A DNA stretch of 64,000 bases from Phoronis australis (Eukaryota > Animalia > Phoronida). A program made the position numbers and the translations under genes. This document shows, in pieces, positions 1 to 64,000 of the stretch (positions are counted from its first letter, which is position 1; the number at the start of each line of letters is the position of its first letter). The notes beneath the pieces are model-generated. The model had not been told where the DNA came from. It saw only the letters and a program-made list of their open reading frames with translations, and made no database searches. The stretch is from positions 1,707,755 to 1,771,754 of the forward strand of contig NMRA01000001.1 of NCBI GenBank assembly GCA_002633005.1. Reading direction: 5' to 3'.

Positions 1-599
1 AACGGAATGTCGGTTATGTTTCTGACATTAAAGGTAGAAATTAATACAGTGGTGCACAAACAGCGTCAGAATAGAGTCGCACATCAAACTAAAATATTAA
101 CAGAACTTTGATGAGGTATATTGGATGAAGGCAACTGGCAATAGTGATACCGGTGCCAGCTGGATGAGCCCTAGTCAGGTAAGAAGGATTATTACGGAAA
201 TTTGTGGAAGTAACACATAAAACTACCATGTTACCACCTAAGGTGAATAAATTGGAAATACAAAAAGCTCTGAGGTGCGTATTAAGCCAAATACAATAGA
301 GCGTAGGTGTATAAAAGAAGAATAACTAAAAATTCTGTGTGGGTGATAAGCTAGATATGGGTGTTAGCCTGGGTGAGTACGTTATCATAGACTACAGATT
401 GAACAGTTAAAATATTGGGTGTCTATATTTAGACATCCCATCACTACCGCCCACGAGCAAAAGGTGGAACAAACTATACATATACCAAAAATTACAAGAG
501 GCCATGATGCATACTTGTTTTCTGATTGGATACATTCACTAACACTTATTTTTGGGAGTAGATATACAAGCTTCGCACTAGAGACTTTCACAATCTCGT

Positions 600-770
600 T
601 TATAATTAATATCATTTTTATTATCATTATTATTACTATTTCTATTATTGTTACTATTATTATTGCTACTATTATTATTGCTACTATTATTTTTATGAAA
701 ATCAGCCCCCCCTCCCCNTATTATTATTGCTACTATTATTTTTATGAAAATCAGCCCCCCCCCCACCCGA
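600..770. repeat. (ATT)n-like microsatellite plus a ~45-bp duplication across an n
   Basis: ttattattgctactattatttttatgaaaatcagccccccc is repeated either side of n718. Confidence 0.85.
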
Positions 771-3700
771 TTCTTCAAAACATATAAAATTACAAAATTT
801 TTAGCAAAAAGGGAGACTGCTGCTATACGTTTTAACAGCATTTGTCTTAACATAATTCAGTGACAGCTAGTAATCCCATACTTATCAAGTATGCAAACTA
901 ATATTATAAGACCTTCCCTTCACTTCAGAATACAACCTGCCAACTGCTGTCCATGTTAAGCATAGGCAGTATACTTAACCTACAGTTGGTTCTTGACAAG
1001 GCAGGTTGGAACATGCCTGAGAACTAAATACATCTTCAGGCATGTCTACCTAGAGTGACTGAATTCCAGAACATTTTAAAGCAAACCCTTCAATAAAGAC
1101 AGTTATATGCAAGATTGGTAATCCAGTGCCACAAATACATCAAAATTGTGCAGTAACCCAACTTTTAAATCATGTTCAAATCTGTGACAAATTGCCAGCT
1201 GATAAGGTTGATATATTCAAGGCACAGATAGAAATGACCACAAATTTCAGATGCAACAAAGAGAAATATGACTTCACTTGTATTTTCAACTTAATCTTCA
1301 TATTTATATCTTGCACACATTCTGGAGGCTAGCAAAGAATCTAACCAAAATTTATTTTTCATGCCTCTCTCACTAGGAAAAACAACTACAGTAGACTCTC
1401 AGGTAATTAAGATGTCTGTGGAGACTTATTTTTATACCAAATGCTCTGATGTCCAATACTATTATCATGAATCCTGACAAGCAGGCATTCTGCTTACAGT
1501 CATGTAGGACAATGATTTATGATAACTAGACAGACAGCATGTGACCAAATCTACTGATAACATGATAGTAGGCTTATAATGTTGCACCAAATTGTTACCT
1601 CTGTACTCAATAGACTAAGATGAAAAAATGGTTTTGCTGTGCATTAGTACTGCCACGTTTCTGTAAGCAGAAGAAATCGGCCGAATCATTTAAAGTCACA
1701 ACTGCAACACATATTTATGCACTCATGAAAACTTTGCTAGAAGTAACTTTTCCTATGATTTTGTTGAGGACAGTAAGCACAACTAGAATTTCACCAAACG
1801 ACACAATATGGTTTACAAATGATGGGTTGCAAAATCAAATTCCTTTTTCTAAACTATAGCTGCCACCAGACAACATTTTGACAAATTCCCACCCCAATGT
1901 TAGCAGTCTTTTCAAAGATTAGTAAAAACCATGTTTGGCAATAGGGCTTGAAAGTGTGGGGACACTGTACTGAGGTAGTACAGGAGATACAACCATCTTG
2001 GTTCCAACTCTTGCCACTTCGCAATGGGACATAACATTCAATCAAACGGTTGTACTAGAAGCATCCCCATTTAGTATCTGTTTCAGAAAAAAACATGGTC
2101 TTCTATGTTCGATTCACAGATGCTTTGACATGAGCTCCAGGTCTCAAAGTTTCTTTTTGTTAAATTTTGCCAGTTCAAAAATATGCCGGTGCAAGTGAAA
2201 AGGCTACGGCCATGTTGTTTGTCTCCAATTTACAGTAGTTGCTAGGGTGTAAGACGTCATCAATTTCCTCCCTATTGGTTAATATTTGAAGTTGATAAGA
2301 TCTTACTTTAGTTAACATTTAATTTTGTAGTGATTTCAAAGTTGTGATTTCCTTCAAGCCACCAACTGGGTGTTGTTAGTTATCACATGCCAATGTCGTG
2401 GATTATCATAAGTGATGATTAAATAAAATTATGCAATCTGCACACTTTTGTGTAAGGGTGATAACAGATAATTTAAGCCCACATACCCATCATCCCACTC
2501 AGTAGTGATGACCTGGCATGGAATGTAATCTTTATAGAATGTACCCTATAACACAGACTTTACTATGCTAAACAAAAGCATTAGTTCGGAGACAAACATA
2601 TTCGTTAGGAAAAGTATACCAACCACGTTAAATGAATTCAAATTAATGATGAACAATTTGATATTAACAGTTATGAACTGACTCATTCCAACCAAAAATC
2701 AACCAACACCAAAAGCATGATATCCAATACCCCTTTCACGAACTGGCTAAAACACTAGCATTGTAGCTAGTACGTACCAGAACTGTCGTCAGGTGAACGG
2801 TTACAAGTGTCACTTCTGCTGGCAGTATGGTTTGAATTACCTGCAGTTTTAGGTGGCACAAGTATGTAACCACACTGCTTATTTCAGAGAACACACTCAC
2901 AAACAGGCGGGTAATGGCCTTTGTGGCCTTTGCTTATTGTCGCATTAATCAATTTATGGCTGAGACTGAGCTGTTTTGACACCAAACTTAGCTTAAAAGC
3001 CACTCCAGTGGACTACTGGCTAAAATTACCTCTTCAATGGCAGCTCATCTCTATGGCTAACTAGCCTTTATCCCAGTGAAACTGCTACCATTTTCGCCAG
3101 GCATGTGAATCTAGTACAAAAAACCAGAGTCCTCTATGGAATATCTGCCTGTACCGTTTTCCCTAGGCAGGTGAATCAACTGAAGCAAAAGAGACCTCCA
3201 TACAACACCTGCCTGTAGGGTCCTTTCAGACAGGGTTATGCAGCAAGGATTGGGACTAAACACTTGCAATAGGCATTTTCCTTGTTACAGCATTATAACT
3301 TCTATGCACAAACACAAATATATGAGTGACAAATCAACACAAAAATGCAACTGAAAACCAAAGCTAAGAATATCTGATGAGAATATCAAAAGGGTTAAGG
3401 GTTGACACTAGCTGTAGACTAGACTCCTGGAGTAAAAGTTGTTATAAAATCCTTTCACTCAGTTTTCAAGCTAAAGTTCATATTCTGACACAATCTGTAG
3501 CCAACACTTTGCCCGACAGATAGAGAATGTCTCAATACAAGTAACACACACAACTAGCAGAATAAGCCTGAGGTTGAAAGCAGTGAGTACAGGCATATTT
3601 TTCCATAATTTAGGTGATGCAACACAAATGTTTTAAGGATTCATATGTCACTTAAGGAGAACTTAAGCACTGAACAAACTTGAAGAAATTATGCCAACAT

Positions 3701-6700
3701 ACCACTTTCTTCAAAGTATACGACATGGTTCACACGGCAAACAGTCTCTTTCATACCTGAAACGAAATCGAACACAAGTCAAGCTGACTGATGGTTCGAC
3801 AAAAAAGCCGAGGGTTCAAAACCTGACAGATACGTCACAGCTCACCAACAATCAAATACTCAAACAAACACAATCTGTCACATCACCAGGGGCCGGGATC
3901 TAATCGACCTCAAAATTATTTTTGTCATTCTCCGATCTACTTTTGTATGAGATCAAAAACAGTATCTGTTATTCTGCACTCAGGAATATTATGCAGTTAA
4001 CAAAAATGAGCTTGTAGTCCAAGTTTGCATTTGATGGCTCCTCGAGATTCTGTGTAAAAACTCAAACTTTTAGTCTCAATGATGGGGTCATTAAGTACAA
4101 ACTAAGATGAAACAGTTATTCACTTGAGCACATACAGAATAAGGCACTGGCTCACCTTGAATTTGTACAAAAGGAATTTGCACAAAAGCAGAATAGATAC
4201 TGCCAAAAATAATTTTTAGTTCAACCTCAAGTAAAAGGTGCCCTGGTGCTCCTGTTAATAAATCAGTCTTGTATTAAAACACTGTTGGTTAAATCATGCC
4301 ACACCATATGGAAGTAACAACGTAAGTCATGTATGGTACTCACAGTCCTTCCAACTGCACAGGCCAGCCAAGACAAGCACACACGCACCCTTGACTGACT
4401 AATAAATACCAGGATTGATGAGGTGAAGGGTCAACACCAACACACTAGATGAGGTGAAAGGTCAAAACCAAGACTTCCAGACAACCTGAAGTGAACTACA
4501 GTCTTCTGAAGTTATGCGACCTATTTCAAATTCAATGTCCAGCTTTTTTAGGATTTTAAAATAAACAATCTTCTGTATAAAACAAACATTACTTGAAACA
4601 AGAACAAATTGGTATCCAAAAGGATGTAACAAATCACATATTGAGAAAACTGTGTGAACAATCAACCTTCAATACACCTCTGAAGCAAAATGGATTATTG
4701 TCCCATTTCTCTTGTTGCCAAGGTGATAACCTTTGACCATACAGGGAAAATTCACCAGAGGTTTGCAAGACCTCATGCTGGTTCTCCACATGTGTGCATA
4801 TGGACCTTATGCAAGTATGTAAAAAATTGCAAAACTGCACCCATTGGAAACCCACATGTGGTCTATCTGATCATACAGTGTATATATGGCAAAGGTAAAT
4901 TTACAGAGGGAATTGTTTATAATAAGGTAACCTTATCAAAAATGAGTTTTGTTTACTTAGTTTAATGTTAATAGTTCACTGATAAAACAAAGGGTAAGAA
5001 GAAAAGTTCACAGAACTCCATTTGGCCAAGACTGTGTTAAATTAAGACGAGCTGTGATGACGGTTTTCTAAAAGAGGGAAAGGTGTTGTCTCACTCTTGG
5101 AAGAGGCTGTCATCAAGTCTTAAGGAAATAACATTTAAATTGCATATCTGAACTGGTTCAATACATGACCAAACATGTAGCCAAATTATAAGAGGTGCAA
5201 TGTATTATGCGAAATGGCCCTGGTGCAAACTCATCAGGGACTAAAAACTCTACTGGCTTGATTTGAATAACCTACTACCTAGAATACATGTTTATCTTCT
5301 TGGTACTTGGGCTATTTATTGGCCTGACAATGAACATTGGTAATGTTTTATAAAGAAACTCTTATCTAAGGCCATCAGTTTAATGTTTACTAGCTTGAAA
5401 TCCTATGCCATCTACAGAGCAAACATGGTGCTTCCAGGAATTTCAACCAGACCAAGGTGGGCCTGCTGGCTATTGAGAATGGTCTCGCAAATCAAAACAG
5501 CATCATGTCTGTACAGGGACTGCCATGACACTGAGTTAGATCTCAGTCTGACCTTGAAAACAAGACAAAAACTAAGTGGAAACCGACTAAGTGTTGAACA
5601 GTCTGAATGAGACCCCTGTGGAGGTGTTGTATTACTGGCTCATTTTTGGCCCAAGCTGTCCTTTTCCATTCATTCCTAGTTCATTTGATAAATAGACAGT
5701 TCAAATCAAATGTATTCAGGTAAAACAAAAGAGAATTACTCATCGTGGCGGCTGGGCAGAAGCCAATTAATCATCACAGTAGTCTTCCATGACAAAGAAT
5801 TAAAGGGAATGAACAGCAGGGTTGGTAAGGAGGCTAAGCCATTCCGTATTTACAATATCGGTGACATAATAATTATCATCGGTCTTTTTGATGACAGAAT
5901 TTTGTGTGAATACATTTGTCTAGTTACATGTTTTGTACTCTCATTTACACAAATAACAATACTTCACTTTTACACAGTAGATGGTTCTTTGAATCATCAG
6001 ATATTCTCAGAACAAGTTTGACACGACTTAGACTAGATTCGCTTATTGATGTCTCTTTGATTTAAAAAAATGTTCGTGTTTAATATTTAAATAATTTCCT
6101 ACAGCATTTGAGTAATTCCCTAAACCTCTACCTAGCAATATGATTATCAAATCTCTAGATATGCATTTGAAATTTGCCACGTCACCCACAAAATCAGAAT
6201 CCAACAATGTGCGAGTTGATAGTTGTGAACAGTCATATAATGTGTTCTTTGTTAACAGATCAATGGAAAAAACATTCCTCTAAACATTGTCCAGCTATTG
6301 GGACCGAGTTCTTCATCCTCTAGTTTTTCAGAAACTTCCGAAAACCGACAAAGCTGTTTCACCCTCATATTGAGCATATTTCACACAACATGTTCTCATT
6401 CACACAGTCTGATTCATCCATTACATCGGCCGAGTCGTTCATGGGCAAATGGGGGATAAGTCTCATTTATTTTCAGCGTGCCTGGCGGCGTTATAACATA
6501 GCCTAAGAAAAACATCTTTTTAAAACTTTAAATGATTAACCTATGCCTGAAACTTAAAGAGGTAATCAACCTTCATTAGGGCGTTCTCCCTTTCAGTGAC
6601 TTTACCAGACATAGACTGGTGAGCATGTGATAAAATTTAGCTCCATTGTTAACTGCCAAGCACAGTCTTTTGTCTGATATGACAACATGCAGGTCAATTA

Positions 6701-7151
6701 TCTACCAGGCTTATTACCGACCACATGTGAACACAGTCAAACCCAGAGCAAAGTGGTACGTTCGGAAAGAATAGATTGTCACTACTTCGGATGTAACTAA
6801 TTGGGTGATTTTGGCGATTCAGAAACAAAACATGGTGAGCACTTGACCAATACAGAAATGCTATTGGTTTATGTTCAAATATGTTATAAATTAACTTTTA
6901 TTTTTAACAGCATAGCCCATTCAGGCTAGATACGATCTTATTGAACATCAGAGCAATTATCAAACAAAAGAGAGCCGGGGGGAGGGGGGGGGGCTCTTCA
7001 ACCATAAATGCTAGAATGGAGTTAATCATTCGTGTAAGATACTGGCGACGGTGGTCATCCTCCCAACTTGTTGGGCTAAACAATCAAACAAGTTGGGCTC
7101 TACGGGAAAACGCCATAATGTTCCTTACATTTTTTCATTGATATCACTTAC

Positions 7152-7180
7152 CATAAATTATAAAATTTAGTCTCAAATTG
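7152..7180 (-). other. Candidate 29-nt non-coding exon
   Basis: tgttttttgctactaaacag|CAATTTG...TTTATG|gtaagt. Confidence 0.35.
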
Positions 7181-7545
7181 CTGTTTAGTAGCAAAAAACA
7201 GGCTTTGAAGGAACCGAAAGCTGGTTATTGGATGAGACCAGGCTCTATAAGTTAACTAGTCAAAGCGTGTCATCTTATGGGTAGAACATTGTCTCAAGGA
7301 AAAACGATTAAGTTGCCGGTTCCTTGAAAACCTAGAAAAACCACTTTCATCCTGGGAAGGACCAAGTTGAAACCAAGTCACCAAAATCAAAAGGTTGCTT
7401 CTTGGCCAGAACACCAGAGAATAGAAAACGGCGAATAGTTTGCAAGTACGGCTTTAAATAAATGAAAATTTCACGTGCAAATAATGTTGACAATGACAAG
7501 AATCAGGACAGGGTAAGATCATAAAATACATGCAAGACAACTTAC

Positions 7546-7601
7546 CAACTGAGGGCAAAGAGCCATGTACCATCATGCATACGTCATGATGGAATTTTTA
7601 C
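7546..7601 (-). other. Candidate 56-nt exon with stops in all three frames
   Basis: gttattttcttgtag|GTAAAAATT...CAGTTG|gtaagt; TGCATG inside the exon and 11 nt into the downstream intron. Confidence 0.5.
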
Positions 7602-8942
7602 CTACAAGAAAATAACAACGATTAGAGGATGAATGTGAGACATGTAAATATCATATTTAATTCAGCAGATTACGAGTGGTACCATGGCAATGACATCACC
7701 CCCTCCACGTTAACTTTCAAACCACGCAATTGTCAACCGTGCAGTAATGAAGTTTGTTTTAGTTAAAGCCTCATGTACAGCTAATCAGGTCTTGTTAAAA
7801 GACCAGATAAAAGACTAAGAAACGAAGTTTGAGGTAACAAATAGTGTGACACAAACAATCAGTGAGCTCCACTCAAACCATTAATTATATCCTATACTAA
7901 ACAAGAGACATAAACTGCCTATGTTAAATTCCTCTAAAAGTGTTCCATTCCAAAATGAAGAAAAAAAAGGGTTTTCAACATGGAGCTGCAAGTATTTTCA
8001 CTAACTTTTTGCACAAAAGACATTTGAAAGAGAGCTTGAACTATACATATCAAACTGTTTGAAAGTTAACGTACTGAAAATTGCATGTTTCAAAATTCTT
8101 AAAAACGAAGTTAAATCAGAAACAGAACATATTGCAAGCTTGCCAAAAATCTTTTCGGGTAAATACTTTTTTCAAAGTTAACTGCCATAGCAAATCATCA
8201 GTGAATTTGACCGAAGTAACTTCGACTCCGTGGGTTCATAACAGGAGACAACACGATGCACACAACATTCAGTGGTAAATAACATCAAAACAGTCTAAAA
8301 TCAACAGACTATGTATGCAGAAAGACATTAGGCAACCTTGCACTTGATGAAATCAAAAATGATAGCTACCTTCATTGTCGTCACTTTCACTAACATGTCA
8401 AAAATAAAACTGAGTTATACAATGTATTCTTGCACAAAGCCAGTTGCTACACGTATCACCTTTCAGGACTATGGAACAGAATAACGGAACATTTTCATTG
8501 ATGAAGAAATTCATTTGAAACGCATTTATTGCATCTGTGCTTGAGCAGGTAATGTGCTCATATAATTTTTAAGATGGCAAAGATCTGGTTCCAAGTGCAT
8601 ATGATTGGATGGAATAAACCTTTTTACGGATATCGAAAATCGATGCGTGCGCCTCCTAGAGTATGGAACTGTAGGATTTCAGTCACTGAATACAGAATAA
8701 AGGAGGTGTCATTTATGTGTACCTCTGCTCGCTAAGTTGGAAGTTGATATAGCATAGATGCTTCCTATGTACTCACATCTATGAATTTGTGGTTGTTTGA
8801 AATGTTAACGAAATGTCGCGATTCCTACTGATCCCATATCCATGTTGACTTGACGACTGCTATCCCACAATCCTTTGGGTATACAAAGTCTCACGCTATC
8901 CGTAAAAAGATCACTAGATGAGAGCATAATAGCACGTTTTAA

Positions 8943-9222
8943 ATGACTTCAGCGTGAATGAAAATGAAACAGACGTTTCAAAGAATTGACAAGAATGAAA
9001 ATGAGGCAAAGAAAATGTTCTCAACATTCAGTCAGTTTTCACATGAAATGAAACTTGTTCCGGTGAACAATCTAGAGTAGCAGTGAGACACAATACCTGA
9101 GTAGCGCACTTCTGGCCCTGGTGAAAATACTCGTGCGCAGTCGTGGGTAGAATGAAAATGAGGCTTGGGAAAATGCATCTTGACCCAACGGCATGATATG
9201 ATGAATTTGTTTTAGGACATGG
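8943..9222 (-). promoter_or_regulatory. Dense YCAY cluster (putative Nova-binding element) including repeated UCAUUUUCAUUC
   Basis: 18 YCAY on the transcript strand in 280 nt (hand count) against 1 on the other strand; gaatgaaaatga occurs at about 8956, 8993 and 9150. Confidence 0.65.
9097..9117 (-). CDS. Candidate 21-nt microexon (xPEVRYSG) of an alternative Nova 3' end
   Basis: tattttcaccag|GGCCAGAAGTGCGCTACTCAG|gtattg; open in phase 1-1; embedded in the YCAY cluster. Confidence 0.4.
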
Positions 9223-11985
9223 TCACTTCCTCCAGAGTTTAGCCACTGAATTCAACACACATCTACCAGTACTTTATTCTAGTTTGCATGGGTGTTCCAT
9301 TAACATCAACATTAAATTTAGTGGTTGAATTACAAATCGCTTCCAAAGCTTTTCTTGCTCGAAACAGTACCATTCTCAAAAGGCACTTAAAAAACATGCA
9401 TCCACTAAAGCACCCCTCAGGGGTCCATACCCCCTACTCAGAAACTTTAAAACTGTTGTTAATGGAAGAAGACAAAGTTCCTCCAATGTCTGACCATTAA
9501 GAGACCCCTTCTGTCCAATATGTAGGACGGTGAAAATTCTCTACATTGGGTCAGTGAAAACTTAATTATATTGCTTACGGTCCGTGACTATACACAATTT
9601 TAGAAACAGACAATAGTGGCCGTCCCGAATTCGTCTCGATATTACACAAGAGGTCCATGAAAATGTCAGCTATTTTTGAGGACAAGTAAAATATTAATTG
9701 CCAAGTCTTTTTTTTCAGACCCTTATGATACAAAACAGTGTCTGATATTTGAGAAATGCATGTCCGAATCTTCAGAATCAAGAGAGCTCAACTTCACCTC
9801 AAGTTTCAGAGTTTCAAATTTCAGGGACTCTCCCTAACTGGAGAATTTTTACCATAGACCACACAGCATTCAATTAAAACCTAAATTAATTTCAACCTGT
9901 GAAATGACGTTGTTGTGGCTAAAATCTGGAGAACGCTGTAGAGGCATAAAGAGACCTCAAGCAACAAACCATCATAACTACAGAACATCTGAAGAAACAA
10001 GAGCACAACTGGTGAACAATGTAATCAACATGATAGATACAATCCAATAAGCGAAACCAAAACGTAAAACGATTGTTCGGGCACATTGCAACATTTTGGT
10101 TCCCCCATACTCTCATTTTTGTCATGCTTAGAGACTTCTTACAAAATCGCTTTATTTCTTATTTTGTTCTCGACTTTTGAATGAAATACGATGTTTATGT
10201 AGCTAGAGACAGCTCGTGGCAGATCCAGTTTCTGAAAAATTTTGATTGGGAACACAGTACCTAGTAATCTATAAAATAACTTGATAATTTGGTGCACAAA
10301 TTGTGTATTCGGATATTCGGAATAAAAAATCCCTTCATGACCAGGAATATCTGCAGTCCTCCAAAATACAGGTCCATGGCCATACTTTCAAAGCCACAAT
10401 AGAAATTTCTATGGTTTGTAAGGTTTCTCAAATTGAACAGCAGCAGCGAGTGCTAAACAAAAACAAGGCTTTATTAGAAACAGGTCACTTTTTTGCTCAT
10501 CTACAAAACAAACATAAAATTACCATTGAAACCATAAACTCTCTTAGCTACATATCAGTTCTCATTCAACTAGAAGGCCCAGATTGTTAATTGGGGCACT
10601 AGAAGGGAAAAATATTCCATTACCAGATGAGTGCGTATTGTCAGTTTTCAAGCCACATTATTTTGTAAAGTGTACAAACACTGAAAATTAAACACGGATA
10701 GTCGTCACAGAATAAGAATGAAGATAAGGTATTTGAAACCCCTTCAAACATTTGCAGTCAGGAAATGGCAATCTTAAAGAAACAAATCACCACATGCTTC
10801 CGGGTTACCAATAGCATGACCCACCTCTTGATACAATATATCTTTAGTTAATAAATTTTATGATGCGCGAGTAATGAGCTAGCCAGAACCCCGTCACGAG
10901 AATTTTTTGAAACGCGAGTGCAGAAATATTTAAAAAACAACCATGTCGGGTCTCTAGTAGAGAGCAGGAGATTGAGGTATTTTCCAGCGTGAAAAAGGTA
11001 AGGAACCACTGAAATTCATTGTTCGTAGGATAAGCATGCTTCTTGGAGCTAAAACTGTGATGAGTCGAGCATTCACAAAGACACAGGCACTTTTAAGCAG
11101 CCTGTAGTCACATAAACTGAGGATGGACGGTAAGCCGAGCATGGGCACTTAAAAGTGAAAATTTGGACATTTCAGGAATGGGCGGTGAGCTAGGCACGGG
11201 TATTGACCAGGACAAGTACAGTATACATTGTCTAAAATGTTGACAGTCGAGGTCCTCTTCCAACCACATAAGGCATGCTAACGAAGTACAAATTCTGACA
11301 AGACAAAGAGATGAGCGCAGATGTATTTTCAAGGTAGCTTCACTGAAGCTCAAGTCACACTCTTTGTGCAAATGAGAGGATACAAGAATGATCAAGCGAA
11401 CGTAATGGTGTATTCAGAAAACAGGCAAATACATGGCAGACAACGTATGACAGAAGTATGACTTTATGTTAACTGAGAGTCTTAAAATATGTTTAACAAC
11501 AGAAAACACATCTTAAAATGTGAACTAGCATCTAACGATAATGAATCAAAATATGCTCATATAATGATTAACTAACATCTTAAGGCCTGCTAGAGAAACT
11601 GGTTTCTGTGAAATCTGTTTTTCCATCACCTCCCACATGAGAGCAAAAATGATAAGGACGAAAAGGTCAAAAAACACAATGAAATCAAACATGAACACAG
11701 TCAATGCCTTTTAACAGAGTCACGTTATGCAGTGAAGATGCTTGTAATGCAAACTTGAAAATAATTAAAGTACTCCTTGAGAGCCAATATTTCTGAAGAG
11801 TAGTTTCAAGCTGCGTTTAATCTTGGACACCTATGTACTCCTACAGTAATGCATTCACTTTTGAAACAATGTAAGACGGATGACCCCTATTACTTCCAGG
11901 TTAAGTTATACTGAGTTTTTCAGTAATAACAGTGAAGTTATTCACACAGCACTAGATGGCATGGGGAAATGTTGAGTATCTAACG

Positions 11986-12364
11986 ATGAGCTCGGCACGG
12001 CGCAAACTGAGAGCAATATGTAAAAATGAACTAGAAGCACAATACACACATGAAAAAGTCAAATGCTCGAGTTAGAGAGATGATAACCATGACATCTTCA
12101 CGCAAAAAATGACGATCTGATTCGAACAAAAGTTGACAACAAGCAATGCTCACAAAAACATCAGTCAGTCCTTCGAACAACGGCACCGCGAATGACATGA
12201 ATGAAAGAACTTCAAACGTTATGACGGTGTGATGAAAATTGAGTGGCAAATCCTCAACAACAGACTGCTCCAAATGCAGGGCAACGTTAGAATGGACGTT
12301 TTTATAAAAATTAGACGGTACAATGAGGTATGGAGGTATATGACCAACTGGCTACTGAGTATGA
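11986..12364 (-). promoter_or_regulatory. YCAY cluster (putative Nova-binding element) directly after the Nova stop codon
   Basis: Hand count of about 18 RTGR (YCAY on the transcript strand) in about 380 nt, against about 3 YCAY on the opposite strand. Confidence 0.6.
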
Positions 12365-12376
12365 CTACAAGTGTGC

Positions 12377-13578
12377 CTAACGCTTCGTATTCTGCCGCGC
12401 TCGTCGGTTTTCCTCTTCGGAGAGCCGCTGGGTGATGTACATGTATGCACGCGTCACGCACGGCCCTGTCCCGGTCACTGTGACCACGCGATTCTGAGTG
12501 CCCGGTTTGAATACGCCCTTCTTGGAGATTTGGATGTTGGCACCTGTCTGGTGCTGAATCTCCAGTATGCCCCGCCCACCCAGACCCAGGATGACGCCCA
12601 CTAGGTTCTCAGACACCTCGATCTCCTTCCTTGTAAGCTCGTCAACATCTGGTTCATCAAGCAATTTGTCGTCCATATCCATACCAAGACCGAATGAATT
12701 CTTATTCATAGGTTCACGATCGCCAACGAAACCAGTCCGCCCGAAGCTGAAATCCCCAAACATGTCACCAGAGGACGACGTTCCCCCGAACAGCGCGCTC
12801 ATTTGGCTCGGCTCGCCCATGCCGCTCGGGTTGCTGCCCACGGGTCCGAACAGGCTGCCACTGTTGCCACTGTTCGTGTTCATACCCCCACCACCAAGAC
12901 TGGTTCCGCTGTTGGAGCCTGCCAAAAGGTTAGTGCCCGAGTTGGACAGATTGGTGCCACTGCCGCTTCCCCCCATACCGGTCGATGCAGACGCACCCAG
13001 CGAGGCGATATTTCCCAACAAATTGGCCATGAGACTCCCTAACAGGCCTCCACCCTGGTTCATGCCCAGATTGAAGAAGCCATAGTTGGCCAGTGTGGCT
13101 AAAGCACTCGTGATCTCCTCAGTAGCCAGCTCAGAATAACCACTACCTCTTAGTGTTGACTTGATGTTCTCAGTCGCCATGTTAGGAAGTCGCTGGTGGT
13201 GGTGCTGCTGATGCTGCTGCGACTGCTGCTGGTGGTGATGCATGTTTTGCTGGTTGCTGATGTTCAAGTTATTCATCTGCCCGCGGATGTTAGCCCCACT
13301 CAGGCTGCCGTTTCCACCACCGGAGTTCTGCAGTCCGCCACCAATCACGCCAGTACCAGTCCCACGGAAGGGGCCACCGCCCATCATCCCTGCACTGGCC
13401 GGGCCTGAACCCATGCCCTGGCCAGGGCCACTGGCAAACGGTGAGCCCGTAGGGTTGGAGCTGGCCACCGGACCGGTCACTTCGGAGTAGCTGATATTGA
13501 GGCAGCTGCCACTCTGAGGGTCTTCAGCAATCTTCTCCAGAATCATTTGCGTGGCCTGGCGAGTCTGGTCTGGCTCAC
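12377..13578 (-). CDS. nova: Nova large exon: end of KH2, low-complexity linker, KH3, stop
   Basis: tgttgtag|GT GAG CCA...; open frame to TAG at 12379-12377; GC-rich coding composition; KH3 at the C-terminus. Confidence 0.95.
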
Positions 13579-16500
13579 CTACAACATTCATGTGAGTAAA
13601 TGGAGCAACAGTGACACGATCAACACATTATGTCTCATTACGGAACCAGACAACATCATATGTCTCATTACAGAACCAGACAACAACATTATATGTCTCA
13701 TTACGGAACCAGACAACATTATATGTCTCATTACGGAACCAGACAACAACATTATATGTCTCATTACGGAACCAGACAACAACATTACATGTCTCATTAC
13801 GGAACCAGACAACAACATTATATGTCTCATTACAGAACCAGACAACAACGTTAATAACTTGGCAGAAAGAAAACAGTGTTTGGCTATAAAATGTGTACGA
13901 AGGGTAAGGAACAATGGAACACGAAATGTAAGGAGAAAATGTCAACTTCCAAGCCAGTTTGAAACAAGATCACACGTCAAAGAATGAGTATCAGTAGGTG
14001 ATGGTGACTTACACAAGACAATTATTGGAGTGATGGTATTTAATCTTTTTCTGTTTAGCCCCAGCATTAATGCAAGCCCAGAATATAACTTGTTACATTA
14101 CATGCACCAAAGTCTCAAGGATGCCAGCAGTCACACCAACGCACATTTCTGTTCTAAGATCCTTTATAACCACTCACCAGCGACTGTAATGCACCTCTCG
14201 GACAGGTTAAGGTCCTTAGATTTCTGCGAGATTTGAACGTAGGCACCACTTTGTTCCTTGATCCGCCGAATGAACACACCACACTTTCCAATGATCATAC
14301 CAGCTGTGCTGTTGGGTACCAGAATCTTCACCTGTGATAAAACCAAAGGTAAGTCCCAAACTTAAATGATACGCACAGAAAATAATCCAACCTCAGCGGT
14401 TATTACCAGCCATAACAACGGAGTGCAAATGGAATTCCCCCTTGTGACAGTAGAATTGAACGTCATGCATAGCCATCTGCCAAGACAGGGAACTTACCGG
14501 AAATTTAATAACGTGAAAAAGCCATACATTTTCCTATAGTTAGGATACAATCAAGAGTAAATTACATTTATAATATCTTATGAAGCTGCAGCTCAAAGAT
14601 GAATGATACACGAAAGCCTATATACAATGGGTCACCGTCACCACAATTTGATGAGAGAGTTGCACTTTTGTGTAGCTGTACGAGTTATAAAATGTCCAGT
14701 TGCATTAAAAATCGGAATTCACCTTCACGACAGTTGCGTGGAAGCCGAATTCATCGTCAATGTAGCCTTCCTTAATGAGCGAGAACGAAGGAGAATTAAC
14801 AGGAAAGTTCATAAGGAGGCTAGGTCCTTCTGCAATTACAATTTTGCCCCCAAAATGTTTATTAACTCATTTTTAAATGCCCACATATTCATATTTGGGT
14901 GCATATTGCTGTCATCTCTGTCTGGGCATCCAGGCATCTGCATCTCCTAAATCCCTTGCAGGATCTTGGCAGGTGCATTCCTATGGGGTTCACAACAGAG
15001 GGCGACAAGTTTCGGACCGACCCGAATACCGCTGTGCCTCCTAGTTTAAGTTGTTACGTTACCCTCTGTATCTTCAAAGGTCCTCAACCAATTTTCATGA
15101 AATTTGCCAAATAGGCATGTGTTAATGAGATGACTCTACAATTTCATTTTCGGATGGATTCAAGGCATTTTGCTTCACCTAGAAGCCATATCAACCAAAC
15201 CCCTCTTAGAAGAATGATTGTGAAAATTGTCATGTATGTTCTTACTATGAAGAGGACGGATGGCGACGACATTCTAACGACTTCGACTACTGTGCTGCCT
15301 CCTAGTGCCAGTTTTGGTTTTTTGCGCCCATGGCTGTATCTCCTTAACACTATGCAGGATCGTTACTTAATTTAGCAAGTGTATTTATGGGAATATGACA
15401 ACGGACGACGACTTTCGGACATATTTGACTACCGGTGTTCCCCCTAGTGGCAATTTTAGTTTTTTGTGTTTAATTCTACATCTTCAATGGTCTTTAACAG
15501 ATTTTCATAAAATTTCGAATATAGGCATCTGTCAGTGAGATGACACCAACCTTACTTTTTTGGATGGAATTGAGGTATTTTGCACCACCTAATGGCCATT
15601 TTTGCTGTTTTTGAGTCTGCCCTCTATCAACCAAACCATTCAAAGAAGGATTGTGAAAATTGGCAAAGATGTTCTTAGTGTGAAGAGGATGGTTGACGAT
15701 TATTATCCGACTTTGACTGCTGTGGCGCCTCCTAGTGGCAGTTTTTTGCGTTCATACCTGTATCTCCTTAACCTACAGCAGGATCTTTATTAAATTGAGC
15801 AAGTGTATTTACATGAAGTTGACAACGGACGAGGATGACTTTCAGACGAATCCAGCGAACGCTGTGCCCCCTTGAGGCAATTTTTTTTCTGTTTTACTTT
15901 GCTTCTCAGAAGTTCCTTGACATATTTTTATGAAATTTGGTAATAAGCTTTCTATTAAAGAAGCGATGGCACGTTCCCGTTTTCGGAAGGATTTGATTTT
16001 TGCGCCATCTAGTGGCCATTTTTATAATACAAATATACACCGCCAGAAGCACACCTTTAGAGATACACTCGTGGGCACATTACAACACTCCGCATTGGTC
16101 TTGTTGCTGTTAACAGATTCAGCTGTCGTAACAATTTCGTCCGATTACCTTCGTCTTGCAGTTGTCTCTAGCCTGTGGTTTTTGAAAATTGATGCGGTTG
16201 CGTGGAATTTTTAGTTTTTCATTATTTGAAACAGTCCACCTGAACTGAACAGAAGCAATGCGGGTTCCTATTATGTTCTTTTCTTTATTCAACTGAAACC
16301 AGTTTCACTCTAGCAGCACTCATCGTGCGAGGCACTAGGTCATACAGCTGACTTAGTAAGCTACTGCATTTAAAACCTTATTGCATATGTTTATGTGGCT
16401 TTCGAAAAAATCCTAGATCTTGGCTGAAATTGACGTGGATAGGCATTTTTTTTAAGTAGTGAGGGGCAGGTTTCAAAATAACCCAGGAGACGGAGCAGAA

Positions 16501-19500
16501 ACAGCACTTTTTGGACTTACCAGTCATTTTCAGCCAGAACAAGCCAGAAAAAATTTACATATGGAGTTCACTGCCATGACAAGGACACAGAATATTGTCT
16601 GTTTTCTTTTGGCACGTACTGTAGTTCAGACGGTTCAGTAATAAACCAGTTAAAAACAAATTGTTTAAAAGCAACAGATAAAAACAAGTACAGGCAATCG
16701 CATCTTAAATTCATTCAAACATAATCAAGCTGGTGATATCCATCAGCTTTTCACACACGGACCATTTCATAGGCGGTACTTTTCAAAGCGCGACTGCATT
16801 ATAATTTCCTTCTGATCCACTTATCCCACCTGTTTGTGTCGTTCCAAGTTAACCTTGCCGTCAATCTCACTCTTGGGGTTGGGGTCGGGCTTCTCACGTA
16901 TCCTCTCCATCATGAAGTTGTGCACCTGTATGATGGCCTCCATGGAGCCTGTGATGAGACAGACGCGCTCGTTTGTACCTGGAACAGAATTCATGAAAGA
17001 AATGGAACACCACATAAATCCGATACTGTGCCTGAGCTACATACAAGAAGACAGACCAGACAACACGCCTTCAATATAATAATCCGGAGACATGAGGCAA
17101 GTGTAATAAAAGTGAAGGATCGTTCTCGCGCAGCTAAAATGCAGAACACACAGGAAAAGATGAAAAAAATAACCAACGGAAAATTCAAACTAGTCAGGAA
17201 TTCCACAATTCATGAACATGTTTGAAAGTTTGTTTCTATACAGTGTGGAGTTCGTATGTCAAGTCTGGTAATAACTGCATTGAACTAGTGCCAAAAGTCC
17301 AAAATTACTTACTTTGCTTAAGAAACAACCAATCCCTCAAAATTTCAAACTTGGTGTATAGCTTTTCAAACTTGACGCTAAACCTACCTATATTCAAATT
17401 TGTCACTGCCACGAGTCAAAATGGGTTGTGAAGAACACCGACATTCAAGTATTCCTACCTGGATAGAAATCATTGGACTTCGACATTTTCACCTTAGCAC
17501 CAGCATCTTTCTGCACCTGAGCAATAGTCTCTCCCCCCTTTCCAATGATCGCTCCCGCCGCCACGCTCGGTACGAGAACCTTCAGGTGAACCATGTCGGC
17601 TGAAAAAAGTGTAAACCTCAAACTACACCAAGGGCGGGTAAGAAATAATTTACTGGACGTATCACTACTGAAGGATACCACAAATCCACTGTGTCTTTCC
17701 ATAACAGCTGGCGGATCTTTATCTAAAGACTGAAAACTGCCAAAATTTGTGATATGGGTGCAATTGTATTGCGATGGGTGCAATGTTACACTAAATATGT
17801 GCCCATCAGGTACACCACATTGTTAAGAAAAGCAAGACTTCATTTCTCTGGCTGTATTTCTTAAATGTAAGAGATGTTATGGTCGTGTGTTCTAGATTTT
17901 CTATATCACACACAAACTACTGCCATCTATTGTTGAAATAAAGAACTCTGTGTTGCAAGATGGCATTGTGTTGCTGATTGTTATATAGCAATCTCTTAAC
18001 TGGGCCTAAGTGGACATGTTTGTAAAGTCCAATCGCTAACAATGAGAGAATGACATTTTCAACAAAATTTGAACTATGGGATTATTATTATAAATTATTG
18101 AGACATGCAAGAAGTCAAGGAATTGACAAAACATTGCACTAAATTCTGACATTTTAGCCAAAAATAAAGCTTAAAAATGCTTGCAAGTAGTCATGTGCTC
18201 AAATAATCATTTTCCGACACAGCGGCGCACGATGAAATAAGCCTCGACACTATATAGCTACAGGGTCGTTGATAAACAGCAATCAGCATTCCTGTATGGA
18301 TACAAGTATAGTGGGATGTTTAATGGAGTTTTTATAGAAATTCTTTGCGGCCACGATGTCATCAAATTGCCACTGTTGTGCGGTAGGATATTCACACAAT
18401 TTACACCAAAAATGCCCGAAATCTCAAAATATCTGCGAATGAAGGAAATGTGCTTTGTCCTTTGTCAAGTTCTCAAGAAACATTTTTGACAGTTTCAAGA
18501 CTATGATGAGATTTTTGAAACGACTAGTCTAATTTACAGCTAGTGTACACGGCTACTACTGCTTCGGTTTCCATGGCAATCTCACTTTTACTTTTTTCTT
18601 TTAAAACAGAAAAAGTTTACATCTTAGTACGATCTCAGTTTGTTGCCCGACATCTAATGCAATATTATATTGTGATTCTGAAGCCACTTAATTTTTTCAA
18701 AAACGATTCAACTTGTAATATAAAGAAACCACAAGAAGAATTCACTGACCACTTGCCTAAGAAGATTGCCTACTACTGGTACTCCAAATATTAAAATCTC
18801 CGCTAGATTCCCTGTTAAGCGAAGAACTGTCAATACCTAACATACCATTAATTTACCATCTGAAACATAGCATACTACTTGCATACCTAAAAAAATTCCC
18901 AATGACTTACCACGAGGAGCATCCCCAGAGTGTCTCATGGATGAATCATCCCAACTGGACGTTCCCATATCTGTTCCATCATCTAAATACAAGAAAAAAC
19001 ACACAGTTTGGCAGCACAAACATGAAGCATCACTCCCATTTAAAACTTATACAAATCTGCTTACTCGCAAGTTTCTAAAATGGTGCAGTAACTTGGAACC
19101 ACTTTCCACAAACGAGAAAGCATGTTTTGGTCAAGTGAAATTGCATTTTTAACATACCGGGATTTTCCGTAGATGAGCCCGTGGACGTGCATTTGGAAAC
19201 TGAAAATTTTCAGGCGTTTTAATAACACCAAATAAATGCCAGGGCGTTCATTTGGAAAAGACGGGCATGTAAACAGAAAGACATAGTTTTGCTGACTTTT
19301 GACATTTTTTACTTAAAACTGTGTTTTTAAATCTTATGATATTAAATGCGTAGTTTATCAACACTTTGTTGGTTTTCAAAGATGATAAACACTCCACAAA
19401 ACTGAATTTGCGACAAAAAGTTGACGCTGAGTGGGCTTTTAAGAGGAAATTTTTCAAATAAACGCCACGCTATCTGGACACTTGACACCAGAAGTTGTAA

Positions 19501-22500
19501 CACCAAATAAATGCCCGCAGGCATTTATTCAGCATAATTTTCTGCATATGGGCGTTTCATCGGGTGGGCTACTCTACGGAAATTCCTGGTAACAATTCTT
19601 GTACATGTATATTTGAGAATTTAGGCCCATGCTGTTTTGGTTAGTGGGAAAACATAACTAAATCAGCCATCGCAACTCTTCTTGGATTTAGTCTGCGGAT
19701 GCGTGAAGCTACTCTGCAATGAAAAAAGTTAACTCCAATCCAATGGAGGTGATCTCTAGAGGTCATGATGCACATCAGTTACTCAATTGAGAGTGTGAAT
19801 CAACTATGCCAGATGGTATTAACTAGTTACTTGTTCAGGGTAAGGCTTTGATCATAGGGTGGGTATTTTAATGAATTTCACTTTCGTACGGGCAAGTTTT
19901 GGGAAAGTTCACTACGTTATGGTTATGTTTTGAAGGGTAAATGTACTGTGATATACTTCGAAAGGGTGGGGGTGTTTTGGTTACCTAGGTACCACAAAGT
20001 ATAAATACAAAACTTCCGAACAATGTGGTTAAAAACGACAAAATAAAACTAGGCATGTACTTAATGACATTAAACACTACAAAGCAAACAGGTTATGGTG
20101 CTAAAAAATGGTCAGACCATTATTCTTCTGCCGTGACAGTACGTGTTGCATTTCAGCACCATGAAACAGAATGAAACCTGGGTAATTGCCCTTTTTTCCT
20201 CGATTCTTTGACAAACAGCTTCGACAAGGATGCGTATAGTTCACAGCAAATTGCCGAAATTGGTTTCACTTCCTTACAAGTTGTTATAAGTACGTACAGC
20301 AAACCGGATTTCTGAGCAAAATATATGTCATCATCTCCCAAAAGATTTTGTAAAAAAATGAGCAAATGGTGTGTGCACGTGTTACCAGCATACTGTTTCC
20401 AAGTCAACAAACTTGTTCTTGTTACAAAAGACAATGTTTAAAATTCACATTAACGGCTGCGACGGGCAAGATGAGTGTCCATTCATTGACCGTGAGACTT
20501 CGCTAGCGCCCTGTTCGGTCATGAACTCTACATGTTTTGCATGTTTCACAACCATACGCCGATCAGAGCTACCTGGACGGTGTATAATTTCGAGTCCTAT
20601 TTGTCAAATTTACACACATCGTTCCCTATCTAGCTGTATTTTGCTAGTAGTCATTCCCAATAAGCTAACTGGATGGCTGGATTTTAGGAGTCCTTGGAAC
20701 AAAGCATACTAGTACTTAAAACATATGTACCCATGTTTCTGGGACTTATATACAGGCACTCTCATCAGCTGCTCGAGGTTATATTAAATATAGAGAAAGA
20801 TATGCAACTGCTATACAAAACAGTCGCCACCAGGCACTTCCGGAACAACTCAAAGCATATTAATCTGGGGGTAATTTATGTCACACATTTAATCTGCGAG
20901 TGTAACACTTTCAATGGTTACATTTGTTGATATCAACACCCATAAATACCATTAGTCCCTCCAGATTTTCAGTAACATTCACGGCAAAGCGTCTTTACTG
21001 ACCTTCATCATTCACATCAACCAATGCACATGCTCGTTAGGCCGCTCAAACCATCGCCAATGAACCCGTACTTCAACTAAACACTAAAACATTAGATGCA
21101 GAGCACATCCCGATACGCAGAGGCTCGGTGACGGCAATTCACAATCGTGATGAGATGAACACAGTTCAATCTGATAAGAGCACAAAGACATGGTTGGCTC
21201 TGGTTCGTAGTTCGACTCATTTTGCAAACACTATTTAATCAATTCATCACATACATGTACTTCTTCTGTGTTGTACTTGATGGTTAGAAGGTACGGAAGG
21301 AAATTTGAAGGCAACTGGAAAAGTTGGCCCGTTCTGCTTGTACCCAGTCAGCATGCTCCTGGAGTACTCTGTCTCTGCTGTTGCTGTTTTTATTTGATCA
21401 ATGTAAGCATTCTGGTGATTTTGTAAGTGGCCCGACGAGCATACGCATTTTTTGATATGAATGGAGAAAGTCAGCAGAGATGCTTTGTCGTGAAAGTTGC
21501 CGATTGAATTCGGAAAATCTGAAGGTACCAATGGTATAACTAGTGAACGTGCAGCCAATACTCAGCTCTTAAACAGAGCTGAAGGGCCACCGGAGGATTT
21601 TTCACTGATTGGTGAAATGGACATAAACCAAAAGAATGGGAGGAAATTCTTGATCAGTATGTTAGTACCAACGAAATTGAATTCACTTGATATATTCAGG
21701 GAACCATAAACGGCCTCATCAGTTATATTTCACCTCTTTTTACCTTTCTCTAACAATGACGAATCATCTCAGTTTTTGACCTAATGACATCATGTAGTGA
21801 CCTAAATCCCAGCCAATCAACCAAGTGAATGCTTCAGTTCCTGAGTTCACAACCATGCAAACGGTGGAGTGATATGTAAATAGTAAAAAGTTGAATCTTC
21901 GAGTGGATAAGTTCTTTCGAAGGGCTTGATTTTTGTGCAGTTATCTTCACCATATATTTTTTGCACATAATTGTGTTCATGTGATCACAATTTCGACCTG
22001 TGCAGATTAATATTTTGGTGTGCACTTAGAGTGTGATACGTATGACTGAATACTACACTTTCACTGTAGTAACTGTACGGACTCCTGACTCTATATATAT
22101 CAAGGCCATTTTAAGGGTTGGTTTACGGAGTAGTGAATCTGTTGCAGTCGCAGATAAAATATGTTGCAAATTACTCTCACATTCACATGCTTTGAGTACT
22201 TTTGGAAATGCCTAGTAGGCACCATATTACATGGTAGTTGTATACTTTTCTTTATTATAGCCAGCCGTCAAGCGGATCCGCTGATTAAGAGCCTTGGGTA
22301 ATGTTATCAAACTGTTTTCTTTAGCCAGCCAGCTAGCTGTATGAAGACTGTCGTCAAAATACAGCAAGGTACCACTGTGTGTATTTCTTCCGTAGACTCC
22401 GAAATTGCACGCAGCCAGGGTTGTTCTGCTCGTCACCGCGCGTGAAACTTGTATCAACATGTAAAGTTAAAGACCATACGGGGTGCATGCAAAATCTGGG

Positions 22501-24503
22501 AATCAACCGACACTCACCTTGCCCGTTACAGTCGTTTAAGTGAAAAACAATGCAATAAACGTTATTTTCTTGCGTAACTCTCCGCCTTTTCTAACAATGA
22601 AAAGTATGTCATCGTTTTGAAAACAATACGCTCGTGTCACACGCACGCGCCATTTCCTAAATTTTCGTGACAACTTAGAAGAGGCAAAATTTGTTCTGAA
22701 ATTCGGTTTTTCGGTATCGAAATTGTAATGAAGTGAAACCAGTTCCAATAATTTGTTGTGACGTGTACGCAAGCTCGTGAAAGAACAGCAATTGATTGAA
22801 GAATCCGCGAAAAAAGAAACTGGCCAATAGGTGATGCAATATTTCATGGCGCCGAAAGCCGTAGCTAAAGATCGCTCCACAACTTTAGCAGCAGAATAAC
22901 GGTAGAACGCCATTTTTTCCAACACTGTTAAATACTTGTTTTGTTTACTCAATGAAGACTGTAGTTTTTAATGACACTAATTTTGTGTCAGATTTTATCT
23001 TACCACTTTTTTACCCACATCCGTGCAAAGCTGTATATTTATATTTACATACAGCTTTGTACCAAGGCTATGTTTTCCTTAGGCAATGACCATCGCCTCT
23101 GTTGGCCCGAACCAGAGGCGATGTAGAGGCTATAGGCACTTTGTACGCCGGAAGCTTTTCGGCGAATTATGCCTCGCACCGACAAAACCATCAAAGTCAC
23201 GTTGTTATAAATACCTTTTGCGCATAGAGGAACACCTTAGGAGGTTGTCGATGTGTTTAAGTTCTTCCAACTCGAACAAATACTCCCGTTATGAAACTTT
23301 TTCTTCGAGCAGTCCCTATTTCAGTTCCCAAAATCGTGAAATCAAAATTTTCATTTTTTAACCAGGCCGAAGGTCAGAAGTTGCGATCCTACCGGCGAAC
23401 TTTGAAAGCTGAAGTTCCCACCCTTTGCGTACGTGCTGCCGGGAACCAGCCGTGCATTTGCCGTGTTGTTAAACATTAAAATGTCAAATATGTGCACAAA
23501 GACTTTTAAATGTCATATCAACAGCATTTATTTTTATCAAATACAAACAATAATTCATTGAAATACAAACAGTTTCAAGTAACGCCAATTAAAGACAAGT
23601 ATAAGTGGTGGCATTTTGGAAACGAACATTTGACTGACAAGACCGCAATGGCTCACCTTTGGCCTATTTAAAAATTATTGAGGTTATGAAGTCACATCAC
23701 CTAGCGAGCGCGGTAAAAGTTAGAGCGTGCGCAGCACAAAAATTTTGATTTCACGATTTTGGGAACTGAAATAGGGACTGCTCGAAGAAAAAGTTTCATA
23801 ACGGGAGTATTTGTTCGAGTTGGAAGAACTTAAACACATCGACAACCTCCTAAGGTGTTCCTCTATGCGCAAAAGGTATTTATAACAACGTGACTTTGAT
23901 GGTTTAGTCGGTGCAAGTCATAATTGGCCGAAAAGCTTCCGGCGTACAGAGCGCCTATAGCCTCTACATCGCCTCTGGTTCGGGCCAACAGAGGCGATGG
24001 TCATTGCCTATGTTTTCCTATGACTGCAAAGCAATGATTCAGATCAAAACAATCAGGTCATATCAGTGTAAAATGATCCTTGTTGGTCATGCACTTATTG
24101 AAAATGAGAATTAAATCAAATGATAGTTGGCCAAAGCAAGAGTTGACCCAAGTACCACTTGACAAGGAATTCACTATTCATAAATCTCTGCCAGTTACTA
24201 CTCAACTCAGTGACAATCTCAGAATTTCGAAGTCCGTCCATCATCATAGTGAAAGCAAGTTGCGATTCACATATATGCAGAAATTTTGAATATTCAAAGC
24301 AACACAATCAACTCACCACCTCCTTGGTTTGATTTTTTCGTTACTCCACTTTCACATTCTCCATCAAGAGGCCTTTTTCTTGAATCAGATTCCATGTCCC
24401 AGATTTCGCTGCGCGTGAACGTTCTTGTCTTGAACGAAATCACGCGATAATCAACGTTATTCTCGTATATTTCCCCACTAGAGGCCGTAAGCTTCGACGT
24501 CAT
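12377..24503 (-). CDS. nova: Nova/pasilla-family RNA-binding splicing regulator (3 KH domains), spliced gene span
   Basis: Five GT-AG exons with consistent phases (187+141+149+154+1202 nt = 1833 nt, 610 aa plus stop; 634 aa with the 72-nt cassette). Diagnostic Nova motifs: [30 protein letters not shown]...DFYPGTNERVCLI (KH1), QVKILVPNSTAGMIIGK (KH2), EDPQSGSCLNISY...GPVASSNPTGSPFA, and KH3 EVSENLVGVILG...ISKKGVFKPGTQNRVVTVTG. Confidence 0.96.
13626..13849. repeat. Intronic minisatellite, 7 units of 30/33 bp (attatatgtctcattacggaaccagacaac[aac])
   Basis: Directly visible tandem units; they produce the periodic ITEPDNN and MSHYGTRQQH ORFs in several frames. Confidence 0.95.
14178..14331 (-). 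CDS. nova: Nova exon, most of KH2
   Basis: ttatcacag|GTG AAG ATT...GTC GCT G|gtgagt; encodes VKILVPNSTAGMIIGKCGVFIRRIKEQSGAYVQISQKSKDLNLSERCITVA. Confidence 0.95.
14877..16105 (+). mobile_element. HINE/DINE-1-like (Helentron-associated) non-autonomous element with internal ~415-bp tandem units
   Basis: 5' atgcccaca and 3' gtgggcacat subterminal IR; ends in ...tcttgtt; the motif tttt(c)atgaaatttg...ata(g/a)gc recurs at about 15092, 15502 and 15926; same family as 36042-37326. Confidence 0.7.
16830..16978 (-). CDS. nova: Nova exon, end of KH1 and KH1-KH2 spacer
   Basis: ctgttccag|GT ACA AAC GAG...AAA CAG|gtggga; encodes GTNERVCLITGSMEAIIQVHNFMMERIREKPDPNPKSEIDGKVNLERHKQ. Confidence 0.95.
17459..17599 (-). 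CDS. nova: Nova exon, first part of KH1
   Basis: ttttttcag|CC GAC ATG GTT...TAT CCA G|gtagga; encodes [46 protein letters not shown]. Confidence 0.95.
18911..18982 (-). CDS. nova: Probable 72-nt in-frame cassette exon of Nova (DDGTDMGTSSWDDSSMRHSGDAPR)
   Basis: Acceptor ttttttcttgtatttag| and donor G|gtaagt; phase 1-1, length divisible by 3, no stop in the Nova frame. Confidence 0.7.
19157..19589. mobile_element. TA-flanked MITE (Tc1/mariner superfamily, Tc2/pogo-like)
   Basis: Imperfect ~24-bp TIRs ccgggattttccgtagatgagccc / gggctactctacggaaattcctgg, TA on both sides; internal direct repeat aacaccaaataaatgcc. Confidence 0.75.
20945..21537. mobile_element. Old MITE with long degenerate inverted arms (at least 110 bp)
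   Basis: taccattagtccctccagattttc...gctcgttaggccgct is the diverged reverse complement of agtggcccgacgagc...gaaaatctgaaggtaccaatggta. Confidence 0.7.
22518..22950 (-). promoter_or_regulatory. Putative internal promoter / alternative first exon of Nova
   Basis: Locally CpG-rich; YY1-like CGCCATTT at about 22648 and 22909; CCAAT at about 22824; consensus donor AAG|gtgagt at 22517. The 5' boundary is uncertain. Confidence 0.4.
23080..24010. mobile_element. Mutator/MULE-like foldback MITE, 931 bp, ~272-bp TIRs, 9-bp TSD
   Basis: Near-perfect inverted arms 23080-23351 and 23739-24010; TSD tgttttcct at 23071-23079 and 24011-24019. Confidence 0.93.
24317..24503 (-). CDS. nova: Nova coding exon 1 (N-terminus with NLS)
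   Basis: ATG at 24503-24501; encodes MTSK...MESDSRKRPLDGECESGVTKKSNQGG, resembling the Nova SRKRPL...TKR NLS region; donor G|gtgagt at 24316, phase 1. The true start could be the second Met (MESD). Confidence 0.88.
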
Positions 24504-26672
24504 TTGGGTCGGTCTCAGTCTTGAGATATTCTTTTGAAATGCATTATTTTTACTGCATTTAAGCCTTGTGTGGTTGGTATGTATAAGTCATTTCAATTCT
24601 TAACTGACATTTAGCTCATTTTTAATATTGATGTGTAAAACAAATATTTCAAGCCAAGTCAAAATTTCACCTGTTTCTTCATCCTGTTCATGTTTCTTGA
24701 AAAGCAGACGACGTTCGTCGTTTATTTGCTTGCCTTTGCCATATACGGAGTGGCAGCAGAGGTAGGTTATCAAATCGGGAGAATTTTATCATACCAGTAA
24801 GATTTAACTACCTTAAGGATGTATAAATCTCCCGATTGGGAGAATTAGCATGGTTGAAAATAAATAGTTGAGTTATCAGTTATGCCTCCTGAAGAAGTTG
24901 ATTTGACTTTGTCCAACAACATCGCGAAAAACATTTGGTTAAAAGGGTAAAGAATGCATTTTAAAACATTCTGGGAGGTTTGTTGTTATTTGGTTAAATT
25001 GTACAGCTGGGCGTAACTTCAGGGGTTTGTCAGGGGGCTGACAGTTCCCCAACTACGCCTCAGTAATCATGTAATGTCGATCTGCTGAGGGCAAAGAAAG
25101 AAAAAGTTGGCCACGGCACGGAAAGAGTACGGTAGTTGAGCTAAGTCTAAGAGGTTCATTTGATTTAAGCCACTGTTTCTTGAATAAACTAACATTTGCT
25201 TTAGTCCACATGCCGCTGTAGAATTGGTCTAGACTTGTTCCTTAGCATACTGTGAATAATACGCTTACAAGGAAGTCGGGCATTTCTAAAGATATGCTCG
25301 TCCTTCTGAGCGGCTTGTACCAGATTCAAAGAGAGCGCGGCGCCGGAATCAGGTACAATTGTGATGACGGCATTGCCCGATGCATGCGAGCAAGACCCAA
25401 TTAAATGTAATTATCCAACCATAAACTGTAGTAAACATCTCTGACTGTACATAATGGCGAATTATCAAAACGCATTAATCTCTAGTTTTTGTTGTAAACA
25501 AACACCACGGCAGTATTCAGCTAGAAAAAAACAACCAATTACGGATTTCAATTTTTAAAAATCAATGAACTAATAATCTACAACCGTTGGGTACGATTGA
25601 AGATAAACTACTGCACGTATTGATATACTCGGTGGTCAGAGTTAACAATATCACATGGATTCATTTTTTAATATTCTCTCAATCTCGTTTAACCAGATTT
25701 TTGACCAGGAAACAGTTGTTGTGCCCACTTTTCATTTTTTATTACTGACAAAGAGCTGGAATAGTTATATAGTCAGTGCCACCGAAATTGTCCAGAGATT
25801 CCAAATCTTCAGTTTGGTTATCACCATGTTTGCAATTTTGTGTATATTTTATGTGTATATTTTATGATTTGAGTTCTGATAAAGGTTAAACTTTAATGAC
25901 ACGTGAAATGTTTAATGTACCTGTAATGTGGTATGTTTAGGGATGGGCTCACAATGAACTTATCTAATTAAGTTTAACTGGCGATCAAAATCTACCATTG
26001 GTTTGGTACTTCAAGTTCAATACTTAGTAAAAGTTATAAACTCGTTACCGGTAAGAAAAAAAAAACAAGTGTGCGGAAGCAGCAAAAATTAAATAAAGAA
26101 AACCAATATGAAACTTATCGTTCCTTTGGGAAGTGGCCCTTTGTAAAGATAAACACAAGTTAACCTTTTTAGTCATTTTGTACTATTTATAATGTACCAA
26201 GTTAAAACTACTCTCCAGAGTTCCAGGCTATATAACTCCTCAAATGTCAGTGAAAACCAAAATGGGGGTAGTAACAACAACCATTGTTGAGACAGTAATG
26301 CTAGCAATTACCTTTCTACTTCATTAGCTCAGATCTACATCAATACAAAGGGTGGGCTGAATAGGCATTGTAAAAGTTGGCTGGGGCTTAGGGAATCAGA
26401 GCAGTCACCAGTGTAATCCAGAAATTCTCCACATGAGGTCTCCTTACTCAAATGAGACATGATTTTTTGTCTTGCAAAGAAGTGGCAGTTTATTTTGCTC
26501 AAGAGGTGATGCTCGACGTGACAAGTCAACCTGAAGATCCCCGATTCCAGCAATAACAAACTGTCAGTTCTTTCAAAACAATCTTTTTTGATTGAGGAAC
26601 AAATCATAATGGTAAGCTGTCAAAAATCGGTAAATAGTTTCATTCAACTGCTGAGTAACTGATGTACTTATA

Positions 26673-26878
26673 AGGGTTCATTAATTCAGGATCGCATAAT
26701 TACGTACTTACGCATATACTCCTTGGTTAATTCGCTGACCACTGATGGCATCCTTTGCAGTTGGGTCAAAGTACCACCAATCTACATCTTTGTCAATTCG
26801 ACAAAGACCTTCGAATTATGCGGTTAAAAGTGTTTACGTATAAGTACGAAATTACCCTACTTTAAACATATGAACCCT
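26673..26878. mobile_element. Short degenerate MITE-like inverted repeat
   Basis: agggttcat...taattacgtactta at the left mirrors taagtacgaaatta...atgaaccct at the right. Confidence 0.5.
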
Positions 26879-27629
26879 GTGTATCAATCAAAAGTTGGTT
26901 TTTGTGATGAAAGGAAGATTTAGGCCGATAGACGTTTGAGCGTACTACAAAGTTTAAAAAAAAAAAACGGTTTCAAGTGGACTCTTTACTATTATCCGCT
27001 TGTAGTAAATTTGCCCATTCGCTTCTGGTAAATTTGTCCTGTCCTTTAGTGTAGTTTGTTCATAACGCAATTTCGGATGCTTGAAATTAAAAAGCAAACT
27101 GAGTTTTTGTTCCAAACGGATTACATGCGATTTCACACCGTATTGAGCTGACGACATCAGAGTGGTCTAAAGATACCAGACGTTTGTTTATACTATTCCG
27201 CTCTTTTAATTGGCTAGCTTGTTCAAATGGCTGACAATAGCCATTTTGCATTATGTTACCAGTACTGAGTTTTGTTATTGTTTCCAAATGCCTGATTAGG
27301 CTATGCAAAAATGAAAGAGGTAGTAACCTGAGAACATGGTGGACAAACAAGTTCACGGCCATCATTTTAGTCTTGTGCCACAATACTCAAGAGCTTTTCT
27401 TACTAATTGGATTCAGATCAAATCAATCCAGAAGTTACATACTGAATGTTCACAAAACAGGATCGTCAAACAAGCTTAAAATCAATAAATGATTACAATG
27501 TATTTAGAGGCAAGCTCAGTTAATTTCATCCTAGCGTTACATGTCCATTTAGTATGTAAGTAGATAGGTACTAGTATTATAATATTTTTAAACTCAGTGA
27601 ATCTCAAGTTAGAACAACTACTACGTTTT

Positions 27630-27841
27630 CAGTAGGGGGGGTTAGGATTCGAGCGAATCCGAGGTGCGTAGCGCCGAGCGGAAGGAAGGTCGGGAGGGGG
27701 TTTCCCGCCTGCCGTGTAAGATTTTTTGTGTTTTTTTGTAGCTGATTTTGTTTTTCTGGTGATTTTTTTTTCAATTTTTATTTTTGATCCTGTCCCGAGG
27801 GGGGGTTTGAGCCCCCAGAACCCCCCCTGTAGATCCGCCTG
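27630..27841. mobile_element. GC-rich DNA-transposon/MITE fragment
   Basis: G/C-run-rich island ending in gtagatccgcctg, resembling non-autonomous DNA element termini; no clear partner TIR. Confidence 0.4.
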
Positions 27842-29521
27842 ACTGACTCCACTAATGGAAGTTATTGAAATTCTCTTTCTCACGGTGTATGCTTTTGAAC
27901 ATGAACTGAAAAATTATTTAAACAGAGCAACTTAAGAAATGCAAATGTTCTCATCACAGTCACCACACAATCCTTTAATGAACAAAACCATATTCTGTCT
28001 GAAGTCCACCTCCGTCCCTCCCAGTGGTGAGTTGAGATAGGTTACTGTGGACACTTATTAAGTGTGCTGCAGTTTCTTTACATTAACAGCTTCACATTTG
28101 ATTTTTTACGATGATATTTTGTCTGGCTGTCTGTGAGTGGAATGTGCCTGAACATTCGGTTATTTCAAGTGTTCTATTTTTCTGATTTAATTTTGAAAGT
28201 TAATTATGAATTATAGAATTATAGAAACGCCTATATTTCCATGAATAGTTCCATTGAAAAACAACATTGTCTGACCTGATACACAGATGGTGTCATCACC
28301 CTGGGTCTGAGTTACCAGTTGTGTAAACAGACTGGACACTGGTATCCTAATGAAACTACCCCTGTGGAATGAGTTCAGACCCTGTGCGAAATGACTGTTT
28401 TTTCGCCTACTGGTAATCAAGAACTGAATATCCAGATAGATGCAAGGGTCCAAGTTGTTTAATCTTTTATAACAGTTTTCAGACAATAAACAATGATTTA
28501 GACAAGGTTTTGGATTTTTATGGATCATATTGCCTGATTAATCAAGATAAAAAATTACCTCTGCTCAATGATGGGCGCTGAATTGTCTAGAATTACATTA
28601 TTAAGTAAAACACTTGGCTTATAACATCATGGCTTACTTTCTGAATCCAAAACCAATATTTTAAGGATGTTGTAATGGCTTCAGCAGCCATTTCTTGTAA
28701 TTAGGACCAAAAATTACGCCCAGGCTTTTAAAACAAAATAGAACGCAACTGTGAGTTATCATTGCATGTGCAGTTGAAATGAAAGTGCCTGTAAAATGGC
28801 AATTGATACATGTTTTGATACTGTGACTGCATTAGACTTGTTCAACTGTTGCTAAAAACGTCCAAATAAGTTAATAAAATGTTATAAAAAGTTCTTATCA
28901 TGAAGTTTCACTATTATAGCATGGATTTTTTCTTTAAAGGGTTTTCTTTCATGAAAATGTTTTTGGACCATTTGTCATATTTTTCAAACTGTGAAAGGTG
29001 GATCTTGATTTCTGTAAAAACAATATTAAAGACTCATGCAGTGCTTAATAGGTCAGGCCGAACTTTCAAATTAATTCGAATAAATTAGCAAGTTAGTGAT
29101 GGTAAATCTTTCCATTAAAGTATTCTGTAAACTCCTAGTCCATTTGGTCCATGGTTTGTTACATGTAATTAGGAACGCTAACATCACATTAAAAAAACGA
29201 GGGATTCCACCCCAAAACATGAACTGAAACAATTTAAAGATGGCGCTGCTAGAAACGTGTGTCTAGCTGGCTGAAACATTGTTCTATCAGGTTTTATTTG
29301 TGCCTTGTTTCTGGCATCCTTTGGTCAAGTCAAGGTTAATGTGTTCATGACTGGGCAGAGATTTTCCTACTTTCTCTAGGTCCTAGACATTTATGTCCTG
29401 AATTCCTACTTTTTGCCCTAGGTCCTGGACATTAATTTTCTGAAGTGTCATATTCTGTCAGGACATTTTGAAAATCAGCCAGAAATAATTCAGCGTTCAG
29501 GTTTGCAAAGGATTTCAAAGC

Positions 29522-31861
29522 TGGAAATCCAAATTTTTTTTTAAAATTCAGACCAAACATGGTCTGTTGGACCGCAACGCCATGTTCTGGTGTCTACTCA
29601 TCTAATAATATATTTGAAAGGGCTTGACATTGTGCTTGATGACAAAAACCCAGACCACCAAACGAAATTTGACATGTCGCCTAAACTGACGACGAAACGT
29701 TGACTAAACAAAAAAGGTCATGCCATATTCTGTTTTCAGGAAATTAAGCAGTTTTGCCCATCTTCAATTTCGTCCCATGAAAATATCCACAATTCAGTCT
29801 CACTCAATTCAAGCCAACGAAGAACGCATACACTCGTGGGGTGTGTTTTATGGTCGAATATTCTTGATTTTGGTCGAACAATTCCGATTTCCCTCTGTTT
29901 ACTTCCTATTGTAATATAAGCGCGTGTTTGATATGTGCTGACTGCTGAGGTTGGCAAATACACTGATTTCACGAAATAAACAGTAAAATTTTGAACAAAA
30001 AATATTAAATAGATAAAATTTTTTAGTAATTTAAAGTTTGGAAGTCACTCAAACTTTGAAATGAGTTCCGGGGACTGATCATTGTTGATATGTCGTGTCC
30101 AGTAAGTATCGTAACACTGCATGATGCGGGCTATGGTGAGCCCCCAAGGTACATCATTAGTGCGACGGTCACCTATTTGCAGAATTTTTTGTTTTCACAT
30201 TTACAGGTTGTCCGGCAGTAAATACATTAGCATAGCTCGGAGCGTGCAAATAAATCTTTAAGGATCGCTTAACAATGGAATACAGTAAAATCACACCAAT
30301 TTAGGACACATATGACAGACGTGAATTTTGTTTTGCTGCTTTTCTATTAATTTAAAGATGTTATGTTACAACAAAAGTAATGGTCTTTCATTTTAAACTT
30401 CTAGACAGTATTTTGAGAAACTCCAGTCAGTTATAAAAACGTTAAAAAACCTTTGAAAATTAAAAAGGGTAATTTTGGTAATCATTTTTGTTCCAAATTG
30501 ATGAGATTTTACCTATGGATCGGTATCTGGATTTAGCCTGTATTTAGAAACTTCTGTCGTTTGGAGTTGAAATCAAATGGGAAGTGTAATGTACCGTAAT
30601 CGTTCGGGTTAACGCCCATGCTCAGTTAACCGCCCACCCCTACTTTAGGTGGATTTTCGATTTAACCGCCCACTGCTCAGTTAAGCGCCCCCCTACGATT
30701 TTTGAAGATTTCCAGTTAAGCGCCCACCTCTCGGTTAAGCGCCCATCCCGGACTTTTAAAGAATGAAGATTTAGCGCCCAGTGCTANTGGAAATCCAATT
30801 TTTTTTTAAAATTCAGTCCAAACATGGTCTGTTGGACCACAACGCCATGTTCTGGTGTCTACTCATCTAATAATATATTTGAAAGGGCTTGACATTGTGC
30901 TTGATGACAAAAGCCCAGACCACCAAACGAAATTTGACATGTCGCCAAAACTGACGAAACGTCGACTAAACAAAAAAGGTCATGCCATATTCCGTTTTCA
31001 GGAAATTAAGCAGTTTTGTCCATCTTCAATTTCTTCCCATGAAAATATCCACAATTCAGTCTCAATTCAACCCAACGAAGAACGCATATATTCGTGGCGT
31101 GTGTTTCATGGTCCAATATTCTTGATTTTGGTCGAACAATTCCGATTTCCTCTGTTTACTTCCTATTGTAATATAAGCGCTTGTTTGATATGTGCTGACT
31201 GCTGAGGTTGGCAAATACACTGATTTCACGAAATAAACAGTAAAATTTTGAACAAAAAGTATTAAATAGATAAAAATTGTTAGTAATTTAAACTTTGGAA
31301 GTCACTCAAACTTTGAAATGAGTTCCGGGGACTGATTGTTGATATGTCGTGTCCAGTAAGTATCGTGATGTGGTGTTAGGAAATAACACTGCATGATGCG
31401 GGCTATGGTGAGCCCCCAAGGTACATCATTAGTGCGACGGTCACCTATTTGCAGAATTTTTTGTTTTCACATTTACAGGTTGTCCGGCAGAAAATACATT
31501 AGCATAGTTCGGAGCGTGCAAATAAATCTTTAAGGAACGCTTAACAATGGAATACAGTAAAATCACACCAATTTAGGACACATATGACGGACGTGAATTT
31601 TGTTTTGCTGCTTTTCTGTTAAAGATATTAGTGTGTTACCACAAAAGTAATGGTCTTTCATTTTAAACTTCTAGACAGTATTTTGAGAAACTCCAGTCAG
31701 TTATAAAAACGTTAAAAAACCTTTGAAAATTAAAAAGGATAATTTTGGTAATCATTTTTGTTCCAAATTGATGAGATTTTACCTATGGATCGGTATCTGG
31801 ATTTAGCCTGTATTTAGAAACTGCTGTTGTCTGGAGTTGAACTCAAATGGGAAGTGTAATG
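29522..31861. repeat. ~1.07-kb tandem duplication (29522-30592 and 30789-31861) separated by a MITE fragment and an n
   Basis: Near-identical blocks starting tggaaatccaa...ttaaaattcag; small indels between the copies. Confidence 0.92.
30594..30787 (+). mobile_element. 5' part of Tc2/pogo-like MITE (same family as 45164-46153)
   Basis: ta|ccgtaatcgttcgggttaacgccc terminus and tandem ttaa(c/g)cgcccac motifs; truncated at n30788. Confidence 0.85.
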
Positions 31862-34800
31862 TTTGTGTAATGTGGTAAAACAACAGCTCCTTGACACTGA
31901 CATGAATTTGTGATGACACTGGGATTGACCCGAAATCCAGTACAGGAATCTCTAAGTCTTATGTCTTCAGCAATTTGACTAAAAGTCAATTTAGAATTAT
32001 TATAACATGGGCCTGACATTACCAGTAGCAGTTTCTTCAGTGCCCCAATAATGCTGCCTCTGTGTGAATGGATGAATTGGCCTTCCGTTATCATTTATGC
32101 TAGTTGCTAATAGGTGGCACTGCTCATGGTACTAGGAAAATGAAAACACACTAGCTGATTGTGAGGTCCGTCAGTTATGTACATCAACTATTGAAAAATT
32201 GCATGGCATTTTTATTTAGAGTTTAGTGGTAAGTGGATTCTTTCGGTCAATTTTTGTTAAGAAATTGGCAATAGTCACTAATAAGGATCCTGGATTTTGA
32301 GAACCAGTTATTAGCCTGTTATTCAGTGGACAGAACTCAGTGATTCTCAAAATGCAGGACCCCTGTAAGTGACATTTATGTGCATCAATATCAAAAGTTG
32401 ATATAGATTAACATCACTTGACATGACACTTCTTCATGCTCTAGAAGTATGGAGGTTTCATAACCAAGTCAAGAGGAGTCTTTTGTAATTTCTTTAGTCC
32501 CAGTTGCATGATTAGTCCCCGGGACTAAATCTTCTGTACATTTTTGTCTTTGTTTACACACAAATGTTTATTTTCCCATACTTCATCTTTATTATGAGCT
32601 CCTCTTTTACTCAGCGTGTTATTTTTCCTGAAAAGCTGAGCCCTTATCAGTTTGAATGAAGTAAATCAGTAGAGATTTAGTCTTTTAATTAGGGTCATGC
32701 ATGAAAAAGTCCCTATTTTTATTTTCAATAATATGGGAAACTCAGCAAAGAGTTTCTTATCAGTAGCCCTACGTAACAAAGCTAAAAGTTGAGTTAGTGA
32801 GGATGACAAAATAGCATTAAAAAGTTCATTCATGTTTACAAATGCAATCAAGTTAAGTTGTTGAGGCCTTGCTTTAAGCAAAAAACTACCATGCAAAAGG
32901 GGGAGACAGAAAAATCTACCCTGTAAAATGGGGTGGGAATTACCAGATCTGACACCTGCAATAGGGGATCTCTTAGCAATTTTTGGTACAGGCCTGCAGG
33001 CACGTTGCCAATATTAGTGACCCCCCATATGAGCAACACCCCTATTCCCAGGCAGCTCATAGTTTGGCCAGGCCAAATACTTATCTACTACGGTTACAGA
33101 GTGACAACAACCATCCAATGGATAGCAGAGAACTAAAATCTAATCTATTTTGGCTATTTTTATTGTATTTCTTTAAGTAATCAAAATTCCAATACGAGTC
33201 AGGAATTCTTTTTCAGAAACCATTACCCTGTTGTAGGTGCTGTGAGAATTTCTAATAATTACATAGTCACATAAGGTGTTAATAAATATTAAACTTGAAT
33301 GACCTTCGTTGTTGCTGCAACACCTATTTTTTCCTGGAACTCTAGCTGCCTCACACATGGCATTCCATGATTCCCTCATGTGCTGTAACTCATGATTGAC
33401 ATTTGCCCCTATGCTAAATGAGCTGTTAACTATAAATTTTGCATGGATGATATTTTTATTTGACAGGTGATTAATGTAGCACTGCTAATCTATAGTTTTC
33501 TGTTAATAATACAATGATTTTACATATTTGACTATAAAAACAGTCAAGTCAAATAAATAGTGTTGTTCAGTTTGCTGAACAAGTTTCTGCCACTGCGTAA
33601 TTGCATATTGTGTTCAACAACTCAGGACTTGGGCAAACATTAAGTTTAAACCATTGATTTTCCTATCAGTGTATGACCAAGGTGTAATCATCTAGACCTT
33701 AGCTGTTCAGTGAGTTAACACAAACAGTATTGGCTATTGTATTGTTTGGGAATTTTCGCGGGTTTGAGGTATGTACATAATTTGTTTTTTAGGTTCAAGT
33801 GAACATGTTTTGCTCAGGTTCAATTAATGTTGTTTGTTCAGGTCTGTTGGCACCTGCTCAGAAGTACTGAGTTATAACACCGTGTTTCAAAAGGAATATG
33901 AACAAATTTGCTGGCATGGGAATGCAACAGGCCTTCAGTTGTTCAAAAACCTTGAAGATGTGGGATTTTAAATTACTGGACTCTCGTACTGGTACATAAC
34001 ATTTTGTTCATCAGTAACTGTAAAGTGATTAGTTATATTTTATAATTGCGTCCTGTATTGGCAGTCAGTCCTGTACATTGGCATTTTGAACAGCTGTTGG
34101 GATTAAAGCATTGTGTTGATGGGCGTGTTCACCGTTCAGCCTAGTGTTGTTAAACATTTACAGTACAGTAATTTTCAGATTCTGTGCGACTAATAAGAGC
34201 TATCAAATTTCTTTGTTTGTTCTGTTTGTTGTTTTTATTTTGAAAGAGTAAAGCATTCAAGGTATTATCACTGAAAATTACATTCCTAATTTATCTGGAA
34301 ATCCAGAGGAGGATTTGTTTCCAACCACAGATCAATCAAGTCTATTGTTAAACATTCCTGCAATCTTTTATTATAATGAAGTCATCATTAACCTCACTGG
34401 TAATTGCTATCCACTGTCAAAGAAACTTATAGATCAGTATTTTTGTACAGTGGAATTATATTGAGGATTGTTAATGTATGAAGTGCAATGAAATGGGACA
34501 AAGTTTAATGTGTAATCCTTTTCAGTTAATGTTTGAAACAATGCATGTGTCATTTCAAATTCATAGACAGATTTAGGGAGCTGCTCAGGGGGCCTCGGCC
34601 TCCCCCAGACACACACGACATGTCGGGGTCCATGTGGGCATTTGGTACAAAAACTGGTGGGCCCCCATTTACGACATCCTCGATGCGCCAGTGTAAAATT
34701 ACTCATTTTTTTTAAACTGGCTGCTTAGTTCCTGGCCAATATTGACATATTTTGCTCGACTTGAAAGATATTTTGAGCCTTGTTTAGTCATGGTTGGTTT

Positions 34801-36041
34801 TCATAAAAGTTAAGGAGTCTGCGGTAAAAATTTCCAGTTTGGCGAGAGCTTGTACCAGATTGTAGAAGTAGACAATATTGGATACCGGTATACCAATTAA
34901 AGATTATTATCAACAACCAAGGACTGTTTATATTTGGGGATGCATGGAAATGTTTCTATGATTTTTTGGATTGCCAATTCTATATTTTCAGATTTTTAAT
35001 GCCAAACGCAGTTATGTGTGCTATTGATGTCGAGAAACTTGAGCACCAAAATCATCCATTTTTTGGTTTTATTAATTTTTGCTTTTGAACAGAAAATGCC
35101 CGGGCAAATGACAAAATGTAATTGCATGCATTTTTTTAGTTTTGGATACTTTTATTTTCTTCAAAAATGGATTACAGATGCATGATATTTGGTTCACCTT
35201 TGATATTGACAGTCTTCCCTTTTTGACTGTTTCTGAAAACAATGAATAATTATTTAGCAGATTTAATTAGCAGATCAAGGATTGGCAGTTTTCACTCAGT
35301 ACGGTACATTCAGTAGGTATCTTTCCATAAAATTCTGCCAAGTGTAAAATTACTGCTTTATGTTTCAAGTTATTTCCTTTTAGCAATTCTGTGCTACAGG
35401 TTATAGCCCTATCCAGGATCAATAACTGAATGGAGTGAGCAATAGATCCACATTTATTTTTGATATTTTCAGAATGCAGTGTGGCCTTTTCCATGTGCCT
35501 ATCAGTGTGCCACAAATATTTGATACATTAACATTAGCCTGACTGCCGACAGCCCAGTGCCCACATGGTGGGGTATCCATCCAACTCATTCTAATGTCCA
35601 TATTCATGTCAGGTGTGCATCAAGCCTCCTGGCGTTATGTTAATCAATGTATCAAATGCAATGTTACCACAGACTGATGTTTTCCTAGTAAACAATAGTT
35701 TGTCGAGAGAGCTGATCAAAGCTTACTCTGATGTCGGGTAATGAACTGATTGCTGCTATCTTTTGTCCCTCTGCATTATGTTTCATTTGTTTATAACCAG
35801 TGCTTGTTCTTTTGCAGCTTAACAATTGTTTTTAATGCACTTGGTGAACACTAAGAAATCAGATGTGAGGGCAAGACAATGAAGTTAACAGTGATCAATC
35901 CAGTACCTGTAAGTCACCTATTTTCATCTCCTGATGAATGGAAAAATCTCACCAGTTTAGGATACAATGTGGCCAACAAGGAATTTTTTTTTCATTTCTT
36001 GTCACATATGATGACTCACAGTAAGTAAATGCCCCGTTACT

Positions 36042-37326
36042 ATGCGCCCACATATCATGTGGACGCATTATGCTGTCATCTCCGTCCGTCCGTCTGGCTT
36101 CCGCTGCTCTATCTCCAAAACCCTTTGACATACGTTCATGAAATTTGGCACATATGTTCCTTTCATGAATGGGACGGCACGAGTGAACTTTCTGACAGAT
36201 TCGACTACTGGTGTGTCCCCTAGTGGCAATTTTATTTTTTACACTTACCTCTATATCTTCAAAGGTCCTCAACATATTTTCATGAAATTTAGCATATAGG
36301 CATCTATTAGTGAGATGACGCTATCCTCCCGTTTTCGGATGGATTCAACGAAGTTTGCACCACCTAGTGGCCATTTTTGTTGTTTTCGAATCTGTTTTTT
36401 GGCGTCCACCCCTCTATCAACCAAACGGCTCTAAGGATGATTGTGAAAATTGGCATGTGTGTTCTTACTACATAGTTGACGATGATTTTCCGACGACTTT
36501 GACTACTGTGGTGCCTCCTAGTAGTATTTTTGTTTTTTTTGAGCCCATGGCTATATCTCCTAAACCGTTTGTAGCATCTTTGCTAAAGTATAGCAAGGGT
36601 ATTAACATTATGTTCATAACGGATGACAACAACTTTCGGACAGATCTGAGTACCACTGAGTGTGCACCCTAGTGACAATTTCAGATTTTTAGGTTTACCT
36701 CTGTGTCTTCAAAGGTCCTCAACAGGTTTTCAGAAAATTTGGAATGTTGGTATCTATTGGTGAGATGATTCTATCCTCCCATTTTCGGATGGAATCTAGG
36801 TCATGTACTTTGCGCCACCTAGTGGCCATTTTTCCTGTTTTCAAGTGTGTTTTTTGGCATCCACCCCTCAATCAACCAAACCATTCTAAGGATGCTTTGT
36901 GGCGTGTATGTTCTCAGGTGTCACACTGTGGCGCCTCTTAGTGATACTTTTGTTTTGTTTTGTGCCCATAGATGCATCTCCTTAACACACTGCATGGTCT
37001 TCATTAAATTTAGTAATTGTATTTATATGAAGCTAACAACAGACGACCTCTTTCAGGCTGATCCAATGAACGCTGTGCGTAATAATGGCAATTTCATTTT
37101 TTCCACTTTCCTTTGTTTCTCTGAAGTTCCTTGACAGATTTTTATGAAATTTGGTAAATAGCTTTCTATTAAAAAAGCCGCGGATGGCATTTTCCCGTTT
37201 TCAGGTGGGTTGGATGCTTTTGCACCATCTAGTGGCTATTTTTATGAAATAAATAAACAACCCTAGAAGCACACCGTTTGCGTTGCATTCGTGGGCGCAT
37301 TTCAACGCTACTGCGTTGCTCTTGTT
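36042..37326 (+). mobile_element. Best-preserved HINE/DINE-1-like element
   Basis: subTIR atgcgcccac (36042) / gtgggcgcat (37291); 5' hairpin atgcgcccacat..atgtggacgcat; (CCGT)n microsatellite at about 36081; ~420-bp internal tandem units; 3' hairpin caacgc-tact-gcgttg then ctcttgtt. Confidence 0.82.
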
Positions 37327-40300
37327 TTAAAATTCCATGCCATTGGTACCCTCAGATTATGTTTTTGGAAAACTGAGCATTCACAACAATGTTCAGTAGC
37401 CTTTGAAAATGAAACAAATTTTCCAAAATTGGTGAGATTTTGCAGTATGTTTCAATGTAACGTTGGTGCATGTAAATCGAGCTGTGTTGTATAATCTAAC
37501 CAAAGTCCGGTCTACACTACGACTTATCATACAACAACTTAACTCCTGGAATGAGTTGTCTCTAGGTTTAGTTGTAATTTGGACATTATTTGACTCGTGT
37601 ATGACAACCTACAACACCTTCAAGGTAAGACAATTTTTTCTAGATAACTTGCCCCAGTGCAAGTCCTAGTGCATAAGGCAAATCTTATGCTGACAGGATT
37701 TGCACGCAAGTGGATGAGAAAGCATGCACTATTTACCTCACTGAGAGTATCCAGCAAATTCCTCAGCACCTCAAATGCTTAATGGTGCTGTCACAGATTC
37801 GTTACACACCTTCGATATGGAATGAGTATCCTGACTTGACTGTCGGTCTGATCGGACAGTAGGGATACAGCTGTGACCTTATCAGTTTGACAGTGGCAAA
37901 CCAATGTTTATATAGTCCAGCTTTCTTATTGTCCACTTTCATCTGATAAGCTCATGCAATCCAGCAGTTATGGGCCTGACAATAACCGATATTTAAAAAT
38001 ACTATTTGCAAACAATTTTCAGCAAATGTTGTGAAGCTGATGTGGTTTAAAGGAAAATATACTCTCACCAAAAACCTTCCATGGGTTGACATAATTTTCT
38101 CCTGTTGATTCCTTTGTGTGACTGTACGCTCTGACCAGTTTAACCACAGAATTGTTTACCAACACAAAAGGCATGCTTTAGTGACAAGTTTAATCAAGAG
38201 TAATTAAAGAGTTTCAAGATTAGACCATGATAGTGGAAAGTTTTTGATTTTTACACTCCAGGAGAATGGTGCCTAATGTTGAAGTGAGCTAGTCGCTATT
38301 CATTGGGTTTGTACATGTTTGATGAGGTACCAATTACCGTCGTTCGTAAACCAACACACCTGTTTATCATACAAGTTTCAAAGTAAAAAAATGGACAATA
38401 AGTAAGGCAAACAACCAACACGGCTGTGATTGAAATGTAGTAACTAGCCATCGTTGGAATTTTTAAAATCGATATAATATAAGAGAAATCATTTTTTCAG
38501 CATCGCAGCTAAGCCACGACCATTAATTTGTGAATCGATCAGGACGGGTTAGTCACAGTGTGGATTAGGCTCGCTTAGGCGTTGGGGTAACAAACCCCCA
38601 AATGTTTTCGTAGGAATTGCCTCGTGGCCAACGTGGCTGCAAACCTGCAGAAAAAAACGGAAGTAATTACCAGTAATTGATTAGTTGCGTGATTGCTCAG
38701 TTACATACATACCAGTATCTAATCCAGTTTGTGCCATAATTGCCCTGGATCACTAATTCGGTAATTGCTCTGCTTTACACAACTGGGACCTTAGATCAGT
38801 GTTCCTGATACAGTCTTCTGAAATTCGTGTAAATGTATTGAGTAAGTGAGACAGGCTGAGTTTGTAATGCTTTGTCAAGATTGCCTAACAAATAGACTTC
38901 TTCTGCTGGGTCAATTTGCTGATATATACTTTTAAAGGAGCTAAATGTATTTAAATGGCTAGTTGGAAAGTAAATTCCATATGGTCACACTATGCCATTT
39001 TAGTTGAAGTGTGCAGGGGATTGCTCCAATTTTTCCATTCATCTCTCATCCAATCCCTGAACCTGTATAGAAATGACTTGTTGTTACATAACCACATAAA
39101 ATCCCAGGTCAAAAGAACTATCTGACTGGGCTTTCAGTCTTTTCAACACCTAGTTCCATTACTTCCTCTTGCAGCATATTGTGTACCTTATGTAAGTGTA
39201 GGAGTGACACTTGATCAATTGATTCTCCAGTCATATTAGATGACCTGTTTACACATTCAGTCTCACATGTGCTGAAGTCTATAAGAAGTTGGTGATCTAT
39301 GTAGCTAGAGAAACAGCTGTGATACATATCTTGGACCCCTGTGGTCATCTGAGGGGCTGCAAAGACCACCTGTTGCTATCAGCATGAAGTACAAGCTTGT
39401 GCACATCAGGGTGGGTACTGCTGGGTTTTAGTTGACTGTCTGTTACATGTTTGCATAATGTGTGTTTATTGTCAGTGCGTAGCTGGATAGTGCCCTGTTG
39501 TACTCTCACCTTGCGATTGGGACTTATTTTGTCCAGGTCATTAGGTAAATAAGGAATTCACCATCAAAATGTAAAACTGACTTAAACTTTCATGGGCTGA
39601 ATCCTAGGATATGATCCCTGGTTTCCAGATTCCGAGATGTCCGAACCTAATGCTTCCCCCCAGCCTCAGTGTCTGGATGTCCTAGTAATTTGAGGCAATT
39701 TATGTAGAGAAACATGTCATGACTATGGAGTCCTGTTCATTTTTGTATTTACTTATTTGCTTACTTAAAGTGGCACTGCACAGGTGTCAATGGTGAATTC
39801 CTAACTGAAGTACTTTGGGCATAAAAAATATTTCCATACTGTTCCAATCTCGGATTGTTGCCAAATGAGCCGTCAACGTGCCATTTTTGAATTTTAGCAA
39901 TCTTAGGGTTGGCCAACCCTAGTGACCTCTGTAGTATTTTCTTGAGACACTGATGGTTTTGATGTTCTTAACAGAAATACAAATCACAGTAAAGATTATT
40001 ACGAGAGAAAGTTTACATATGGTCTTACCAAATTGTTGAAATTTAGCCAACTTCGGAACATCATATTTTATTTCAGAATTTGCTGATTGGATTTATATGA
40101 AACTTTCAGATGCTAAGCTTTATGCACTGTTCTGCAAAATGCTGTTAAAAATTGATTTAAAATGTTTCTCTTTTTCATGAGGGGCTATCAAAGATAGGAC
40201 TTTTATAATTTTGATGAAAAAATCAAGTTTCATAAATTGAAAATAAAATGATAATTTAGAAAAGTGTAATAGCGTTTTTGAGATTTCATCAACATGTACA

Positions 40301-41638
40301 TCAAACAAAATGTGGTCTTGTTATTTATGCCATTGATCTGTGTGATTGTTCCTTAAATATTGTTTTTGCTAAATTTTATTAAAAAAGACAAGGTCACATG
40401 ACCCAATTAATGCCAGTTTGGTGTAAAATCAATAATGAAACTCAAAAGGCCTACTTGAGATCTCGTATGTCATTGAATACTTTTTGAGTTGTGTTAACTC
40501 AGTGTACAATAACTAGAGGAGAATAGGAGTGAGATCAGGTATGAGTGGCCTTTTGAATGCATCGTAACTCTGAATAACAATCGAATGTACTCAGCAGTCG
40601 ACGCTTAGGCTAAACGCCAAGTTGCATTTGGAGACCTGGCAAAACTCTCAGGTCGCCAAGCGAAATCGACAAAACTGAAAATCTCGGACAGGCGCCTAAA
40701 TCAATTTCCAGGTTTCTTCTCTGGGCGTCGTAAAACAACAGAAAAGTTCGCCGTAAATACCTAAATATAGGCGGTTAACCTTCATTCTCTAGCCAGTGTA
40801 CGGACATAGAACGCAGATGACTGCACTGGGCTAGTGACGCGAATTTTGCCGATCTTGCCCGATTTTTGCTGAAAAATTCCTACTTGTGTTCATTTACTTC
40901 CTCTTGCAATTTAAACGTGGTTTCAATGTGCTGATTTCATGAAATGAACGAACAGTTGTGAATCGAAGATGATAAATCTTGTAAAACTGTTTGTAATTTA
41001 AAGTTTGGAAATCGACATGAACTTTGAATGAAATGAATTTAGAGGGATATATATGTGTTGTCTGACTTTGATACTCTCACAGTGGTGACTTTGTTGCGAA
41101 TTTTTCCCCGAGGTTGCAATATTGGCAACCTGCATTGGTATTACTTGGATGCCATTGCTATCAATCAGAAACTCATTGTTTTTTTATTTCTTGGGTGAAT
41201 CCCCAAACACTATTACAAAAAAATTGAATAGGGTTATTGTTATCTGATAACTAGCGCCATACAAGAATGATTAATTGCTTGCTGATAACCTTTGCTAGTA
41301 GTGTTGTTCCATGGTTAGGAGAGTAATCCATCAGAGGGAACATTTTGAGGAATGAAACCTAGTATGTGAATTGTTAAAATATGCCACCACACAAGTGACA
41401 ATTTGATGGCACGATGGTCATTAAACATTTATAAAAATGCTGGGAAATAAATCTGACTGCATTAAAAACCCATACAAAATGCAGAAAGATGTCCACCAAG
41501 CACTTCATTGCCATCTGGTAACAAGGTGTATTTCATCGTGATGCCCTTGTATTGAAATTGTACTGTTAATCCCTATAAAATCCTTCGAAAGGGTGACCTT
41601 TATATGGACGTTCCCTACCATTAGGTCCTTTATTCTTA

Positions 41639-42150
41639 AGGCCCTTTCATATTGATTTAACTATGGTCTGAGCGGAGCGTCGACGTAAACAGCGCAGTTA
41701 ACTGGACCGTTCATACTGGCTTTGGTACCATCGAAGTAAAGGGTTGGTGACGCTGACGTCATTGAAGTTATCGCAAGGTAGCGCTGCACGCTAAGATTTT
41801 TTTCAATGTGACAATTTGGAACATTTAAATGTGCTAAATGACATTAAACTTATTTTTAAATCGATTGGTTATCATTAAAGCGAAAAATAAGCATTTATTA
41901 GTGACGGCACTACTCTGTAACTGTTGACGATAACAGTGGCACCTGGCGATAACTTCGATTGGACCGGAGTTAAGCGTTCATACTGCACCGCAGCATCAAC
42001 GCTGCGGCGTCAACGCTGCGGTCTTAAATCCACCAATTAACTGCGATGTTAACTGGAGCTGTTAACTGCGATCCAGGACCGGAGTTAAGCGTTCATACTG
42101 ACCGCAACTCCCCAAATCATCGACGCGTTGACGTTAGTATGAAAGGCCCT
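41639..42150. mobile_element. PIF/Harbinger-type (Tourist-like) MITE, 512 bp, TTA TSD
   Basis: TIR aggccctttcata / tatgaaaggccct, flanked by tta on both sides; internal repeat ggaccggagttaagcgttcatactg occurs twice. Confidence 0.85.
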
Positions 42151-42734
42151 TTAGTGAATGAGTATCCTAAGTTTCCTGGTGCCCACCTGTCAAAGTATAG
42201 TAGTCTAGTTCCCCCTACCCCTGTGCACTTGTCGCATAGCTCTATGTACATTGCAGCCATAGCTTGCCACTTGTCAATGAAGTTGTTTTTTAATGTTGCG
42301 AGGTAAGTTGCAACACATCTGAGTGAGGCAATCGTTCTTCAACAGAGTCTGCTGTCTGCTCAAAAGTTTGTTAGGGGCCCTATCTTTCGAATTTTAGGTC
42401 ATGCACACAATACATTTAAATATTTCCACTAAAGAGGTAAGGTGACTCCTGTATGTGGGAATTACATGGTTATTCCTGCAATTTTATTGAGTGGATAGAT
42501 TTCACTACGGTTGCCATGGTTGAGTGTTAACTTTTTTATAATATTTACGCAGTGACAGGTGTGCAAATTGACTTGGTCACGCCACCAGGTGATTTTTCCC
42601 TGGTTGTTTTTAAACATCAACTGAACTACTGCATGAGTTGATTTTGATAAAACAGACCTCTAGTGCAGCAGGCACTGTAAAAGATCTGCGTTTGAAAGTG
42701 AGTAAAACATAGGTACGCTCTATATTCATATACC

Positions 42735-42812
42735 TGTGTGTGTGTGTGCGTGTGTGTGTGTGTGTGCGCGCATGTGTGTGGGCGCGTGTGTGTGTGCGCG
42801 CGTGCGTGTGTG
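42735..42812. repeat. (TG)n/(CG) compound microsatellite
   Basis: Directly visible; a variant copy lies at 50404-50480. Confidence 0.95.
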
Positions 42813-45163
42813 TTGCATCATTTGTTAGAGTGGAACAGGGTTACGGTTTTATACACAAAATGGTGGTGCATCATATGTGCCCACAATGTCTTGATATTGA
42901 ATATTCCGTAAAACTGATTAAAACTTTTGTTCCTGATGGGCATTTTTGTATGTTTCTTTTAGGCAGACGATGAAACCTTCCTATTTTCAGACGGGCTTCC
43001 CATATTTTGCATCATTTAGTTACGATACCGGAATAGAAGCATACCGTTTGTGGTGTAGTCATGTTGCTTTTGTTTCATTGTTGAAGTACTTTTAACGTTG
43101 TTGTGAATGGCCACATTTTTCACAACATACAATGGTTAAGTTATGATGTAGAAGTTGAACATGGAAAAGCATTAATTTGGTTTGAAGTATCTTTCATTTA
43201 AAATCATAAAATAAAATGCCATATTGTGTCTTAAATTGGTGAAACTTTACCGTAGGCATTTACTGGTACCTGAACAGCCTAAACGGGTACCTAAACGCCC
43301 GTCAAGTAAAACCTAGCAGAAGCCCCATAAAACATAGTTGGAGAATATGGATATTTTTCCGCTCGAATAAGACATGGTGATGACGAAACACTGAATGTTC
43401 ATTACTCAAAAGTAAGCGAGTTTTGTATTTTTGAGTTGCTAAAGTTTGCAGAGAGGCTTTTTATACACTCACGTGGATGAATGTTGTCATCCCTTGCTGG
43501 AAGTTCACATGAAAATTGACATTTGGTTTCTATGGAAGACAACACGTGCTCATTTTATGGCATATTGTATGCAGTGGCATATTTTGTACTTCAGTGTCCT
43601 CTTTGGCATATGTCTTTCTTTCTGTTAAACAATTTGAAAAATCAAATAGTAGTCAAATCAGGTAATTTGAAGGGGTCCTTTTTCGACGAAAAACCTAGGT
43701 GGCGATGATTTTTGAACTAACAGTTCTTGGTAGAATGTTTTATGTTTGGCAGATTACGTTATGTCCAGGATAGAGCTCCAGTTTTTAACCATTTTCAGTT
43801 CTGACTTGTGCAGTGTCCCCTAGTGACAATTTTATTAGTTAACTTTTGGCATCCATCTCTCTATTTCAAATCTTATTTAGTGGCCTCCATTCTAACTGGT
43901 ATAATATCAAAAAAACACGCTTTGTCAACTAGTAAAAGTATATATTTTCTGAAAGAAAAAAGATCAGAGATTATAAAAATATATATTTTTTGCCATTGTT
44001 ATTGTTACTTGAACACCTTTTTCAAGTAAAATTTCATTTTTCAGAAAGGTACATTCATAGCAAATTAATGCCTGGGTCAATTTTATTAAAACCTTTTTTA
44101 AATAAAAATTTCACCAGTTACCTCAAAAGCGCTGTTAGGAATTTTTGATTAGTGTCTTAGTTTGGTTTCTGTGACAAATCCAACTTGCAAAACGTAAGGT
44201 GTTTTTTGTGAAAAAATAGCAGTCGTATTCATCTTTATTACATTACGCAAAAACTAGGCCTTTATATCGAAAATCCTGAGTTTTTGAGATTGATGAATAA
44301 ATGTTGAGTTTGGAAAGTTTTAGTGAAATTCACTGAGCCGTTTTCGAGAACTAGTGTTCCTAAGTTTAAATTAAGTTGATTTGCCGAAGCCGAGAAAAAG
44401 CTGATTAAGTTGGGACACGTGAAAATCTCAAGGTCTGGTTAATTCTTCCGTGAAAACTTGTTTTTGGTCAATAGAACTGATGCATGCCTTAACCTTGTTC
44501 ACTATTTCAATATTCACTCTCAATGTCAATTAAATTTGCAGTACGCAATTTAATTATCGCTAAAACGTTTAATTTTGTTACCCTCTCCAGTCTGAGAGGG
44601 GGATCAACTTAAAAGTAGGTCAACAATTCACTGTTACACACACCATGCGCCAGGAGACTGATATGAAACCAAGTCTGTTAAAGCACGTGGTGAGCATGAG
44701 ATGGATGAGGCGAAATGTCAAGTTTCCTATAAAATTAAGGAATTTGGGTGGGGATTTATCTCTTTTCACAAGTTGCTGTGTTTGTGAACACAAAGTCACA
44801 GAGGCATGAGGTGACTTAGAGCATTCGTTCTTAATGGTTGTATGCATGCAAACGCACAGCTCCCTCAGGATCAAAACCGTGTCCATGGCATCTTTCTATC
44901 TAATGTACACCCCGTTGACTCAATATTATGGCAACTCGATAAATGAAACGACTGAGGGAACGTAGGGAGCTGCTCTGTGCCTAGCGGAAGATTCGATTTG
45001 AGTGACAGCCCCGTAACCCATGACCTAAGATAAGTAGCAAACAAATTTCCATGCAGTTGTGCAATTCCGAGGTGGTTCTGCTCGATCTTTTTTTCTAGCT
45101 ACTGGTATATATTTCGTATTTGAAGCCCCCCGAGAATGAAGATAAGGTAATTTATTAGATATA

Positions 45164-46153
45164 CCGTAAACGTTCGGGTTAACGCCCATACTCAGTTAAC
45201 CGCCCACCCCCTACTTTAGGTGGATTTTCGATTTAACCGCCTACTGCTCGGTTAAGCGCCCCTTGCGATTTTGAAGATTTCTAGTTAAGCGCCCACCTCT
45301 CGGTTAAGCGCCCATCCCCGACTTAGAATGAAGATTTAGCGCCCAGTGCTAAGGAAACACGCAATTCCCCGACTTTTAGAAAAAGATTGATGATCACAAT
45401 GAGCGCAACGACGCCGGGCCTCCGAGATGGTGGTTTAGCAATGTGAATTGCAATTATACAATTTTTTTTTTTTTATACAATTAACGAGTTGTTGTCTTGG
45501 GTCATTGACTCACTTCAAAATATAATACTTGAACGTTTTTGTCACTTTATTTTCTTCACATGTTTGCAAAGTTTAAGAACGCCGCCGGCGTCAAAACCTC
45601 CGCTTTCAGTGACTTTGTCTGCCCTGCTGAGTTTTCGTCTGCAGTGCACTTGATAAAACATATATTCGAAAAAATCAGGCCAGAGAAATGAGACAGTGGT
45701 TATAAGTATATAGTCACGCCCGTTTCTGTTATTTAGGACTGTCGCTATTCTCTTTTGATGAGTGACTTTGTAGTGGTGCACGCGCGCAAGTTCCCACACT
45801 TTGGAGTGCATGTTACCTTGACACCAACATGTGATTGACAGGTGACTCGTATGTAGGCCCTACGCGTGTGCTGAATCCCGCCGCTATCTTTGGCCATAAA
45901 AAACGAGATGCATATTGAAAGAGGCCGTTATATTACTTGACGGCATTTCCAAGTCACGATTGTCAGCCGACTGAGACATTGCGCGCTAACAACGGGACCA
46001 AACAGTGCCGCAGTGNCCCATGTTCGGTTAACCGCCCACCCTGGATTTTTTGAAGTTTCACGTTTAAGCGCCCATGTCTGGTTAACCGCCCACCCCCGAT
46101 TTTTTTGGTTTGCCAATTCAAACCTCCCAGGGCGTTTACCCGAACGTTTACGG
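45164..46153. mobile_element. Tc2/pogo-like MITE with both ends, about 990 bp, TA TSD
   Basis: TIRs ccgtaaacgttcgggttaacgccc / gggcgtttacccgaacgtttacgg flanked by TA; subterminal arrays of ttaa(c/g)cgcccac; empty site visible at about 52990. An internal n at 46016 makes the length uncertain. Confidence 0.93.
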
Positions 46154-47873
46154 TATGTGAAATATTGTAAAACTTGACAATTTCTGTGAATAAGGTTTGA
46201 GATATCCTTAAGAAAGGTTCAATAGAACATATAGACATATCTGACATATTGTAAAAACGACTAATTTTTGTGAATAAGGTTTGAGATACCCTTAAGTTGG
46301 GGCTGGGTGTTAAACCACGCATGGGCATTTGGAAATTAAGCTTTATCCTGTTAATGGGCATCAACCCAGAGGAATGTGGTGTATTTTTAATATTTTGATT
46401 TGTTTCTGGTTTGCTATAAATATTTTCCGTCATGAGATTTTTAGTTACAAAGTGATAAGGTGTGTTCATTTCCTCTGTTTGGAATTGAATCATGATCAAT
46501 GGAAACTGTCCGTTGAGATTTCCAATGCTGCTGCTCTTTCTCTAGTCTCAGATGTGACATTTGCATTGCTTCTATGTAGTGTGGATGAATCCCTGTCATA
46601 AACAACTGATAACTCCATATATTTGTGTAGTGGGTTTGGTCAGGCAAAGGCCTGACTATAAATTTGTGTCTGCTCTGAATTTTATTGTCTTCGCATGCTA
46701 ATGTCATGTCAATAAAAGGCTTGGATGAAATTTCTGTGTAGAAAACTCGGTCATGTAGTTGTTAAGTTATGATCAGGATTGTAAACAGCTCACAAAGAAA
46801 AACTCTCATTGACAAAAGTAATGGCCCACTCCAGGTGTTCAAGTTCATTGAGTTGCTATTGAGAAAACCGGTGTCTATGAGTGTGAAAAGTGCCTGCCTA
46901 ATGATATTGCCACTTATAATTGACATGTTGAGAACAGCAGGTACTAATCAATTGATTTCTTATGTTTATGTACCATGTTATGGAATAACAACAGATTGGT
47001 TGTGTGGGGTCAAGAAATGCAAATTGCAGTACAATTATCATTTTCAAGACAGGAAACAATTATTAATTTTTAATGAACAGGATAGCCATTCTACTATTTC
47101 ATTTCGGACTCTTATGAACCTTTTCTTCAACAAGATGAGTGGGTGTGTTCCGCTGTTATCACTGTCCTAATCCAGACCAAAGGAGTACCTGGTCTACTGG
47201 GAAAATGTAACTGAGACAACAGAGAGGGGTAAACAATGTACACAAAAGTGTGTACAGCATCAGGATACTGACTCTCTGAGCAAACTGTGGCACCCAATCC
47301 TCCAACCCATCCAATCTTAGACTCCCCACTTTAGGATGGATAAAGAGAAGACTGTATGCTGTGCTCCCTTCTTGAATAATTGACCCACAAGAATTGTTGA
47401 CTCAGCCACCAAGGAGCAGATAATCATGGTTTAAGAACATTGACTGCCAGTGACATGTTGCTTTGAGAATAAGAATTCAACTTCAATAATATGGTAGTTC
47501 CCTGACTTATTGAACCTCGCACCTTTTATGAATACTGTCGTAGTCTACTAGTTTTACTGATCAAATCAATGAATCATGACAAGAATGAGGAACTACTGAT
47601 GTAAGAAATGGCTTTTTGTTTTTATTGCACTTGTTTTTATTTTCAGTCTGGTTGCACATATACACTATATAAACAGCGTCTTTTTAGCAAGAAAAACAAG
47701 GGATTGACAGGTGGATTAAGAAAAGCTGTCAATTAACATTTCTATTGCCTTCAGAGGCACAGTGCTGTTGGTCTATAGTGTCAAACAAGGTTGAAACTAA
47801 AGTGTTTTCATTATTAAGACAATCCTGAAGGTATATGACTTTTTAGACCATAACATCTGATAATTCATAGTTT

Positions 47874-48771
47874 ATTGTGCCCACAATACACTCAGCAGAT
47901 AGATAGGGGACAAGGGCACAATGAACACATGTGTATGAGCATCATACCGTCCATCTGGCGCCAGCAGCTGTTATGTGTCTCTCTAAATCTCAATATTCAA
48001 AGTATCTTCAAAATTGGTAGGTCATGCTGAGAAGAGGAGGGCCGACAGTTATTTTTGGACGGCTCTGACTACCGTACTGGGTTTCCCCTTGTGGCATTTT
48101 TGTGTGTTTGTCCGTTCTTCTTAGATCCTGTGCCAAGCCTTATGACAACTGTATTTCTACAAACATGACAACAAATGAGCCCTCCAGTGGTAATTCTGTA
48201 TTTTAACAGTTGCCTTTGACTCTTGACTCCTTGACGGATTATTTGAAATTTGCTGAACATGGTGGATGCAATGGTTTTGCACAACCTGGAGGCCATTTTT
48301 ATCATTTTGGTGTCTGTTTTTGGCATATTGCTCTTTGTCTCCAAAATTGCTCAAAGAATTTAGATGTGTTGTTACTGAGGAGATTGTGACTGACCTTAAT
48401 TTTCGGACAGCTCCGACTGTTCTGCCACATTCTAATGATGTTTTTTGAGTCTACAGCTGTATGGTTTAAATGCCTTATAGAATTTTTGTGAAATTTGGCA
48501 TTTGTATTTTTATGGACATGATAACAAATTAATAACAATTTTTGGATGTATCCATTCTGCTTTCACCCCCAGTGGCAATATCATTTTTTACATTTTCTTC
48601 TTTATCTTCAGAGTACATTGACGGATTTTCATGAATGTGTTTCCAAGAAAGAAACAATGATATCATTCACATTTTTTAATGGATTCCGTGAATTTTATAC
48701 CACCTAGTGGCCATTCTTATTGTTTTCGGAATCTGCCTCTGTGTCATTCATTGATTTTATCAAAATTAAGG
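47874..48771 (+). mobile_element. Degenerate HINE-like element, copy A
   Basis: tgtgcccaca start, ccgtccatctggcg, and the family motifs ccacctagtggccatt and tttgtgaaatttggc. Confidence 0.55.
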
Positions 48772-49307
48772 CGCTGTCGATTTTTTTATTGCCGTTTGCT
48801 GGCTGGTAACAGTACAGGCTCTGCTCCAGTCGCACTGACGGCGTTTTCTCGGCCTGGGTTCCTGAATGAATTGTACTTCCGGGTTCGTGGCAAGTTCAAA
48901 ATGGCGGTGTTTCTTCGGGTGCGAATCGTGAGTGGCGCGTTCATTTAAACTTTTTTCGAGTACGGNAAAGCAATATGGCGGGTTTTGCCCCCTTTCCGGT
49001 GACGTCACAGTGACTAACGAGAAACTCGCAAGTGAGCTATTGTTGAAATATGCCACCACACAAGTGACAATTTGATGGCACGATGGTCATTAAACATTTA
49101 TAAAAATGCTGGGAAATAAATCTGACTGCATTAAAAACCCATACAAAATGCAGAAAGGTGTCCACCAAGCACTTCATTACCATCTGGTGACAAGGTGTAT
49201 TTCATCGTGATGCCCTTGTATTGAAATTGTACTGTTAATCCCTATAAAATCCTTCGAAAGGGTGACCTTTATATGGACGTTCCCTACCATTAGGTCCTTT
49301 ATTCTTA

Positions 49308-49819
49308 AGGCCCTTTCATATTGATTTAACTACGGTCTGAGCGGAGCGTCGACGTAAACAGCGCAGTTAACTGGACCGTTCATACTGGCTTCGGTTCCAT
49401 CGAAGTAAAGGGTTGGTGACGCTGACGTCATTGAAGTTATCGCAAGGTAGCGCTGCACGCTAAGATTTTTTTCAATGTGACAATTTGGAACATTTAAATG
49501 TGCTAAATGACATTAAACTTATTTTTAAATCGATTGGTTATCATTAAAGCAAAAAATAAGCATTTATTAGTGACGGCACTACTCTGTAACTGTTGACGAT
49601 AACAGTGGCACCTGGCAATAACTTCGATTGGACCGGAGTTAAGCGTTCATACTGCACCGCAGCATCAACGCTGCGGCGTCAACGCTGCGGTCTTAAATCC
49701 ACCTATTAACTGCGATGTTAACTGGAGCTGTTAACTGCTATCCAGGACCGGAGTTAAGCGTTCATACTGACCGCAACTCCCCAAATCATCGACGCGTTGA
49801 CGTTAGTATGAAAGGCCCT
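49308..49819. mobile_element. Same Harbinger-type MITE in duplicate copy B
   Basis: Same TIRs, TTA TSD and flanks as 41639-42150. Confidence 0.85.
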
Positions 49820-50403
49820 TTAGTGAATGAGTATCCTAAGTTTCCTGGTGCCCACCTGTCAAAGTATAGTAGTCTAGTTCCCCCTACCCCTGTGCACTTG
49901 TCGCATAGCTCTATGTACATTGCAGCCATAGCTTGCCACTTGTCAATGAAGTTGTTTTTTAATGTTGCGAGGTAAGTTGCAACACATCTGAGTGAGGCAA
50001 TCGTTCTTCAACAGAGTCTGCTGTCTGCTCAAAAGTTTGTTAGGGGCCCTATCTTTCGAATTTTAGGTCATGCACACAATACATTTAAATATTTCCACTG
50101 AAGAGGTAAGGTGACTCCTGTATGTGAGAATTACATGGTTATTCCTGCAATTTTATTGAGTGGATAGATTTCACTACGGTTGCCATGGTTGAGTGTTAAC
50201 TTTTTTATAATATTTACCCAGTGACAGGTGTGCAAATTGACTTGGTCACGCCACCAGGTGATTTTTCCCTGGTTGTTTTTAAACATCAACTGAACTACTG
50301 CATGAGTTGATTTTGATAAAACAGACTTCTAGTGCAGCAGGCACTGTAAAAGATCTGCGTTTGAAAGTGAGTAAAACATAGGTACGCTCTATATTCATAT
50401 ACC

Positions 50404-50480
50404 TGTGTGTGTGTGTGCGTGTGTGTGTGTGTGCGCGCGTGTATGTGCGCGCGTGTGTGTGCGCGCGTGCGTGCGTGTGT
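50404..50480. repeat. (TG)n/(CG) compound microsatellite, copy B
   Basis: Directly visible. Confidence 0.95.
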
Positions 50481-51375
50481 CTTGCATCATTTGTTAGAGT
50501 GGAACAGGGTTACGTTATACACAAAATGGTGGTGCATCATATGTGCCCACAATGTCTTGATATTGAATATTCCGTAAAACTGATTAAAGCTTTTGTTCCT
50601 GATGGGCATTTTTGTATGTTTCTTTTAGGCAGACGATGAAACCTTCCTATTTTCAGACGGGCTTCCCATATTTTGCATCATTTAGTTACGATACCGGAAT
50701 AGAAGCATACCGTTTCTGGTGTAGTCATGTTGCTTTTGTTTCATTGTTGAAGTGCTTTTAACGTTGTTGTGAATGGCCACATTTTTCACAACATACAATG
50801 GTTAAGTTATGATGTAGAAGTTGAACATGGAAAAGCGTTAATTTGGTGTGAAGTATCTTTCATTTAAAATCATAAAATAAAATGCCATATTGTGTCTTAA
50901 ATTGGTGAAACTTTACCGTAAGCATTTACTGGTACCTGAACAGCCTAAACGGGTACCTAAACGCCCGTTTGAGTTGCTAAAGTTTGCAGAGAGGCTTTTT
51001 ATACACTCACGTGGATGAATGTTGTCATCCCTTGCTGGAAGTTCACATGAAAATTGACATTTGGTTTCTATGGAAGACAACACGTGCTCATTTTATGGCA
51101 TATTGTATGCAGTGGCATATTTTGTACTTCAGTGTCCTCTTTGGCATATGTCTTTCTTTCTGCTAAACAATTTGAAAAATAAAATAGTAGTCAAATCGGG
51201 TAATTTGAAGGGGTCCATTTTCAACGAAAAACCTAAGTGGCGATGATTTTTGAACTAACAGTTCTTGGTAGAATGCTTTATGTTTGGCAGATTACGTTAT
51301 GTCCAGGATAGAGCTCCAGTTTTTAACCATTTTCAGTTCTGACTTGTGCAGTGTCCCCTAGTGACAATTTTATTA

Positions 51376-51532
51376 CCGTAAACGTTCGGGTAAACGCCCA
51401 TGCTCAGTTAACCGCCCACCCCCTACTTTAGGTGGATTTTCGATTTAACCGCCCACTGCTCGGTTAAGCGCCCCCCTGCGATTTTTGAAGATTTCCAGTT
51501 AAGCGCCCACCTCTCGGTTAAGCGCCCATCCC
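51376..51532 (+). mobile_element. Tc2/pogo-like MITE 5' end running into an assembly gap
   Basis: ta|ccgtaaacgttcgggtaaacgccc; absent at the equivalent site in copy A (about 43836). Confidence 0.88.
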
Positions 51533-51801
51533 NNNNNNNNNNNNNNNNNNNNNNNNNNNNNNNNNNNNNNNNNNNNNNNNNNNNNNNNNNNNNNNNNNNN
51601 NNNNNNNNNNNNNNNNNNNNNNNNNNNNNNNNNNNNNNNNNNNNNNNNNNNNNNNNNNNNNNNNNNNNNNNNNNNNNNNNNNNNNNNNNNNNNNNNNNNN
51701 NNNNNNNNNNNNNNNNNNNNNNNNNNNNNNNNNNNNNNNNNNNNNNNNNNNNNNNNNNNNNNNNNNNNNNNNNNNNNNNNNNNNNNNNNNNNNNNNNNNN
51801 N
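51533..51801. other. Assembly gap (N run)
   Basis: Run of n. Confidence 1.
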
Positions 51802-54280
51802 NTTTTTTGCCATTGTTATTGTTACTTGAACACCTTTTTCAAGTAAAATTTCATTTTTCAGAAAGGTACATTCATAGCAAATTAATGCCTGGGTCAATTT
51901 TATTAAAACCTTTTTTAAATGAAAATTTCACCAGTTACCTCAAAAGCGCTGTTAGGAATTTTTGATTAGTGTCTTAGTTTGGTTTCTGTGACAAATCCAA
52001 CTTGCAAAACGTAAGGTGTTTTTTGTGAAAAAATAGCAGTCGTATTCGTCTTTATTACATTACGCAAAAACTAGGCCTTTATATCGAAAATCCTGAGTTT
52101 TTGAGATTGATGAATAAATGTTGAGTTTGGAAAGTTTTAGTGAAATTCACTGAGCCGTTTTCGAGAACTAGTGTTCCTAAGTTTAAATTAAGTTGATTTG
52201 CCGAAGCCGAGAAAAAGCTGATTAAGTTGGGACACGTGAAAATCTCAAGGTCTGGTTAATTCTTCCGTGAAAACTTGTTTTTGGTCAATAGAACTGATGC
52301 ATGCCTTAACCTTGTTCACTATTTCAATATTCACTCTCAATGTCAATTAAATTTGCAGTACGCAATTTAATTATCGCTAAAACGTTTAATTTTGTTACCC
52401 TCTCCAGTCTGAGAGGGGGATCAACTTAAAAGTAGGTCAACAATTCACTGTTACACACACCATGCGCCAGGAGACTGATATGAAACCAAGTCTGTTAAAG
52501 CACGTGGTGAGCATGAGATGGATGAGGCGAAATGTCAAGTTTCCTATAAAATTAAGGAATTTGGGTGGGGATTTATCTCTTTTCACAACTTGCTGTGTTT
52601 GTGAGCACAAAATCAAAGAGGCATGAGGCGACTCAGAGCATTCGTTCTTAATGGTTGTATGCATGCAAACGCACAGCTCCCTCAGGATCAAAATCGTGTT
52701 TTGTCTTCGTTTTCCACGGCATCTTTCTACCTAATGTACACCCCGTTGACTCAATATTATGGCAACTCGATAAATGAAATGACTGAGGGAGTGTACTGAG
52801 CTCCTCTGTGCATAGCGGAAGATTGGATTTGAGTGACAGCCCCGTAACCTATGACCTAAGATAAGTACCAAACAAATTTCCATGCAGTTGTGCAATTCCG
52901 AGGTGGTTCTGCTCGATCTTTTTTTCTAGCTACTGGTATATGTTTTGTATCTGAAGCCCCCCGAGAATGAAGATAAGGTATTTTGTTAGATATATATGAA
53001 ATATTGTAAAACTTGACAATTTCTGTGAATAAGGTGTGAGATATTATTAAGAAAAGTTCAATAGAACATATAGACATATCTGAAATATTGTAAAAATGAC
53101 CAATTTTTGTGAATAAGGTTTGAGATATCCTAAGTTGGGGCTGGGTGTTAAACCATGCATGGGCATTTGGAAATTAAGCTCTATCCTGTTAATGGGCATC
53201 AACCCAGAGGAATGTGGTGTATATTTTGATTTGTTTCTGGTTTGCTATAAATATTTTCCGTCATGAGATTTTTAGTTACAAAGTGATAAGGTGTGTTCAT
53301 TTCCTGTGTTACGAATTGAATCGTGATCAATGGAAACTGTACCTTGAGTTTTCCAATGCTGCTACTCTTTCTCTAGTCTCAGATGTGACATTTACATTGC
53401 ATCTATGTAGTGTGGATGAATCCCTGTCATAAACAACTGATAACTCCATATATTTATGTAGTGGGTTAGGTCACGCAAAGGCCTGACTATAAATTTGTGT
53501 CTGCTCCGAATTTTATTGTCTTCGCACGCTAATGTCATGTCAATAAAAGGCTTGGATGAAATTTCTGCTTAGAAAACTCTGTCATGTAGTTGTTTTATGA
53601 TCATGATTGTAAACAGCTCATAAAGAAAAACTCTGTCATTGACAAAAGAAGTGGCCCACTCCAGGTGTACAAGTTCATTGAGTTGCTATTGAGAAAACTG
53701 GTGTCTATGAGTGCGGAAAGTGCCTGCCTAATGATATTGCCACTTATAATTGACATGTTGAGAACAGCAGGTACTAATCAATTGATTTCTTATGTTTATG
53801 TACCATGTAATGGAATAACAACAGATTGGTTGTGTGGGGTCAAGAAATGCAAATTGCAGTACAATTGTCATTTTCAGGACAGGAAACAATTATTAATTTT
53901 TAATGAACAGGATAGCCATTCTACTATTTCATTTCGGACTCTTATGGACTTTTTCTTCAACAAGATGAGTGGGTGTGTTCCGCTGTTATCACTGTCCTAA
54001 TCCAGACCAAAGGAGTACCTGGTCTACTGGGAAAATGTAACTGAGACAACAGAGAGGGGTAAACAATGTACACAAAAGTGTGTACAGCATCAGGATACTG
54101 ACTCTCTGAGCAAACTGTGGCACCCAATCCTCCAACCCATCCAATCTTAGACTCCCCACTTTAGGATGGATAAAGAGAAGACTGTATGCTGTGCTCCCTT
54201 CTTGAATANGTTTTCATTATTAAGACAATCCTGAAGGTATATGACTTTTTAGACCATAACATCTGATAATTCATAGTTTA

Positions 54281-55170
54281 TTGTGCCCACAATACACTCA
54301 GCAGATAGATAGGGGACAAGGGCACAATGAACACATGTGTATGAGCATCATACCGTCCATCTGGCGCCAGCAGCTGTTATGTGTCTCTCTAAATCTCAAT
54401 ATTCAAAGTATCTTCAAAATTGGTAGGTCATGCTGAGAAGAGGAGGGCCGACAGTTATTTTTGGACGGCTCTGACTACCGTACTGGGTTTCCCCTTGTGG
54501 CATTTTTGTGTGTTTGTCCGTTCTTCTTAGATCCTGTGCCAAGCCTTATGACAACTGTATTTCTACAAACATGACAACAAATGAGCCCTCCAGTGGTAAT
54601 TCTGTATTTTAACAGTTGCCTTTGACTCTTGACTCCTTGACGGATTATTTGAAATTTGCTGAACATGGTGGATGCAATGGTTTTGCACAACCTGGAGGCC
54701 ATTTTTATCATTTTGGTGTCTGTTTTTGGCATATTGCTCTTTGTCTCCAAAATTGCTCAAAGAATTTAGATGTGTTGTTACTGAGGAGATTGTGACTGAC
54801 CTTAATTTTCGGACAGCTCCGACTGTTCTGCCACATTCTAATGATGTTTTTTGAGTCTACAGCTGTATGGTTTAAATGCCTTATAGAATTTTTGTGAAAT
54901 TTGGCATATGTATTTTTATGGACATGATAACAAATTAATAACAATTTTTGGATGTATCCATTTTGCTTTCACCTCCAGTGGCAATATCATTTTTTACATT
55001 TTCTTCTTTATCTTCAGAGTACATTGACGGATTTTCATGAATGTGTTTCCAAGAAAGAAACAATGACATCATTCACATTTTTTAATGGATTCCGTGAATT
55101 TTATACCACCTAGTGGCCATTCTTATTGTTTTCGGAATCTGCCTCTGTGTCATTCATTGATTTTATCAAA
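54281..55170 (+). mobile_element. Degenerate HINE-like element, copy B
   Basis: Duplicate of 47874-48771. Confidence 0.55.
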
Positions 55171-56832
55171 ATTAAGGCGCTGTCGATTTTTTTTATCCCC
55201 GTTTGCTGGCTGGTAACAGTACAGGCTCTGCTCCAGTCGCACTGACGGCGTTTTCTCGGCCTGGGTTCCTGAATGAATTGTACTTCCAGGTTTGCGGCAA
55301 GTTCAAAAAAGCGGGGTTTCTTCGGGTGCGAATCGTGAGTGGCGCGTTCATTTAAACTTTTTTCGAGTACGGATCGTGTATTAGTTATGGGGTAGGTACT
55401 TCTTGGAACCTTATAACATCTTCTAACCATGTAATAAGGGTTAACAACGCGTGAGAGAAGGACTTTAAGCGCCCATCCTCGACTTTCAAATATTGAAGAC
55501 TTAGCACCCAGTTCTAAGGAAACGCGCGACTTCCCGACATTTAGATAAAGATCGATGATTAGTGGGAATGTTTAAAATATTGATCATGTATGCGATGCAA
55601 ATTGTGGGCGCACATCAAAGCATTGTGGGCAAAATATGAGATACTCTTGCTTTGGATTATTAGGTGTGTATATGACATTTTAAGTCATTTGTCATGCAAT
55701 GCCAAGGGAATGCTCAAATATAGAAACTCTTTTTCAACTAATTAACGTTAATACCATTCTGAGGATCCTGTGACAAGTTTGACATGTAGTGTCATTAGTT
55801 AATGTGGAGAATGAGTTTATGTATTAATTAAAGAGACCTACAGGGGTAGGAGTCAGCCATGCATCTTGAATACATGAAAATTTTCCTTGGCACCTGATTG
55901 CTTAATTGGGCCAACAGGCACATTGAAACTGTAAATGTCTTGCCAAGGATATAGGTATTGCTTACCAGCTGATGAAATTTCGTTGACAATGTTGGTAACC
56001 AAAAATAAATCAATTTCAACGATATAGGTGCATAGCAAGATAAAAAAGTGTTTGGGTTGCCCAAATTAAACAAACTATGAGTTGCCATCATTTTCGCTAA
56101 TTTACCACCCCCATCACCAGCATAGTTTCATCATTGGTGTTGTAAATTATTGGGGACAGGTGCAGCCTGGTCCTCTGTGTCTTATGACCTTGAATATTCG
56201 AAAATACTGTACAGATTCCCACTGTTAATTAACATGTTTGGTTCAAATTAAAAATATGGTTAACATTTAGACCACTCGTTATCTGAGTAATGTACTGGGA
56301 TATAGCAGGCAAAATCGTGAAAGATTTTGAGGTACTGTGGGTCAGTTGTCCCCATATTTTTTTTTAAAGGGTCCTTGTGTCTAGTTTGGATGCTTCAGCC
56401 AGGTGTAGGTAAATAAGCTTAATTTTCACGTCCATGAATCCAGGAATGTATAAAAATTGCTGCCCTTATTTGCAGAAATAATTCATTAATCTTGCTTGTT
56501 TAATGTTGCTACATTTTTTCTAACTAGCCTAATTATCTGTTCAAAACACTAGAATCACACTCCTTATGTCCCCACATAATACATACATCACATCACAAAA
56601 GTAATGACAGTCTTTTTTAATACTTACACATCGGAATGGGGATCATGGATTTGTAAGCAGAAACTTTATTTTATCTTTTCTTTATATAAAGTATAAAGCT
56701 CCAAAGTAATGCTTTACCAGGTACAATTTTGAAAACTTGCTGGCCGCTTACTACAGTGTAGGAAAATATTGAAAAACAAGAGAAGGGCAATTATTTTTGT
56801 CTGATATTTTTTTAAGTGTTCATCAATAACAG

Positions 56833-57415
56833 TTTTTTTAATGTTTATTACGAAATCTTCAGAATACAATGAATATACATAACCCAGAAAGCACCAAGAG
56901 GCATTAGATCTGGGTAAAAAAAATACAAAGAAGTCTATATATACAATGATTACGAATACATAAATAAAAAAACTGATGTTAAGAATACAATGATATATGA
57001 TAATGAATGAAAATAATTCATTTTCATACAGATGTATAAAATTCTATCCACTCACACTAAGAGATTTAATGTTATAAAGAAATTCTGATACTATTTCAAA
57101 TAAAACCTTATTTTCGTTTGAGTTAAGTTCTTGACATCCATACAGAAAGAAATTAATTTTGTTGTACAATTGCGGAATTTCAAAATATTTTTTATAAACA
57201 TTGGGGTAATGTTCGAGTGCCTGGAAGAGCTGTACCCTCTCCTCCTTGCATACCTCACAAGCAAAGAAAACATGAGAATATGTCTGGGTATCTCCACAGG
57301 AACACAGAGGCGAAATATTATTAAAATTATGTCTAAATTTCTCGTTGTTTAGGAATAGACCACATCTTGATCTGTATAGGGTTATTTCATGGTTGCGGGG
57401 AAGTTGGAATGATGT
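56833..57415 (-). mobile_element. 5'-truncated LINE (CR1/L2-group) ORF2 C-terminus plus 3' UTR
   Basis: ORF 57044-57430 has LYRSRCG...LNNEKFRHN...SPLCSCGDTQTYSHVFFAC (ORF2 C-terminal CxC..H..C motif); acccaga...tctgggt stem-loop at about 56882-56915; AATAAA plus A-tail on the minus strand at about 56849-56833. Confidence 0.75.
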
Positions 57416-58235
57416 CAATGGGACTGGCATTAGTCTGGAGTAGTGGTATGCATTTTAAAGTTATTTTTGAGAGTGACGATTGAAGTGCTTTCTTTTATTT
57501 TGAATGGTAAGTCAAGAAGAATTCAAATGTAAAGTCATCTCATAAATATTCAAGCAACCAGTACATTGCATGCATGTTTAAACTAGAATCTCATTATTCT
57601 CTAGTGGCAATTTTTTAGTTTAGTATTTACTTTTGGTGTCATACTTTCCATCTGCCACACTCCTTGAAGAGTGGTCATCCTATGGCAGCTCAGTTTGTGT
57701 GAACCTGAGCATTTGGTGTTGATTATTGGATTATCTCACAGCTCTCACAGCTCTCTACTGCACCCTCCCCCCAACCCCTGGTGACAATTTTCATTTCTAT
57801 TGTGGTAGGTTCAATACCTTGCGAGATTTCAGTCGAACAACCAGCCTTAGAAGTAAAGTTTACTGCTGTTGAACACTCTAATGTGTCAAATTTGTGGAAA
57901 ATGATGAGAACCCCTTATATTAAGTTCGCTATTTGTAATGCACACGGTGGGCTCATATCAATAATCTGCATTGCTCTTCATTTTCAACAACCGATACTTC
58001 CCATTGTTAAACGTAAATTTAAAAAGTGAGACGAATCCATCAGCTATAGACACAGAAAAAATTGCAACGAAATCGAAAAATAGCTGAAAGGATTCCTTTA
58101 CAACTTAACATATGAATAGTTTTACCTATTTTGAAATGAATAGTTCATATTATCCTATGTAAAATAGACTTCGCTAAAATAACCTTCTGGGAACTTAACC
58201 CTGCAGGTTCATTTAAGGTATTTGCACATCTTGTG

Positions 58236-59100
58236 ATGTGCCCACATTGCACATTTTCTCTTCCAATGTGTTTGTCCAGACTGGCGTCCACTGCTATATC
58301 TTCATAACCTCTTGATGGGTGTTCATGAAATTTTGCGAACATGTTCCTATCGTGGATCTCACAGCATGCAGTGCTGCACGGATTCAACTATTGGTGTGCC
58401 CCTAGTGTTAATTTCATTTTTTTAAAAAGAGGATGACTTAAGTCCATTTTCTGATGGGTTTGACACATATTTTGTGCACCGTAGTGGCCACTTTGGGCCT
58501 CTTTTATCTTTGAAACCGCTTGAAGGATCATTACAAAAATTAGCATAAACATAGTCTTATCGAGAAAACCATGGCTGATGTTGATTTTCAGATAGATCTG
58601 AGTGCTGTGACATCGTGGCCCTTTGCCTGCATCTCATTGCTACCATTAGTTCCTTGATGGATCTTCATGTTTGATGTGCTCCTATATAGATTTGACAGAG
58701 TGTAAAATCCTCTAATGCTGGCATTGTTTTTCTTAATGTGTATGCCACAATATCTACAAAGTTTCTCTAAATAGATGTTTAGGTAATATGGCGAATGGAT
58801 TACTATCAAGGAGACATGAGCATGTAAAATATATCACACAGCTGGCGATTTTTGATAATATCGTATTCGACTCCTATGGCGTCCCCATTTAGCATTTTTG
58901 TCTTCTTTACTGATATCTATAAAATTACTAAGTGGATCTTTCTGAATTTTGGCAAATAGTGTATCTACCGTAACAGTCAAGAGAGCTCAGCTTGACTTCA
59001 TTTTTATGAATCTGTCTAACGTGGCGCCCCCTTGTGGTAATTTTAGTGAATGCTGAACCCATGTGGCAATCTATTTTGCAGCCACATCTCCATATAATTA
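58236..59100 (+). mobile_element. Highly decayed HINE-like element
   Basis: atgtgcccaca start, ctggcgtccactgctatatc, ttcatgaaatttt and gtgcccctagtg family motifs; 3' end uncertain. Confidence 0.5.
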
Positions 59101-60371
59101 CCAAACTTGCCTGCTTGGACAGATCTGGTCGCAAAATTATGACAACACAATTTGAATGCAATATAGGGTAGTAGGAAAGGTAGCACTGGGATTCCTTTCT
59201 GGGTTAGGTTGGCTTTCAAAGAGTGGCATTAAACAATCTGAGGTTGTCTGGGGTCCTTGGTTTTAGCAACCTCCTAATGTCTGACTTTACTGAAACATTA
59301 CCCATTTTTGTGCTATTGTTAGATGAAACTGGCTTGATATAAAAAATATCTGCAGTTCGTTTTTTAAACCTCAAAATTAGACAAGAAATTTAAAGTTACC
59401 AGGTGTCCTCCAACTCGGCATTGTCTAAAGCACATGGCTCACATGGATCTGGTCTGGTGCATTGGCTTATTTGATAGGAATCATTTTAGGACAGACTAAA
59501 CCAGCTTACACAACCTGTCTGGTGACAACTCATGTTTTCATGTTAGCACACTAAATTGTGCTAGTGTTTAGTTGACTATGGTGACAAGAGCTCGAATTCC
59601 TCTGCCTTGGCCAGAGTACCTTTCTTTATGACTGAGAATGAAGGGAATTAATAGGCAAGTTGGAAAGGTTGTGTTAGAGTCATTGTGGCTCTTATGTTTG
59701 GATTATCAATCATCCATTTCAGATACTGGGTAAGGAGTTTGAACCCCTTTCCCTGTTATGCAATAGTTTCTGCCTTAGCTTTGTTTTGTCTTGAAATTTC
59801 ATTGGTTCTCTTTGGTCCTAAATTTGCATGTTGGCCAATTGCAGTGTGTTTTTAAGTGTTTCAGGGTGTTGTCTAGCTCTTTGTCTTAAGCAATCTGTAC
59901 AATTTTTTACAAGCAGAATTCTCCTTATTCAGTTCTGTTCCATCTGGTTAAAATTGTGCTTCTGTGAAGGTGTACAGTCCAGTGAGTATTTGGTAAAAAT
60001 TCTTCAGTTTGGTGGACAGGGGAAATTTCATTTTGCTAATTTCTCAAGAAAGACAACTTTTCAAAAAAATCGCTTTGCTTTTGGCATGGTTTGTGTTTTG
60101 TATTATTTGTTTTGTAATATTTTGAGCATTTGTAACAACCTGGTAATCCTCTGATTAAATAGATTTTAGTGATTATTTTTTGTTCCAGTTGAAGAATTTT
60201 TGTATTATTTGTTCCCCTTAGTGGTTCCTAAGTAACAGAACAGTGTTATCAGTTGTACGTACCTTATACTCTTCTAGTCTTCGTCTATCATATTTTGTAA
60301 CTGCTCCACATTTGCCGAGTGTTAATTCACCAGTCAGCGCTGGATTTGGAAACAGGAAACGGCTGATTGTT

Positions 60372-62286
60372 ATACGCCCACATAATTATATGTGAGTGCA
60401 TATTGCCATCATCTCTGTCTAGGTGTCTGGCGTCCGCAGCTGTATATCCTAAACACCTTGCTGGATTTTAATGAAATTTGGCAAGTGTGTTCCTCAGTGG
60501 CTGACGAAAGACGACAAGATTCGGACAGTCGTGAATACCACTGTGCCACCCAGCGGCAATTTTATTACGTTTGCCTCTACGGTATCTTCAGAGTTCCTTG
60601 ATGGTTTTCATGAAATTCGGCAAATAGGCTTTTAATGTGAAGGTGATGTCATGCCGTTCCATTTTCGGATGGATTTGACAATTTTATGCCACCTTGTGGA
60701 CATTTTTGTTATTTTTGGGTCAGTTTTCTGGTGTCCACTTCTCTAGCAGCCTTACCACTGAAAAGATCATTATAAAATTTTATAGATGTGTTGTTGATGA
60801 AAGGCTACGACTGACATTGATACGGATGGGTCCGACTACTGTATTGCTCCTAGTGGTGATTTTGTTTTTTGCGTTTGTGGCCGAATCTCCTTAACCCTTT
60901 GAAGAAGCTTTATGAAATTTGAAAGATGCTTTCCTGTGGAGCTGTCGACAAGTGGTAACAAGTGATCCAAATACCACTGCCCCCAAGTGGCAAAATGTTT
61001 TTTTACATTTGCCTCTGTCTTCGAATTTCAGTAAGGTATTTACATGAAATTTGCAAATAAGTATTTAATATAGAAGCAATGATGCCATTCCATTTTTGGA
61101 CAGATTCAACGAACTATACACCTCCTTGTGGTCATTTTTGGTATTTTTGCATCCGTTTTCTGGGGTCCGCTTCTTTATCTGCCATAACGCCCAATGGATC
61201 ATTATGAAAATACTGATATGTTGCTGATAAGAAGGCCACGACTGACGTTGGCTTTCGGACCGGTCTGACTACTGTGTCATCCCCTTATGGTGATTTTTTT
61301 GCGTCTGCAGCTGAATCTCTAACCCTTTGAAGGAGCTTTGTGAAATTTGAAAGATGTATTCCTATGCAGCCGTCAGGAAACAGTAACGGGTGTCGAACTG
61401 ATCCAAATACCACTGTGCCCCCTAGGGGCAAAATGTTTTTTTTTATGTTTGCCTCTTTATCTTTGGATTTCAGTAATGTATTTTCATGAAATTAAGCAAG
61501 TAGGTTTACATTAAGAAGATGACGCTTTCCCATTTTCAGACAGATTTGATGTAAATTCTGTGCCACCTGGTGGTCATTTTTCTTATTTTTGCATCCGTAT
61601 GCTGGCATCCACCTCCCTATCTGTCATATTGCATAGAAGACCATGAGAATTTACAGATGTGCTTCTGATTAGAAGGCCACAACTAACGTTGACATTCAGT
61701 CGATTCCGATTACTGTGTCGTCCCCAAGTGGTCTGATTTGGTTTCTTTGCGTCGGCCGAAGCTCCTTGACCCTTTGAAGGAGCTTTGTGAAATTTCAAAA
61801 ATGTGTTCCTATGGAGCCTGTGACATGTGGTAACAAATGTCGAACTAATACAATTACCACTGTTCCTCCTAGTAGCAAAATGGATTTTACATGTATCCTT
61901 GAAGCTCATGAATATATTTTAAATTTCATGAAATTCCATTAAGGAGATGACTAACGCCTTCCCATTTTCGGACATGTTTGATATTTCTGTGCTACCTGAT
62001 GGCCATTTAAAAATTTCCATGTATGTTTTTGCCAAACTCCTCAAGGGATGAAAATTCCTGATACGAAGACCCTGACTGATGTGAAATTTCCGATGTTTTT
62101 TACCATTCTGGCGTTCCTTTAGGAGGAATTTTGCGTTTTTGCATCTGCGGCTATATTTCCTTAACCCTTTTTTAGGATCTTTGCGAAATTTGGCTATAAC
62201 CAGGCTTTTAAGGAAATGGCAGGAAATCACGAGTTTTTGACCAATCGGACTATAGCGCATTTCAACGCTCCTCCATTGCTCTTGTT
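60372..62286 (+). mobile_element. Long HINE-like element with about four ~440-bp internal tandem units
   Basis: Start atacgcccacat..atgtgagtgcat; the catgaaatt unit marker recurs at about 60605, 61041, 61482 and 61924; end gcgcatttcaacgctc...ctcttgtt. Confidence 0.75.
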
Positions 62287-64000
62287 ATCCCTGCATGCGC
62301 CTAGTTAAAACTAGGCAAATTAATTAAAGATGAGTTAGGCAACACATACACACAAGTGACAAGGTAAAGGGATAGGTTGCCAAATGTTTTATGACATCCA
62401 CAAAGCACATCTTATGCTAATGATCAACTAAAAATGTTTTTAATCCTTAATTACTGTGGAGAAATTTGACAAAATGAAATTTCAACTATCTGCCGTATTG
62501 TGCAGGCCTCCCAATGTCGAATATGTTACTACTTGTTCCTGCTCTTTGGAAGAATTTCTACTTTTTCCTACTTTTTTGTCAAGATATGTCGATGACTAAA
62601 TTTCTTGATTCTCAAATGAAGAATTGTGTCGTTATCAGAACTAAAGTAAAATGCAATAATCATGCTTATTGACATTTAGATTCCAATTTGAAAACAACAA
62701 TGTGTCCGTCTGAACTTGAAGGCTTATTCTTTTGATGGATTCCATGTTGTAATAGGGGTCATGTACCCCCATAGCTTCTGTTGTATTGCTATGTCACTTG
62801 TTTAGAGTCACCATGATTGTCCTCTGGAGATCTTTAGTTATAAGGTCTAGTTCACTTGTAAAGAATTTGTGTCTGGGTTACAATTTTACTGAACTGGCTG
62901 TTTTACTGTTTACATCGTTAGTTACAAAATTTAGTTTATTCATTGGCCAGGTGTTGGCAGATTTCTTCAGAAATGATCGTGAGTATATGTTGGAAAATTT
63001 ACCTAGGCCATGCATCTGTGTCAGTCACGAGTATATAGTGTAGGATTTTGCTTTATTCATAGTTCATTTTCAGTTTAGATGCAGTTTCAGGACTGGTATA
63101 GTCTTGAAACTAATTTGGACAGCGTTGTTGAAAAGTTATTTTTAACTGACTAGTTTTAGCAGCTACTGTATTTAATGGTCGGCTAACTTGTTTTCAAATA
63201 ATGATTGTTGCATTCACAAGATATTGTGGGTGCAACTACGTAAGTTCAGTATTCGATTCAGTGATATGTTGAACAGAATACAATAGGGCCGTCCCGGATT
63301 ACACCGTGATAGAACTCTCCTTTGTCCCAGAGGTAAGAAAGCATGTGACCTCGTTTTGGAAATCGGCACATTTTTCGTGTCTCTCATTGGGGTCAGGAAG
63401 GCGAAGTATTGCAGATTACGCATCTACAGATATATGTTCAGTTTATCAAACTTTCTCATGTCGGAGTTGCAGCTAGCTCACAACACATCAGTAATACTTC
63501 GTTGGCATTGGAAGAATGAATAGAGCAATGCAACGGACAAAGCAGTGTAAAGAATTAGACATTAACAAATAACATGTGAAACTCCAGTGGCATGAAAACA
63601 AGGCACCAAATGATACGGCATTGTGGGTAAAAACAATGAATTTCAAGTGTCGCTGTGTAATCCTGGATGGCCCTATCCCGTTACAGTACAATCTTGCCAT
63701 TTTAGGACAGAATGTGACTGATGTTTTTCCATGAAGAATTTTAGCTCAAAATTAAATGTTTTCCCAGTGCTCAAGTTTTGTGCCATTAACTTCCATCGGA
63801 ATATGTTTTGGAAAACCGTGGCTGTTTAAAACAATGATAGAAGGCCATGGATGATGAAAAAGTGCATTTTTGGTGGTCATTTTGCCTGAAATTCATGACA
63901 TTTTACTGTAGCTGCTTTTAAGGAGTTAGCCCAGACTGGTTTGCAGTTAAAACATATTTTGGATTATTGCTCAATATATACCGCCATTATAAACGGCTGT

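What the first reader, a model, noticed from the sequence alone, without database searches (positions are those of the whole stretch)
7152..12382. Candidate Nova autoregulatory splicing circuit hidden in the apparent 3' UTR
Seen: the last codon and stop of Nova (AAG C|GT TAG G) overlap a phase-1 GT donor (C|gttagg). About 18 YCAY follow directly, then three small GT-AG exon candidates (9117-9097, 7601-7546, 7180-7152). Joined, they read ...QNTK R PEVRYS GKNSIMTYA*, keeping the terminal Arg (C|GG). Established: Nova KH domains bind YCAY clusters, clusters downstream of a 5' splice site tend to enhance it, and vertebrate NOVA1 regulates its own splicing. Inference: high Nova levels switch the transcript from a proximal stop with a long UTR to a spliced isoform with a new C-terminus. 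Its stop lies 56 nt upstream of the third exon's donor, which could make it NMD-sensitive and close a negative feedback loop. The KH2 exon donor (14178) is also phase 1, so skipping the large exon into the same exons would give a KH3-less product.
Basis: partly seen in the sequence, partly recalled or inferred. Interest (0 to 1): 0.85.

Follow-up and report, generated by a model that had tools for sequence, protein, structure and literature searches.

The report
Nova 3' end splices into neighbour
RNA reads show that about a quarter of this invertebrate's Nova transcripts likely run past the usual end and splice into the next transcription unit, rarely also cutting out Nova's last RNA-binding domain; Nova-type binding motifs cluster there, so self-limiting feedback is plausible but untested, and the stop-codon splice site originally proposed is not seen in use.

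Summary
No junction is listed for the stop-overlapping donor (12382), exon 9117-9097 or exon 7180-7152. The donor is weak and not conserved, and the proposed new stop codon is absent in 27 of 33 reads. Exon 7601-7546 is real. Coverage is continuous through a 4.8-kb 3' UTR at 26-29% of coding depth and ends at donor 7546, which splices to 3756 (33 reads, three runs). That exon also receives a likely first exon ending at 4344 (70 reads), so it belongs to a downstream unit. An unpredicted donor inside the last coding exon (13147) joins 7601 in 4 reads of one run and deletes KH3. The two densest YCAY windows on this strand flank the stop and the 9117-9097 candidate. KH3-less Nova isoforms are also annotated in two octopods and several wasps, bees and ants. 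Best reading: poly(A) read-through plus terminal splicing, probably influenced by Nova itself, in the manner of TDP-43. Nova dependence and NMD are untested.

The parts
24317..24395 (-). predicted first coding exon of Nova (ATG to phase-1 GTGAGT donor)
18911..18982 (-). 72-nt in-frame exon between exon 1 and KH1 (boundaries read from the sequence)
   Evidence: AG/GTAAGT; stranded read depth 8.2/5.7/4.6 in bin 18719-19100; its joints were not visible
17459..17599 (-). KH1 exon a
   Evidence: read depth
16830..16978 (-). KH1 exon b
   Evidence: joint 16830>14331 in 45/39/25 reads
14178..14331 (-). KH2 exon, phase-1 donor at 14178
   Evidence: Pfam KH_1 E 1.6e-12; loose ends at 13579 match its end in 28/42/26 reads
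13579..14177 (-). KH2/last-exon intron, covered by reads in two of three runs; reading into it stops after 4 codons
   Evidence: depth 20/21/0 at 14042 and 11/15/0 at 13815; translation
12377..13578 (-). large last coding exon: linker, KH3, terminal Arg and TAG
   Evidence: Pfam KH_1 E 9e-11; homologs
13141..13149 (-). internal phase-1 donor (exon side ends at 13147); joined to 7601 it deletes KH3
   Evidence: 0/4/0 reads, 4 starts, GT-AG ends, 5 letters fit either side
12376..12384 (-). stop-overlapping GT proposed as donor; no use seen
   Evidence: no joint listed; rank 178 of 431; not conserved as a donor
11959..12364 (-). YCAY cluster 1, mostly TCAT, directly after the stop
   Evidence: 18 in 400 nt, z 2.9; second densest 400-nt window of the minus strand
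11400..11700 (-). inferred proximal 3' end: depth falls about threefold near 11500; no AATAAA; 12 YCAY in 301 nt
   Evidence: depth; hexamers; YCAY
7546..11475 (-). extended 3' UTR, continuous stranded coverage, ends at donor 7546
   Evidence: mean depth 10.1/8.9/7.1 against 0.1-0.5 in the bins 4643-6350
8921..9222 (-). YCAY cluster 2, on both sides of the 21-nt candidate
   Evidence: 19 YCAY in 9250-8900; densest 400-nt window of the minus strand, 20 in 9345-8946
9097..9117 (-). 21-nt candidate microexon; no splicing seen, read through as UTR
   Evidence: no joint or 21-letter insert listed
7546..7601 (-). 56-nt segment: acceptor 7601 used rarely, donor 7546 used by nearly all transcripts that reach it; its stop codon is polymorphic
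   Evidence: 7546>3756 in 15/9/9 reads at depth 15/11/12; 13147>7601 in 0/4/0; codon effects
7152..7180 (-). 29-nt candidate exon; no splicing seen although its donor scores best
   Evidence: no joint; depth 1.5/0/0 in bin 7090-7490
4344..4396 (-). exon ending at 4344, likely first exon of a downstream unit (5' boundary inferred from depth and a TCAGT initiator-like motif, label recalled)
   Evidence: 4344>3756 in 31/14/25 reads; sequence
3703..3756 (-). 54-nt shared exon with an ATG at 3754; splices on to sequence not in the window
   Evidence: joints and 101/70/84 loose ends at 3703; loose sequence not found in window; no Pfam hit

Best explanation
About a quarter of Nova transcripts likely read past a weak proximal 3' end near 11500, carry a 4.8-kb UTR and splice from donor 7546 into an exon at 3756 that belongs to a likely downstream gene; a rare donor inside the last coding exon (13147) joins 7601 and deletes KH3; Nova binding to its own YCAY clusters would favour these long, probably NMD-prone forms and so limit full-length Nova. 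Shown by reads: the step in depth, continuous coverage, the junctions 7546>3756, 4344>3756 and 13147>7601. Shown by sequence: three YCAY-rich zones and no AATAAA at the step. Inferred: that the step is a poly(A) site, that one molecule spans stop to 7546, that 4344 ends a first exon. Untested: Nova binding, Nova dependence, NMD.
For: Depth 27.7-36.8 over coding exon and proximal UTR, 7.1-10.1 from 11474 to 7632, 0.1-0.5 in bins 4643-6350, all on the Nova strand in three runs. Junction reads at 7546 (15/9/9) nearly equal local depth (15/11/12). 13147>7601 ties exon 7601-7546 physically to Nova coding sequence (4 reads). The two densest YCAY windows of the 64-kb minus strand lie in this 3' region; 12 YCAY bracket the depth step. 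TCAT near proximal poly(A) sites goes with their repression in brain, attributed to NOVA (PMC5437728, passages). TDP-43 makes short isoforms by splicing from its last coding exon into its 3' UTR as a product of autoregulation, cleared by NMD (PMC11848802, passages). Junctions 50 nt or more after a stop and long UTRs both mark NMD targets, with an EJC role also reported in flies (PMC6173133, passages). NCBI-named KH3-less isoforms exist in Octopus vulgaris and Argonauta hians, leaving the linker at the same residue with the same 3-residue tail, and in five named hymenopterans leaving after one shared motif. In related Nova loci YCAY after the stop exceeds the antisense count in 23 of 26 and the distal rate in 9 of 11.
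Against: No perturbation or binding data. The long form is abundant at steady state (26-29%), which does not suggest strong decay. 13147>7601 is seen in one run of three and has 5 letters of microhomology, so a template-switch artefact or splicing noise is possible. In related loci the control motif RCAY is as over-represented as YCAY (observed/expected 1.68 against 1.58; in the window 1.65 against 2.82), and no control with other genes' UTRs was run. No nucleotide similarity of the UTR to 46 related loci (all distant). The octopod and insect KH3-less break points are not at the window's site, their DNA was not seen, and many other short hits look like intron run-on gene calls. Read-through splicing between tandem genes is common without known regulation (PMC2953495, passages). 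Exon 7601-7546 carries a stop-loss and a Met>Lys difference among alleles, so its peptide looks unconstrained.
Confidence: 0.45

Rival explanations
1. Unregulated leak: a weak poly(A) site lets polymerase run on, the spliceosome uses a strong donor it meets (7546) and the next acceptor, and 13147>7601 is noise; the YCAY clusters serve mRNA stability or localisation, or reflect UTR composition.
For: 7546 ranks 2 of 431 GT sites; no AATAAA at the step; unconstrained peptide; single-run support for 13147>7601; RCAY control in related loci; conjoined transcripts are common (PMC2953495).
Against: YCAY in the window is enriched beyond composition and beyond RCAY, and is placed at the stop, the depth step and one distal zone; the long fraction is steady at 26-29% in three runs; KH3-less isoforms recur in other phyla.
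Confidence: 0.3
2. One reading: the 21-nt segment 9117-9097 is a Nova-regulated microexon spliced between an upstream phase-1 donor (13147, 14178 or, least likely, 12382) and 7601, hidden here by tissue mix or NMD. The exact circuit proposed (12382>9117>7601>7180) is given about 0.03 of this.
For: The densest YCAY window of the strand brackets this segment, 7 in the 100 nt before and 11 in the 200 nt after; its length keeps frame; acceptor 7601 is functional; only 18-19% of each run was read and tissue is unknown.
Against: No joint or inserted 21 letters listed at depths of 3-17 around it; donor ranks 21 of 431; YCAY upstream of an exon predicts skipping in the Nova map (PMC3737533, passages); 12382 is a poor, unconserved donor; 7546 splices to 3756 rather than 7180.
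Confidence: 0.15
3. The RNA spliced at 7546 starts from a promoter inside the Nova 3' region and is an alternative first exon of the downstream gene, independent of Nova mRNA.
For: No single read or contig spans stop to 7546 (table 8); exon 3756 already takes another upstream exon.
Against: Coverage shows no step between 11474 and 7632 in two runs and only local dips in the third; 13147>7601 links Nova coding sequence to this exon.
Confidence: 0.1

Closest known systems
TARDBP/TDP-43 autoregulation and sTDP43 isoforms (PMC11848802, passages; PMC5437728, passages)
   Same: An RNA-binding protein whose last coding exon holds a donor that splices to an acceptor in the 3' UTR, giving a short protein and an NMD-prone RNA; alternative 3' ends on its own transcript.
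   Different: Different protein family and motif; here the path continues into a likely neighbouring gene; dependence on the protein and on NMD is shown for TDP-43 and untested here.
Vertebrate Nova1 exon 4 autoregulation (described in PMC3737533, passages; the 2005 primary paper seen only as a reference title)
   Same: YCAY clusters on Nova's own pre-mRNA near an alternatively processed region.
   Different: The vertebrate case is an internal cassette exon; here the events are at the 3' end (UTR extension, UTR intron, internal donor in the last exon).
Conjoined genes / read-through transcripts (PMC2953495, passages)
   Same: Transcript of an upstream gene spliced into the second exon of a same-strand neighbour, skipping its first exon; some are NMD candidates.
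   Different: The commonest pattern drops the upstream gene's last exon; here the whole Nova ORF is kept and a donor 4.8 kb into the UTR is used. The neighbour is unidentified.
KH3-less Nova/Pasilla isoform records in Octopus vulgaris (X2), Argonauta hians (X3) and hymenopterans
   Same: KH1-KH2-linker followed by a short new tail instead of KH3.
   Different: Break points lie roughly 80 or more residues further along the linker than the window's 13147 site; database models only, DNA and read support not seen.

Membership tests
Nova/Pasilla protein family | three KH domains with KH1-KH2 close together and KH3 after a long linker; best database matches are Nova/Pasilla | tested here: met
Nova-regulated RNA processing target | YCAY clusters above background on the sense strand near the regulated site | tested here: met
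   (window observed/expected 2.82)
Nova-regulated RNA processing target | Nova binds the clusters and processing changes with Nova level | not testable with these tools
   needs CLIP and perturbation
Nova-regulated RNA processing target | clusters conserved in position in related species | tested here: inconclusive
   sense bias in 23 of 26 distant loci but RCAY control equal; no close relative available
   none listed in three runs at depth 27/29/21
   8 of 12 related Arg-ending loci have CGT, none with G at -1, 3 with G at +5
Autoregulatory unproductive splicing (TDP-43 type) | a spliced isoform with a stop upstream of further junctions | tested here: met
   7546>3756 and an onward junction at 3703 lie far after the Nova stop; 13147>7601 truncates the ORF; linkage on one molecule inferred
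Autoregulatory unproductive splicing (TDP-43 type) | isoform rises on NMD block and on excess of the protein | not testable with these tools
   no perturbation data
Conjoined / read-through transcript | exons of two separately promoted same-strand genes in one RNA | tested here: inconclusive
   exon 3756 takes both 4344 and 7546 donors; promoter and identity of the downstream unit not shown, no long reads

The most novel reading that the evidence does not exclude
Invertebrate Nova runs a TDP-43-like feedback loop at its 3' end: it binds its own YCAY clusters, blocks the proximal poly(A) site, drives read-through that splices into the neighbouring gene, and opens an internal donor (with a neural 21-nt microexon) that yields a KH1-KH2-only Nova with altered target choice; deleting KH3 by terminal splicing has arisen repeatedly across bilaterians, as in octopods and hymenopterans.
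Probability: 0.2. Interest if true: 0.7.

Novelty: new variant of a known kind. Interest (0 to 1): 0.42.

Why it matters
Nova sets neuronal splicing programmes, and its self-regulation is described for a vertebrate cassette exon. A 3'-end route would show a second way to dose this factor and would couple it to a neighbouring gene. A natural KH3-less Nova is of interest because KH3 deletion left Ciona Nova active on Agrin and relieved an inhibition (PMC12445529, passages), while human NOVA2 variants that lose KH3 cause a neurodevelopmental disorder (PMC9543825, passages). The junction coordinates make the idea directly testable. If the leak explanation holds, it is an ordinary read-through.

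Tried and rejected
No whole genome is held, so the exon after 3703 and the identity of the downstream unit stay open; its sequence is not in the window, a 20-residue Pfam scan gave nothing, and a tblastn of the 17-residue frame against the 46 loci gave only short chance-level matches. A recalled resemblance of that frame to a centriolar coiled-coil protein could not be tested and is not used. The second read lay was swamped by an interspersed repeat at about 15000-16030, hiding 205 joint rows, so 14178>9117, 14178>7601 were not judged; 14178>3756 lay in neither stretch. The run search listed no holder on record as RNA; the three raw RNA runs came by species label and were judged by laying them. 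blastn of the 3' region against 46 related loci: best E 0.22. Two trees did not place the organism beyond non-vertebrate, non-arthropod bilaterian; no invertebrate deuterostome was in either set. The idea that the conserved terminal Arg preserves a donor was rejected. Earlier-findings look-ups returned nothing. A bacterial promoter scan was irrelevant and empty. A list of 88 downstream ORFs of related loci was made but not scanned. Literature searches listed no paper on 3'-end autoregulation or natural KH3-less isoforms of invertebrate Nova; the library lacks most subscription papers and supplements were not read.

Full report
Gene. The minus strand carries a three-KH Nova/Pasilla gene: KH1 exons 17599-17459 and 16978-16830, KH2 exon 14331-14178, and a large last coding exon from 13578 to the stop at 12379-12377. 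A predicted first exon at 24395-24317 gives a 575-residue frame. The best of 291 protein hits (120 listed) are Nova/Pasilla of annelids, nemerteans and molluscs at about 40% over the last exon. Two trees leave the animal's place open among non-vertebrate, non-arthropod bilaterians.

Observation. The terminal Arg codon and stop do contain a GT at 12381, the three AG..GT candidates exist, and the joined translation and 56-nt spacing are as described for the window's allele. There are 18 YCAY in the 400 nt after the stop against a shuffle mean of 11.6 (z 2.9, p 0.005). The two densest plus-strand windows (21 and 18) lie opposite the Nova coding exon. On an approximate donor matrix with recalled frequencies, the stop-overlapping site ranks 178 of 431 GT sites, 9097 ranks 21, 7546 ranks 2 and 7152 ranks 1; a simple small-exon filter gives 2 candidates on the sense and 4 on the antisense strand of 12375-800, so such candidates arise by chance.

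RNA reads. Three raw, stranded RNA runs with the same species label and one contig set were laid on 800-13600 and on 7090-19100; 18-19% of each raw run was read, tissue unknown. The joint table is complete (14 rows; threshold 3 reads from 2 starts in a run). It lists none of 12382>9117, 12382>7601, 9097>7601 or 7546>7180. Depth next to the stop is 27/29/21, depth just after it is as high as in the coding exon, and a contig runs unbroken from 12499 to 12045. Use of the stop-overlapping donor is therefore at most about a tenth in these samples (my bound from the threshold). Three GT-AG joints on the Nova strand are listed: 7546>3756 (15/9/9 reads), 4344>3756 (31/14/25) and 13147>7601 (0/4/0). 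Mean depth is 27.7-36.8 from 13600 to 11475, 7.1-10.1 from 11474 to 7632 (26-29% of the former) and 0.1-0.5 in the bins 4643-6350; the bin 7090-7490 has 1.5/0/0. Junction reads at 7546 nearly equal local depth (15/11/12), so almost all RNA that reaches 7546 is spliced there. Exon 3756-3703 has an ATG at 3754 and splices on (101/70/84 loose ends) to sequence absent from the window. The exon ending at 4344 is short by depth and follows a TCAGT motif near 4396, which I read as a first exon (inference).

The proposed new C-terminus. The third base of the TGA in exon 7601-7546 differs in 13/13, 10/10 and 4/10 reads, making a Cys codon, and a Met codon three codons on changes to Lys in 15/15, 11/11 and 5/12 reads. 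In those alleles the frame runs to a TGA at 3753-3751 in the next exon. The stop and the 56-nt spacing are thus not fixed in the species, and the segment behaves like unconstrained UTR. These are read-versus-assembly differences, taken as alleles without a matched DNA run.

Relatives. A metagenome scan gave 46 Nova loci, 32 after collapsing identical C-termini. Of 12 that end in Arg, 8 use CGT; none has G at -1 and 3 have G at +5, so no donor is conserved at the stop. After dropping one locus whose frame breaks in KH3 and five with under 400 nt downstream, YCAY after the stop exceeds the antisense count in 23 of 26 loci and the distal rate in 9 of 11 with long flanks; but RCAY is equally over-represented (1.68 against 1.58), so this is weak support, and kin share it. 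The Gly-Ser context of the 13147 donor gives G|GTAG in 5 of 7 loci with the same residues, all five from one series of records and probably related. A search limited to 139-445 residues (120 of 316 hits listed) returned NCBI-named isoforms without KH3: Octopus vulgaris X2 and Argonauta hians X3 leave the full-length sequence at the same Ser/Val boundary (a Val codon begins with GT) and share a 3-residue tail; Cataglyphis, Nasonia, Cephus, Venturia and Dufourea isoforms leave after one shared motif. Many other short hits look like intron run-on gene calls, and the DNA behind these records was not seen.

Mechanism. Most Nova mRNA likely ends near 11500, where there is no AATAAA and 12 YCAY lie within 301 nt. 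About a quarter likely reads through, and splices from 7546 into the second exon of a downstream unit, leaving junctions 4.8 kb after the Nova stop. Only such long precursors can offer acceptor 7601 to the internal donor 13147, which removes KH3. By the known Nova maps, binding close to a poly(A) site represses it (PMC5437728, passages) and position relative to an exon sets inclusion or skipping (PMC3737533, passages); Nova binding to its own clusters would therefore shift output toward long, NMD-prone or KH3-less forms. This step is inferred. The closest worked-out case is TDP-43 (PMC11848802, passages). NMD by downstream junctions or long UTRs is widespread but lineage-dependent (PMC6173133, passages). 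Against this reading: the long form is plentiful, 13147>7601 rests on 4 reads in one run with 5 letters of microhomology, and read-through splicing between neighbours is common (PMC2953495, passages).

What stays open. KH2-donor skips were hidden; the 21-nt candidate might be used in neurons; the downstream unit is unidentified; no long reads link stop to 7546. Searches of the held library (listings only, plus the passages cited) showed no report of this arrangement in an invertebrate Nova; paper supplements were not read.

Verdict. Observation partly confirmed; interpretation partly supported. A real but different 3'-end splicing architecture, a new variant of a known kind, with autoregulation plausible and untested. 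Interest 0.42.

Noticed in passing
window 13579-14177 (-): The intron after KH2 is covered at depth 11-21 in two runs and 0 in the third; retention would stop the frame 4 codons in, giving a KH1-KH2-only product. The two runs share alleles, so genotype or mapping may explain it. It holds a 33-bp tandem repeat, 7 copies, at 13629-13853.
   Followed up: partly
window 18911-18982 (-): 72-nt in-frame exon between exon 1 and KH1 with read coverage; octopus Nova records show optional inserts at the same place.
   Followed up: partly
window 3751-3756 (-): In the stop-loss allele the KH3-less frame ends at a TGA that overlaps the ATG of the downstream frame (ATGA); probably coincidence.
   Followed up: no
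window 23080-24010: Inverted repeat with 272-nt arms, 98% complementary, 387 nt apart, in Nova intron 1; looks like a foldback or MITE-type insertion able to form a long hairpin in the pre-mRNA.
   Followed up: no
window 15000-16030 and 6600-7070: Interspersed repeats that attract many RNA reads from elsewhere, the first mostly from the opposite strand.
   Followed up: no
window 41370-48965 versus 49039-55372; 29532-30592 versus 30797-31862: Near-identical tandem duplications (94-100%) with Ns near the seams; possibly uncollapsed haplotypes in the assembly.
   Followed up: no
window 57047-57454 (-): ORF with a weak zf-RVT match (E 0.23, below cut-off), possibly a decayed retroelement end.
   Followed up: partly
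related loci: All 13 Arg-ending Nova sequences (window included) use a CGN codon for the last residue, 9 of them CGT, while 43 of 139 other Arg codons in the same frames are AGR; unexplained, not independent across kin.
   Followed up: partly
L003, L007, L008, L010 (after the stop): Very YCAY-rich proximal UTRs (18-27 per 400 nt) in a group of related Nova loci that also mostly keep the G|GTAG context at the internal donor.
   Followed up: partly
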